64,000 bases of DNA from an uncultured Actinomycetes bacterium. GTDB lineage: Bacteria > Actinomycetota > Acidimicrobiia > Spongiisociales > DATADW01. A model generated the notes under the pieces. It was given only the letters and a program-made list of their open reading frames with translations. It had not been told where the DNA came from and searched no databases. This document shows, in pieces, positions 1 through 64,000 of the stretch; position 1 is the stretch's first letter; the number at the start of each line of letters is the position of its first letter. The DNA lies in contig CAWGRK010000002.1 in the NCBI GenBank assembly GCA_963824995.1, positions 124,001 through 188,000 on the forward strand, written 5' to 3'. The position numbers were made by a program, and so were the translations under genes.

Positions 1-333
1 GGCCTCGGTGAGCCTGCTGAAGATGCCGCGCCGCTGGAAGTCGGGGTGGGTGGCGGTGTCCACCGCCCGAACACAGCGGAGCGATCTCCCCTCCCGGCGT
101 GGTCAGCTCCCAGCGCATGAAGGCACGAAGCCCGGCGATGGTTCCCTCCGCCTCGGCAACGAGGATGATGGATCGGCCGAACGGGTTGTCGATGTGCTTC
201 CAGGCAAACAACTCGGGTGTCCGTCTGGAGGAGAGAGGTCTCGCCGAGAGACGAGCGAAGCAGATCCGAGGACCTCGTCGAGATCGTCGTCCTGGAACGG
301 GCGGATGGTGATGGTCTCGTTCACCTCGCTCAC
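1..333 (-). CDS. GNAT family N-acetyltransferase (3' end outside window; one apparent indel)
   Basis: Joined frames read ITIRPFQDDDLDEVL...ELFAWKHIDNPFGRSIILVAEAEGTIAGLRAFMRWEL...DTATHPDFQRRGIFSRL; HPDFQRRG is the acetyl-CoA motif A. Confidence 0.8.
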
Positions 334-1434
334 CACCCGAGTACCCGGCGGTAGACGTCTTCCACTTCGTTGACCATGGTGGCGAGGCCGTGGTTCGCTC
401 GACGAGGGCGCGCCCCGCCTTACCCATGGAAGCGGCCGTCTCGCGGATCATCGAGCAGCTGGCTGACCGCGTCCGCCAGCGCCGCGGGATCGCCGGCGGG
501 CACCAGCAAACCCGGTCTCGCCGGGCCGGACCACGGAGGGAACCCCGCCAACGTATGTGGCAGCCACCGGCCGAGCGAGGGCGAGCGCCTCGAGTAGCTG
601 CGACTGGGAGACCCTCTTGATCCGAGGGGTTGACCACGACGTCTGCGGCCGCGATGAAGGACGAGCGCATCGCCACGACGTCCCAGGAAGCGCACCCGAT
701 CGACAAGGTCCGCACTCGACGGCGGCCGCCTCGAGGGCAGCCAGGTCGCCGGGGTACTTCTCACCGCCGACCGAGACGATCGTGGCGTTCGGGTGGCGGG
801 CGAAGCACCGGCCCCGGCCGCTGCGAGCAGGTTGCGGTGTCCTTTGTGCGGTCTGATGTTCCCGACGTGGACGACCAACGGGTCAGCGCGGCTCAACCCG
901 AGCTCGGAGCGAACCGCATCGGTTTCCGACTCCGACACGGCCACCGACACACCGTTGGGGATGACCTGAACCTCCGTCCCGTATCCGGCCAGGCTCTCGG
1001 CTACGGCATCGGAGACGGCGATCGTCGCCCGATTGCGCCGGTAGGTGAGCCGGTTGAGTGTGCGGGTGGGCTCACGGTAGGAGTGGGCAACGTTGTGCTC
1101 GGTGTACACGACGGGGACCGGAGACACCGCTCGTCGCCATGATCCCCGTGCTGGGAAGGTGGGCATGGACCAGGTCGATCCCACCGTCCCTGATCAGCCG
1201 GCGCAGCCGAGCCGGAGTGGTGGGGGACGTTCCCCGCGACCCACCGATGCAGGTCACGTCGACGTCGTGAGCCCGCAGCGCCGGGACCAACTGGTCCTTC
1301 CACGGGAGCACGTAGGCCACCGAATAGTGAAAGGACCGGCGGTCCCAGAACCCGGCGGACTCGGCGATCAGTCTCTCGGCGCCACCAATCCCCAGGCCCT
1401 TGATGAGAACGAGGACCCGGGCCCGGGCGGTCAT
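330..1434 (-). CDS. Glycosyltransferase family 4 (GT-B), frameshifted in assembly
   Basis: MTARARVLVLIKGLGIGGAERL, VVYTEHN, IPNGV, VGNIRPHKGH, GLLVPAGDPAALADAV; stop overlaps the GNAT start. Confidence 0.88.
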
Positions 1435-1468
1435 CGGGCCCTCCGGCCCGCCCGGGGGGTCGGCATCC

Positions 1469-2341
1469 TCAGCCCTCGTCGATCAGATGGCGCAGGCCCT
1501 CCTCGAACGGCATCTCGGCGCGCCATCCGAGGACGTCGGCGATCCTCTGCGACGAGACCAGGGCGGATGGCACGTCGCCCGGCCGCGGCTCACCAAAGGT
1601 GAGCTCGGTGGGGATGCGCTCCACCACCATCTCTGCAAGCTGCTTGATCGACACCGTCTCGTCGGCGACCGTGTTGAACACTTGGCCGCTCACATCGGAC
1701 CGCGCCGCCGTCTCGAAGGCGCGTGCGATGTCAGAGGAGTGGGTGAATTGGCGACCCTGCGATCCACCACCCTGGATGGTGATGGGCTCACCGCGCCGCG
1801 CCCGGTCGATGAAGATACGGAACACCGAGTTGGGACGCAGCCCAGGCCCGTATGCGGTCCCCAGTCGCAGGGCGACCGTTGACAAACCCCGCAGATGGGC
1901 GGCGGAGATCAGGATCCTCTCCCCGCCCAGCTTGGTGATGCTGTAGGGATGGTCCGGCTCGGTGGGGTGGTTCTCGTCGACCGGCTCGTACTGGGGCTCC
2001 CCGTAGACCTCCCAGGTGGAGGCATAGACAACCCGGGCGCCGGTGGCGACCGCGGCATCGGCGACGAGGGCGGTGCCGGTGACGTTGACGGATGACGCCA
2101 GCGCCGGCTGCTCGCCGGCCAGGTAGACGTCACCGATGGCGCCGATGTGACAGACGATGTCGTTTCCGTCGACGGCGGAACGCACCGCCTCGGGATCGAC
2201 CAGGTCACCGACGATGGTCGGGATGTCGGGATCGGCTGCATCCATCCGGTCGAAGATCGAAACTTCGAACCCATTGGTGGTGAGGTGGCGGGCGACCTGG
2301 CGACCGAGGAACCCGGCGCCGCCTGTTACTAGAGCTTTCAT
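1469..2341 (-). CDS. NAD-dependent epimerase/dehydratase (extended SDR)
   Basis: MKALVTGGAGFLG Rossmann motif, STWEVYG, YSITK (YxxxK); AAGGGGAG RBS upstream; intact ORF. Confidence 0.92.
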   Translation of the reverse strand: MKALVTGGAGFLGRQVARHLTTNGFEVSIFDRMDAADPDIPTIVGDLVDPEAVRSAVDGNDIVCHIGAIGDVYLAGEQPALASSVNVTGTALVADAAVATGARVVYASTWEVYGEPQYEPVDENHPTEPDHPYSITKLGGERILISAAHLRGLSTVALRLGTAYGPGLRPNSVFRIFIDRARRGEPITIQGGGSQGRQFTHSSDIARAFETAARSDVSGQVFNTVADETVSIKQLAEMVVERIPTELTFGEPRPGDVPSALVSSQRIADVLGWRAEMPFEEGLRHLIDEG

Positions 2342-2632
2342 GGAAGGAATACTCCCCTTGAACTCAGGTGGACGAGCATAGATCGGCATCCCGTGGCGCC
2401 TTCTGAAGCCTGCCAGCAAGGTGGTCATGCCCGCCTCGCAGGGCGCGTTGTGCCTACTCAAGAAGTCGAGCCGCGGGGCCGATCTGTGTCTGGTTGAACA
2501 CGCAGCGTGATTAGGGTTTCCAGGCTGCGGGGGGTTTCGGAAAAGCCGCTCGGCCCACGCGTCCTCGAGGCTTTGGAACCGCCCACTCTGGTGGGAGCCA
2601 GCGTTGGTTTACGATGTCGACAGGGAGAGCTG

Positions 2633-4615
2633 GTGAGCTCTGACTGGCGGGTGAAAGTATCGAAAACGGCCGCACACGTGCGCGCCGATATTTCGTTCGC
2701 CGTCATCGACGCCATCCTCGTGGTACTGGCCTACTCCTCGGCCCTCGGGCTTCGGCTGCTCGACCCCGAAACCGCAAGGTTGCGGGGTGAGTTCACCGAG
2801 AGCCTCTTCGTTCCTGCTGCCGGTCATCATTCTCGTGCACCTCTCCACCAACGTCGTCTTCGGGGCATACGGGCACGTGTGGGAGTACGCCAGCGTCGCC
2901 GAGGCCAAGCGGGTGGTGCTCGCTGCCGCCACCGCCATCGGCATCCTCCTCGTCGGGCTCGCCGTCTACACGCTCATCGACCCCGCGGTATCGCCCCCGC
3001 CCCGGCAGGGACCCCCGGTCGCCCGGCGGAGGCCGTGGCGGAGCCGTGGCTGCGTCCGATCCCAGTGGCGGTGGTGGTCACCGGTGGTCTCATGACTCTG
3101 TTCGCCATGGGCCTGGTGCGATTCCGGTCACGTCTCTTCAGCTTCAAGCGCAACCCCGACGGGTCGCGGGTCGAAAGGACGATCATCGTCGGCACCGGAC
3201 GCGCCGCCGCCGAGGTGGCGCGCAGCCTCACGTCGACACACGGTGGCGATGTAGCGGGCTTTCGTCACCGACAGCGCCTACGAGGCGTCACGCCGGCTGG
3301 TCGGTCTCACCGGTGCTGGGCTCGGTCGACGATCTCGCCGAGTTGGTCGACGAGCACGAGGTCGACCAGGTGATCGTCGCCGAAGGCGGCGAGCGCATGG
3401 CACGCAAGGTGCTCGACGCCTGCCTCTACAACAATGCCCGCCTCCGGATCGTCCCCGAGCTCGGAGCCGTGCTCGCAGGTGGGCAGCCGACAGGCGACAT
3501 TCGCGACCTGGAGATCACCGACCTCCTGCCCACGCCCGGCGGTGTCCACCGAGTTGGACGCCGTAGCCAGCTCTGGTCCGGGGGACCCGGGTCCTCGTCA
3601 CCGGTGCCGGCGGGTCGATCGGATCGGAGATCGTCCGCCAGGTGCTCGAGTTCGAGCCCGCCGAGATCGTGGTGGTCGACCACGACGAGACCCATCTCTT
3701 CGAGGCGAACCTGGATTGGAAGAGGAAGACGGGACGGGAACCGGTCCAGGTCCTGTGCGACATCCGCGACCGGGAACGTGTGCGATCGTGTCTTTCTCGA
3801 GACCGAAGCCCGAGGTCGTCTTCCACGCCGCCGCGCTGAAGCACGTCCCCATCCTGGAGTTCTGCCCCGAGGAGGCGGTAGCGACAAACGTCGTCGGGAC
3901 CACGGCACGTGCTCGATGCGGCCCGCGCCGCGGGCGTGCGCCGGTTCGTACTCATCTCCACCGACAAGGCAGTGGCGCCGACCAGCGTCATGGGCAGCAC
4001 CAAGCGGGTGGCGGAGTTGATGGTCCAGGAAGCGGCCTGCGAGGACGACGGCTGCACCTATACCTCGGTCCGGTTCGGCAACGTCCTGGGCAGCCGGGGG
4101 AGTGTGGTCCCCACGTTCATCCGCCAGATCAAGTCGGGCGGACCGGTGACTCTCACCGACCCGGACATGAGGCGATACTTCATGACGGTCGACGAGGCGG
4201 TGCAGTTGGTACTGCAGGCCGCGCCCTCGCCCAGGGCGGTGAGATCTTCGTGCTCGACATGGCCGACCCGGTCCGGATCGGCGATCTGGCGCACCGCCTT
4301 ATCCGACTGGCCGGGATGGTCCCGGGCCGCGACATCAAGGTCGAGGTCACCGGGAGACGCGAGGGTGAGAAGATGACCGAGCAATTGTCGCTCGAGCCGC
4401 TGCTCCCAACGTCGAACCCGAAGATCAACGTGGCTCGCACCGGCGCCTCCCTGGGTGGCGCCATCGGCGACGCCGTCCCCCAACTGGCCAAGCTGGCCGG
4501 AGACGGGGACATGGCCGGGATCCGCGCCCTGCTCGGTGAGGTAGTGGGTGCTTCCTGGTCGCAAGATGTAATACAAGGGGGCGTTCCGGAGGAAGGTGAA
4601 GAAGAGTGGACCTGA
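2633..4615 (+). CDS. Membrane-anchored nucleoside-diphosphate sugar 4,6-dehydratase (CapD/PglF/WbpM family), several indels
   Basis: N-terminal TM helices; [77 protein letters not shown]. Confidence 0.92.
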
Positions 4616-7320
4616 CACGTATCGGACGACTGATCAAGGCCCGGTGGTGGGTCCTTGTGCTGGTGGCGGCGCTCGGCGCCATCCCGGCGGTGGTCATCAC
4701 GTCCCGGCGCAACGACGCCATCCAACCGGTGTTCCAAGCGACACGGACCGTCACCTTCACCCAGGGCGAGGCGGACCGCACGGGCGACGGACTCAGCTCG
4801 GCGGTCGAGGCCGCCCAGATCGACTCGGAAGATGCCAACGAGGAGGCGCTGGCCCGGCTCGGTGGGGCGGCCAGCATCACCGGTGACACCCAGGAGGGCA
4901 CGCTCACCTTCCAGGTGTTCGCCCGCGACCAGGAGACAGCGAGGCAGGAACTGAACGGGATCGTCCGGGCCTACCGCCAGGCGGGTCGGGACGAAGAGAC
5001 TCAAGCGGCACAGGAGAAGCAGGAAGAACTGGACGCGCTGCAGGAACGCCTCGAGGAGATCAGGTCCGAGATACAGGGGATCGATGCCCAGTTGGCCGAG
5101 GACCCCGAGGTCGTGGACGACCGGGAGCTTCTCCAGGAGCAGATCGCCGCACTGGAGGACCGGCTGGCGGATCTCAGGGTGGAGGAAATTCTCGGCCCGA
5201 CACAGAACCCGCAAGCGGAGGAGGAGAGGACCGAACAGGATGTCGCTCGACGATATCGACGAGGTCGAGGCCGGGCTGGAGGAGCTCAATGCCCAGCTCG
5301 AGGCCCTGCCCGCCGAGGGCGAGGCGCCCGAGTCCGCCGAGCAGGTGCAGAAGCAACTGCTCGAGGAGGAGTTCCAGGCCGTCCTCGATCAGCACACCGC
5401 TCTGGCCACCGCCGGTCCCGAGGGCGAGCAGTCGTTCGGGACCGCGGTGACCGAGGACGTCACGCCGCAAGCGGCAAACCTGCTGATCAACGGGTTGCTC
5501 GGTGCGGTTGCCGGGCTGCTGCTGGGGTTGGCGGTACTCATCGTCGCCGACCGGATCAGGCGGCCGGTGTGGACCACCGGGGACCTCGACGCCGTGCCCG
5601 CCTTGGGAGAGGTGCCTGCGAGGACGCCAGTCTCCAGCGGGCCCCGTCCCTGGTACCAGACGGTGCGGCGCTCGCCACGCAAGCAGGCGGTCCAGGCGTT
5701 GCGCGCCGCCATCGACGGCCGCGCCCGCCAGCGTCACCTGGCAGCTCGGGTTCGCCGGCATGGACGTCAGCTCGCGTGACGCCCACGCCCTGGCGGCCGA
5801 CTATGCGATGAGCCTGGCCACCGCTGGGCAACGAGTCCTGCTTGATCGACGGCGACTTCGCCCAGCCCTCCGATCTACCAGAGTACGCGGGTCAGGGGCC
5901 CAGCCTGTCCGATGTGATCGACCCGATGGCGCGCGACAACACCGCAGTCGCCGGGTTCGTCGAGTGGGCGCATCGCCGAGTCGACCGAGACCGGGTCCGG
6001 GCCTGCGCGCCATAAGCGTCGGGGTCGGTCTCGATGATCCGGCCGATGCCGTCGCCGCTCGGCGGGCGGTGCAGTTGATCGATGCCGGCCAGGAGCGCTT
6101 CGACGCTGTCGTGGTCGCTGCCGGTGCCGTGTCCGACGCGACGACCCAAACCCTGCTCTACGACGTGGACCAGACCGTCATGTGCATCCGACCCGGGACC
6201 AGCACCGAGTCGGCGGTCGAAGAGATGTACCGCGACCTCTCGTCGCGTGGGGTGAGCGTGCTCGGGGCAACCCTGATCAACCCCGAGCATCGCGGGCTGC
6301 GCGGCATGTTCAGTCGCAAGGGCCGCGAACGTTCCAGAGTCTCGGAAATCATCATCGAACCGTCGCCGGAACCCCTTCCCAGGCCCGCACCGACGGCTCC
6401 TGTGGTGGCCCCGCCGGTTGCGATGCCCGAACCTGCACCGGAGCCCGTCGGGGCGCTGGCTACTTCGGCGCCAAGCCGACCGTCGGCCAAGGCACTGCTC
6501 GAAGCTCCCGTCTCGCCGCCAGAGCGGGGCCCGGTCGATGGCGAGGTCTCCCCGATGCTCGCCGAGGTGCTCGATGGGGTCGACGTCGGTCGGGGCAAGC
6601 TGGAGGACGAGCTCTACGCACAGGTCCTGGCTCTGCTCACCGGCGCCGGCACCGAGACGGGGGAGCCGGCCGCACAGGTGAACCGCGAGGGGTTCATCCC
6701 CATGGTCGAGATCAAGGACCACTCCACGGTTGGCGAACTGGTGCTTCAGCGGCTCGGAGCAGACCTCGACCCGGCGAGCAAGCGTGCCCTCGACCGCGAG
6801 GTCGCCGCCGTGTTCGGCGCCCAGGATGGCGCCGAGGGTGTAGACGAATGGGTGAGGCGGAAGCTTCTTCGCCCGCCATGTCGCCGAGACCGATCAGCAC
6901 CCCGATGTCTGGCAGATCCGCAGCCGTGAGGGCACTTTCGAGGCATTGGTCCCGGCCGTTCAATGCACCCGTGACCATCTCGACGACCTCCGCACCGGGA
7001 TGCTCCACACCCAGATAGACGGGCTCAACCGCCAGCTGCGAGGCGCCGTCCAGACTGGCCGCAACGACGATGTGGACGAACTCGACGCCCAGGTCAAGGA
7101 GCTGCGCACCTTCGATATCACCCTCGGGTGGCTCTACGAGGGGACGACGCCCGAGGCTCGGATCCGCTATCCGTGGCGGGGAGATCGAAATCAGCCCCAG
7201 GGCTGGGCACCAGAGTTGAGCGAGGGGATCAGGCCCAATTTGGCTCCGCTGCAGCGACTGGGTCTGCTCGCCGCCCCCGTCCTGTCCTGGGACGAGCTCT
7301 CCGCGCTCGCCGGCGAATGA
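4606..7320 (+). CDS. Polysaccharide copolymerase (Wzz/CpsC-CpsD-like) with degenerate kinase domain, Pro-rich linker and C-terminal PglX-like domain; about 4 indels
   Basis: [26 protein letters not shown], coiled coil, second TM LLINGLLGAVAGLLLGLAVLIVADRIR, VPALGEVP, LATAGQRVLLIDGDF; tail QPQGWAPELSEGIRPNLAPLQRLGLL. Confidence 0.75.
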
Positions 7321-8120
7321 GCTCGGCGGCGCGAGCCGCCAAGCAGGCGGTCAAGCTGGCGGCGGCCGCGGGCGACAAGGTCGCCGGTCCACTGCCTGGC
7401 CCCCGGATCCTCATCTATCACCAGGTGGGAGCGGGGACCGGGCTGGAGATGGAGGTCACGGCGGAGCACTTCCGCAACCAAATCGACTGGCTCGGCGAGA
7501 ACGGTGATGTCGTCGATCTCGTCACCGCCGTCGCCTCGCGAGGGCTTCCAGAGTCATCGCGGATGTTCGTCCTGACCTTCGACGACGGCTATGCCGACGT
7601 GTACCGCAACGCCTTCCCGCTGCTGCGTGAAAGGGGGCTCGCCTTCACCCTCTATCTGACGACAGCGCCCATCGAGACGGGGGAGCCTTTGCGCAACGAC
7701 GGGCGCGCCGAGCCGCTCACCTGGGACCAGGTTGCCGATATGGCCGAGCACGGCAGGGTGACCATCGGTGCCCATACCCACACCCATCCCGACCTGCGTT
7801 CGATCGACGAGGCCGAAGTGGCCGAGGAGGTCACCGTCTCCAACCGGTTGATCGAGGAGAGACTCGGGGTGGAGCCGCGGCACTTCACCTACCCCTGGGG
7901 CTATTGGTCGCCTCAGGCGGATCGGGTGGTCAGATCGGCGTACGAGACGGCCACATTGGGGAGCGGAAAGCCGGTGACGGGGGCCACCGACCCGCTGCTG
8001 CTCAACCGGGTGCCGGTGCAACTCAGCGATGGAACCGCCTTCTTCAGGCACCGGATGGTCGGGGGCCTGCGGCTGGAGGACCGGGTCAGGCGGCTGGTGC
8101 GCGGCTACCGCGGCCCATGA
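7317..8120 (+). CDS. Polysaccharide deacetylase (NodB/CE4)
   Basis: ILIYHQV, LTFDDGY, GAHTHTHPDL, FTYPWG; ATGA overlap with upstream stop. Confidence 0.92.
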   Translation: MSSAARAAKQAVKLAAAAGDKVAGPLPGPRILIYHQVGAGTGLEMEVTAEHFRNQIDWLGENGDVVDLVTAVASRGLPESSRMFVLTFDDGYADVYRNAFPLLRERGLAFTLYLTTAPIETGEPLRNDGRAEPLTWDQVADMAEHGRVTIGAHTHTHPDLRSIDEAEVAEEVTVSNRLIEERLGVEPRHFTYPWGYWSPQADRVVRSAYETATLGSGKPVTGATDPLLLNRVPVQLSDGTAFFRHRMVGGLRLEDRVRRLVRGYRGP

Positions 8121-9006
8121 GTGCTGGCTTCCTCCGGCTTGGGACGGCGCAACCCGATCGCGGTCAGGAGGGCCACCGCTCCCGCCAGCACGAGCCCGGC
8201 GACGAGAACGGCGTCATCGACCGAGTCGAGGGTCCCGGCGAGTCTCCCGGCGAGAAGAACCACCCCGGCGTGAGTGGCCACGAGGAGCCACTCCGAGGGT
8301 GGTGGGGACCAAGCATCCGGAGAACAGGCGGCCGAGCAGAACGGCGATCGGTTCGACCACAAACACGCCGAGCGCAGCCAGCCCGCCCACGATCGCCGAG
8401 CCTCTGGTGGCGCCGTCGCGGAATACGACCCACGCCAGAACGCCGAAAAAGGCGAAGATGCCGCCCGAGCCCAGCCTGGCCAGCCGCAGCGGCCAGCCGA
8501 GGAGGGCCACCGGCAGGGCCGCACCGAGGAGGACAAGGGCGCGCTCGGTGTCTGGGACCACGACGAACACCCCCAGAGCACTTCCGGCGGCGAGCACCGG
8601 TCCGGCCCAACCCGCCGGGCGCCGCTGCTCGGACCAGGCGGCGAGCGCTCCGCCCAGCGAGATAGCCGCCACCGCGGCGATCCGACCCCACAACGGCTCG
8701 AAGAGATCTCCGGCGAAGTACCAACAGCGTTGCCGGTCCAATCGACAAAACCCCGACCAATGGGATGAGAGAGGGCCGGAGGTCGCCGACAACCCCTATC
8801 AGCGCCAGGAGGCCGACGGCGATCATCACCGGGTTTGGTGGCCTCAGTACGGCGAGAAAGGCAGTGGCGATCGCCAGGCCGGCCACAGGGAGCAGGCGTC
8901 GGCGCAGCAGAAGCGCAGCCACGGCGCAGGCGACGGCGGCAGCGCCGCCGTAGGCCAACCCGGCGTAGAGCTCGGGACGAAGGACAGCTTCGATGAACTC
9001 ACCCAC
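8105..9006 (-). CDS. Hypothetical multi-pass membrane protein
   Basis: Three overlapping minus-strand frames join into a highly hydrophobic protein (GLAYGGAAAVACAVAALLL...GVFVVVPDTERALVLLGAAL...LLVATHAGVVLLAGRLAG); TACCCT 8 nt upstream of GTG. Confidence 0.6.
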
Positions 9007-9042
9007 GGCGGGGGAGGGTACCGGGGCGGTCCTGGCAGGCCG

Positions 9043-10296
9043 TTGAGGATCGCCATGGTCAATCAGCCTGGCGCCGGGTCACGCCCGCCGAACCCGACCG
9101 TCTCGATCGGGATCTGGAGTTCCGAAGTGGCCGGCCGCATGGTCAGGGCCGGCCACAAGGTCACCGTCTACGCCAGCGGGGACCGAACCGGGACCACCCG
9201 CCAGAGCCATGACGGAGTCGACTATCGCTTGCTGGCGACCCTCCCCGACACGGTCATGTCCCGGATGCTCCGGTACCTGCCGTCGAGAAGGAACCCGCGG
9301 CGGCCACGGCTCACCTCGGTTCTCACCCATCTCGGGTTCGCCGTCCAGGCGGCGATCGATATCCGCCGACGCCGACCCGACGTGGTCCACATACAGAGCC
9401 AGTTCGCCTTCGCCCGAGTGGTCAGGGTGCTCAATCCTCGGGTGCCGATCGTGCTCCACCTCCACAACGAGTGGCTCTCCGACCTGCACCCTGCACAGAC
9501 CGCCCCTGCTGTGCGGGCGGCCGATGCTGTCATGACCTGTAGTGACCATGTCACCGCGAGGGCGCGACTCGCCCATCCGGCTCATGCGGCGCGAATACGC
9601 ACCATCCCCAACGGGGTCGACACCGCCGCTTTCGGCAGTGGCGGGGGGCACGTCGGCGAGGGTTTCAACGTGCTGTTCGTGGGGAGGATCTCCCCCGAAA
9701 AGGGTGTGCACACGTTGATCGATGCGGTGGTGGAAGTTGCATCCGACGATGACGGGGTGAGGCTGACGTTGGTCGGCCCGCACAGCGTTCTGCCTGCCGA
9801 GGCGGTAGTTCGCGGATCGACCGACCCCCGGGTCCGAGACCTTGCCAGGTGGTACGGAGGGTCCCCCTACCGCTCTCAACTCGAGCAGAGGATTCCCGAT
9901 GGCGCTGGAGTCCCGGGTCGAATGGGCCGGTGCCGTGCCCTACCGGGACCTACCCGGCAAGTACGCCGAAGCGTCTGTACTGGTCAATCCCTCTCTGAGC
10001 GAGTCATTCGGGATGACCGTGGTCGAGGGTATGGCGTCTGGGCTGCCGGTGATCGCCACCAGAGTCGGTGGTCAAGAGGAGTTGGTGGACGACGGGATCA
10101 CCGGTCTGCTCATCGAGTCGGAGGATCCGGCTCAACTCGCCGATGCCATCCGCCAGGTCCGCAGAGACCCCGAACGCGCCCGGCTGATGGGCGAGGCAGG
10201 CAAGGAAGCAGGCCAAGATCTTCGATTGGGACAGGGTCACAGGTGAAGCCCTCGACCTCTACTCGAAACTGGTGCAAGAGCGAGGATCCGAAATGA
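9043..10296 (+). CDS. Glycosyltransferase family 4
   Basis: LRIAMVNQ, IPNGVD, LFVGRISPEKGVHTL, PSLSESFGMTVVEGMASGLPVIATRVGG (EX7E). Confidence 0.9.
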   Translation: MRIAMVNQPGAGSRPPNPTVSIGIWSSEVAGRMVRAGHKVTVYASGDRTGTTRQSHDGVDYRLLATLPDTVMSRMLRYLPSRRNPRRPRLTSVLTHLGFAVQAAIDIRRRRPDVVHIQSQFAFARVVRVLNPRVPIVLHLHNEWLSDLHPAQTAPAVRAADAVMTCSDHVTARARLAHPAHAARIRTIPNGVDTAAFGSGGGHVGEGFNVLFVGRISPEKGVHTLIDAVVEVASDDDGVRLTLVGPHSVLPAEAVVRGSTDPRVRDLARWYGGSPYRSQLEQRIPDGAGVPGRMGRCRALPGPTRQVRRSVCTGQSLSERVIRDDRGRGYGVWAAGDRHQSRWSRGVGGRRDHRSAHRVGGSGSTRRCHPPGPQRPRTRPADGRGRQGSRPRSSIGTGSQVKPSTSTRNWCKSEDPK

Positions 10297-11218
10297 CCGT
10301 CACGTTGATCGCGGCTGGCGCGCTCGAGTTCGGGACCGCCGCTGGCGCCGTGCCGCCCGCCACTGGGTCGTCGCCGACGATGCCCAACTCCGCCGCCCGA
10401 CATTGGTGGTAGCGCCCCACCCGGATGACGACGTGCTGGGGTGCGGCGGCACCATCGCCCGGAAGCGGAGGCTTGGATGTGGATGTCGCCGTGGCGGTGC
10501 TCACCGACGGGGCATTCGCCAATCGGTCACTGATCGACCGCGCCGAGTTGACCGCCATCCGGGGACGGGAGGAGATCGCCTCGCTCGACGAGCTTGGGGG
10601 TCGGTCCCCACCGCGTTTGGTTTCTCGGGTTCCGCGATGGCGCCCTGCGACACGAGGAAGAGGCGGCCGCCGGCCAACTGGTGCCCGATCCTCGAGGAGG
10701 TCCGCCCCGCCGAGGTGTTCGTCACCGCCGCCGACGACGGTCATCCCGACCACGAGGCGGCCTATCGGATCGTGAGGCAAGCACTCGCCTCGACCGGATC
10801 CGAAGCCGTGGTCGTCGAGTACCCGGTGTGGTGGTGGCAGCACTGGCCCTGGGGCCCGCTCCCCGTCAGGGGCAGGGGTGGGGTACGAAAGCTCGCTCGA
10901 CGGATGAAGATCGCCCTCACCGCCGCCTCCACTGGCGAGTCCCACCTCGGGCTTCACCTGGGCGGTCCCGGTGGCCGAGGTACTCGAGCAGAAGCAAGCG
11001 GCGATCGCCGCCCACGTCTCGCAGGTGACCCGCTATCTCGACGACCCCCGCTGGGAGAGCCTGCTCGACGAGGGCGGCGGCGAGTTCCTCGAGCGGTTCG
11101 TCTCGTCGTACGAGTTGTTCCGGAGGGAAGACGGAAGACGGAAGACGGAAGACGGCAGACGGCAGACGGCGGACGGCGGACGGCAGCCAGATTCCCTACG
11201 TCGCCGGGAAATGGGTAA
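10293..11218 (+). CDS. PIG-L/LmbE family deacetylase (3' end uncertain; runs into a heptamer array)
   Basis: VVAPHPDDDVLGCGGTIA, LTDG, RGREEIASL, DGHPDH, VEYPVW, KQAAIAAHVSQ. Confidence 0.85.
11126..11188 (+). repeat. 7-bp tandem array, 9 units: (GGAAGAC)4(GGCAGAC)2(GGCGGAC)2GGCAGCC
   Basis: Read directly from sequence. Confidence 0.95.
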
Positions 11219-11224
11219 GTCCCG

Positions 11225-12327
11225 CTATGGATTTTCCGTTCCCCGCGCAGGGGGGAAGGGACCCGCTGCGGAGCGAGTGGGTAGGGGGCTGCCGAACTCC
11301 CAACGGTGCTCGACCAGCGGCTTCCGCACCTCTGGGAGTGAACCGTTCCCCGCTCCGAGGCCTTTGGCGTCGGGTACTCCCCCAGCTGGGGAGAGGAAAT
11401 CAGGAGGGCTGGGACGGCTAGCGCGATCCGCGACCTCGGCAGCCCACGCGGTGACGACTTCTTGCACGCGGTCCTGGGTGTCGGTGCGGTCCATCCCGTG
11501 GACAGAGCCGGGGACGACTTCTAGCCGGATCTTGTCGGTGTGACTGTCGAGGATCTCACCCAGACGGCCCTGGCGCGCTTCGGTGAACTCGTCGTAGTCG
11601 TTCTCCTCGTCCCCGTAGACGAACAGCACGGGGATGCCACGGTCGGCCAGCCACGCCAGTTGGTCGAGCATCGGCCTGCTCACCCACGGCACGGGATCGA
11701 CGGTGACACCGCGTCTCTGTTGGACCCGGCGCTTGGCGGCCCCGACCCGGATCTTGACAAAGGAGCGAGCCAGTCGCAGATAGCGACGTCGCTCGGCCGG
11801 GTCGGAGAGGGCGCTCCAGCGGAACTTGCCCAAGCCGCGGCGCGGAGGTACCCGGCGGTTCCAGGTCGTAGGCGAGCCGGTTGGCGCCGCCCTCGCCACG
11901 GGCATGGTCCCGGACCGGCGGGGAAACGAGTGCCACTCCGACGAGACCTTCCACCCGTGGTGCGATGGCGAGAGCGGTGCGCGGCCCCGAAGCAGTGGCC
12001 GACGAGGACCTGTCGCTCCCAGCCTTCCGACCTGGCCATGCTCCACCAGCGCCAGAGCGTCATCAGCGAAAGGCTGATCGAGGGCAAAGTTGCCCGCCCG
12101 TCCCGAACTGTCCCCGATGCCGTGCCAGTCGAAGCGGATCGCAGCGAAACCGGAGTCCGCCAGACTCCGGGTGAGCCTGGTGCCCCACCCATTTCGTTGC
12201 GGCGAGAACGTGTAGCCGCCCGCCGGTAGCAGGGTGGCGACTGTCCGTGGCACGGCTCAACCGGCAGAGCGACGACCCCGAAGAGATCTTCGCCGCCGGA
12301 CTCGACGAAGAAGGGCTGCTCGATCAC
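11225..12327 (-). CDS. Alpha/beta-hydrolase, Cys-nucleophile type (like exosortase-A-associated hydrolase 1); conserved part ends near 11420
   Basis: EQPFFVESGGEDLFGVV, AIRFDWHGIGDSSG, elbow LVGHCFGA, PVLFVYGDEE, VHG. Confidence 0.8.
11241..11396 (+). repeat. Dispersed ~150-bp palindromic REP/MITE-like element, copy 1
   Basis: cccc..gcaggggggaagggacccgctgcggagc.gtgggtagggggctgccgaactcccaacggtg...cctctgggagtgaacc...gcgtcgggtactccccc; matches copies at 22548 and 29157. Confidence 0.85.
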
Positions 12328-13173
12328 GACAACGTCTCCAACCATTCGGAAGTGATCCGAAGAAGCTCGACGGTGAGGGGCTTGTCGTCCTCCTCGCGGA
12401 AGAGGTCGCCACCGGGGTTGGCCCACCAGACCTCTGCGTCCCCGGTGGGACGGGCGGTGACGGTGAACCCGTTCTCGGAGAGCTCATCGGCCAGCCGTGC
12501 CAGCTCGCCGCGCAGTCCATCAGGACCGCCGGCCTGCGCCAGCAGGACGGGTCGCGGCTCGTCGCCGATGAGCGTGCTCAGCTGAGCCGTCTCCAGGCTG
12601 GCGCTCAGCGCGGCGTAGACCCTCTCCCCGAGCACGTCGGCCGATCCCTCGGGAGGCGAGCACCTCCCGGAGCGGTGGTGGACGCTCATCCCCGGTTCGG
12701 GTGATGGCCCTCGCCATGGCGGAGCGCTCCGCCTCACGCATGTAGGCAGACCCCTTGACCAGCGGTTGCCACAGGGCGAGACCGGCTGCCTTCTCCTCCG
12801 ACAGCCACGGCGGCGGCGACCAGTCCTCCGACCCTGGTCCCGAGGACGACCAACGGCACGCCCCCCACCCGTTGCTGGAGGTGGTGGACGGCGGCGATCC
12901 CGTCTTCGATCATCGTGTCCAGAGCGAGGCGCCCGGGCTCCCCGGCACTGTTGCCGGTGCCGCGGTAGTGGAATCGCTCGACTGCGGCGCCGGCGCTTGC
13001 CAGCCGGCGGCTCAGCAGCACCTCGCGGCGATAGTTGCGCTGCATCTCGGCGTGGAGCGGACTGCAGACCAGCACCCCAAGCGGGGGCGCTCTGGATGAC
13101 GTGGACCAACCAGAACCGGTCATCGTCGAAGCCGGCCTCTTCGGTGATGTCGGTTGTCGGGTCTCGTCGCCAT
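12324..13173 (-). CDS. Alpha/beta-hydrolase-fold protein with Arg at the nucleophile elbow (like exosortase-A-associated hydrolase 2)
   Basis: GVLVCSPLHAEMQRNYRREVLLSRRLA, RFHYRGTGNSAG, VLGTRVGG. Confidence 0.8.
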
Positions 13174-13198
13174 GGTCTCGTCGCCACGGCCGAGGTCT

Positions 13199-14132
13199 TC
13201 AGCGTCGATCCGTAACGGCGGTGGGCACTCTTGCCCTGATCCAATCGGTCGTCAGCGCGAGAAACCGGTCCTGGACATCGATCCCGAGGAAGCCGTGAAC
13301 CACGCCCGGGCAGGTCGTCGATCACTTCGATCAGGTCACCTGCCCGCTCCAAGATGGAGCCGAGCCGTCCGGCGGACGCCCGTTGCCATTCGCCGAGAAG
13401 CGGGTCCTTGTCGCCGAACACGACGAGCACGGGAACGTCGTTCTGCACCATGGTGTCGAGCGGATCGAGGAACATCGGGCTCACCCATCGCAGGGTTGGG
13501 TCGCCTCCCACCGGCCGGCGTGCCCCACGAAGCTTGGAACGGGCGAATCGGCTGTAGGCCTGGCGATGCGACGGCCGTGCCAGGTTGGCGAGGGTCTCCA
13601 GCCGAGCCGCCTTCCTGACGAAGTCCGACCACGACCACTCACGCGAGAGCCGCTCGGCCATGGCATCGTCCCGCCCGTACCCGGCCACAGGCGGTGTGGC
13701 CATGACCACGGCGCGGACCCCGCCGATGAGTGGCGCTGACGATAGGGCGGTACGGGCGCTGAAACAGGCGCCGATAAGCACCAGGTCGTCGATCCCGAGC
13801 TGGTGCATCACCTCGGCCGCCGCCACGGCGTCCTCGGTGAAGGGGTTGTGGAGGTGCAGAGTGCCCCAATGTCACCGGAGCTCTCGCCGAGACCGTGGAA
13901 GTCGAAGCGGAGACACGTATAGCCATCGGCGGCGAGGCTACGCGCCAGCCTCGACAGCGAGCCGATTGCGGTGGAGCGAGACATTGACGGTGTCGCCGCC
14001 CTGTATGAGGAGGACACCGACCCCGTTGCCTGGTCCCTCGGGCTCGGTCAGCACACCGAACAGGTTGTTCCCATCGGCGGGAAAGAAGACGGGACGTTCG
14101 AGCACACCGGTGGAGAGCAATGCCCCCGTCAT
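13199..14132 (-). CDS. Alpha/beta-hydrolase, Cys-nucleophile type (hydrolase 1-like)
   Basis: ERPVFFPADGNNLFGVLTEP, LRFDFHGLGESSG, LIGACFSA, PVLVVFGDKD, VHGF. Confidence 0.8.
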
Positions 14133-15041
14133 GCATCCACCCCGAAAGTGGCGGCCAGCCACCGCTCGGTGCGACCGACCACGTCGGTGTTCAGAGCAAG
14201 CTCGCGGTCGGGGGTGAGGGCATCCACGTCTACGTGGAGCCACCAGGCCTCGTCAAATGGCATCTGTTCGACCGTGGGGGTGCCTCCTCGTTGCTCCAGA
14301 TCGGCGACGAAGCGAGCGAAGCTCGCGGCGGATCCCCGCACGCTGACCGAACTGAACGAGGAGCACGTCGTGATCTGCTGGCTGCTCGATCTTGAGATCA
14401 CTGCCGTTCCAGGTCGTCCTTGAGAGTGCCACCAATCGAGAAGCCCATGATCGGGAACGAGCCATGCCGGGCGAGGTGTTCCTCCGATCTCTTCGACCAC
14501 TGGGGGAGCCTCGTCACTCGGATCCCTGGCGCATCCCGACCATGAGGCGGACCCGCATCAACTCCTTTAGGTAAGCCGCGACCCGAAACCACCGGCTCCC
14601 ACAACGCGAGAGGAGAGCCGGGTAAGCCCGGCTGCGACCTCGGTTGCAGCAAGCGAGCCGAGTCTGGTGGCGAGGAAACCGATCCGGTCCGCGTCCGAGG
14701 TATCTCTAGGGCGGTTGCGACCGCGGCAGTGTCCGCGGTCATGCCGTCGATGCTCACGTCGCCGAACATCGCCGTCGCTGTTTCCCGGTGCCGATGTAGT
14801 GGAAGCGAGCCACTGCCAGCTTCTGGCTGGCGAGGCGGCGCGCCAGCATCACTTCGCGCCTGTTGTTCTTGAGCAATTCGGATTGGATCGGGCTACACAC
14901 CACCACGGCGCCCTGCGCCGGTTCGGCAGGAAGGTGCGTGACCATGAACAAGGCGCCCCGGTCGGTCTCGATGAAGCAGGCCTCGGCCCGGGAGCCATCC
15001 TCCTCGAGCATGGTCGTCTCGATCGACCTCACCTCCATCAT
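14129..15041 (-). CDS. Alpha/beta-hydrolase-fold protein with Arg elbow (hydrolase 2-like)
   Basis: AVVVCSPIQSELLKNNRREVMLARRLA, RFHYIGTG.SDG, GFLATRLGS, LALWEPVVSG. Confidence 0.8.
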
Positions 15042-15250
15042 GCATTCGACCTCGGGTGCCGCGCTCCTCGCCCAGGTGGGCCGCGACGGGTTGCAGGAGT
15101 GTACGGATGACCGGGCGTGACCCGGTGTCAGGTCAAATATCGGCTGACTCAGGTCGATACTGCAGCGCGAACGATGGGTCCTGCCCGCCGGTACCATCGT
15201 CCCTCCACGGCGCGGAACACCGCGACCGAGACCCCCTCGGAAGAATGCTC

Positions 15251-15489
15251 ATGACCTCGACTGCTCACACGATCCGCCTTTACATCTCCGAAGAGCTCGC
15301 TCCTGGGTCGGATGATCGACGACGACACGTCGCTGATCACGTCCGAGATCATCGACTCGATGGGGGTGCTGACACTCATCGGGTTCCTCGAAGAGGAGTT
15401 CGGCGTCGAGATCAACGCCGACGATGTCGACCTCTCGCACTTCGAGAATGTTGCCGGGATCAGCCCGCCTCGTCGAGGAACGCCGGTGA
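15251..15489 (+). CDS. Acyl/aminoacyl carrier protein (DltC-like), 2 indels
   Basis: About 78 aa and acidic: IDDDTSLITSEIIDSMGVLTLIGFLEEEFGVEINADDVDLSHFENVAGI; DSM carries the phosphopantetheine Ser. Confidence 0.85.
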
Positions 15490-16420
15490 CCGAACCTGAA
15501 TTCGAATCGACTCTGCGGTCGCTCGAGGCGGCGGCTCGGCCTCCGAAGGGACACGGTCCGTTGGTCGCAGGTACCGGGCGGATCATGGGCCAAACGGGCG
15601 GTGCGCTCTTTGCAGCGCACCGAGATCGTGTCGTCGGACGCGATCCGCTGGGCCATGGCGAGAGGATGGATGCAGCCCCCGGCCAATTTGCCCGACTTCC
15701 TCGGGATCGGTGCAGCCAAGACCGGAACCACCTGGCTCCACCACAACCTGCGGGCGCATCCTGATCTGCACCTCCCCGACGTGAAGGAGGTCCACTACTT
15801 CGACGGCCGCTGGCACAAGTCGCCCCACTGGTATGCAGGGCACTTCGCCGCTGGTGCCGGGAAGATCAAGGGGCGAGATCACCCCTGCCTACTCGTTGCT
15901 GCCACCGAAGCGGGTGGCAGCGGTGCGGCGACTCCTGCCCGATGCCCGCCTGATCCTCGTCGTCCGTGACTCCCGTCGACACGGTGTGGTCGCACGCCGT
16001 GATGAAGCTGGCCAGGGAGCAGGGCGAGGAAGCCGAACTGACGTCCCCACCGACGAGTACCGGGAGTTCTTCGGCCGACCCTCGACCCGGAGCAACGTGG
16101 ATTACACCGCCATGATCGAGCGGTGGCGGACCAGTACCCGTCCGATCGGCTGCTCGTGGTCTCCAACGACGAGGTGCGGGATCGCCCCCTCGAGCTGTTG
16201 ACCCGGGTATTCGCCCACCTCGGCGTCTCGGTCCCCCATGACTGGAGCAGTTACCCCGCTGGTTCGGTCATCGACCGCGGTGTCGGCGGAGGGGCCGATG
16301 TGGTTGGGCGGCAGCGTCCCGACGCCATCCCCGACGAGCATCGTCGAGCGCTCGATGACCTGTACGCCCCGGAAACTGCAGGCGTTCCATCACCTGCTCG
16401 AAGCGGATGCCGAGCGCTGA
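15486..16420 (+). CDS. PAPS-dependent sulfotransferase (Sulfotransfer_1/3)
   Basis: LPDFLGIGAAKTGTTWL (5'-PSB), KEVHYFD, GEITPAY, LILVVRD; GTGA overlap with the ACP stop. Confidence 0.9.
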
Positions 16421-16443
16421 TCGATGTGCGTGGTCTTGTCGGA

Positions 16444-16543
16444 ATGCCGACCCGGGTCCTGATCGTCATCGCCCTCGCTGGCGGCGCTGGTGATCCTCGC
16501 CGCCGGCGCCGTGTGGTTCGCATTCGTGCTCGGTTCCGCATGA
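16444..16543 (+). CDS. Putative ~32-aa single-TM small protein (needs one indel correction)
   Basis: MPTRVLIVIAL + LAALVILAAGAVWFAFVLGSA*. Confidence 0.35.
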
Positions 16544-16545
16544 TC

Positions 16546-16597
16546 GCCAACCCAGGGCTGGGGAGTACCGGGGCGGTAGCTGCCAACCCTGGGTTCG
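16546..16597 (+). repeat. 52-bp element with AACCC(A/T)GGG boxes at both ends, copy A
   Basis: gccaacccagggctggggagtaccggggcggtagctgccaaccctgggttc; similar to the reverse complement of 43660-43712. Confidence 0.6.
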
Positions 16598-16752
16598 ATG
16601 GTGTGGGGGCCGTTCGAACCCGGATCGGTAGTCCAACGGGTGTGGTCGTTTCGCTCAGATGGAGAACTCGACCGATGAGGTGGATCGGCGCGCCTCGGCC
16701 TGCCAGGGTGAAGTGCGCGCGCGATGGCGGGGAGCGTCCCAAGGAGGACGGG

Positions 16753-17567
16753 ATGAAGGTTGTCCTTTTCTGCGGCGGGTTTGGGCACTCGCCTGCGCGA
16801 CTACTCCGATGCGATCCCGAAGCCGATGGTGCCGATCGGCCCACGGCCGATCCTGTGGCATCTGATGAGGTATTACGCCCACTTCGGGCACACCGAGTTC
16901 ATTCTGTGCCTCGGCTACAAGAGCCAGGTGATCAAGGAGTACTTCCTCGACTACCGCGAGTGGGTCTCCAACGACTTCGTCTTGTCTGAAGGGGGACAGC
17001 GACATCCAGTTGCTCAGCCGTGACATCGACGAGTGGAAGATCACATTCGCCGAGACCGGGATCAGTTCGAGCATCGGCGAGCGGCTCAAGGCGGTGGAGC
17101 CCTACCTCGACGACGAGGAGGTCTTCCTGGCCAACTACTCCGACGGACTGACCGACCTCGACCTGAGCGCTTACGTCGACACCTTCCTCGCCCAACCCGA
17201 CAAGGTTGCCGGGTTCCTCGCCGTCCATTCCACCCAGTCGTTCCATGTGACCGACGTCGCAGAGAACGGCGAGGTGAGGTCGATCGATCCGCTGAGCAAG
17301 TCCGACCTCTGGGTCAATGGCGGTTACTTCATCTTCCGTAAGGAGATCTTCAAGCATCTCCACGAGGGCGAGGATCTCGTGTTCGAACCGTTCCAGCGAC
17401 TCATCGCTGAGCGCAAGCTGTGGGCGCACCGCTATCGCGGCTTCTGGACGGCGATGGACACCTTCAAGGACCGCCAGGCGCTCGAAGAGGGCTACGGAGC
17501 GGGGGATGCCCCCTGGGAGGTCTGGAAACAACCGTCCTCCCGAGCCGAGTTGAGCTCCAGGTGTTGA
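16753..17567 (+). CDS. rfbF: Glucose-1-phosphate cytidylyltransferase
   Basis: MKVVLFCGG.GTRLRDYSDAIPKPMVPIGPRPILWHLMRYYAHFGH.EFILCLGYK, NYSDGL, VNGGYF, FWTAMDTFKD; AAGGAGG RBS. Confidence 0.93.
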
Positions 17568-18216
17568 AGGTTGGGGCGGCGTCGCTCGGCGCCCAGATCC
17601 GGCGGGTGCTCTGTCTTAGGAGCGCACAGTGACGACATCGAGATCGGGTGCGGTGGAACGGTGCTGCAACTCGTCGAGTCGTGCCCCGGCATCGAGGTCG
17701 ACTGGGTGGTCCTCACCGCCCCCGGCGAACGGTCCGACGAGGCACGGCCAGCGCCGAGCGGTTTCTCGGCAGGTGCCGGTGTCACCCGGGTCCGGGTGGA
17801 GAACTTCCGCGAGCGCTACTTCCCCCACCAGCCGGAGCTCAAGGAGTGGTTCGACGAACTCGGCCGGGAGATCGAGCCCGATCTGGTGATGTGCCCCTGG
17901 CGTGGCGACGCCCACCAGGACCATCGCACCGTCTCCGAACTCGTTGGCAACACGTTCCGCGACCAATTGGTGCTCGAGTACGAGATCCCCAAGTTCGACG
18001 GCGACCTCGGCCGACCTTCTGTATTATGTCCATCTCGAGGAGCGGCATGCCGAGGGGAAGTTGGCGGGGATCATCGACGGGTTCCCCAGCCAGAAGCGGC
18101 GCGAGTGGTTCACCGAGGAAACCTTCAGGGCGCTGCTCCGGTTGCGTGGGATCGAGAGCCGCGCTCCCTCCGGGATGGCAGAAGCCTTCCACTGCATGAA
18201 GATGGTGTTGTTGTGA
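17561..18216 (+). CDS. PIG-L/LmbE family deacetylase
   Basis: VLCLGAHSDDIEIGCGGT, DAHQDH, LEYEIPKFDGDLG, FPSQKRREWF, AEAF. Confidence 0.9.
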
Positions 18217-19346
18217 CCCTTGCTGCCACCGATATGGCATCCGAAGTCGTCTCCGCCGATCTGGCGATGATGGGTGCCGACCTCGACGAAGTCTTCTCGG
18301 CGATGTCTGGGGAGCGGCTCCTCATCACCGGGGGCGCCGGTTTCCTCGGCTACTACCTGGTCCAGGCGCCGCTCGCCTGGAACGCCGCCAACCCCGACAA
18401 GGCCCCCATCTCGGTGACGGTGTTCGACAACTACTTCCGGGGTGTCCCCGGCTGGCTTGGCGAAGCTCGAGGGTCGTGAACGGGTTGGAGTTGCGCACCC
18501 ACGACATGCGTCTTCCGCTCCCCGAGGACATGGGGGACTTCGAGTGGGTCATCCACGCCGCCGGCGTCGCCTCGCCCACCTACTACCGGGCACATCCGAT
18601 CGAAACGATGGATGCCAACATCAACGGGCTGCGCAACCTGCTCGACAAGGCGGTGGCGCAGACTGAGGCGGGGACCCCGGTGCGGGGGTTCCTCTTCTTC
18701 TCATCCTGCGAGATCTACGGCGACCCGGTGGCTGAGGCCATCCCCACTCCGGAGACTTATCGGGGCAACGTCTCCTGTACCGGTCCCCGCGCCTGTTACG
18801 ACGAGTCGAAGCGCTACGGCGAGACGCTGTGCGTCAACTTCGCCCAGCAGCACGGGACTCCCGGTGACGGTGGCACGGCCCTTCAACAACTACGGGCCGG
18901 GGATGAAGATCACCGACGGCAGGGTGATCGCCGACCTGGCGCGCAACATGATCGCCGGGCATGACCTGGTCCTCTACTCCGACGGATCGCCGACCAGGAC
19001 CTTCTGCTACGTGGCCGACGCCGTCACCGGCTACTTCCTGGCACTCGGGAAGGGCGGCGCCGGGCGAGCCATACAACGTCGGCATCGACGGACCTGAGAC
19101 CTCGATGGCCGATCTCGCCGAGACAACGTGGCCAGGCTGGGCCGCGAGCTGTTCGGATACCAGGGGAAGGTCGTCCTCGGGGAGAGCCCCGAGAAGGAAT
19201 ACCTGATCGACAACCCCAATCGACGCAGCCCCGACATCACCAAGGCCCGCACCCAGCTCGGGTTCGACCCCAAGGTCGACCTCGAGGAGGGGCTGCGACG
19301 GACCCTGCTCTGGTACGGCGGCAACTCCGGTGGAGAGGAAGCATGA
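18213..19346 (+). CDS. UDP-glucuronate decarboxylase-like NAD-dependent epimerase/dehydratase
   Basis: LITGGAGFLG, HAAGVASPTYY, SSCEIYGDP, GNVSCTGPRACYDESKRYGE, RPFNNYGPG, DGSPTRTFCYV, RRSPDITKA. Confidence 0.88.
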
Positions 19347-20719
19347 ACAAGACGGAAGACGGAAGACGGAAGACGGAAGAGGCGTCCGCGGTCAAGGTCG
19401 CCGTCATCGGGACGGGATACGTCGGGCTGGTGAGCGCCGCCGGCCTTGCCGAACATGGGTCACGACGTGACCTGCGTCGACATCGACCCGGAGCGGGTCG
19501 CCATGGTGGAACGCGGCGAAGCGCCCATCCACGAACCGGGGTTGGATGAGCTCCTCACCGCCAACTCCGAGAGGATCCACGCCACCACCGATCTCGCCGT
19601 CGGCGGTCGGCGCCGCCGATCTGACTCTGATCTGCGTCGGCACCCCATCGCGCCCCGACGGGAGCATCGACCTCTCCTTTGTGGAGCGCGCCGCTCGCCA
19701 AGTGGGCGAGGCCCTGGCTGGGGAGACCCGGTTCCACGCCGTGGTGGTGAAGAGCACGGTCGTGCCCGGCAGCACCGACGACGGTTGTCCTTCCGGCGGT
19801 GGAAGAGGCCTCGGGGAGGTCGGTCGGGGTGGACATCGGGGTGGGTGTCAACCCCGAGTTCCTCACCGAGGGACAGGCGGTGGACGACTTCCTCCGACCC
19901 GATCGCATCGTCATCGGAGGTGACGCCGGCACGGTCGAGGTGCTCCGCCGTCTCTACGCCCCGTTCTCCGGGGTGCCCGTCATCGCCACCTCGACGCGCA
20001 ACGCCGAGATGATCAAGTACGCCTCGAACGCCCTGCTCGCCACCGCCATCTCCTTCGCCAACGAGATCGCCGACCTGGGCTCGGCCATCGGGGATGTCGA
20101 CGTGGCCGAGGTGATGGCGGGGGTGCACGCGTCGCGCTATCTGACCACCTCTCTTCCCAACGGCGAACGGGTCCGCGCCGGTCTCGCTCCCTACCTCGAG
20201 GCCGGTTGCGGGTACGGGGGTAGCTGTCTTCCCAAGGACGTTGCCGCTCTGACCTCGCGCGGCAGGTCGGCGGGTCTTCGCCGTGCCGCTGTTGACCGCG
20301 GTCGCCGAGGTCAACCGGCAGCGAGCCGACCGGTTGGTCGACATGGTGTCCGACGAGCTCGATGGGCTGGAGGGGCGGAAGGTCACCGTGCTCGGCCTCG
20401 CCTTCAAACCCGACACCGACGACATCAGGGAGTCGCCGGCGTTCCCCGTCCTGCGCTTGCTGCTCGAAGCCGGGGCCGAGGTCACCGTCCACGACCCGGT
20501 GGTCGGTCCGGCGGCGATCGCCGACTTTCCCGGCGTGGAGCACACGCACGACCTGGAGACGGCGGTCAAGGGGGCCGATGCCGTCGTGATCGTGACCCGG
20601 TGGAACGACTACCTCGACCTCCCCGGCCTGGTGGGCGAGCCTGCCGCCGCTGGTGGTCGACGGGCGACGGATGCTGGACCGCAGATTCGGTTGCCCGCTA
20701 TCGAGGGATCGGTCGGTGA
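19343..20719 (+). CDS. ugd: UDP-glucose/GDP-mannose 6-dehydrogenase
   Basis: KVAVIGTGYVGL, ICVGTP, VVKSTVVPG, NPEFLTEG, AEMIKYASN, GYGGSCLPKD, LGLAFKPDTDDIRESP. Confidence 0.93.
19347..19381 (+). repeat. GGAAGAC 7-bp tandem array inside the first codons of ugd
   Basis: atgaacaagacggaagacggaagacggaagacggaagag. Confidence 0.92.
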
Positions 20720-21261
20720 GGTTCACCCCGACCGAGGTCGAGGGCGTGGTCCTGGTCGAGGTCGACCGGATCAGCGACGACAGGGGCTTCTTCGCCCGCA
20801 GCTGGGACGGGGCCGAATTCGCCGCCGAGGGGCTCGAGGCTGCGTGGGTGCAGGCCAACGTCGGGTTCAGCATCAAGGCCGGGACTCTCCGTGGCATGCA
20901 CTATCAGCGAGCACCGCACGCCGAGGTGAAGCTGGTGCGGTGCACCATGGGAGCGGTGTGGGACGTGGCTCTCGACCTGCGCCCTGAGTCGCCCACCTAC
21001 CTGCGGTCGGTCGGAGCGGAGCTGACCGCCGAGAACCGTTCCGCGCTGTGGATCCCGGAGGGATGCGCCCACGGGTACCAGACACTGGTGGACGAGAGCG
21101 AGATCACCTATTTCACCTCGACCCCCTTCGTCAAGGAGGCCGCCACCGGGGCAGGCACCGATGACCCCGCCTTCGGGATCACCTGGCCGCTGCCGGTCTC
21201 GGTCATCAGTTATCAGGATCGGAGCTGGCCATTGTGGGAGCCGGCTCCCAAGGAGGCATGA
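20716..21261 (+). CDS. rfbC: dTDP-4-dehydrorhamnose 3,5-epimerase family
   Basis: DDRGFFAR, GTLRGMHYQ, EVKLVRC, DVALDLRPESPTY, IPEGCAHGYQTL, DDPAFGITWP. Confidence 0.93.
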   Translation: MRFTPTEVEGVVLVEVDRISDDRGFFARSWDGAEFAAEGLEAAWVQANVGFSIKAGTLRGMHYQRAPHAEVKLVRCTMGAVWDVALDLRPESPTYLRSVGAELTAENRSALWIPEGCAHGYQTLVDESEITYFTSTPFVKEAATGAGTDDPAFGITWPLPVSVISYQDRSWPLWEPAPKEA

Positions 21262-22770
21262 TGCAGATCGTCGATAGAGCGCTGGAGCGGCGCCAACAGG
21301 AGGGACGCCCCATCAAGGTGGGGATGGTGGGCGCCGGCTACATGGGCCGAGGTATGGCTCGGGCGATGGAGAGCAATGACCGGCATCGATCTCGTCGCCA
21401 TCGCCAACCGGACGGTGGAGAACGCCGACCAGGCCTTTCGCCGACGCCGGGGATCGACTCGGCGGTGCTCGCTTCCGACCAGGACGACGATGGACCGGAC
21501 CGATCGCCGCCGGTGGGACGGGCGATCACCGGCGACCCGATGCTCGTCGCCAGAGCGGCCGGCATCGAGGCGATCATCGAGTGCACCGGTGAGGTCGAGG
21601 CGGCGGCGCGGGTCGTCGTCGAGGCGATCGACCGGGGCAAGCACGTGCTGCTGGTCAACGCCGAGCTCGACGCCACCGTGGGTCCGATCCTCAAGGTGCA
21701 GGCCGACCGGGCCGGCGTTGTCATCACCAACTCCGATGGCGACGAGCCGGGCGTGGCGATGAACCTGTTCCGGTTCGTCGACGCCATCGGCTACCGCCCG
21801 GTGCTCGCCGGGAACGTCAAGGGCTTCCTCGACCACCACCGCACCCCAGACACGCAGCGCGGTTTCGCCGACGCCCACGGCCAGCGCCCGATCATGGTCA
21901 CTTCGTTCGCCGACGGGACCAAGCTGTCGCTGGAGGCGGCCGTCCTGGCCAACGCCACCGGGTTCAAGGTCAAGCAACGGGGGATGGAAGGACCCAAGCT
22001 CGACCACGTACGCGACCTGCTGCCGCATGCTCGAGCCGAAGGAGCTGCTCGACCAGGGGATCGTCGAGTTCGTCCTCGGCGCCGAGCCCGGGTCGGGCGC
22101 CTTCGTGATCGGGTACAACGACGACCCGATCCTGTCTCCCTACATGTCCTATTTCAAGATGGGCGACGGGCCGCTCTACCTCTTCTACCGACCCTTCCAC
22201 CTCACCCACCTCGAGGCGCCGCTCTCGGTGGCCAGGGCGGTGCTCTTCGACGACGCCACCATCGCCCCCGCCGGCGCACCCACCTGCGAGGTGGTGACGG
22301 TGGCCAAGCGCGACCTCGAACCGGGCGACGAGTTGGACGGGATCGGCGGGTTCACCGTCTACGGGATGATCGACAACATCGAAGTCGCCCAGCCGGAGAA
22401 CGCCCTCGCCATGGGCCTCACCGCCGGCGCCCGGATCACCCGCCCCGTCGCCGCCGACACCATGCTCACGATCGACGACGTCGAACTGCCACCGGATCGT
22501 CTCGTCGACCAACTCCGCCGCGAGCAGAGCCGAGCTCTTCGGGCTGTCCCCCGCAGGGGGCAAGGGACCCGGTGCGCAGCAGCGGGTAGGGGGACTGCCG
22601 AACTCGCCAACGGTGCCCGACACGCGGCTTTCGTACCTCTGGGAGTGAACCAGCCCCCTCCCCGACGCACTCCAGCGTCGGGTGCTCCCCCCGTTCGGAG
22701 GAAGGGAATCGTTGGGGAGAGCGCCGCTGGCGATTGCTGCTCATCGGCTTCTGCCATCCTGCGGCGATGA
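21258..22770 (+). CDS. NAD(P)-dependent oxidoreductase (homoserine-dehydrogenase-like) with C-terminal SAF domain; conserved part ends near 22545
   Basis: IKVGMVGAGYMG, NAELDATVGPILK, GDEPG, SFADGTK, FYRPFHL, AKRDLEPGDELDGIGG. Confidence 0.88.
22548..22706 (+). repeat. Dispersed ~150-bp palindromic element, copy 2
   Basis: cccccgcagggggcaagggacccggtgcgcagcagcgggtagggggactgccgaactcgccaacggtg...cctctgggagtgaaccagccccctcccc...gcgtcgggtgctcccccc. Confidence 0.85.
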
Positions 22771-23711
22771 GCGAACCGCTCCTCGAAGCGACCGGGTTGG
22801 TGAAGCGGTTCGCGGGGCCGAACGGCACGTCGGTGCTCGCGGTGGACGAGGTGGATCTCGTGGTGGAGGAGGCGGAGACCCACGCTCTTGTGGGTGAGTC
22901 CGGGTCGGGGAAGACCACCACTGGGAGACTTCTGGTTCGGCTGCTCGAGCCCGATGCGGGTCCACCAGGTTCCGCGGCCAAGACCTGAACTCGCTGGGCC
23001 GAGCGAGATGCGCCGGACGCGGCGCCACCTCCAGATGATCTTCCAGGATCCCTACTCGTCGCTCGATCCCCGACAACCGGTGTGGCGGAGCGTCGCCGAG
23101 CCGTGGGACGTCCACCGTGTCCATCGACCCGAGGACCGCCGGGCACGGGCCGAGGAGTTGCTGGCCAAGGTCGGGGTCGACCCGGCGCTGGGAGGGCGGC
23201 TCCCGGCGAAGTTCTCCGGGGGTCAGCGGCAGCGGATCGGGATCGCCCGTGCCCTGGCGCTGGAGCCGTCACTGATCGTGTGCGACGAGCCGGTCTCCTC
23301 GCTCGACCTATCGGTCCAGGCCCAGATACTCAACCTCCTCCTCGATCTCCAGGAGGAGTTGGGGTTGAGCTATGTGCTCGTCGCCCACGACCTGGCGATG
23401 GTCCGCCACGTCGCCAACCGGGTCTCGGTGATGCACCGGGGGAGGGTGGTCGAGACCGGAACCCGTGACCAGATCTTCGACCACCCGGCGCACCCCTACA
23501 CCGAAGCGCTGCTGGCTGCGGCTGCCGCCATCGATCCACTCGAATCGGCGGAGCCTGCGGTCCCCGGCGTCGAGGAGGGGGAGCTTCCCAACGACGACGC
23601 CTGCCTGTACCGGGACCGGTGCCCCGCGCCGCCGACATCTGTGCCACCGAGCGCCCGGCGCTGGTCGAGCGTGGCCAAGGTCACCCGGTGGCGTGTCTTC
23701 TTCCTGGATAG
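22767..23711 (+). CDS. Oligopeptide/dipeptide-type ABC transporter ATP-binding subunit (DppF/OppF-like)
   Basis: GESGSGKTT, IFQDPYSSLDP, FSGGQRQRIGIARAL, IVCDEPVSSLD, HPYTEALL, CLYRDRC. Confidence 0.92.
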
Positions 23712-23740
23712 ACGGCGAGACGGCAGACGGCAGCCAGACG
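23710..23740 (+). repeat. Short GGCAGAC heptamer array right after the stop codon
   Basis: agacggcgagacggcagacggcagccagacg. Confidence 0.75.
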
Positions 23741-23794
23741 AGTCACCCCTCCGCTCGCTTTGCTCGCGCCTCCCACTCACCGGGTAGGCACCGA

Positions 23795-24717
23795 CTACAC
23801 GCGCTCCCGGGCTCGGGGATCCACCACCACCACGGCCACGTCGGCGATGAGATTGACCACGGCGACGACGAGTCCACTGGCGAGCCCGATGCCGATGATG
23901 AGGGCGGTGTCGAGTCGGCGAAGCGAGGTGAGGAGGTCGGCACCGAGTCCAGGCATCGAGAACACTGCCTCGACCACGGCCACGCTGGAGAAGAGGCCGG
24001 CGAAGTCGAGCGCCAGCACCGAGAAGAGGGGGAGCAGGGCGTTTGGCAGCAGGTGGCGCACCCTGATCGACCGGCGGCGCTCGCCCCGCCGGCGGCGAAG
24101 ACGACATAGGCCTCGTCGGCCTCCTGCAGCAAGGTGTTGCGAAGCAGTCTGGCGAGCACCAGACCGAATGGGATCCCAACCGCAAACACCGGGAGGACGT
24201 ACCCGGAGATGGAACCGCCCCCGCCGAGGGGGAACCATCCGAGGACGAAGGCGAACAGATAGATGAAGATCAGCCCGACGAGGAAGGCGGGGATCGCGCT
24301 GGTCGCACCGGCAGCCGCAACCAGCATCCGGTCGGCCCAACGGCCCCGCCTGCTGATCACCCACAAGGCGAGCGGGATGCCGATGGCGACCTCCACCAGA
24401 AAGGCGAGCGTGGTCAAGAGCAGCGTGGGCGGCAGCGACCGGACTAGTACCTCGGTCACCGGCTCGCCGCGGGAGAAGCTGAACCCCAGATCACCCTGGG
24501 CGAGCCGGGTGAAGGTGGTGGTGAACCGGGTCAGGAAGGGCTGGTCGAATTCATAGGCCTGGCGGATCTGGTCCAGCGTCTGCTCGGATGCACCCGGGCC
24601 GGCGAGGCTCGGTGCCGGGTCTCCGGGGATCAACTCGACCAATAGGAAACCGGCCGTGATGATCAGCGCCAATGTGATCAGGGTCGATCCCAGCCTGCGG
24701 AGCAGATACCTTCCCAT
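23795..24717 (-). CDS. ABC transporter permease (DppB/OppB-like)
   Basis: MGRYLLRRL, LIPGDPA, GDLGFSF, RHLLPNALLP, VEAVFSMPGLG, NLIADV...DPR. Confidence 0.9.
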
Positions 24718-25565
24718 CAATCTGCCTCGGGTGGGAGGCGGAGCGCCTCACCGAGCAGGTTGGCTCCGGCGACCATCAACCCCAGGTAGATCGCCGGGAA
24801 CAGGATCAGCCCGGGGTGGTCCCGGTAGTAGACCAGGCAGCAGCCGAGGAGGTTGCCGATGCTCGGCGTGGGCTCCTGTACCCCGGCTCCCAAGAACCCG
24901 AGCGAGCTCTCGAAGAGGACCGCCCACCCCACCGAAAGGGCGGCGTAGGCGGCCACCACCGGGAGAACGTGAGGCAGCACGTGGCGAACCAGGGTGAATC
25001 GCGGCGTTGCACCGAGAACCTTGGAGGCGTCGATGAAGGGGAGGTTCCGGGTGACGACCGCCTGGCCATATGTGACCCGCGCCAGTGGGGCCCAGAACAC
25101 GCCGGCCAGTCCCACGATCAGCGAGACCAGTCCCCGACCGAGCACGGCGGCGATCGCCGCGGCGAGCAGCAGCCCAGGTATGGCCAGCCCGATGTCTGTC
25201 ACCCGCATCAGCGCTCCGCCGAACCTGTTGGGCGCAGCCGACGCGGTAAGACCTATGGCGAGACCAACAACTGTGGCGATTCCCACCGCGGCCAGTGCGG
25301 CCACGAAGGTGACCCGGCCCCCATAGATGATGCGTGAGAAGAGGTCGCGGCCCTTTGGGTCGGTGCCGAGGATGTGGCCGGGTGCCCCGGCATCCAACGG
25401 CCCTCCGTCGGGGGCGAGGCCCTCGATGGTCTCGAAGGTCGGGTCGTAGGGGGTGAGCAGCGGCGCCGCGATCGTCACCACGGCCACCAGACCGACGATG
25501 AGGCATCCCGCCACCAGGGCAGGGCGACGAGAGGGCCTGTCGAGGGAGAGCGGCTGCGGGATCAC
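24717..25565 (-). CDS. ABC transporter permease (DppC/OppC-like)
   Basis: APLLTPYDP, HILGTDPKGRDLFSRIIYGGR, FIDASKVLGA, RHVLP, ESSLGFLGAG. Confidence 0.9.
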   Translation of the reverse strand: MIPQPLSLDRPSRRPALVAGCLIVGLVAVVTIAAPLLTPYDPTFETIEGLAPDGGPLDAGAPGHILGTDPKGRDLFSRIIYGGRVTFVAALAAVGIATVVGLAIGLTASAAPNRFGGALMRVTDIGLAIPGLLLAAAIAAVLGRGLVSLIVGLAGVFWAPLARVTYGQAVVTRNLPFIDASKVLGATPRFTLVRHVLPHVLPVVAAYAALSVGWAVLFESSLGFLGAGVQEPTPSIGNLLGCCLVYYRDHPGLILFPAIYLGLMVAGANLLGEALRLPPEAD

Positions 25566-26549
25566 GTTGCCTCGCCCAGCGGGTGGTGGCAGGCGATACC
25601 CCTCCTCAGCCGGCCAGACGTAGCCGGGACGCTCCTCCAGACAGACGTGGTCTGCCCGCGGGCATCGTGGGGCGAACGCGCAGGGGAGCAGCGGCCCGGG
25701 GAGGGCTGGGGGGTGGCCCTCGATAGCGGTCAGTCGCCCCAACGGCCCGTGGAGCGTCGTGCTCGCTCGAAGCAGTCCCGCCAGATAATGGTGGTGTGGC
25801 TGATCGAGCAGCGACCCGATCGGCCCGAACTCGACGACGCTCCCCGCGTACATGACCGCCATCCGGTCGGCGGCGCGTCGCAGCAGAGCGAGTTCGTGGG
25901 TGACCACCACCATGGCAATCCCCAACTGGCGGACGAGCCTGACCAGCTCCGCCGCCACCCGGACCCGTACGATCGTGTCGAGCGCGGTGGTCGGCTCGTC
26001 GGCGATGAGCAGCTCGGGCTCGGTGAGGACCGCGGCCACCACCACCGCCCGTTGCAGCATCCCCCCGGATAGCTGGTGGGGGTAACCGGCTGCGACCTCG
26101 TCGGGGCGGCGGATGCCAAGCGCACCCAGCATCTCCACCGCCCGCGCCGTCGCCTCAGCCCGGGTCATCCCACGGTGGAGTTGCAGGCTCCGGCCGATCT
26201 GGGCCCCCACACGCTGCAAAGGGTCAAAGGACGTGAACGGGTCCTGGGGCACGTAACCGATGCGGGTCCCGCGGAGGGGCTCGGTGCGGTCCACCCCGGG
26301 GGCGACCACGACCTCACCATCGAACCGGATCTCACCCCCAACCACTTGCCGGTCCGACCCGAGCAGCCCCATGACTGCCAACCCGAGGGTCGTCTTCCCG
26401 GATCCTGATTCCCCGACGACCCCGACTATCTCACCCCCATTGAGGGCGAGGTCCACCCCCCTGAGAACCTCGCCCGACGAGGTGGCGACCCTTAGCCCAT
26501 CGATCTCGAGGAGCGGCGCCGGCTCAGCCTTCGGCTTGGACCCAGGCAC
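25562..26549 (-). CDS. ABC transporter ATP-binding subunit (DppD/OppD-like)
   Basis: GESGSGKTT, YPHQLSGGMLQR, LIADEPTTALD, CAFAPRC; native end ACHHPLGEAT* after one indel. Confidence 0.9.
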
Positions 26550-28273
26550 GCTTCCAGTCGAAAGGTGCATAGGTGGCCAACGTGGGGATCTCGCCAACCC
26601 CCGCACCCTGGAGCACCCGGGGCGTCACCTCCATCACCGGGACCCCGGCGACCTCGTCGATGAGCCGCTGCTGCACGTCGAGCAGGGCGGCATCACGCTC
26701 CGCGCCGAACTCCATCGATTCTGTGGCGAAGAAATCCTCGTCGATCGACTCGTCGCAGAAGCGGGAAATGTTGAGGATGTCGATGGTGCCGCAGATGAAG
26801 TTGGTCGAGATGTAGTCCTGGGCGTCGGGGTAGTCGGCGCTCCAGTAGGTCGACGAGATGTCGTAAAGCGCCGGGTCGTAGATAGCGGTGAAGAACTCGG
26901 TCTGCTGCAACCCCTGGAGGTCCACCGCGAAGCCTGCCGCCTCGAGGTCCTGCGCCAGCGACGTCGAGTTGGCCGAGGTATACGGGTCGGAGACGTCGTA
27001 GACGATCTTGACCGGAGTCCCGTCGTAGTCGGACTCCTCCACCAGACGGGCAGCCTCCGCCGGGTCGTGCTCGTACACCGTCGTCCCCTCCGGATCGGAC
27101 TGGGCGGTGGTCGATGACATCAGCTGGTTCCACGGCTGGGCCAGGTCGCCGAACTGGGCGATGAAGTCCTTGTTGAGCGCATGCGCCACCGCCATCCGCA
27201 GTTCCTTGGAGCCGAATATGCCGTCGTTGTTGAGAGCCAGATAGAAGATGCGCGGTCCGACCGACTCGGAGATGGTGATGGCGTCGCTCTGCTCGAGTTG
27301 CCTGATGGCCTGGGGCGACAGCGAGAACTGCTCGAACACGCCGTCAGCCTCACCGGTTTCGAGACGGAGAACCTGGGTGTTCTCGTCCACCCCCAGGTCG
27401 ATCCGGATCTCGTCCAGGTAGGGGAGATCGGGATCGACGTAACCCGGGTTGCGCACGATGGTGACGTCCGAGCCCCGGTTCCATTCCTGGAGGTAGAAGG
27501 GACCGGCTCCCACCGGACTGCTGGCAAAGTCCTCGCCCCGATCCTCGACCGCCTCCTGGGGCACCGGCCAGCTGGTGGCAATGGTGAGACCGAAGATGAA
27601 CGTGGTGGTTGGGGCGGCGAGGGTCACCTGGAGCGTCTGGTCGTCGATCACCTCGATCCCCGACACCTCATCGGCTTCGCCGTTGGCGAACGCCTCTGCG
27701 CCCTCGATGGGGAACAGGTATCCGGCGCCCCATGATTGGCTGGAACGGTGTTCGGGTCGAGCGCCCGGATCATCCCGTAGGCGACGTCGTCGGCGATCAC
27801 CGCCCGTGGCTCGAAGTCAGGACCGGCGAACATGGCGCCTTCCTCGATGGTGAAGGTGTAGACGAGCCCATCGTCGGACATCTCCGGGGGTCCGGTGGCC
27901 AGCCCCGGTTCGAGCTCGCCTGCGGAGGTGAAGTGGTACAGACCCTCGTAGAGGGCGCCCGCCGTCATGTCGTAGTCGATGGTCGACACCGCCTGGCTGT
28001 TGTCGAGCGAGGCGAGGTCGTTGAGTGCGACGAACTGGAGGCTGCCGCCCTGTTGCGCCTCGCCTGCGGCGGCAGTCGTCGGCGTGGCTGCCACGGTGGT
28101 CTCCGTGGCGCCGATCGTGGTCTCGGAGGCACCGGGAGTGGTCTCGGTGGCTGCGGTGTGGTCTCGGACGGCGGGGCGACGGTGCTCTCCGAAACGGTTG
28201 TCTCGCCGGTGCCCGAGCCGGTGCATGCAGCCGCTACCAGCATCAACGCCAACGCCCAACCGATCCTGCGCAT
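26524..28273 (-). CDS. ABC transporter substrate-binding lipoprotein, family 5
   Basis: Lipobox MRRIGWALALMLVAAAC, Thr-rich linker, LYEGL, DGLVYTF, PVGAGPF, WSADYPD. Confidence 0.9.
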
Positions 28274-28324
28274 GGTCCCTACTCCCCGGATCGACGAAGG
28301 CGGCCACGATACACTCCGGCCCTC

Positions 28325-29223
28325 ATGGACACCCTGGAGACGGCCGAGCGCGCCGCCCGGGTAATCGTGGAGCGAGCGGGCTTCCGGCCGGATGTGGGGC
28401 TGATCTGTGGCACAGGGTTCGCCCCGTGCACAGACGTGCTTGCCGACAGGGTGACCATCCCCTTCGAGGAATTGCCCGGTTTTCGACCGAGCGCGATCCC
28501 CGGGCCACGTCAACGAAATCGAGGTCGGCCGGCTCGGTGACCGGGTGGTGGCGGCGGTCAAGGCAAAGGTCCTCCCTTGCGACGGCGCATCCTGGGAACA
28601 GGCGGGAATCCCTGCCCGCACCCTGGCCCGGACCGGGTGCCGAGCCCTTCTCTACTCGGCGAACTCGGGATCGATGCGGGGCGACCTCGGTCCCGGCGAG
28701 TTCCTCGCCTTCAGCGACCACATCAACTTCTCCGGGTTCAACCCATTGTCGACAGAGCGCGAGGGTGACGGGTGGCCGACGCCCTACCTTTCGATGGCCG
28801 AGTTGTACGACGCCGAGCGCACCGCCGCGGTATGTGCCGCCTCCACCGACGCCGGGGTCCCGCTCGGAACCGGAGTGGCCGGCTACTGGATGGGACCCAG
28901 CTTCGAGACCCCCGCCGAGATCAGAGCTGGCGCAGTCCGCCGGTTGCTCGGTGTCGTCGAACAGCTTCCTCCCCGAGGTGATGGCTGGATATCACGCCGG
29001 GATGGCGATCGTCGCCTTCACCTTCGTCTCGACGATGTCTGCCGGGATCGCCGCCCCCATCGCCCTCGACCGCGTCCTCGAGACCACCCGCCGCTCCCAC
29101 GACGACTTCAGGAAGATCGTCTCGGCTGCGATTCCGGTCTTTGAGGTTCTCTATGTCCCCCCGCGGGGGGAAGGGCCCCGCTGCGGAGCAGCGGGTAGGG
29201 GGCTGCCGAGCTCCCAATGGTGA
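28325..29223 (+). CDS. Purine nucleoside phosphorylase family protein (trimeric PNP/XapA-like) with divergent active site
   Basis: GLICGTG, IPFEELPGF...IPGH, DHINFSGFNPL, YD, GPSFETPAEI, PEV; conserved part ends near 29150. Confidence 0.82.
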
Positions 29224-29308
29224 TAGCACGCGCTTCGCATCTAGAGAGTGAGCCAGCCCCCCTCCCCCGACGCCTCCGGCGCCGGGTACTCCCCCTGCGG
29301 GGAGAGAG
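29157..29308 (+). repeat. Dispersed ~150-bp palindromic element, copy 3
   Basis: ccccccgcggggggaagggccccgctgcggagcagcgggtagggggctgccgagctcccaatggtg...gagtgagccagccccc...gcgccgggtactccccctgcggggagag. Confidence 0.85.
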
Positions 29309-29316
29309 ATCGGTTG

Positions 29317-32300
29317 TTATCCCGCCACGTACCCCCAGCCGGAACCGGTGATGGTCCAGGCGTTGGCGTTGGGGTCGGTCCAGCGCGAGTAGTCGGGTGG
29401 GGTGCTGGTCAGCTGGTCGAGGTCGCGGAAGTCGGGTGAGGCCACGGCGGTCCCGGCGATCCCGGAGAGGACCAGGGCGGCGTGGTACTCACCCGCCCAG
29501 TTGCCGGAGGTGCCGTCGGGTGTCGCTCCGAGGGCCAGGGCGAGTGGCGTTGACCGCAACTGTCCGGTTTGGGCGGCGGTGACCACCGAACCGAGCTGAG
29601 TCCACCCGCTGTTCGAGGAGAGCTCGGTGGAGGTTGCCGTCCGGTACCAGAAGGTGACCGCGCTCAACCTCGGCGGGGGAGTGACCCCGTCGAAGGTGAC
29701 CCGTACCTGTATCCGGGTCCCGTCGGCGACGGGTAGCGGGACCGTGGAGGTGACCGCCGACGGCGACCCGTTGCGTCGCGTCCAGGCGAAACGCAGCCCA
29801 CCGGTGGTGCCGTTGAGAGACAGCTCATAGGCGTTCCCCTTCGAGACGAGACGCGCCCCGTCGTCGTTCCAATCGTCCAGCGCCACGTCGGCGCGGATGT
29901 CGAGGTCGCCGGCGATGTCGAGCAGGGCCCGGTCGGGGTCGTGATGACGGCCCCGGCACCGCCGTTGAACCGCACGCCACCCGGCCCGGTCGGTGCGTTG
30001 ACCACGATGGTGACGGTGTCGGTGTCGCTCCCACCCCGTCCGTCGGACACCTCCACCGACACCTGATGATGTCCCCTCGGCCGTGTAGGTGAACGTCGGG
30101 GCGGCGATTGTCGAGTCGTCCCTCTGCCCGTCGCCATCGAGGTCCCAGGCGAAGGTGAGCGCGTCGCCATCGGGATCGGTCGAGGTGGAGGCGTTGAAGC
30201 TCACCGTGAGCGGCGCCGTGCCCGACTGAGGGTTGGCACTGAGGACGGCGTTGGGCGCCGTGTTCGGGGTCCCCGGGTCGTAGACCCAGCCCGTGCCGAG
30301 CACGTCCCAGGCGCGGCCGGCACCATCTGTCCATTCCGAGAAGTCGGGCGCGGTCGCCTGTGCCGGTGTCCGCAGGTCGAGGGCGGCGGCTGGGGTGCCC
30401 CCGATCCCGGAGAGGACCGCGGCCTGGTACAAGTCTCCCGCCCAGGGACCAGCCCCATCGGGTCCCGACGCCCAGCGAAAGGGGGTTGGCCCCGTTGGCG
30501 ATGGCGACCGCACCGTTCCTGGTGACGACCGCTCCAAGCTGAGTCCAGCCGGTCGGAGTTGGTCAGGTTGGCGCGTGACATCGGTCCGGTACCAGAAGGT
30601 GACCTTGGTGTTCTTGGCCGCGCGTGTCAATGTCGATGGTGGCGCGCACCTGGAGCCGGTCGCCGTTGACGACGGGGAGGGCAACGGTCGAGTTCACCGT
30701 CTGTGCGCCCCTACGGCACGGGCGAACCCGACCCGGAGCTGTCGGGTGGTCCCGTTGAGCATGACCTCGTAGGCGCCCGGGAACTTCGACACCAGCTTGG
30801 CGTTGGAAGTGGCCCAGTTGTCGAGGGCGACATCGGCGCGCAGATCGATGTCGCCGGTGATGTCGAGGGCGGCGGTGTCGGGCGTCTGCACCCTGGTGCC
30901 GGCGAGGCCAGGCAGTTGGATGTGGCCGACGCCTCCGGGCGGCGCCTCGGTGACGGTGACCGTGACCGATGCGATGTCGGTGCCACCATGTCCGTCGTTT
31001 ACCTGCACCGTGGGCGTTGTGGGTACCTGCGGGGTAGGTGGTCTGGATCGTCGCCCTGCTCGCCGTCGTCGAATTGTCCGTCGCCGTTGAGGTCCCAGTC
31101 ATAAGTGAGGGAGGTGCCCGTCGGGATCGGTGGAAGCCGTTGCATCGAGCGAGACCGTCAGCGGTGCCTCACCCTGGTTGGGATTGGCGGTGAGCGTGGC
31201 GACCGGGCTGCGGTTTGGCCCGCCGATCGTGTAGCTCCAGCCGTCGCCAGCCACCGTCCAGGGGTTGCCGACCCCGTCGGTCCACCCGGAATAGTCCGGC
31301 GGGATCGTGCCCAGCTGGGCGGTCGTCCTGAAGTCGGGGTTGGCCACCACCTGGCCGAAGAAGCCGATCCCGTTGATCAGCATCGCCGCGTAGTACCGCC
31401 CCGACCAGAACCCGGCAACATGGTCGAACCGGGAGCCGAGCACCATGTTCCTGTCGCCGGGCCGGACGGTGGTTAGCCCCGAGGTCGTGACCACGGTGCC
31501 CAACTCGGTCCAGCCGGAGTGGTTGAACAGCTCGTTCTCCACGTCGCTCCTGGTGAAGAAGGTCACGGTGTGGCCACCAGCACCGTTGTCGGCTTCGAGC
31601 GTGGCGCGCAATTGGATCCGCTGGCCGTCGGCCACCGGGATGGCGACGGTCGAGGTGCGCGTCTGGAGCGTGCCCGCCGAGTTGACCCAGGCGAGTCGGA
31701 GCCTGCGGGTGGTCCCGTCGAGGATCAGCTCATAGCCCTCGGCCGATCCGAGGCTCGAGGTCCGCAGGTTCGAGATCAACTTGGCGTTGGAGGTGGACCA
31801 GTTGTCGAGGGCAACATCGGCCCTGATGTCGAGGGTCCCGGTGATGGCGTCGAAGTTGGGACCCGCCGGAGCGGTGATGTCGGTCCCGCCGTCTCCGGGG
31901 AGGGTGAGATATCCGTCCTGCTCCTGCGGCGCTCCCTGGAACACGGCACGGTATGTGGTGTCGACGGACGGGGCGACTATCAATCGGCTCTCGGCACCCA
32001 CCGTCGGCCCAGGAGTCGAAGCCGTAGACCACGCCGTCCTTTGCCTGTGGGATTCACTGCGGTCACCGAGTTGGCCGACCCGACGATCACCTCTCGGGTG
32101 AAAGGCGTCCGTTCGGCGAAGGCCCCCACCGAAAGGGCGAGCCCGGCGACCGGGGCGCTCTCGAAGGTGAGCTCGACGGTGCGAGGGTCGAGGCGGACCG
32201 AGTCGGTCCCGGTCTTGCCACCCGAGTCCGTCACCGTGAGCGACAGCTCGAGATAGCGACGGGTACTCGTGGTCGGGAGCCACGAAGGAGCCGCCGGCGA

Positions 32301-35287
32301 TGCCGTTCCAGTCGTTGATGCCGTGCTGGTGACAATCGGTCGGCTCGTTGTGGGCGCAATGGTGGATCACCAGCCGCCAGCTCATCGAGGACGCACCGAG
32401 CGTCTCGTTCGGATCGGAGGCGCGTGCCGGTGAAGCTGATGGTGTCGCCCACCTTCCAGAGGGCGCTTCCGTCGGGGGTGTTGATGGTGGCGGTGGGGGC
32501 GGTGTTTCCGTCGGTGGCGTCGATGGTGACCGTGTCGGTGTCGACCCCGCCGCGGCCGTCGCTGACCCGAAGCGTCACCGGGTAGCTACCGGGTGTGGCG
32601 TAGGTGAACTCCGGCGCCGCCAGCGTGGAGTCGTCGAGCTGCCCGTCGCCATCGAGGTCCCATGCGTAGCTGAGCGGATCGCCATCCGGGTCGGTGGAAG
32701 ACGATGCGGTGAAGCTCACCTGGAGCGGGGTCGGGCCGGAAGGGGATTGGCCCCGAGCACCGCGGTCGGCGGTTGGTTGGCGCCGAGCACGTATCCCCAA
32801 CCGGTCCCGTTGACATTCCAGACGTTGCCGGGGGTGTCGGTCCACTCCGAGTAGTCGGGTGGGGTCGAGGTGAGTTGGCCGGTGGTGCCGAAGTCGAGGT
32901 CGGCCCGCACCTGGCCGCCGCCGGTCGTACCGCTGATGATCGAGGCCGCGTAGTAGCGGCCCGACCAGAACTCGACGTCGTGGAGGACTCGCCCGCCGAG
33001 CACCATCTCCTGGTCCCCTGGGTTGACCGAGGTGGTACCGGTTCCGGTGTTGACCGCACCGCCGAGCTGGGTCCAACCGGTATCGGCCTCCAGGTCGGGC
33101 GTGGTATCGGTGCGGTAGAAGAAGGTGACGGTGTGGCCGCCCGCTCCGTTGTTGACGTCGAGCACGCCGCGGATCTGGAGCCGCTGCCCGTCGGTGACGG
33201 GAAGGGCGACGGTCGAGTTGGCCACGCGGACCGTGCCGCCCCCGTCCACCCAGGCGAGTCGGAGGCCCTTGGTGGTGCCGTTGAGCATCAGCTCGTAGCC
33301 CTGGGCGCCGGTGCCGGTGATCAGGTTGGAGACGAACTTGCCCGACGGCGAGTCCCAGTCGTTCAGGGCGACATCGGCCCGCAGGTCGAGATCACCGGTG
33401 ATGTCGAATGTGGGCGAGGGCGCTGAGGAGATGTCGACTCCGGCGGTCCCGGGGAGAGTCAGGTAGCCGTCGCCGGACCCGCTGGCCGGGGTGACGGTGA
33501 TCGGCCGTCTGTGCGGTGTCGGTCCCGCCGCGCCCATCGCTCACCCGAAGGGTCGCGGTGTGGATTCCCGGCGTGACATAGGTGAACTGCGGAGTCGCTC
33601 CCGAGGCGTCGTCGAAGGCGCCGTCGCCGTCGAGGTCCCAGTCGTAGGTGAGCGGATCGCCATCGGCGTCGGTGGAGCCTGTGCCGCTGAAGTTGACGGT
33701 GAGCGGGGAGGCGCCCGAGGTGGGATTGGCCGATCGCTGCGGCGACCGGCGCGGTGTTCTCAGGGTCGACCGTGTAGCGGTATCGGATGATCCGGCCGCC
33801 GAAGTGGTCAACTGCGAAGAGGTCACCGCCGGGCCCGATCTCGAGCCCGACGGTGCCCACCTGGCTGGCGAAAAGCTCGACGGTCGCCGGATTGGGCACT
33901 CCGCCGCTACCGGGGTACATCACCCAGATGCACTGCCGGGAGAAGTCGGAGAAGAACAGCGCCCCGTCGTAGGCGTCGGGTAGCTGCCGCCCTCGTAGAA
34001 GGCGAGCCCGGCAACCGAGCTCGAGCCGCCGCCACATCCCGCCAACGAGCTCGAGTGGTTCCACGGGAGAACCGGCGGGGTGTGGGCGGTGGCGTCGCCG
34101 TACATGGTCTCGCACACGTTGTTGTTGAGTGAGTCATACCCGCTCTGGCGGGCGTTTCCCTCGTAGCAGGGCCAGCCGAAGTTGCGGACCGTCTGCGTGG
34201 GGTTCTGGTGGCGGTTTATCTCCTCCCAGGTGCCCCAACCGACGTCCCCGATCCAGAGCTCGCCGGTGCCCGGCTGGACGGTGAAACGGAATGGGTTGCG
34301 CAACCCGTAGGCCACGATCCTGTCGTCATCGGCGCTTCCCTGCCCGACGAGTGGGTTGTTGGCAGGGGCTGGCCGGTGTCCGGGTCGACCCGCAGGATGG
34401 CGCCGTTCCAGGTGACCGGATCGCCCGAGGTGCGTAGGTCCTGGCTGCGCAGAGCGCCACCCTGACCGGTGGTCGGCTGCTGCGTGCCACCGACCGGGAC
34501 CGGAGGATCACCGCACGGGTTCTTTGGGGTGTCGGTGTTGCGTCCCCCGCCCTGGCCGTAGTCGCTGAAGTTGAAGCTGGCCCCGTCGCCTGCGCCGACG
34601 TAGAGCTCGCCGGCGGTACCGAACTCGACGGTCCCGATCGAGTGGCTGGGGTACTGCTGGCACCAGTTGCCCTCGAGGAGCACCTGACGGTTGCTGGCGA
34701 CGTTGGTCGGCGACACCTGATAGCGCACCACCCGCCCGTCGGCCATGCAGCCGGCGTCGAGGTCGGTGGCATACGGACAGTCGTCGGCATAGTCGCGGCC
34801 GCGGTAGGTCGTGGTGAGCAGGTAGACCCATGGCTCGGCTGGGAAGTTCGGGTCGAGCGCCATCCCGAGCATCCCCCGGTCCCACCACCCGTAGGTCTCG
34901 GCGGAAATGTCGATGACGGTGGTGGCCGTGGTGTCGGACATCGAATCGAACACCTTGACCTTCCCGCCCTTCTCCCCGACGAAGACACGGCCGTCCGCGG
35001 CGAAGCGGACGACGGTGGGCAGGTCGAGCCCGGTGAAGGCAGATTGCTCCTCGAACTCGGGATCCGTCACCGCCAGCGGTGCGATCGATGGAGCCTCACG
35101 AGAGCGGCGTACGGGCTGGTGCTGTCGGTGTCCGCCAACCGAAGCGGATCGGCGGGGGGTTGAGCGGAGTCCTGGGCAGGGGCGACGGGTGAGGGAGCGG
35201 TGGGCGAAGCCGCCAGGCGGTCCCGGGGAGCACGCCCACAGCGATCGCGAGCGCGACGAAACAGACCAATACACGGCGAACAGTCAT
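29317..35287 (-). CDS. Large (~1990 aa) secreted protein: PQQ-dependent sugar dehydrogenase (GSDH) propeller, multiple PKD domains and four ~220-aa beta-rich repeats; many indels
   Basis: Signal [86 protein letters not shown]; repeats [17 protein letters not shown]. Confidence 0.85.
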
Positions 35288-35516
35288 TCCCCCGCTCCAT
35301 TTCAATCTGAGAAGACTCGACCCCACCTGCCTTGGTCGGTCTATCGGCATCGGATCGAAGTGTCTTGAAGCATCCGAGATGAGCCGGCTTCCTCGACTAG
35401 CGAACGTCGGTGGACTTGCTGCCAAACCTGGGAGTCAAGGGTGGGGTGCCGCCGGGGGCATCAGACCAATATCCAGGGTCTCACTAGGCTCGGCGTCCAG
35501 CCGATTCGGAGGGATC

Positions 35517-36893
35517 TTGCACGACGTCGTAATCATCGGTGGCGGGCCTGCCGGTTACGGCGCCGCCCTGTACGCCCACAACTTCGGGCTCTCCGTGGCA
35601 CTGGTGGAGAAGGAGGAGCGGGTCGGTGGGACCTGTCTCCTCCGTGGGTGCATCCCGGCGAAGACCTGGCTTCAGGCGGCAGAGGTCATGACCACCGTCA
35701 AGAGCGCCGCCGAATTCGGGGTGACGCTTCAGCCGGCGAGGCCGGCTTCGACTGGGAGGCGGGGCTCAAACGCAAGAACGCCATCGTTGACCGATTGGTC
35801 CGAGGCCTCGCCGGGTTGCTCAAACAGCGCAAGGTCGAGGTCATCCGGGGTACCGGGCGGCTCGACGGTGCCGGCAAGGTGGTGGTGAGCGGCGAGAACG
35901 GTGAGCAGGTTGTCGAGGGATCGCACGTGATCGTCGCCACCGGCTCGGTCCCCCGGTCGATCCCGGGGTGGGAGATCGATGGGGACCGGATCGTCAGCTC
36001 GGACCATGCCCTCGACTGGCCCAGCAGGCCCGATCGGGTTGTCATCGTCGGAGCCGGGGTGATCGGTTGTGAGTTCGCCTCGCTGCTGGTCGACCTCGGC
36101 AGCGAGGTCCACGTCTTCGAATTGATGGAACAGATCATCCCCGGCGCCGATCCCGACGCCGCCAAGGAGTTGCAGAAGCTGCTCTCGAGGCGGGGCGTCA
36201 AGTTCTCGCTTGGAGCCTCGGTAGAGGCGCCCAAGATTGGCGAGTCGTCGGTGATGGTGACCGCCGGAGGATCATCCGTCGAGGCCGACGCCGCCCTAAT
36301 GGCGGTGGGCAGGGGTCCGGTCACCGAGAACATCGGGCTCGACACGGTGGGTATCACACCGGACCGAGGCTTCATCACCGTCGATCCGCAGACGATGCTG
36401 GCGGCGCCGGGCGTCTACGCCGTCGGGTGACATCGTGGCGGGCACGCCTCAGTTGGCCCATGCCGGGTTCGCCGAGGCGATCGCCGCGGTGACGCATCTC
36501 GCCACCGGTGAGGAGAAGCCGGTGGACTACCGCGCCATCCCTCGGGTCACCTACACCCATCCCGAGATGGCCGAGGTCGGTCTCACCGAGCCGCAGGCAG
36601 CCGAAGCCGGGATCGAGGTCGAGACCCACAACCACAGCTTCGTGGGTGTCGGGCGGGCCCAGATCATCGGCCAGAACCAGGGCATGGTCAAGATCATCGC
36701 CCAGCGCGACGGGCCCATCGTCGGCGCTTCGGTGGTCGGGCCGCACGCCGGTGAGATGATCCACGAGTTGATGTACGTCGTGGGATGGGAGGCGTTGCCC
36801 GCAGAGGCTGCAGCCTTCATCCACGCCCATCCGTCGCTGTCCGAGGCCGTCGGGGAGTCCTTGCTGGCGGCGAGCGGTCGAGGCTTGCATTGA
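35517..36893 (+). CDS. lpdA: Dihydrolipoamide dehydrogenase (E3)
   Basis: [23 protein letters not shown] redox disulfide, [22 protein letters not shown]. Confidence 0.95.
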
Positions 36894-36924
36894 CCACCAC
36901 CCCGGAGTAGAGGAGACCTGCGAG

Positions 36925-38491
36925 ATGGCGACCACCGTGAGCATGCCGCAACTGGGAGAGACGGTCACCGAGGGCACCATCCTCCGCTGGGCCAAGCAGG
37001 TGGGCGACACCGTCGCCGCCGACGAGGTCCTGGTGGAGATATCCACGGACAAGGTGGACACCGAGGTGCCTTCGCCTGCGGCGGGCACCATCCTCGAGAT
37101 CCTTGTTCCCGAAGGTGAGACGGTGGCAGTCGGCACCGCCATGGTGGTGATCGGCGACGCCGGCGAGGAGACGGATTCGGGACAGGAGACGACCGAGCAG
37201 CCGACGGCCGAGGAGGAAGCTCCCGGGACGGAGGCGGCACCGGAAGAGGCTCCGTCCGGTGAGGCAGTGTCCGATGAGGCTGCGGTCTGATCCGAGGATG
37301 AGGTGCCGCCGAGGATGCACGCCGCCGCCGAAGCCACCGAGGAAGCGCCTGCAGCCCAGGCCACCGAGGAATCTGCTCCTGAAGAGGTCCCGGCAGATGT
37401 TGAGGCGACAGCGGGCGAGAAGGAAACAACAGCACCTCCCACCGAGGAGCCGACCTCGTCGGCGTATCCGGTTGGGGGGAACGGAGGTGGCGAGGGCGAC
37501 GGGATGCGCCGAGTCCTCTCACCCGTTGTCCGCAAACTGGCTCGCGAGCATGGTCTCGACCTGGCGACGGTCCCGGGGACGGGTCAGGGGGGGCGGATCA
37601 CCCGACAGGATGTCGAGGCCTATCTGGCGCAGGAACCGGCCGAAGCGCCGGCGGCGATCACCACCGCACCGGCACCGGGTGAGGCGCCGACAGCACCCGC
37701 CCCGGCAGCACCGGCAGCACCGGACCCGCTGCGGCCCCGCGGCCGCTACGGGCGAGGTGCCGAGCGGTCCCGGCGATCGGGTAGAGGACCTCGACCGGCT
37801 CCGTGTCCGCATCGGCGAGAACATGATCCGGGCCAAGCAGACCGCCGCTCATGTGTGGACCTCGGTGGAGGTCGACTTCGAGGCGGTGGAGCGGGTCCGT
37901 CAGGAGCACCGCGAGACGTTCAAGCAGCGTGAGGGCTTCTCGCTCACCTACCTGCCGTTCATCGCCAGGGCCACGATCGACGCCCTCCGCGCCTTCCCGG
38001 TGGTCAACAGCTCCTACTACCTCGAGCAGCGCAAGGCGGTGTTCCACGACCGGATCAACCTCGGGATCGCCATAGACCTCGATCAGAAGGGGCTCATCGT
38101 CGCCACCATCCGCGACGCCGACGAGCTCCGGCTGGTCGCCGTCGCCCGTCGGGTGCGCGAGCTAGCCGACAAGGCGAGGAACGGAAAGCTCGAGCCGGAC
38201 GACGTGATCGGGTCGAGCTTCACCATCACCAACCCCGGACCCTTCGGCTCATTCATGTCGGCGCCGGTGATCAATGTCCCCAACGTGGGGATTCTCTCCA
38301 CCGACACGGTCGCCAAGCGGCCGGTCGTGATCACCGACGAGCATGGCCAGGACGGCATCGCTATCCGGCACATCGGGTATCTCGGTTTGAGCTGGGACCA
38401 CCGCGCCTTCGACGGGAGCACGGCGGTGATGTTCCTCGGCCGGATCAAGGAGAGCCTCCAGACCTGGGACTGGACCCAAGAGCTCGCATGA
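36925..38491 (+). CDS. sucB: 2-oxoacid dehydrogenase E2 dihydrolipoamide acyltransferase (SucB/DlaT-like)
   Basis: [24 protein letters not shown] (lipoyl Lys), [36 protein letters not shown]. Confidence 0.9.
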
Positions 38492-40286
38492 AGAGCCATG
38501 GTTTGCTCCCCGGTGAGGCTCTTGACGAGTCGAGCAAGCGGAGGGAGTTCGCCAGCCCCCCTACCCGCTGCTGCGCAGCGGGTCCCTTCCCCCCTGCGGG
38601 GGGAGCGGATTCCTGGCCGCCTCTTCTGCGGGTTCGCTGGTTGGGCCGGCTTCCCTACTTGGAGGCATGGGACCTGCAGCGGGCGTCTGTGGGAGGGTCG
38701 GGTGGAGGGGCGCACCCCGGATGACTACCTGCTGCTGCTCGAGCACCCCCACGTCTATACGGTCGGTCGCAACGGCGACGGCTCCAACCTGCTCGTTCCC
38801 GAGGAGTCGCTGCAGTCACTGGGCGCAGAGGTGCATCGGGTGGACCGTGGAGGGGATGTCACCTACCACGGTCCGGGCCAGCTCGTCGGTTACCCGATCG
38901 TCGGGCTGACCGACCCCAAGCAGATCGTCCCCCACGTCCGCCGCATCGAGCAGGCGCTGGTCGCTGCGCTCTCCGACCTTGGTGTACCGCTTGGACGGAG
39001 CCGGGGTACACCGGAGTGTGGACCGACGACGGCAAGGTGGCGGCCATCGGCGTCCGGGTCTCGAGGGGTGTCTCGATGCACGGGTTCGCCCTCAACGTCG
39101 ATCCCGACCTGGGCTACTTCGGGCACATGCACCCGTGCGGGATCTCAGATCGTCCCGTCACGTCGCTCAGCTCGCTGTGCGGTCGCCGTGTCTCGCTCGA
39201 GGAGGTGATCGATCTGGTCGTCCCCCGATTCGCCGAGGCGTTCGGGTACGAACGCCGCGAGGTCCAGCTGGCGCCTTCACCCGGGGACAGGGTCGCGATC
39301 GCCGATTCGAGGTGGATCGACTTCTCGCTGCCGGCACCTTCTCACCGGAGCGGAGGTCGGAGGAGCCGGTACTGATCGGGGGCCGTCTCCCCGGTGAGCC
39401 GCCGAGGCCGGAGTGGATGAAGGTCAAGGCGCGGATGGACGACGGATACCTCCAGCTCAAGAAGCTGATGCGCGGCCTGGAGCTGCACACGGTTTGCGAA
39501 GAAGCCGGCTGCCCCAACATCTTCGAGTGCTGGGGGATGGGGACCGCCACCCTCATGATCCTCGGGGATCGGTGCACCCGAGCGTGCGGTTTCTGCAACG
39601 TCACCACCGGCAAGCCCACCGAGCTCGACGTCTTCGAGCCATTCCGAGCCGCGGATGCGGTCAGCAAGATGGGTCTGAGCCACGCCGTGGTCACCTCGGT
39701 CAACCGAGACGACCTCGATGACGGGGGCTCGGCCATATTCGCCACGACCATCCGCGAGATCCGTCGCCGCTCGCCGGAGTGTGCCGTCGAGGTGCTCATT
39801 CCCGACTTCAAAGGCGACACGGTGGCGCTGGAGACGGTGATGGCGGAGCACCCTGAGGTTCTCAACCACAACACGGAAACGGTGCTTCGGTTGCAGCGCG
39901 ACGTCAGGACCGCCGCCAGCTATGGCCGGTCGCTTGCGCTGCTGGCTCGGGCCGGCTGGATCGAACCGTCGGCCCGGGTCAAGTCGGGGCTGATCGTGGG
40001 GATGGGCGAGACCGCTGAAGAGGTGCTTGGCGCTCTAGCCGACCTGCGGGCGGTGGGCGTTGACATCGTCACCATCGGCCAGTACCTGCGCCCCACGGCG
40101 AGACATCGGCCGGTCCACCGCTATGTCCATCCCGATGAGTTCGCCATGTATAAGGACTTTGGGGAAGGTATCGGGATCCCGCATGTCGAGTCGGGCCCAT
40201 TGGTGCGATCCTCCTACCACGCCAAGGACTCATTGCAGGGCGCCTCGCCACCGCCGGTTCCCGTGGCGCTCGGCCCGCGCCCCTGA
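38488..40286 (+). CDS. lipA: Fused octanoyltransferase LipB and lipoyl synthase LipA
   Basis: LipB: LLLEHPHVYTVG, DRGGDVTYHGPGQLVGYP, KVAAIG, HGFALN, PCG. LipA: CEEAGCPNIFEC, CTRACGFC, RSSY. Junction requires an indel correction near 39270. Confidence 0.85.
38543..38603 (-). repeat. Partial copy 4 of the palindromic element, inside the 5' end of lipB-lipA
   Basis: gggagttcgccagcccccctacccgctgctgcgcagcgggtcccttcccccctgcgggggg is the reverse complement of the element's left half. Confidence 0.85.
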
Positions 40287-40328
40287 CATATCGGTGCTGA
40301 CATATCGGTGCTGACATATCGGTACTGA
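40283..40328 (+). repeat. Three tandem 14-bp direct repeats CTGACATATCGGT(G/A)
   Basis: ctgacatatcggtg ctgacatatcggtg ctgacatatcggta ctga; begins at the lipA stop codon. Confidence 0.95.
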
Positions 40329-40456
40329 TCGGCTTCAATTCGGACGCCATTTCGGCCGATAATCGGGGTGAGGGGGACTCATGCCCCGTCAGCCGATGCC
40401 TGTTCGCTCGGGCGTGGCATCCAGATCATCGAACTTCCGGTTCAGAGGTGCGGGGA

Positions 40457-43400
40457 ATGTTGAGAAAACGGTTCGTGACGCCGCTCATCGCGTTTGTCGC
40501 TTTTGCGCTCCTAACAGGGGCTACTCTGCAGCAGGCCCCGGGGGGTGGCGACATGGGGCTTCCCTCCTCGTCCTCTTCGACCTCTCGTTCCACGGCCGCC
40601 GCTCCGGTGGAGACGCTGGGCGATCCGTTCCAGACCGGGTTCGAGGTCGTGACCGAGCTGTCGGGGCTGAATGTGCCCACCGCGGTGAGGTTCAGTTCGG
40701 ATGGCCGCGGTCTTCGTCTCCGAGAAGGCGGGGAGGATCAAGGTGTTCGACTCCCTCGACGACGCCACGCCAACGACCATCCAGCTCCCAGGTGCCACTC
40801 CGACCTATGACTACCTCGACCGTGGTTTCCTCGGGCTGGCTCTCGACCCCAACTTCCCTGCCGAGCCCTGGGTCTATGGGCTCCACACCCGTGTTCGTGA
40901 CGGGTACACCTTCAACGACGAGTGCCCCGCTGAGAACAGCGGCGGGTGTCCGGCCGACGGCAGACTCTTCCGCTTCCAGGTCACACCGACCAACACTGTC
41001 GTCGCCGGCACCGAGCAGACCCTCCTCACCGGCAACTGGTGCCAGCAGTTCACATCCCATTCGATCGGGACCATCGAGTTCGGCCCCAACGGTGAGTTGT
41101 ATGTCGGCGCCGGCGATGGAGCCAACTTCATCGTCGCCGACTACGGACAGCGCTCCGGGGGTGGAATCCCAGAGAACCCGTGTGGCGACCCGCCGGTTGG
41201 TGTGGGGGGCGACCAGCAGCCCATCACCAGTCAGGGTGGAGCCCTCCGCAGCCAGGACCCCCGCGTCCTCGGCGACCCGGCCACCTTCGATGGGTCGATC
41301 CTGCGGGTGGACCCCGACACCGGTGCTGCCTTCTCCGGTAACCCAGGCGGTGCCGGCGACGACCGGATCGTCGCCTACGGCCTCCGCAACCCATTCCGCT
41401 TCACGGTGCGTCCCGGGACCAACGAACTGTGGATCGGCGACGTCGGCTGGTCTGCCTGGGAGGAGATCGACCGCCACCAGAACCCGACCGACGTGGTGAG
41501 GAACTTCGGATGGCCTTGCTACGAGGGCAATGGTCGTCAGCCCGGTTACGACGGGCTCAACAACAACATCTGCGAGGGTTTGTACGACTCGCCCGGGGCG
41601 GTGACCGCTCCCTATTTCACCTACCAGCACGGTCAACCGCTGGCCGGGGGGTGCAGCAACGACACCAGCTCGATCGCCGGGATGGCCTTCTACGAGGGCG
41701 GCGATTACCCGGACGAATATGACGGAGCCCTCTTCTTCTCCGACTACTCGCGCGGCTGCATAATCGTCATGTTCCCTGGAAGCAGCGGCCTACCCGCCAC
41801 TAACAACATCGAACGGTTCGTCACCGGCGCTGTCTCCGGTGAACCTCGAGATCGGCCCCGACGGCGACCTGTTCTATGTGGACATAATCGCCGGCACGGT
41901 CGAGCGGGTCCGGTTCACCGAAGGGCCGGGGAACAACCCGCCAACCGCAGAGGCGACCGCCGACCCCGAGTTCGGCCCGGCGCCGCTCACCGTCCAATTC
42001 GACGGATCGGGCTCGACCGACCCAGACGGCGACGCCCTGACATACACCTGGGACCTCAACGGTGACGGATTCTTCGACGCGGGCGACGGTCCCAACCGGT
42101 TCCTGGTAAGCCCAACCTTCACCTACAACACGGTCGGGCTCCGCACCGTCCAACTTCGGGTTCGCGACCCCTCCCAGGCACAGGACTTCGACAGCGTCAC
42201 CATTGACGTCGGCAACACGCCGCCGACCGCCACCATCACGTCGCCGGCGACCGGGTCCGAATTCTCCGTGGGCCAGACGGTGACATACGCCGGAACCGGC
42301 ACCGACGCCCAGGACGGGACGCTCCCGGCCAGCGCCTTTTCGTGGAAGTTCGATGTCCACCACTGCGCCCGGATCAACCCCAGTGACTGCCATGTCCATC
42401 CGCTGCAGACGGTCGAGGATGTGACCGGCGGCAGCTTCGTCTTCCCAGACCATGAGTACTTCTCGTGGGTGGAGATGACACTCACCGTGACCGATTCGAA
42501 CGGGGCCACCTCCGATCCGGTGACCCGACGGCTCAATCCGAAGCTGGTTGATCGTCACGTTTGCCACCAGCCCCGTGGACTTGAAGGTGACGGTGGGCTC
42601 GGCCACCTACCCGGCACCGGAGACGCTCGAGTTCGCCGTCGGCTCGACGATCTCGGTGAGCGTGGAGACACCACAGGCCAAGGGTGGGATCAGCTACAAG
42701 TTCGCCTCGTGGTCGGACGGCAAGGCTCGTGTCCACGAGTTGGTCGTGCCCGGCTCCGACAAGACGTACACCGCCCGCTTCACGGCCCCGCCCCCGGCCA
42801 ACAAGGAGCCGGTTGCGGTCATCCGGACCAACGAAAAGTCAGGGATCGTGCCGTTCAAGGTTCAGTTCGACGGAACGGCTTCGCACGACCCCGACGGCGA
42901 CTCCCTTTCCTACCGCTGGGATCTCGACGGCGACGGGGCTTACGACGATTCGACGGCGAGCAAGCCGAGCCGCACCTTCGACGACCCAGGAGCACACCGT
43001 GTGAGGCTCAAGGTCACCGACGGCAGGGGCGGGGTCGACACCGCCCAGGTCACGATCGTGGCCGGACCGCAGCCGGTTGGTGCCAGCTTCACCGATGTTC
43101 CGGTCGGGTATGTGTTCTACGAGGACATCGAGTGGCTCCTCGCCGAAGGGGTCACCGAGGGCTGCAACCCCGAGGGGACGATGTTCTGCCCGACCGAGTC
43201 CGTGACGAGGGGCCAGATGGCGGCGTTCCTTGTGCGCTATCTGGGTCTCACCGACCCCGGTCCAGGGGATTGGTTCGTCGATGACGACGGGAGCCTGTTC
43301 GAGTCCGAGATCGATCGTCTCGCCCAGGCCGGGATCACGCTGGGGTGCAACCCTCCGGCCAATGACCAGTTCTGCCCACTGGAGTCGGTGACAAGGGCCC

Positions 43401-43615
43401 AGATGGCGACCTTCCTCGATCGCGCCCTCGATCTCCCATCGGCACCTTCGTTCGGCTTCACCGACATCGACACCTCGGTGCACCGTGCCGCGATCAACCG
43501 TCTTGCCGCCGCCGGGATCACCCGGGGTTGCGCCGACACCTGGTTCTGCCCCGACCTGCCGGTGACCCGCGGCCAGATGGCCGCATTCCTCCACCGCGGC
43601 GACGAGTACCGCTAA
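40457..43615 (+). CDS. Secreted PQQ-dependent sugar dehydrogenase with PKD domains and C-terminal S-layer homology (SLH) repeats
   Basis: Signal [82 protein letters not shown]...FCPTESVTRGQMAAFL x3. Confidence 0.9.
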
Positions 43616-43659
43616 ATCGATCGAACCCAGCGAGACACGCAGCCGGCGCCAGCGCCCGT

Positions 43660-43712
43660 GCCAACCCAGGGTTGCCAGCTCCACCTGGGTACTCGCCCGA
43701 CCCAGGGTTGAC
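43660..43712 (-). repeat. 52-bp element with AACCC(A/T)GGG boxes, copy B
   Basis: gccaacccagggttgccagctccacctgggtactcgcccgacccagggttgac. Confidence 0.6.
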
Positions 43713-43845
43713 GGCTGTCCCGGTTGCGGTAAGTGGCCGGTGGGGGTAGGTTGCGCGGGCGCGCATCATTTTGAGAGCCGACTGAGAAGTCGGCTCTTGT
43801 CGCGTTCAAGGACGCTGACGGTGCACCGGGAGGGAGGCGGAGGCG

Positions 43846-45066
43846 ATGCGTCGAGTGGTGCTGGCGCTTGTGGTGGGTGTCCTCGTCGCCGCCCTGCCTG
43901 CGAGCGCCGCCCTCGCCGAGAGCCAGCCTTACGAGATGTACTTCCCGCTCGTCGGCGGTGGTGTCCCCAACGACGACTTCGGCGATCCGCGCGGCGACCA
44001 CACCCACGAGGGGAACGACATCCTGGCGCCAAAGATGACCGAGGTCGTGGCCGCCGCAACCGGGACCGTCGGGTGGGTCAGCGACGAATGCTGCGCCTTC
44101 CAACTGCTCCACGATGACGGCTGGTCGTCCTGGTACATCCACCTCAACAACGACACCGCCGGGCACCGACGATGGCCTCGGGTGGGGGATGGTCGATGGC
44201 ATCGTCCCAGGAGCCGAGGTCGAAGCCGGTCAGTTGGTGGGGTGGGTGGGGGACAGCGGCAACGCCGAGGACACCGACCCCCATCTCCACTTCGAACTGC
44301 ACCGTCCCAACGACAATGCGATCGACCCCCAGAAGCATCTCCTGGCGGCCACGGTGCTCGACGAGCCGATCGGCGGGAGCCCCAAGAAGGCACCTCCTGA
44401 GACCACTCCTCCGGTGGCCTTCCTCGACATCGCCGGTTCGGTGCACGCCGAAGCGATCAGGTGGTTGGCTGCACAGGGGATCACGAAGGGATGCACCGCC
44501 GACGGCACCACCTTCTGCCCCGGCTACCCGGTGAGCCGGGCGCAGATGGCTTCATTCCTGGTCAGAGCCATGGGGTACGACGATCCCGGCGCCGGCGACC
44601 TCTTCTGGGACGACGACGGCTCCACCCACGAGACGAGCATCGACCTGCTCGTCACTGCAGGTGTCACCGAAGGCTGCGACGAGACCGATCCGGGTCGCTT
44701 CTGCCCCGATGATCCGGTGACACGCGAGCAAATGGCGTCGTTCCTGGTCAGGGCTCTCGGCTATTCCGAAGACGGTCGTCGCGATCAGTTCATCGACGAC
44801 GACGGTTCCACCCACGAGAAGAGCATCGAGCTCATCGCCACTGCCGGCGTCACCACCGGGTGCAATCCCCCGGAGAACGACCGGTTCTGTCCTGCGGACC
44901 CGGTCACCAGAGGACAGATGGCCAGCTTCCTGTTCCGGGCTCTCGCCGACAGCGCCGAGATGCCGGCGGCGCCGCCGCCGATACCCCGAACCGCAGATCC
45001 CGTGGGAGGCGGAGGCCTAGGCAGCCTCGGTCCGGGCTCAGCTCACTGGGCGTTAGGTTGGATTGA
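43846..45066 (+). CDS. Secreted M23 peptidase with three SLH repeats (3' end approximate)
   Basis: Signal peptide; HEGNDI (HxxxD), YIHLN, VGDSGNA, PHLHFE (HxH); SLH FCPGYPVSRAQMA, FCPDDPVTREQMA, FCPADPVTRGQMA. Confidence 0.88.
45054..45059 (+). promoter_or_regulatory. Putative -10 box (TAGGTT) of a leaderless transcript
   Basis: TANNNT 6 nt upstream of ATG 45066; no SD sequence. Confidence 0.45.
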
Positions 45067-46163
45067 TGGGCCACGACTACGCCACCCGCACCAAACGGAT
45101 CCGGAGCCTCCTCGCCGAAGCTGGGATCGATGCCCTCGTTGCCTCGGTGGGCGCCGACCTCCCCTACCTGACCGGTTACGAGGCTCTGCCTCACCGAACG
45201 GCTCACCATGCTGGTGCTCCCGGTTGATGGTGATGCGGTGCTCGTGGTCCCGCGCCTGGAGGCGCCCCGGGTCGCTCCCCACCCGAGGTGTTCCGGATTC
45301 GGCCCGTGGGACGAGACCGATGAACCCATTGTCGATGGTGGTCGAACGAGCTCGATGGGACAGAGGTGGTCGCGGTTGGCGACCAGACGTGGGCGGTATT
45401 CCTGCTCGGGTTGCAGGATGCCCTTCCCGACACCAGGTTCACCCCGGCGGCTCCGATCACGCAGCAGCTTCGGATGCGGAAGGACGCCGAGGAGATCGGC
45501 CTGCTCAGGGCCGCTGCCGCCGCCACCGATCGTGTGGTCGATCGACTCGCCGCGACAAAGTTCTCGGGCAGGACCGAACGTCAACTCGCCGCGACGGTGG
45601 CCGAGTGGGCGCTGGAGGAGGGACACGATGTCGCCGGGTTAGCCATCGTCGGATCGGGTCCCAACGCGGCCTCGCCCCATCACTCGCCTTCCGATCGCGA
45701 CCATCGAACGAGGCGACACCGTGGTCGTCGATTTCGGAGGTCGGATCGGTGGCTACTGCTCCGACACCACCAGGACCTTTGTGGTGGGTGAGCCGTCTAC
45801 CGAGGTCGAGGACGCCTACCGGGTGCTGGAGGAGGCACAGCGAACCGGCGTGGAGGCGGTACGACCCGGCGTGCCCGCCGCCGAGATCGATGCGGCGACA
45901 GCGGGCTGTCATCGACAGCGCCGGGATGGGCGATCTTGTTCGTCCACCGCACCGGCCACGGGATCGGCCTCGAGGTCCACGAGCACCCCTATATCGTCGC
46001 CGGCAACGAGATGGCTCTCGAGCCGGGGATGACCTTCTCGGTCGAGCCGGGTCTGTATGCCGATGGACGCTGGGGAATGAGGATCGAGGACATCGTCACG
46101 GTCACCCCGAACGGCGTCGAACGGCTCAACCAATCCGACCGTCGCCTCTACGTGGTGGAGTGA
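45066..46163 (+). CDS. Xaa-Pro peptidase, M24B family
   Basis: DLPYLTGY, LRMRKDAEEI, GPNAASPHH, VVVDFGG...GYCSDTTRT, HRTGHGIGLEVHE, FSVEPGLY, RIED. Confidence 0.93.
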
Positions 46164-46170
46164 TTGCAAG

Positions 46171-46205
46171 AGCAGACGGCAGACGGCAGACGGCAGACGG
46201 CAGCG
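46171..46205 (+). repeat. GGCAGAC heptamer array (5 units) just after the stop codon
   Basis: agcagac ggcagac ggcagac ggcagac ggcagcg. Confidence 0.92.
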
Positions 46206-46212
46206 GAGCGAT

Positions 46213-46262
46213 CACCGTTGGGTTCGCCAGTTCCCTATGCGCTGCTCCGCAGCCGCTCCCTT
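46213..46262 (-). repeat. Degenerate partial copy 5 of the palindromic element
   Basis: caccgttgggttcgccagttccctatgcgctgctccgcagccgctccctt aligns with the reverse complement of copy 1. Confidence 0.65.
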
Positions 46263-46335
46263 ACGCTCCGAGGCACGGAGAAGAGAGGGAGCTTCCCCTC
46301 TCGGGGACGGATATGGATTTGCTTCCGTCTTCCGC

Positions 46336-47110
46336 CTAGAGCTCGAGAAACTTCCTCACCGAAGCGGCGAGACCGGGCGCGGTGGCGACGAAGCCGGTCA
46401 GTTTGGGGTTCTCACGGTTGAAGAGGGGTTCCTTGCCCTCAAGGGTGAGCAGCGATCCCGCCGCCGGCGAGGACGATGGCGGCTCCTGCGGCGACGTCCC
46501 ATTCGTGTTTGGGGACCAGCGTCCACGTGGCGTCGGCCAGACCAGCGCCGACGAGGCCGAGCTTGTAGGCGACCGATCCCATGTTCCGCACCGAGATGTC
46601 GGTGCCGAAGAACCGGTCCCACTCACCGCGCTTCACCTCGCTCCGACTGGCGAGCACCAGGGCGCCGCTCAGAGCGGACCTGTCGGTGCACGCCGCCGGC
46701 TCGCCGTTCAGAGTCACGCCATGGCCGGTGGCTCCCAGGATCAAGTGGTCCGGTCCTGGGCTGAGGATCCCGCCGGCCACTGGCACCCCATCCTCCACGA
46801 GCGCCACCGAGACACACCACTCCGGTATTCCTCTGACGAACTCGCGGGTGCCATCGAGCGGGTCGACCACCCAGACCCGACTGCAACCGAGCCGGGACGT
46901 GTCGTCGGCGGTCTCTTCGGACAGCCATCCTTCTCCAGGTTGAGGGAGGGCTTGGTGAAGCACCTCGTTGATGGCCAGGTCGGCCGCGGTAACCGGGTCG
47001 TCACCAGTCTTGGTCCTCGCCGCCACCTCCCCGGGGGTGAAGTCCTCCAAGACACCGGCGGCGAGCTTCAAGCCGTGCTCGATGCGGGACAGGTCGTCGG
47101 ATCTGTTCAT
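46336..47110 (-). CDS. cysQ: 3'(2'),5'-bisphosphate nucleotidase (inositol monophosphatase family)
   Basis: DPVTAAD, WLSEE, WVVDPLDGTREF, SRSE, GSVAYKL, EWDVAAG; operon with sat. Confidence 0.88.
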
Positions 47111-47128
47111 TGAGTGCTCTCCTGTTGT

Positions 47129-48899
47129 TCAGAATGGCCAAAACACCGGGACAAGGGCCACCAGCGTCACCACGACAAGAAGTGTGAGGGGTGCCCCGAG
47201 CCGCGGGTAGTCGGCGAACCTGTAGCCGCCCGGGCCGTAGACCATCGTGTTGGTCTGGTATCCGATCGGGGTGAGGAAGTCGACCGAACTGGCGACGGCG
47301 ATTGCGATGGCGAAACCCCGCGGCTCGAGGCCGGCGCCGGTGGCGGCTGCCACCGCGATCGGGAACATGAGCAAGGCGGCCGCGTTGTTCGAGACCAACG
47401 CGGTGAGTATCACTGTCGCCACCACCACTCCGGCGAGGATTCCCAGAGGTCCGAGGAAGTCGAAGGCCTCCACCATCCCGTCGGCCACGATCTGGGCGAG
47501 GCCGGATGTTTCGACCGCAGCCGCCACACCGAAGGCTGCGGCGATGACGAGGATCACATCGAGGTCCACCGCGTCACGAGCCTCGCCCGGGGTCACCGCG
47601 CCGAACAGGACGAGGGCGACCGCCCCGATGAGGCTCGCCTGCAGAATTGGAATGATCTCGAGGGATGCGGCGAGAACGATCGCCAGGGTTATCCCGCCGA
47701 CAACCATCGCCTTTGGCGGTGGGTACCGGCGGAGTGCCCCCGGTTGAGGACACCAACAGGAAGTCGCGCCGGTCGCGCCACCTGTCGCGGAAACCCGGGT
47801 CGGCTATGAGGAGGAGCGTGTCGCCGACGCGGAGCGGAACCGACCCCAGCTTGGCGTCGATCCGCTGGCCGGCGCGGTGGATGGCGACCACCGCCGCCTG
47901 GTATCGCTGTCGAAACCCGATCTCCTTGAGCGTGGTGCCCACCATGGGCGACGTGGCACCGATCACGGCCTCGAAGTAGCGCGCCTTGCTTGTGTCCAGT
48001 TCGACCAGGTGGGTCTCCTCGGCCGAGGACAGTCCTCGGATACCCTGCAGGTCGAGCACCTCGTCGGCCATCCCGACGAATCGCAGGACGTCACCACCGT
48101 GCAGGATGGTGTCGGGCGCGACCGGTGCGATCACCTCACCCTCGCGATCCAGGGCAGCGAGGAACACCCCCTTGAGATGGCGAAGACCGCCGGCTTCGAC
48201 CGCCTTTCCGTCGAGGGTGCCGGCCTCATTGACCACCATGTCGAGGACGAACCGCTTGGTGTCGTCTTCCGCCTCCTGTCTGACCGACCGGCGTACCCGC
48301 AGCAGCCGCGGGGCGAGCAGGACGAGCAGGACACCACCCACGATCGCTATCGGGAGCCCGACACGTGTGATCTCGAAGAACCCGATTGGGGGTTGACCGG
48401 CGTTCTCCAACAGCCCCGACACGACGATGTTGGTCGAGGTCCCGATAACCGTGACCACCCCACCTAGCAGAGCTGCAAAGGAGAGCGGCATCAGGTACGT
48501 GGAAGGTGACCGGCCCCGATCCTCGGCCCACTTCTCCACCTGCGGCAAGAGCATGGCGACGATCGGCGTGTTGTTGAGGAAGGAGGAGGCGGCCATGGTG
48601 GGGAAGACCAGCCTGGCAAGCGATCGACGGACACCGACCGTGGCGCCGAGTGTGAGGCGCACCACCGGAGTTAGTGCCCCGGTCTTCTCCACGGCGCGCG
48701 CCAAGACGAACAGGGCGGCGACCGTGATCGGCGCAGGGTTGGCAAAGCCGGCGAAGGCCTGCTCGGGAGTGACGATCCCGGCGACGAGTACCGCCACCAT
48801 CCCGCCGACCATCGCTGCCGCAGGAGCCACCACGTCGCGCACAAGGACGACGAGCACGATGACCACCACGGTCAGCGTGAACCAGGCCTCCCAGGTCAA
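47129..48899 (-). CDS. SLC13/DASS permease with two TrkA-C domains (putative sulfate transporter)
   Basis: AFAGFANPAPITVAALF, SSFLNNTPIVA, LMPLSFA..LGG..T.IGTSTN, SNNAAALLMFP, FLTPIGYQTNTMVYGPGGYRFADY. Confidence 0.9.
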
Positions 48900-48977
48900 C
48901 GCGAGCCTCCCGTGGCGCTCACCCGGCGGAGGGGACGGGGCTTCGATTGGGTCCTCGTCGGCAGGAGTCGCCGGTGC

Positions 48978-50713
48978 TCAGTCCGCCCCGCCGTTGGCGG
49001 CGAGGTAGCCGAGCCGCTCCAGATGGAGCATCACCTGGTTGGCGGCCTCCTCCGGGGAGAACTGAGTGGTGTCGATGACGACCTCGGCATCGGTCGGCTC
49101 CTCGTATGGATCGGAGATCCCGGTGAACTCCTTGAGGATCCCGGCACGCGCCTTGGCGTAGAGGCCCTTGCGGTCGCGGTCCTCGCAGATCTCGATCGGC
49201 GTGGCGACATGGACCAGGTTGAACCCGCCGGCCGGCTCGATCATGGCGCGGACGTCCTTGCGGGTCTGGTCGTACGGCGCGATCGGGGCACAGATGGCGA
49301 TGCCACCGTTCTTGGTGATCTCCGATGCGACGTATCCGATCCGCCGGATGTTGAGGTCGCGGTGCTCCTTGGAGAACCCGAGCTCGGAGCTGAGGTGCTT
49401 CCGCACCAGGTCGCCGTCGAGCAGGGTGACGGGGCGACCCCCGATCTGGAGCAGCTTGACCAGCAGAGCGTTGGCGATGGTCGACTTGCCCGAGCCCGAT
49501 AGCCCGGTGAAGAACACCGTGAACCCCTGCTGTGAGCGCGGTGGGTGGGTCTTGCGCAGCTCGCGGGCGACCTCGGGGTAGGTGAACCACTCCGGGATCT
49601 CCCGGCCTTCGGCCAGCCGCTGGCGAAGTTCGGTCCCCGAGATGGACAGGGTGTGGGCCCCCTCCGGAATCTCGTCCACCGGGATGTAACGGTCCTCGTC
49701 GGGGAGGTAGACCATCATCTTGAAATCCACCATGTGGACGCCGATTTCCTCTTCGTGCTTGCCAAGCAGATCCTGGGCGTCGTATGGGCCGTAGAAGGGC
49801 GTCCCCGAGGAGTCGCTACCCGGGCCGGCATGGTCGCGACCCACGATGAGGTGGGTGCACCCGTGGTTCTTGCGGATGATCGCGTGCCAGACGGCTTCGC
49901 GGGGTCCGCCCATCCGCATCGCCAGAGGCAAGAGCGAGAGGGTGGCGGTGAACTTCGGGTAGTGGGACAGGACAGCCTGGTAGGCGCGCACCCTGGTGTA
50001 GTGGTCGACGTCGCCCGGCTTGGTCATCCCCACCACCGGCTGGATGAGGAGGTTGGCCCCAACCTCGGCCGCGGCCCGCATGGTCAGCTCGACGTGGGCG
50101 CGGTGCATCGGGTTGCGGGTCTGGAAGGCGACCACTTCGGTCCACCCCAGACGGGCGAACTCGTCGCGTACCTGGGCCGGGGTGCGCCGGAGTTCGGTGT
50201 AGTCGTAATGGATGGGCATCTGGATGCCCTCGATGGCCCCGCCCGACGTACCACGGGTTGCTCCGGTTGAGCAGATGGCCGACTCCGGGGTGGGTGGGGT
50301 CGGTCGTGCCGAAGACACTGCTTGCCTCGGCCTCCCGGTCAGGCTGCCACAGGTCGCTCGACGGTGAGCACGGCAAGCATGACACCCTCGGGATCACGCA
50401 AAGCAAGGCGCGAACCGGTCTCGAGACCTTGGGCGACTTCGTCGGTGACGTCGAGGGTGATCGGTATCGGCCAGAGTGTTCCGTCGGCCAGCCTCATCTC
50501 GGCGCAGACCCGCTCGTAGTCGTCCCGGCCGAGGAAGCCGCGCAGCGGCGAGAAACCTCCGTTGAGCAGCAGTTCGAGATCGCACAACTGGCGCTCGGTC
50601 AGGTCCCACGATGGCCAATCGGCCGACTCGGTCTTGAGCTCGGCGGCTCGCTCCGGGTCGACGATGAGGTCGACGAGGGTCCCCCCGTGGGGCGTGATGA
50701 GGTGGTCAGCCAC
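48978..50713 (-). CDS. sat: Bifunctional sulfate adenylyltransferase / adenylylsulfate kinase (PAPS synthesis)
   Basis: [49 protein letters not shown]; kinase [30 protein letters not shown]. Confidence 0.95.
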
Positions 50714-50873
50714 GAAATCTGCTCCTAGCAATCGCGAAACGGGCCCGGGGGCGATCCAGACTCTCTTCGAGCCGGGACCGCGCCGCTCCGGGCGGGTACC
50801 AGAGTCTACCGACCGCAGTCGGCGCCCTGTGATGATGCAATCGGCGCCGTGATGTCGCGACTTGAATCACTGA

Positions 50874-51723
50874 ATGGAACCCCTGGTGCCCGTCGTGTTC
50901 GTCGCTACCGGCAGGTCCGGATCGACACTGCTCATGGAGTTGCTCGGCACGTCGCGTGATGTCCTCTTCGAGCGGGTCTACGCCTATGAGCGGGCCTACC
51001 TCACCTATCTGCTCCAGTGGGCCCGCCTCCCGATGGAGGGCGTAGCTTCGGCAGAGCGCTGGCACCGCGCCTCGATCGACCAGGTCCGTCACCTCTCCGC
51101 CGGCAAGCTCTTCGGCGGCATCCCGTGGCCGGACCGCCGGTTGCTCGGGATCGGCGAGCCTCCGCTATGGGTTCCGATCCTGCGGGCGAGTTGGCGTGTC
51201 TTCTCGGACCGGATGATGAGCTACGGCAGGAATCGATCCACCGCCCCGGTACTACGTCGAGACGGGACCCATCTGGGTTCCGAGGATGGCGCGGCGCGCC
51301 CTGCCGGTCCGCACCGGGTACCTGGTGCGCGACCCACGTGACCAGATGGTCTCGATCGCTGCCTTCGTCGGCCGCCGACATCCCAGCTTCGGGTTTCGCC
51401 CCGACGACACCCCGGAGACCTATGCCCCGCGCTTCGTCGAGCGGCAACGCCAACTGCTCCGGGCGGCGAGCAACCCCGGCCCGCGCACTCTCGTCATCCG
51501 ATACGAGGACCTCGCCCTCGACATCGCCGCCACCGCCGCCCGGCTCGGTTCCTGGCTCGACATCGAACTCGATCCGACCCGAGTGCCGGCACACCTCGAC
51601 CACCGGACCAGCCCCAATGCCATCTCGTCCGTAGGCCGCTGGCGCACAGAACTCGAACCCGAAGTTGCCCAGTTCATCGTCGAGCAACTGGGCGACGAGA
51701 TGAAGAAGCTGGGGTACGAGTAG
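50874..51723 (+). CDS. Sulfotransferase family protein
   Basis: VFVATGRSGSTLLM (5'-PSB), LVRDPRDQMVS (3'-PB), IRYEDL, SSVGRWR. Confidence 0.88.
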
Positions 51724-51730
51724 AGAAGGG

Positions 51731-51765
51731 CAAGGACGGCGGACGGCGGACGGCGGACGGCAGCC
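51731..51765 (+). repeat. GGCGGAC heptamer array ending in GGCAGCC, just after the stop codon
   Basis: caaggac ggcggac ggcggac ggcggac ggcagcc. Confidence 0.9.
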
Positions 51766-51850
51766 AGGGGAGGCGCCAGAAGAGGGTCCTCGAATCCAAG
51801 GTCGTGCGACCTCGGTAGCCTCGGAGGAGCAGCACAGCAGGGAGAGCGCA

Positions 51851-53681
51851 ATGCCGACCAAGGCGGAACTCGACGAGCTTGCCGCACAGCTCAGCGTCGA
51901 TGCGATCCGCGCCTCGACCCGGGCGGGATCGGGTCATCCCACATCGGCGTTGTCGGCGTCGCACCTGATGGCGGTCCTCTACGCCAACCATCTCCGCTGG
52001 GATCCAAAGGATCCAGCACCACCTCGGGGGCGACCGGGTCATCTTCTCCAAGGGTCACGCCACGCCCGCTGCTCTACGCGCTGCTCAAAGCGGTCGGGGC
52101 GATCACGGATGATCAACTTCTGACCTACCGCAAGTTCGGAAGCCCGCTCCAGGGGCACCCCATCCCGACCGAGGACATGCCATGGGTGGACGTCGGCACC
52201 GGTGCCCTCGGACAGGGCCTGCCAATCGGGTTCGGGATGGCGATGGGGATGCGGCTCCGTCAACTGCCGGGGCGGGTGTGGGTGCTCATGGGCGACTCCG
52301 AGATGGCCGAGGGGTCGGTATGGGAGGCGATGGAGAACTCCTCTCACCACGGGTTGCGCAACCTGGTGGGGATCCTCGACATGAACCGACTCGGCCAGCG
52401 GGGACCGACCATGTTGGAGTGGGACGGCGACACGTATGCCCGCCGCGCCGAGGCATTCGGGTGGGAGGCGATCCAGGTCGACGGGCACGACGTCGACGAC
52501 ATCGACGCTGCCTATGGGCGGGTGAACGAGACCGACCGACCGGTTCTGATCGTCGCCAAGACGATCAAGGGTCACGGAGTCTCCTTCCTCGCCGACAGGG
52601 ATGGCTGGCACGGGAAGGCTCTGTCCGAGGAAGAGGCGGCCACCGCAGTTGAAGAACTGGGCGGGGAGCGCTCGCTCACCATCAACGCCGGCACCACCCC
52701 AGCCCGTCCCCGACGATGGGGCTTCACCCGAGGAGTACACCAGGCCCACCTTCACCGAGCCACTGGCGACCCGAAGGGCGTTCGGCAAGGCGCTTGCCGC
52801 CCTGGCGCACTCCCGCTCCGATCTGGTCGTCATCGACGGTGAGGTTGCCAACTCGACCTATACCGAGTTCTTCCAAAAGGAGGCGCCGGACCGCTTCATC
52901 GAGGTCTTCATCGCCGAGCAACTCATGGTTGGAGCGGCGGTCGGACTCCAGGTCATCGGGCTCACCCCCGTTGCCGCCACGTTCGGGGCATTTCTCACCC
53001 GGGCCTACGACTTCATCCGGATGGCCGCCGTCTCCGGTGCCCACATGGTCCTCGCCGGGTCGCATGCCGGTGTGTCGATCGGGCAGGACGGCGCCTCGCA
53101 GATGGCGCTCGAGGACTTCTCGATGATGAGGTCGATACACGGATCGACGGTGCTCAGCCCGGCCGACGCCACGTCCACGGTCCGGCTGGTGGAGGCGGCC
53201 CTCGATTGGCCCGGGATCGCATTCATTCGGACCATCCGCGAGGACACTCCCGCCCTATACGGGCCCGAGGATGAGTTCCCCATCGGGGGCAGCAAGGTGA
53301 TCCGCCACGAGCGACGGACGACCGGGCGACCCTGGTGGCAACTGGAATCACGGTGTTCCAGGCGCTGGACGGCGGCCGATCAACTGGCCGAAGATGGGGT
53401 CTCCGTCGGCGTGCATCGACTGCTATTCGATCAAGCCGATCGACGGGGAGACGCTGCGGAGTGCGGCCATACCGCTCATCGTCGTCGAGGACCACTGGGC
53501 CGAGGGTGGGCTGGGTGACGCTGTGCTGGCCGCGCTCGCCGAGGACGAGCTCTCGGGAAGAGTCGTCCACCTCGCAGTGACCGAGATGCCCCGCTCCGGA
53601 GCTCCCGACGAGCTGCGCGACGCCGCCGGGATCTCCGCCACCGCCATCGTCACCGCGGTGCGGGAGGCGATCGGAGCCTGA
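51851..53681 (+). CDS. tkt: Transketolase
   Basis: GSGHPTS, IFSKGHA, LQGHP, TGALGQG, GDSEMAEGSVWEA...N (ThDP motif), IAEQ, FLTRAYD, GQDGASQ, VEDH. Confidence 0.93.
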
Positions 53682-53767
53682 CTTCCGCTCGGAGCTCGAC
53701 TTCGGAGCGACTGAGGGAGGGTCGATCGGCCAGCCCGGGGTTCGACTGCGTGCGGCAACCTGCTCCC

Positions 53768-53773
53768 TAGACT
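53768..53773 (+). promoter_or_regulatory. Putative -10 box (TAGACT) of a leaderless wzm transcript
   Basis: TANNNT 6 nt upstream of GTG 53780; no SD sequence. Confidence 0.5.
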
Positions 53774-53779
53774 CAGGTC

Positions 53780-54613
53780 GTGACTTCCAGCACTGTTACC
53801 GAACCAGCGCGCCTGCCCGAACCGGTCGGCTACCTGGGCGAGCTGTGGCGTCGTCGCGAGTTCGCCTGGTACCTGGCCATGGGCAAGCTGAGGGCCCGAA
53901 ACGCCTCAACAGCCCTGGGTTTGTTGTGGTGGGTGCTCAACCCGCTCTTGCTCGCCGGTGTCTACTTCTTCGCCTTCGGTGTGATCCTGGGCACCCAGCG
54001 GGGCGACCCGAACTACCTCGCCTACCTGGTCTCCGGCCTCTTCGTATTTCACTACACGACACAATCGATGACGGCAGGTGCGAACAGCATCTTGACCAGC
54101 GGAAAGTTGTTGGTGAACCTTCGGTTCCCCCGGATGATCCTCCCGATCTCGGCAATAATCGAGGCAGGGATCGGCTTCTTGGTGTCGTTGGTCGTCTTCT
54201 TTGCCCTGATCATCCCGCTCAGCGAAATCCGACCGTCGTGGAGCATTGCGTATATCGCACCGGCATTCGTGCTACAGACACTCTTCAACGTGGGGCTTGC
54301 CGCGTTGGTCGCACGGCTGGCCGTCCCCTTCCGGGACATTGGCAATCTGTTGCCTTTCCTGATCCGGTTGTGGCTCTACCTGTCGCCAGTCATCTGGCCA
54401 ATATCGATGATCGAGCGCGCCCCGGCATGGGCGCAGACGGTCATGAAGAGCAACCCGATGTACTGGATCCTCGAGATCTACCGTGGAGCCCTGCTCGCCC
54501 GCCCTATCAGCACCACAGCCTGGCTCCTGGCCGGAGCCTGGGCGGTGGTGGTCCTCCTGGTCGGCGTCACCGTGTTCGTGCGCCAGGAGGGAAGCATGGT
54601 GAGGTACTTGTGA
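53780..54613 (+). CDS. wzm: ABC-2 polysaccharide/teichoic acid export permease
   Basis: LWRRREF, LGLLWWVLNPL, FPRMILP, FRDIG, YLSPVIW, NPM; intact ORF. Confidence 0.9.
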   Translation: MTSSTVTEPARLPEPVGYLGELWRRREFAWYLAMGKLRARNASTALGLLWWVLNPLLLAGVYFFAFGVILGTQRGDPNYLAYLVSGLFVFHYTTQSMTAGANSILTSGKLLVNLRFPRMILPISAIIEAGIGFLVSLVVFFALIIPLSEIRPSWSIAYIAPAFVLQTLFNVGLAALVARLAVPFRDIGNLLPFLIRLWLYLSPVIWPISMIERAPAWAQTVMKSNPMYWILEIYRGALLARPISTTAWLLAGAWAVVVLLVGVTVFVRQEGSMVRYL

Positions 54614-55461
54614 CTGCAATGGACCAGCCTGTCAGGGAACCGGCGATCGTCATCGATGGCGTCACCGTCCGCTTTCGGCCCTACCTCGACCGTAGCCCCA
54701 CTTTTCGGCGCTCGATAGCCCGACTCGGGAGACGTCTCGCCGGCGAGGTCGTTGCGCTCGACGGTGTCTCGTTCGAAGTGATGCGGGGCGAGGTCTTCGG
54801 GGTGATCGGACGCAATGGAGCCGGGAAGAGCACGTTGATGCGGGTCCTCGCCCAGACGCTCAAGCCCAACGAGGGAACCGTCGATGTCCGAGGCCGCACC
54901 TCGACGTTGCTCCAGTTGGGGGTCGGCTTCAACCCCGAGTTGTCGGGGCGGCGGAACATCTACCTGGGTGGTCTGGCCGCCGGACTGCGCAAGGCAGAGA
55001 TCGACGAGAAGTTCGACGCAATTCTCGACTTCTCGGAGTTGGGGGACGCGCTCGACCGCCCGCTCAAGACCTACTCCACTGGGATGGCCTCACGGCTCGG
55101 ATTTTCGATTGCGATGAACCTCGAACCGGACATCCTCCTGCTCGACGAGGTGCTGGCTGTGGGCGACGAGTCGTTCAAGGACAAGAGCGTTCAGGCGATG
55201 CAGGGCCTGGTGGAGAACTCCGGAACAATCGTCTTCGTATCGCACAACTTGGCGACGGTTTCGAATTTCTGTGACCGCGTGCATGTGGCTTCATCACGGG
55301 AAGGATTCGCCGACTCGGACCGGCGAAGAAGGTGGTCCGCTCCTACCGGGAGTCGATCCGAGCCAGCCGGAACCAAGAGGCGAAAACTGCGGCCCCGCGG
55401 CGAGTCCGACATCTCCGATGCTTCGGTCGTCTCGATCGACGAGGAGCGCTCGGCTTCCTGA
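54610..55461 (+). CDS. wzt: ABC polysaccharide/teichoic acid export ATP-binding protein
   Basis: ALDGVSF, GRNGAGKST, GFNPELSGRRN, YSTGMASRLGF, LLDEVLAVGD, VSH. Confidence 0.92.
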   Translation: MTAMDQPVREPAIVIDGVTVRFRPYLDRSPTFRRSIARLGRRLAGEVVALDGVSFEVMRGEVFGVIGRNGAGKSTLMRVLAQTLKPNEGTVDVRGRTSTLLQLGVGFNPELSGRRNIYLGGLAAGLRKAEIDEKFDAILDFSELGDALDRPLKTYSTGMASRLGFSIAMNLEPDILLLDEVLAVGDESFKDKSVQAMQGLVENSGTIVFVSHNLATVSNFCDRVHVASSREGFADSDRRRRWSAPTGSRSEPAGTKRRKLRPRGESDISDASVVSIDEERSAS

Positions 55462-55468
55462 GCAGGGC

Positions 55469-56563
55469 TCAGGGCCTGGTTCGCCACCGGTCTTCCATCT
55501 TCCGCCATCCGCTCCAACGGCGCAGGATCCAACCGACCGGGCTCGTGGCGAGGCGATTGACCAGCCACGTCAGGTCGCCACGGGCAAGTCGAGCCTTCTC
55601 CAGTTCGGCTCGCCGTCTCTCGGCCTCGTCCTGGAGACGACGGATCACCTGGCGGCCTGCGTCCAGGTCGTGGCGAGCCTGTTCCAGGTTCCGTCGCAGG
55701 GCGGGGACCTCCAATGCGAGCCGGTCGTCTGGCGATGCGTTCGGCCTCGGAAGCCCTGTAGAAGCCGACCGCTGGCGGGCTGCTCGGTGAATCGCCGCTT
55801 GCCAAGATCTCCAGTTGCTCCCACGTCTCGTGCAGAGTTCCGATGAGGCGCTCGTCCGTCAGCGGTTGCGACCCAGGTCGAGATGCCGTGGCGTCGGGGT
55901 CGAACAGGTCGGTATCCGGCACCTGGCGCAACCTCATAGCCCACTTCTCGTTCAGGGCATCCAGGATTCGATTCCCGTCCGATAGAGCGTGGAACGGGAC
56001 GAAGCACCACGTCGTCGGGGTGAGCGGAGGCGAACCGGAGGAGAGCGCGGTTGTATTCGATCCACATGCGAAGGCCGAGGTCGGGCACGGTCCAGAAGCG
56101 TTCGTGGACATCGACCGAACCCACGCCGGCAGTCATCTCTTCGATGTGCCGTCTCTCGAGCGAGTAGGTCGCATCGGACCAGTTTCGGTACACGGCCACG
56201 ACACGTGCCTCGGGAAGAAGGTACTTCCACGCATCGAGGAAGAGGCAAACCCGAGGATCCTTGAATCCCCACGAGGTCATGCTGGTCGTTCCGAGCGTGG
56301 GCGAGCGTCTCCATCTCGGCCCAACGCTGTGGAGTGATCAGCCGCGTCAATTGATGGTCGAGTTGCCAGTTGACTCCGTTGTCCTCGAGGATGCGGTCGT
56401 GGAGCCGGACGAATTCGCGGTCCTCGAAGTGGCCGTATGGGTTCGAGGGAAGCGCTCCAATGAGGTCATCCCCCAGATAGAACCCGGCGGAATGGAGCAG
56501 CCGTGCCACGACCGACGTCCCGCTCCGGTGGAAGCCGGCGACGATGACGATGCTGCTGGTCAC
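55469..56563 (-). CDS. Sulfotransferase-family P-loop protein with C-terminal coiled coil
   Basis: VAGFHRSGTS, SNPYGHFED, WGFKDPR, YRNW..SL.RR, WIEYN; tail RRNLEQARHDL...ELEKARL. Confidence 0.8.
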
Positions 56564-56680
56564 GGTGGCCGCGGATCGTAATGCTGGGCGTCGTCGGGAT
56601 CAGGTCTGCCCGACCAAGACATCAGGTCATGCCTCGCAGCCCGGTCGGTTCCTCGAAAGTCTCGGTGCTGAGCGTGTCGG

Positions 56681-56686
56681 TACCCT
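56681..56686 (+). promoter_or_regulatory. Putative -10 box (TACCCT) of a leaderless transcript
   Basis: TANNNT 7 nt upstream of GTG 56694. Confidence 0.4.
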
Positions 56687-56693
56687 GATTGGC

Positions 56694-57326
56694 GTGATAG
56701 CCGCACCCAAGCACGGATTCGTCTTTCTCAGCGTCACCAAGACAGCATCGACCTCCATCGAGGAGGCACTCCGACCCTGGGGACAGATCATCACGCAGGG
56801 TGAGCCGCGCACCAAGCACCTCAACTACGGGGCATTCGAGCGGTTTGTTCAACCGTGGCTGGAGCAGCTCGGTTATCCGAGAGATACGTACGAGGTGGTG
56901 TGCGTAGTGCGCGAGCCAATCGACTGGCTTCACAGCTGGTGGCGCTTTCGGGGGAGGGAGGAGTTGGCTCGTCCCAGGCATCCAAGCCATGCGCAGTACA
57001 CCGGCGAGGTCAGCTTTGACGATTTCGCTGCCGCCTACGTTGGGGGCGATCCCGGCTACTCCCGAGTGGGCCGTCAAGCTCGTTTTGTCCGAGGGCAAGA
57101 CTCTGAGATCGGGGTGAACCGACTGTTCCGGTTTGAACAACTGGAGACGGCGCTCGACTACTTGGGGTCGAAGGTCGGCACAACGCTGCACCTCGAGCGG
57201 CGCAATGTTTCGCCGGACCGTCCAAAAGTGCTCGCGCCCGAGGTGGAGTCAGAGTTGCGAGCGTTCCTCGAACCCGAGTACCGGATCTGGAGCCTGGCCG
57301 ATGGGCGTCGACTGTCCGAGGCGTGA
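56694..57326 (+). CDS. Sulfotransferase family 2-like protein
   Basis: FVFLSVTKTASTSIE, KH, VREPIDWLHSWWRF, RFEQL, NVS. Confidence 0.8.
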   Translation: MIAAPKHGFVFLSVTKTASTSIEEALRPWGQIITQGEPRTKHLNYGAFERFVQPWLEQLGYPRDTYEVVCVVREPIDWLHSWWRFRGREELARPRHPSHAQYTGEVSFDDFAAAYVGGDPGYSRVGRQARFVRGQDSEIGVNRLFRFEQLETALDYLGSKVGTTLHLERRNVSPDRPKVLAPEVESELRAFLEPEYRIWSLADGRRLSEA

Positions 57327-57336
57327 CGCGGGACAG

Positions 57337-58477
57337 TCACGGCCTCTCTACTTCGATACCGATGCGGGCCAGCCGCTGGTACATGTGGCGTTGGTAAAAG
57401 GCTCGCTTCGTCGAACAACTCCAACTCGGAGTCGTCGCGCAGGAACCGGTGATCGGGCCGCACCCCCTCGTACTGGTTGTGCCACCCCCGCGCTCGCTCG
57501 GCTGGCGACCAGCGCGGTTGCCTTTCCTCGAGCACCTTTCGCATCCCATGACTTTGGGAACGAATCGGATAATGACGAAGTAGGAAGTTGAAGGGGAAGA
57601 GCATCCGTTCCCGGGAACCTGGCTTCGTGGCCACCGGTGGATGCCAGGTCGACCCCGGTCCCGCTACGCCAAGCCTTGATTTGGGTGAAGTGTCCCGGCC
57701 TGCGACCAAACTCGAAGTGGCGGAGGGCTGCGGTGACGTCGTCGCCCGGCACGAACGAGTCGTTGGTCGGTGGGTGGACGATGACGGTGTGGTCGATCGC
57801 GTTGTAACCCTGCCCGGCTACCCAAAACAGGGCGTCGGACATTGGCACCCCCGGCCACGGCGCCATGCGCCACTCGTCGGCATCGTGGTGAATCACCCAT
57901 TCGGAGTTGGCGGCTGCCGCCACCTCCTCGACCCTGTGCAGCAGACGCTCCCATTCGTAATGACGGGCCGGGCCGTCGGGGAACCGCTCGGTGGCGACCA
58001 CCGCTCGGTGCCTCGCCGCAAGCTCGAGAGTCCCGTCGGTCGACCAGTTGTCGATCAGATGCACCGAAAGACCCTCGTCGGCGGCACGGTCGAGTATCCC
58101 TTCGATTATGTCGGCTTCGTTGAACGTCGTCATCACTGCCAGCACCCGGTACCCGGGTGGAGCCATACCCTTTGTCGGCGGCGGCTCTCGGTCGACCACA
58201 GACGTGCGGCGGTGAGTAAGGCTGCGCCCTGGCTCGATCGCCGTCTTGAAATGGTGGTGCCATCCCTCCAGTTCGAGGGTCTGCTCAATCTCGGCGATGG
58301 CTTCGACCTCGCCCACCAGGTCAACTACTGCGTACCGACCCGCCTCCGAGCCAGGTGAGACGACGCTGCTCCACCGAGTAGCTGGCCGATCGGTCGCGGT
58401 GTGTGTCGCTCTGTATCCTGCCGCCGGTTCGCCGAGCCATCAGCTCGGCCAGAGCACTCGACAACGCTCCGGTCACG
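57337..58477 (-). CDS. Glycosyltransferase family 2 (start approximate)
   Basis: AVMTTFNEADII, LIDNWSTDGT, WVIHHDADE, TGGHEARF, LRHYPIRS. Confidence 0.82.
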
Positions 58478-58492
58478 GGTACGACAGACCGC

Positions 58493-59407
58493 TCAGCCGT
58501 CGGCTAACGCAGCTGAGCGCAAGGTCCTCCAGTCGGGTATCGAAGTGCGGCCGACCGAATCGATCACGTGTTCGGTCCCGTCGGTGGTGAACGGAACCAG
58601 GCCACCGACCAGATCCCCGTCGCTCAAGTTGCTGAACACGTGCCATTCGCGGGCCTTACGCTCCACCCGTGGGTTCTGGTCGAATGCGCCATCAGACCAG
58701 TTGGAGAATTCGTCTGCGTCGAGCCACTTGATCTCGAAGCAGGCACCATCGGGGAGCACCTGATGCGGCAGCTCGGCGGTGAATCGCACCACCTCCCAGT
58801 CGAAGCCCTTGGCGAAGAAGACCCCTTCGGCGTTGGGCCACCCCCACGTCTCGAAATAGCGCTTGGCGGCGTCGGCGTAGGCCAGTTCAGGTGAGACGAC
58901 ATAGAGCGGTACCCGCATCATGTAGACCCGGCATGACCGACCTTCGAGTTGCCAGGCGAGGTCGGCGAGGATTCGTTCGCCTTCCTCGGTGAGCAGCATG
59001 TCGCCGTCCCATTTCAGCGAGTAGGCGGTGCGCACCTGGGAGAACGCCCAGTTGTAGAAGTAGGTGAGGCTGTGCACCGAGTCGGCCGGGGTGTTGAGAT
59101 GCTCGGTTCCGCAGCGTGACACCGCGAACGGGTAGGTCACAACGTCGAGGCGGTCGGCGGCTCCGAGCTGAGCGGCGACGCTACGGGCGACGTCGGGGGT
59201 GCCGTCGCTCGACCCGTTGTCCACCACCAGGACCCGGCTCACCGATCTGAGCAGCGGCGGGAGGACGAAGGGGAGGTTGCGTGCCTCGTCCTTGACGCGT
59301 AGCACCGCAGTGAACCCGGGGTCGAGCTTGCCGTCGGACCACCCCCACTCCGCGTAGAACTCGGCCAGGCCCTCACGGTTGTGGATCGGGATGGCAGTGG
59401 GAGTCAC
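58493..59407 (-). CDS. Glycosyltransferase family 2, tandem paralog 1
   Basis: GFTAVLRVKDEA, VVDNGSSDGT, HSLTYFYNW, KWDGDM (DxD). Confidence 0.85.
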   Translation of the reverse strand: MTPTAIPIHNREGLAEFYAEWGWSDGKLDPGFTAVLRVKDEARNLPFVLPPLLRSVSRVLVVDNGSSDGTPDVARSVAAQLGAADRLDVVTYPFAVSRCGTEHLNTPADSVHSLTYFYNWAFSQVRTAYSLKWDGDMLLTEEGERILADLAWQLEGRSCRVYMMRVPLYVVSPELAYADAAKRYFETWGWPNAEGVFFAKGFDWEVVRFTAELPHQVLPDGACFEIKWLDADEFSNWSDGAFDQNPRVERKAREWHVFSNLSDGDLVGGLVPFTTDGTEHVIDSVGRTSIPDWRTLRSAALADG

Positions 59408-60291
59408 GAGGCGACTCCGGCGACCAGCTCGTGCCATCCTGGCACCGAGAGATCGCCGACCAACTCGATCACGTGGCGCGATCCGTCGGGGCTGAACGGG
59501 ATCAGACCCGGAGACACCTCGCCGCCACTCAGCCTGGCGAAGACATCGATCTCGCGTTGCTTGCGGGCGGTTCGGTCGGCTCCGTCCAAAGTCGATCGGA
59601 GACCAATGGGAGAACTCGTCAGCGTCGAGCCATTTGATCTCGAAGCAGACGCCGTCGGGGAGGTTCGATCCATCGCGCCGCCCCGCCTGGGGAACAGCTG
59701 TATCTCCCACTCGAACCCCTTTCCGAAGCGGAAGCCGCCCCGATTGGGCCATCCCCACGGTTCGCGGTTGTCGAGCGCCGAGTCCACCCATCCTTCTCCG
59801 CTCGGTGCCACGTATAGCCCATACCGAGGCACCTTGACCACGAGGCTCTCTCCTTCGAGTTGCCAGGAGAGGTCGGCGAGGATTCGTTCGCCTTCCTCGG
59901 TGAGCAGCATGTCGCCGTCCCATTTCAGCGAGTAGGCGGTGCGCACCTGGGAGAACGCCCAGTTGTAGAAGTAGGTGAGGCTGTGCACCGAGTCGGCCGG
60001 GGTGTTGAGATGCTCGGTTCCGCAGCGTGACACCGCGAACGGGTAGGTCACAACGTCGAGGCGGTCGGCGGCTCCGAGCTGAGCGGCGACGCTACGGGCG
60101 ACGTCGGGGGTGCCGTCGCTCGACCCGTTATCCACCACCAGGACCCGGGTCACCGATCTGAGCAGCGGCGGGAGGACGAAGGGGAGGTTGCGTGCCTCGT
60201 CCTTGACGCGTAGCACCGCAGTGAACCCGGGTTCGAGCTTGCCGTCGGACCACCCCCACTCCGCGTAGAACTCGGCCAGGCCTTCACGGTT
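58941..60291. repeat. 440-bp direct repeat pair (58941-59380 and 59852-60291), about 5 mismatches
   Basis: Base-by-base comparison by eye. Confidence 0.92.
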
Positions 60292-60318
60292 CCTGACGAC
60301 TGGGTTCCAAGCGCTCAT
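59404..60318 (-). CDS. Glycosyltransferase family 2, tandem paralog 2 (one indel near 59665)
   Basis: Same motifs as paralog 1; C-terminal half diverged. Confidence 0.85.
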   Translation of the reverse strand: MSAWNPVVRNREGLAEFYAEWGWSDGKLEPGFTAVLRVKDEARNLPFVLPPLLRSVTRVLVVDNGSSDGTPDVARSVAAQLGAADRLDVVTYPFAVSRCGTEHLNTPADSVHSLTYFYNWAFSQVRTAYSLKWDGDMLLTEEGERILADLSWQLEGESLVVKVPRYGLYVAPSGEGWVDSALDNREPWGWPNRGGFRFGKGFEWEIQLFPRRGGAMDRTSPTASASRSNGSTLTSSPIGLRSTLDGADRTARKQREIDVFARLSGGEVSPGLIPFSPDGSRHVIELVGDLSVPGWHELVAGVAS

Positions 60319-61532
60319 GCCAGCCTGCGGCGCAGTGGCCCCTTCAGCGCCTCGGGCACGAATCGTTTCAAGCCGACCGGAGCGGTTCGTCCCAGCCGCC
60401 CGAGATTCTTGCGAAGCATTGTCCTGGTGGTCGTCGAAAGGGGAGCCACCTCGGCGGGCTGCTCGGCAGAGCGCCGGGCGGCAGCCTGGCCCTGCCTGCG
60501 CCCGGCCCGCTCGGCCGCCAAAATGCTGGAGTAGGCGACCGCCTCCGACTGGGCGTACAGGTGCTGGTACTCCTGCCGCTTGACGTCGAGTCGGGCCAGG
60601 ACGTCGTCCCGACCGTCACCGGCATCGTCATGGCCGGCCAGCCTGGTCAGGTCGTCCCAGACTCGCTCAGCCAACTCCACCAGGGTCGCCGGGGCATCGA
60701 TCTCGTCCCAGCCCTCCGTCGATCGATTGAGCCCGGGGTCGATCAGAGCACTTACCGCCTGCATGTGCCGGAGGCGGACGGTTCTGAGGATCGAGAGGTC
60801 GAGCCGCTCGTCAACCTCGGCGATCGTACGGGTCCAATCTGACAGCAGATCGTCGAATCGGACCAGAGCGCGTCTTGCGCCTCTCGTGGCACGCTCGGCG
60901 TAGAGCATCGTGTTCAGCCATCCAGCCAGCCGATTGGGTGGGTTGTCGAGTGCCTCGTACCACCGCTGTTTGCTTGCCACCACCTGTGCCGGATGCCGCA
61001 GCATGGTGGCGAACCGGGGCTCAATACCGAGATCCTCGGCGGTTCGGCTCCACAAAGGAACGAACCAGAGCAGCCTGGGGTCCTTGACCACCACTTGCGG
61101 CGAGCGGTCGAATTGCTCAATCAGCCAATCCCGCAGCACGCGGCGCGTTTCGAGATCGTAGGCCACCTCGCCGGTCCGCGCCCAGACGCTCGGTCGGGCG
61201 TCGGTGGTGTGGACGGCCAGGCGGCGGAGGAGCGTGGTGTGGAAGTCGACCGCCCACTGTGGCTCGGCGAAGCCCAACGGGTTGGTCTCGTCGGCGGCGA
61301 CTTCCGGCTCGGGCACATGGAAGCCGAGGCGTTGGAGCGCTCCTGCGAGCACGCTGGTCCCGCTTCGCCCGGATCCCACCACCAACACGAGTGTCTGTGC
61401 TTCGGTGGTTTCTACAGACTCGTCGTCAACCTCCAACGCCGCCGAATCGTCTTCGTTCTCCGTAGCGTCGCTGACGATCTCAGTCCCCGGCGGTATGACG
61501 TCTGTTGTGTCTGGACCTGTCGGAACGCGCAT
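60315..61532 (-). CDS. Sulfotransferase family protein
   Basis: VVGSGRSGTS, NPLGFAE, VKDPRLLWF, LRHPAQVVAS, FDDLL; intact ORF. Confidence 0.85.
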   Translation of the reverse strand: MRVPTGPDTTDVIPPGTEIVSDATENEDDSAALEVDDESVETTEAQTLVLVVGSGRSGTSVLAGALQRLGFHVPEPEVAADETNPLGFAEPQWAVDFHTTLLRRLAVHTTDARPSVWARTGEVAYDLETRRVLRDWLIEQFDRSPQVVVKDPRLLWFVPLWSRTAEDLGIEPRFATMLRHPAQVVASKQRWYEALDNPPNRLAGWLNTMLYAERATRGARRALVRFDDLLSDWTRTIAEVDERLDLSILRTVRLRHMQAVSALIDPGLNRSTEGWDEIDAPATLVELAERVWDDLTRLAGHDDAGDGRDDVLARLDVKRQEYQHLYAQSEAVAYSSILAAERAGRRQGQAAARRSAEQPAEVAPLSTTTRTMLRKNLGRLGRTAPVGLKRFVPEALKGPLRRRLA

Positions 61533-61654
61533 CACCTTGCTCGGATTTGGGGCACGGCAAGGCTAGCGAGCAAAGGTGCAAAACGAGGAAACCCCGCATA
61601 ACGGCGCACAACCATCGGTCGGTACCATCCACTCGTGCCTCTCGAGCCGCAGCA

Positions 61655-63429
61655 GTGATCGTCGCACCGCTCCACGGTCTTGTGTTTCTCGCGCAGACCA
61701 AGTGCGCATCGACCGCAATCCAGGAGGTGCTGCAGCCGTTCGCGGTACTGGCTACCCGTCGCGATCCGCCGCTGAAGCACGTCCACTACCGCGATTTCGC
61801 CAAATTCTTCGAGCCTCTGTTGGACCGCTTCGGCTATCCACGCCGCAGCTACGAGGTGGTGGCTCTGATGCGCGAGCCGATCGACTGGTTGCATAGCTGG
61901 TACCGCTACCGGACACGGCCTGAGTTGGCCGACCCCGCCAACCCGCGTCACGAGCACTACGTCGGCGACCTGCCGTTCGAGGGCTTTGCGCATCACTACA
62001 TGGAGGGCGGTGGCGGATTCGCGGATGTGGGTAGACAGGTCGAGTTCTTGTTGGACGAGTCCGGGGAGCTCGGCGTCGACCGGCTGTTTCGTTACGAAGA
62101 TCTCGATCTGTTCCTCGAGTACCTCGAAGGCAAGGTGGGCCAACTACCCGGGCTTCCTGTAGTCAATCAATCCCCACCCCTTGACCTCGACCTCGGTCCC
62201 TCCGTTCGCTCGGAGCTCGAAGACTTCCTACGACCCGAGTACGAGTTGCACAAAGAGGCCAGTGGAGCACTCCGCCCGGCTTTGGCGCCTACCGAGCGGG
62301 CGGATGACCTGCCGCGTCTGGAGGGCATTTCGCAGGCTCGCGAAGCAGCGACGCCGCTCGTCGTCGTGATCGGGACGGGGCGGATCGCCCCCGGAGCCGT
62401 GACCGGTGCCCTCGAGAGGGACGGCCTCCCGCTCGCCGGCGAAGTCGCCGATGGGGGCTCGTCCGGCTCGGCCTGGCTGACGGATTTCCACGACGCGGTC
62501 GCACGCGAGGCACACGTCGATCTCCGCAGACCTCGGCCGCAGGCGATAGTCGAGTTGACCCGGCACCCACGCTTCGATGAGTGGGCCGATGAGGCCTTGC
62601 GCTGGTTGATGCCACAGATCGTCGAGCTCAGCCCGGTGTGCATCAATGATCCCGGGCTGACCTGGACGCTTCCGATCTGGGGGCAGGTGGCCGCGGCGCT
62701 GGACAGGCGACTCAAGGTCGTGGTGGTGATCCGGGATCCGGCCTCGTATGTTCGAGCTCAAACCCGCCGATATCGTGAAGAGGCGAGTTACGGCCGCCGG
62801 GTTGCCAGGTCGGTGGAGACCTGGCTGACCACAGCACTAGGCGCCGAGTGGGCGTCCCGAGGCTTCGACAGGTGCGTGGTCGCCTACAGCCGCCTGCTCA
62901 AGGATCCCGGCGTGGAGATGACGCGACTCAGGAACTCGATACGCCGCAATCCACCGGTTCGAGGGTGGACGGCGGAGAGGCCGAGCAATGGCTGCGGTCG
63001 CTCACCGACCGCAGCCATGCCACCTGGGATGCCATCGGCGCTTGGGCACCCCTCAACGATCTGGCCGACCGCGTCTATTGGGAATTGCTGCAAACAGCCA
63101 CCGAGCCGACAGGAGGGACCATCGACCCCGGTCATCTGGCAAGGCTGGATGAACTCGCCGAGGTCTACGTCTCCTTCTACTCGCGGTGGAAGTACGAGTC
63201 GATGCGGCCCGGAGCCCTGTCGCTGCCGCGACTGACCCGGGGCGATCGAGGGCCGGAGGTCGCTCGACTCCAGGCGCTGCTGAGCGCCGCCGGGTACGAA
63301 ATCGGTGTCAGCGGGGACTTCGACAACGAGACCGCAGGTGCGGTGCGCGATTTCAAGGAGCGCCATGGGCTCTTTGCCGACGAGGTGTGTGGACGGAGTT
63401 GCTGGATCGCCTTGTTGGGAGCACGATGA
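61655..63429 (+). CDS. Three-domain fusion: Sulfotransfer_2-like, degenerate P-loop sulfotransferase-like, and peptidoglycan-binding (PG_binding_1) domain; one indel near 62960
   Basis: LVFLAQTKCASTAI...MREPIDWLHSWYRY; VIGTGR...INDP...IRDP...YSRLL; LTRGDRGPEVARLQALL...GDFDNETAGAVRDFKERHGL. Confidence 0.78.
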
Positions 63430-64000
63430 CCACCCTGGACGGGAGAGGTCCCGCTTGGTTGGGAATCGGCGCCCAGCGCAGTGGAACGACCTGGTTTACC
63501 GACCTTCTCATCCAACATCCCAACGTCGCCCTTGGTACCAACGGAAAGAAGGAGCAGCATCGGTTACACCGAGTCGCTGTCGGTCTCAGACGACGCGGAT
63601 TCGTACTTGCGGCTGTTCCCCCGGGACCTACTGCGGGGCGAGTGGACTCCGATATACCTTCCGACCCTCTCGACCCCGACGACTGCGTTGCGTCTGTGCC
63701 GCGAACGATGCGCCGTTCCTGGTGCTCCTGCGGGACCCGTCGAACGATTCGCTTCCGCAATGCGGCTCCGGAGCATCCGTGGCAAGCGTTGACCACCGAT
63801 GTGGCAGTTCCCTATCACCAGTGGATGGGCATGTACGCCGAGCAGCTTGGAGGGGTGGGCTCGGGTGGTCGGCCGGGATCGAATGGTCGTCCTGGTATAC
63901 GAGGAGGTTGTCGTGATCCCCAGTCGGCCTGCGACACGGTGTGGCGACGGCTGGGGCTCACGCCGGTCGAGCTTCGCAACGTCGAGGCCGCGTCGCGCAC
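63426..64000 (+). CDS. Sulfotransferase (3' end outside window)
   Basis: WLGIGAQRSGTTWF, KKEQH, GEWTPIY, LLRDPVERFAS; ATGA overlap with upstream gene. Confidence 0.85.
   Translation, partial: MTTLDGRGPAWLGIGAQRSGTTWFTDLLIQHPNVALGTNGKKEQHRLHRVAVGLRRRGFVLAAVPPGPTAGRVDSDIPSDPLDPDDCVASVPRTMRRSWCSCGTRRTIRFRNAAPEHPWQALTTDVAVPYHQWMGMYAEQLGGVGSGGRPGSNGRPGIRGGCRDPQSACDTVWRRLGLTPVELRNVEAASR

Follow-up and report, generated by a model that had tools for sequence, protein, structure and literature searches.

The DNA analysed here is a stretch of 64,000 nucleotides from an uncultured actinobacterium (hereafter the window), so that the genomic scope is about 64 kb of the window genome together with ±10 kb of eight others (less for L006). 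Unless stated otherwise, all features lie on the forward strand. The gene of interest, at 4606-7320, encodes one protein of about 902 residues in which a Wzc-like co-polymerase, a predicted dead kinase and a PglX-like C-terminal domain are joined, and it ends with a stop codon at 7318-7320. Upstream lies a CapD-like (Polysacc_synt_2) gene at 2621-4615, split between frames as judged against the intact gene of L004, with Pfam matches at 3567-3836 and 3882-4373. Downstream, at 7317-8120, a gene for a polysaccharide deacetylase of 267 residues (Pfam Polysacc_deac_1, E=6e-25) starts at an ATG that overlaps the fusion-gene stop codon TGA (ATGA). The order capD, fusion gene, deacetylase gene is found in all eight related loci, every one of them from Actinomycetota and five from Acidimicrobiia. 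At the six intact junctions (the window, L003, L004, L006, L007 and L008), the deacetylase start lies between -4 and +4 nucleotides from the fusion-gene stop, which on sequence grounds evidently couples translation of the fusion gene to that of the cytoplasmic deacetylase. Within 1-23 kb, the Pfam map of the window shows GT4, epimerases, CapD-like proteins, deacetylases, GT1, a nucleotidyltransferase and RmlC.

Reading frames of the fusion gene

When read against P0001, an intact and 99% identical protein, the coding sequence follows frame 1 at 4606-5244, frame 2 at 5246-5737, frame 3 at 5748-5843, frame 1 at 5842-5937, frame 2 at 5972-5995, frame 3 at 5994-6860 and frame 1 at 6862-7317. Six +1 single-base frameshifts are thereby located, near 5245, 5738-5747, 5842, 5938-5971, 5994 and 6861-6863, and the six insertions account for the 2712 nucleotides observed where 2706 are expected. 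The earlier note had reported an indel near 6863, which is confirmed as one extra base relative to P0001, an extra G in CGGAAGCTTC at 6861-6863. This is the one insertion of the six that falls within 6600-7320; the other five lie upstream in the same gene and are absent from that note. It splits the PglX-like domain between frames 3 and 1: frame 3 reads ...LEDELYAQVLALLTGAG...NREGFIPMVEIKDHSTVGELVLQRLG...VDEWVRR to 6860, and frame 1 reads FFARHVAETDQHPDVWQIRSREGTFEALV... from 6862 to 7317. The peptide strings quoted in the note are all present in these two frames. On the minus strand, an open frame of 333 codons at 5895-6893 matches no family and was set aside as the antisense shadow cast by a high-GC gene.

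Assembly error, not gene decay, is the most likely source of the six frameshifts, because neighbouring genes are split too and because the copies in L001 and L005 are broken while the orthologs in six of the eight related loci (L002, L003, L004, L006, L007 and L008) are intact. We weighed this against the alternative that the gene is a decaying pseudogene in the window genome, or that the fusion is an artefact of assembly or gene calling. Six frameshifts in 2.7 kb are what such an alternative would have to offer, but all six are +1, the translated pieces are 96-99% identical to P0001 with no stop in any of the frames used, and adjacent genes are broken in like manner. The insertions inspected by eye (near 5245, 5843, 5995 and 6862) lie outside homopolymer runs, unlike the commonest signature of long-read error, and this too speaks for decay or artefact; the architecture is, however, unbroken in 44 cluster representatives as well as in six loci that come from different assemblies, and we judge the alternative to be improbable. 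In one of the intact-ortholog records, the contig is named in a style (k141_) that hints at a short-read assembler. The Wzz-like, kinase-like and PglX-like domains occur together in all 44 of these cluster representatives, and their presence in a single frame there and in the six intact orthologous genes bears out the fusion to a Wzc-like membrane glycan protein that had been proposed from the window, and rules out chimeric assembly as its source.

A Wzc-like body and its kinase fold

The note had also placed a Wzz/BY-kinase-like region and a Pro-rich linker ahead of the PglX-like domain, and profile searches, Foldseek, hydropathy and structure models all find these to be real. A first transmembrane helix (residues 15-33, 4648-4704) reaches a score of 2.33 in a 19-residue Kyte-Doolittle window, and Pfam Wzz matches residues 1-57 weakly, below its cut-off (E=0.0013). 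It is followed by an extracytoplasmic Wzz/Wzc-like coiled-coil domain of about 260 residues (34-295, 4705-5491, with the frameshift near 5245), in which the AlphaFold2 model of the full-length protein has long helices at residues 109-268. A second transmembrane helix (residues 296-314, 5492-5548; hydropathy 2.63) precedes a basic DRIRRP stretch. In the family profile, residues 97-559 align to E. coli Wzc 230-709 (E=1e-10), and the best Foldseek matches of the full-length model are again Wzc, with E=7e-19 over about 680 columns.

The cytoplasmic BY-kinase-like domain spans residues ~346-568 (5642-6314) and has four of the frameshifts inside it. Its family profile matches BceF (7e-13), Wzc (1e-10), Etk, CapAB and VpsO, and its fold gives Foldseek TM scores of 0.73-0.82 normalised to kinase-domain targets. 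The catalytic features are missing: none of 42 family members has GK[S/T] at the aligned Walker A columns, V, A or G stands where Walker B would have its Asp, and no Tyr is found within the last 30 residues of any of the 10 members checked. A GK[S/T] tripeptide does occur elsewhere in the kinase-like region of 10 of the 42 members, and these we take as probable chance occurrences. The kinase fold is accordingly predicted to be catalytically dead, with Walker A Lys, Walker B Asp and C-terminal Tyr cluster all lost. The kinase-like domain is joined to the C-terminal domain by a Pro-rich disordered linker of about 77 residues (569-645, 6315-6545), with pLDDT below 50 in the full-length model and proline making up 24% of residues 586-664. 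The overall pTM of that model is 0.44, and no confident packing between domains is seen.

The protein therefore resembles Wzc, the PCP-2a co-polymerase and tyrosine autokinase of E. coli (7NHR, 9I2Q), in having two transmembrane helices flanking a helical extracytoplasmic domain, a cytoplasmic P-loop kinase fold of the BY-kinase type and a location in a polysaccharide cluster. It differs from Wzc in lacking the Walker A Lys, the Walker B Asp and the C-terminal Tyr cluster that mark an active BY-kinase, and in carrying the linker and a domain of about 240 residues after the kinase fold. Without these catalytic residues and tyrosines, the phosphorylation cycle that controls Wzc could not run. 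A precedent is provided by EpsV/EcpK of Myxococcus xanthus, described in PMC12004946 as a PCP-2 protein with a bacterial tyrosine pseudokinase acting as a scaffold. The likeness extends to the BY-kinase fold devoid of catalytic residues and phosphorylatable tyrosines, features that are all found here, and to the Wzx/Wzy-type context, and it points to control by protein-protein contacts rather than by phosphorylation. Unlike in that system, the pseudokinase is here fused to the co-polymerase and carries a PglX-like domain, and the organism is a monoderm actinobacterium.

The PglX-like C-terminal domain

The C-terminal domain occupies 6546-7317, of which residues 665-900 (6603-7311) are matched by profiles, and it follows the second transmembrane helix, which places it on the cytoplasmic side as had been proposed. 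Its resemblance to the PglX C-terminus, noticed at first from motifs, proved to be far beyond chance. The PADLOC PglX model PDLC02528 matches the 154-residue window piece at E=1.1e-9 and all six full-length homologs at E-values from 1.1e-8 to 1.8e-13. A phmmer search of the same piece against 1.84 billion proteins gave 169 matches at E<=1e-3, including proteins of about 1200-1700 residues aligned at their extreme C-terminal end. The best of these is P0041 (E=1e-22), with 40% identity, the upper value for the nearest PglX clade. All 15 of the long matches tested carry Pfam Eco57I, and 12 of them score above the NCBIfam curated BREX-1 PglX cut-off. Against the PDB, the domain profile finds Salmonella PglX (8c45/8q56) at 3e-15 and E. 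coli HS BrxX (9ewz) at 1e-14, aligning to BrxX 996-1165 and Salmonella PglX 1016-1185. The full NCBIfam family model, NF033452, gives 11 bits (E=0.064) for the window C-terminal piece against a curated cut-off of 500 bits, and true PglX relatives score 520-696 bits. No Pfam family matches the domain at E<=1 in the window pieces or the full-length homologs, and an ESM Atlas feature search with residues 660-902 of P0001 gave no usable match.

Structure prediction led to the same relatives. The AlphaFold2 model of the domain (256 residues) has a pLDDT of 93.1 and a pTM of 0.89, and all six Foldseek matches in the PDB at E<=1e-3 are BrxX/PglX chains, the next best match being at E=0.34. The best likeness (E=2e-6, query-normalised TM 0.60, 273 columns) covers the whole model. 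The domain is a homolog of the distal C-terminal domain of BrxX/PglX (about 996-1165 in E. coli BrxX), which consists of a beta-sheet and a two-helix bundle. These ~240 residues fold independently, and we regard them as a module of their own because the linker has a pLDDT below 50, because the full-length pTM is low and because one homolog, P0005, keeps the domain next to a different middle region. Went et al. describe this distal region of PglX as 'of unknown function', and Drobiazko et al. describe the domain as unique to type I BREX, with no structural homolog outside it. The literature search returned no published description of a Wzc-like/PglX C-terminal fusion, in keeping with what the note had stated.

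What distinguishes the fusion protein from BrxX/PglX (E. coli HS BrxX, 9EWZ; Salmonella PglX, 8C45/8Q56) is the absence of the N-terminal bundle, the methyltransferase, the TRD and the spacer helices, and the attachment of the domain to a membrane protein. N6-adenine methyltransferase Pfam families (Eco57I/MmeI_Mtase/N6_Mtase, NPPY) were found neither in the window pieces, P0001, P0005, P0006 and P0008 nor in the fusion-type rows.

Comparison of the two classes of domain revealed which residues are kept. The core motif FFxRH......PxxW(H/Q)xxS (residues 752-771, 6865-6924) is shared, with F753, H756, P764, W767, H768 and S771 at least 80% conserved in both classes. The most conserved stretch, with a mean column conservation of 0.58 that no other region reaches, lies further downstream at residues 839-891 (7126-7284) and reads GWLYEG...PW...QPxGWxP..SEGIxPNxAPLQRLGLLAxPVL in the columns that are invariant among eight homologs, 31-86% identical to P0001. 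It falls outside the profile alignment to E. coli and Salmonella PglX; its residues P867, G872, N876, P879, Q881, G884 and L886 are common to fusion-type and PglX-type domains. Altogether, the two classes have 19 conserved positions in common, among them those of FFxRH...PxxWHxxS and PxxxxGxxxNxxPxQxxGxL.

The residues that are lost were mapped by hand on the profile alignment, using the metal ligands and basic residues of BrxX named in PMC11842806. By this mapping, the motif NREGFIPMV (6681-6707) takes the place of D997-x-D999-G-I-x-P-L at the BrxX metal site, its first Asp being replaced, and the metal-site residues D997, D999, D1012 and Y1113 correspond to N, E, S and M in the window. Among PglX-type domains, D or E is found at position 691 in 83% and at position 693 in 91%, and among fusion-type domains in 9% and 28%, respectively; the two Asp ligands are thus lost in the fusion family. 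Similarly, the basic residues K1076, K1077, R1145 and K1152 correspond to D, Q, D and A in the window, K1076-K1077-R1078 being D-Q-H within the core motif, and the loop with K1048 is missing from the family profile. K or R is found at position 761 in 91% of PglX-type and 4% of fusion-type domains, and at position 763 in 97% and 4%. Fusion-type domains have a median net charge of -10 over 58 rows, some of them duplicates, and PglX-type domains a near-neutral -1 over 34 rows; in the window's clade the net charge of the domain is about -16. From these alignments, the fusion domain appears to keep the hydrophobic and structural core motifs and to have lost the basic DNA/Ocr-contact residues and most acidic metal ligands, and to be strongly acidic in most family members.

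These charges bear on whether the domain still binds nucleic acid as in PglX, tethering or sensing DNA at the membrane. In PglX, the corresponding region runs along the DNA, and defence is abolished when charges in it are reversed by mutation, as reported in PMC11842806; a winged-helix-like element has also been described in this region (PMC12839542). The positions that are conserved as basic in PglX are, however, basic in a mere 4% of fusion-type domains, the median charge is negative, and the K1048 loop is absent, so that we hold DNA binding to be improbable as the role of the family. A few fusion clades do have net-positive domains, and since some clades are neutral or basic (net charge up to +6, for example P0020 and the L006 clade), nucleic-acid binding may occur in some members.

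In an unrooted tree, a single split separates PglX-type from fusion-type domains (UFBoot 96 / SH-aLRT 100). All 57 fusion-type domains lie on one side of one branch, which rules out recurrent independent fusions. The split is clean and the tree unrooted, and the statement in the note that a defence domain had been 'co-opted' claims a direction of transfer that such a tree does not give. P0005, in which the domain goes with another middle region and the kinase-like part is missing, nests inside the fusion clade (support 99*). Its middle region is weakly GGDEF-like (PDB 6zxm, E=0.079), a match too weak for us to claim that identity.

Proposed role and significance

We think it probable that the gene product is a PCP-2/Wzc-type polysaccharide co-polymerase of Actinomycetota in which the PglX-like domain serves as a docking or oligomerisation module, the frameshifts being errors. 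By analogy with the EpsV/EcpK pseudokinase system, the protein would act in surface-glycan polymerisation or export as a phosphorylation-independent co-polymerase. The PglX-like domain would swing on its flexible linker beneath the membrane, as a module for protein docking or oligomerisation, and may do the regulatory work once done by the lost tyrosine tail; neither DNA binding nor defence would be its function.

A sharper form of this explanation makes the domain a specific regulatory lid that docks back on the ring of dead kinase domains or on the coupled deacetylase. The tether provided by the flexible linker and the translational coupling of the deacetylase would both suit such a lid, but P0005 has the domain with no kinase-like part and the full-length model shows no confident packing between domains; we consider the lid unlikely, if worth keeping in mind. 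The predicted complex between the PglX-like domain and the coupled deacetylase, run without controls, scored 0.01 against a mark of 0.32, a value that speaks on neither side of the binding question.

The note had seen in the domain a defence module: a sensor of BREX inhibitors such as DNA mimics, or a decoy for them, or else an interaction scaffold tying BREX to the synthesis of phage-receptor glycans. Surface glycans are common phage receptors, and the sole known relatives of the domain lie in BREX-1 PglX, both of which favour such a link. According to PMC11341690 and PMC11842806, this region of PglX binds the DNA mimic Ocr through a positively charged face and may contact other BREX proteins. 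Here, however, the Ocr-binding basic residues have become acidic or neutral in a domain of strongly negative net charge, and with the contact lysines and metal-site aspartates lost, a decoy role is disfavoured and docking in glycan assembly favoured. Foldseek of the domain model against predicted viral protein structures likewise gave no match at E<=1e-3.

The neighbourhood argues against defence as well, being a conserved sugar-biosynthesis operon, with polysaccharide genes at all eight loci. Pfam and PADLOC searches of 108 reading-frame segments (92% of the window) found no BREX family besides the PglX-like domain and no other defence family; brxA, brxB, brxC, pglZ and brxL were not found there, and the other PADLOC matches are generic ABC-ATPase cross-matches. 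In tblastn, three N-terminal parts of PglX found nothing in the window or the eight loci, so that the reported lack of a methyltransferase core and of other brx genes holds over this range. Within 10 kb of the fusion gene, no BREX gene was found as far as each contig reaches (7,084 bases in all for L006). A role in defence is in our view very improbable; of the scaffold idea, the part that stands is an interaction scaffold for glycan assembly, which is plausible, and the tie to defence is not supported. We likewise give little credence to the idea that the domain is a portable adaptor with partners of one kind in BREX and in the fusion protein, which in these Actinomycetota would physically couple the glycan machine to a BREX-type complex or to some relative of such a complex. 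If that were true, phage sensing and receptor synthesis would communicate at the membrane.

For the co-polymerase reading that we prefer, direct tests need heterologous expression, since the organisms are uncultured. The family gives the distal C-terminal domain of PglX its first context outside phage defence, and, as the fold occurs here independently in a second setting, its dispensable features can be told from those that are kept. The fusion family does without the basic patch for DNA and Ocr and without the metal site, and it keeps the FFxRH...PxxW...S core and the QPxGWxP...NxxPLQxxGLL tail across the deep split; mutating these kept features in BREX is therefore an obvious way to look for the surface that licenses restriction. 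On the side of glycan synthesis, the family represents a co-polymerase type of its own, presumably independent of phosphorylation and apparently restricted to one clade, in which a whole domain would stand in place of the tyrosine tail.

C-terminal domain of the fusion protein and its PglX/BrxX relatives

The earlier note had read, from sequence alone, a PglX-like C-terminus on a glycan-assembly protein. Four independent routes (a PADLOC model, phmmer, a profile run against the PDB and a predicted structure) confirm that the region is PglX-like. Firstly, the PADLOC PglX model PDLC02528 matched the window piece with E=1.1e-9 over model positions 934-1055 of 1125, and matched 6/6 full-length homologs (E 1.1e-8 to 1.8e-13). 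Secondly, an exhaustive phmmer search of 1.84 billion cluster representatives with the 154-aa window piece returned 169 matches at E<=1e-3, of which 72 reached E<=1e-10. When 156 proteins were sorted, 53 were fusion-type (the domain on Wzz/Wzc-like proteins), 40 carried PglX N-terminal sequence and 63, mostly short fragments, were assignable to neither. Long PglX-type proteins matched at their extreme C-terminal end, the strongest with E=1e-22 and identity reaching 40%. All 15 of those tested contain Pfam Eco57I and 12 pass the NCBIfam curated cut-off for BREX-1 PglX, the three below it being shorter (1001-1098 aa) and probably truncated.

Thirdly, a profile built from 31 domain sequences (alignment A2) matched residues 1016-1185 of Salmonella PglX (8C45/8Q56, E=3e-15) and residues 996-1165 of E. 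coli BrxX (9EWZ, E=1e-14); apart from PglX/BrxX, no PDB entry was matched below E=0.08. Fourthly, the AlphaFold2 model of the domain from the ortholog in related locus L004 (256 residues, pLDDT 93.1, pTM 0.89) matched six BrxX/PglX chains in the PDB and nothing else at E<=1e-3. For this predicted fold the best was 9EWZ_C (E=2e-6, TM 0.60, 273 columns) and the next match after the six stood at E=0.34. No Pfam family was found for the C-terminal region in window pieces or full-length homologs. The homology of the domain to the PglX/BrxX C-terminus is thus solid.

In the available portion of Drobiazko et al. (PMC11842806), the domain is stated to be without any detectable homolog beyond type I BREX. 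Within the literature outside subscription journals, as far as its text was accessible, no paper was found pairing PglX with Wzc, or relevantly pairing BREX with Wzz; a broader literature search, in its accessible part, had no BrxX/PglX among the matches listed, and the words Wzz and polysaccharide are absent from a 2026 comparative BREX survey.

Reading path and Wzc-like body

Three-frame reading of window positions 4600-7330 gives one long coding path that switches among frames. Its last 154 codons (6856-7317) are 99% identical to P0001, an intact homolog of 902 aa, and as a query also matched seven more full-length relatives of 670-904 aa. Mapping P0001 on the window resolved the path, all on the plus strand, into 4606-5244 (frame 1), 5246-5737 (frame 2), 5748-5843 (frame 3), 5842-5937 (frame 1), 5972-5995 (frame 2), 5994-6860 (frame 3) and 6862-7317 (frame 1), i.e. 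six +1 shifts and 2712 nt against 2706 expected. The indel previously suspected in the PglX-like region is real and was placed at the exact spot: an extra G at 6861-6863, the only one of the six shifts in that region. Neighbouring genes are split likewise, several being spread over two to five frames when aligned with intact genes of L004 (for example 336-1482, 2621-4615, 8024-10274 and 10367-11189). Among eight related MAG loci, the fusion gene is broken in two (L001 and L005, long-read-style) and uninterrupted in the other six, one of which, L004, appears from its contig name (k141_) to come from a short-read assembler. Because neighbours are split alike and the gene is broken in two loci and intact in six, the six frameshifts are most likely assembly errors, with a small reserve since none of the four insertions inspected by eye lies in a homopolymer run. 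Overall, the window gives the impression of an assembly left unpolished. A 333-codon open frame antisense to the fusion gene (5895-6893, minus strand), with high GC3 and no family match, most likely represents the shadow frame that a gene of high GC leaves on its opposite strand.

With the family profile, residues 97-559 correspond to positions 230-709 of E. coli Wzc (E=1e-10), and the cytoplasmic part aligns with BceF, Etk, CapAB and VpsO, all of them BY-kinases. The full-length AlphaFold model (pLDDT 83.4) has Wzc as its top match (E=7e-19, about 680 columns) and its predicted fold matches kinase domains at TM 0.73-0.82. Given two transmembrane helices by hydropathy (residues 15-33 and 296-314) and the usual co-polymerase topology, everything beyond residue 314, the PglX-like domain included, is predicted to be cytoplasmic. 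At the columns aligned to BceF and Wzc, none of 42 family members has the Walker A GK[S/T], a tripeptide found elsewhere in the kinase-like region in 10/42; in the profile alignment the Walker B Asp column holds another residue, and a terminal tyrosine cluster is absent, with no Tyr among the last 30 residues in 10/10 members inspected. On these motifs, the BY-kinase-like domain is predicted to be catalytically dead. With residues 569-645 predicted disordered and an overall pTM of 0.44, the model presents the last domain as a module of its own, flexibly tethered to the rest. A 670-aa homolog, P0005, joins a Wzz/GNVR-like N-terminus to the PglX-like domain through a different middle in place of the kinase-like part; this middle resembles GGDEF domains only weakly and below threshold (PDB 6zxm, E=0.079; 3pjw, E=0.69).

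Origin of the fusion and differences from PglX

In a maximum-likelihood tree of 92 domains, a single branch parts all 57 fusion-type from all 35 PglX-type domains (SH-aLRT 99 with quick LG+G4, 98.5 with a mixture model; UFBoot 96/SH-aLRT 100 in a careful search). Because every fusion-type domain lies on one side of this branch, the sequences indicate that the fusion arose once; the P0005 domain nests inside the fusion clade, beside the window's group. The tree is unrooted and so mute on the donor, and PglX-derived and PglX-related both stand.

Nineteen positions, clustered in FFxRH...PxxWHxxS and the C-terminal tail, are conserved at >=80% in both classes. K/R stands at the counterparts of BrxX K1076 and R1078 in 91% and 97%, respectively, of PglX-type domains and in only 4% of fusion-type domains. 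The profile alignment pairs BrxX K1076, K1077, R1145 and K1152 with D, Q, D and A of the window; K1048 falls in a loop missing from the fusion family. These BrxX residues are reported as DNA or Ocr contacts, and K1076E/K1077E as abolishing BREX defence, in the available text of Drobiazko et al. (PMC11842806); that of Went et al. (PMC11341690) describes the equivalent Salmonella PglX lysines as Ocr salt bridges. The metal-ligand positions D997/D999 are acidic in 83%/91% of PglX-type versus 9%/28% of fusion-type domains. Fusion-type domains have a median net charge of -10 and PglX-type domains one of -1, with -15 to -18 in the window's clade and up to +6 in a few fusion clades. The idea that the domain acts as a decoy for DNA mimics runs contrary to this charge and to the lost basic residues.

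A tail motif, PW...QPxGWxPDxxDGVxxNxxPLQxxGLL (window 7126-7284), is common to the fusion family and the nearest PglX clade (e.g. P0041 and P0038). The profile leaves it unaligned in the E. coli and Salmonella structures, its match ending at position 174 of 237, and PglX proteins may for this reason fall into sub-types with differing C-terminal ends.

Genomic setting and proposed role

Pfam and PADLOC were run on 108 reading-frame segments covering 92% of the window. Around the fusion gene, Pfam identifies a sugar-chain cluster (GT4, epimerases, CapD-like dehydratase, two deacetylase types, GT1, nucleotidyltransferase, RmlC) and, farther along, sulfate-activation genes, a sulfotransferase and an ABC-2 exporter. 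The sulfate set comprises an inositol-monophosphatase/CysQ-like gene (46442-47128, minus), a CitMHS/TrkA-C transporter (47132-48977, minus), a fused ATP-sulfurylase/APS-kinase with PUA-like domain (48981-50866, minus) and a sulfotransferase-like segment (51220-51720, plus). Since this set (46442-51720) adjoins the glycan genes, the surface polysaccharide may be sulfated. An ABC-2 membrane component with an ABC ATPase (53581-55458, plus) is possibly a Wzm/Wzt-type glycan exporter beside the Wzc-like gene; this ATPase cross-hits the PADLOC mad3/mad8 models, which we take as generic ABC similarity. A segment at 42524-43612 (plus) with PKD and S-layer-homology domains likely encodes a cell-surface protein of a monoderm envelope.

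The eight related loci are all from Actinomycetota MAGs, five titled Acidimicrobiia. The order CapD-like gene, fusion gene, polysaccharide deacetylase is kept in 8/8 despite divergence of the fusion protein to about 30% identity, and the deacetylase starts <=4 bases from the fusion gene stop in 6/6 intact junctions. Across the PADLOC-covered 92% of the window, no defence family was found save the PglX-like domain and generic ABC-ATPase cross-hits, and neither window nor eight loci contain PglX methyltransferase or TRD sequence. The suggested link to defence is without support in the available DNA.

We infer that the fusion protein would be a phosphorylation-independent Wzc-like co-polymerase, in which a PglX-derived or PglX-related fold would stand in place of the tyrosine tail. 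Because this fold appears to have lost its DNA-binding surface, its likeliest job would lie in docking proteins or controlling oligomers. The accessible text on EcpK/EpsV (PMC12004946) offers a precedent for a scaffold pseudokinase in the same pathway. The host organisms are uncultured; for BREX researchers, the homology offers a natural 'separation-of-function' comparison.
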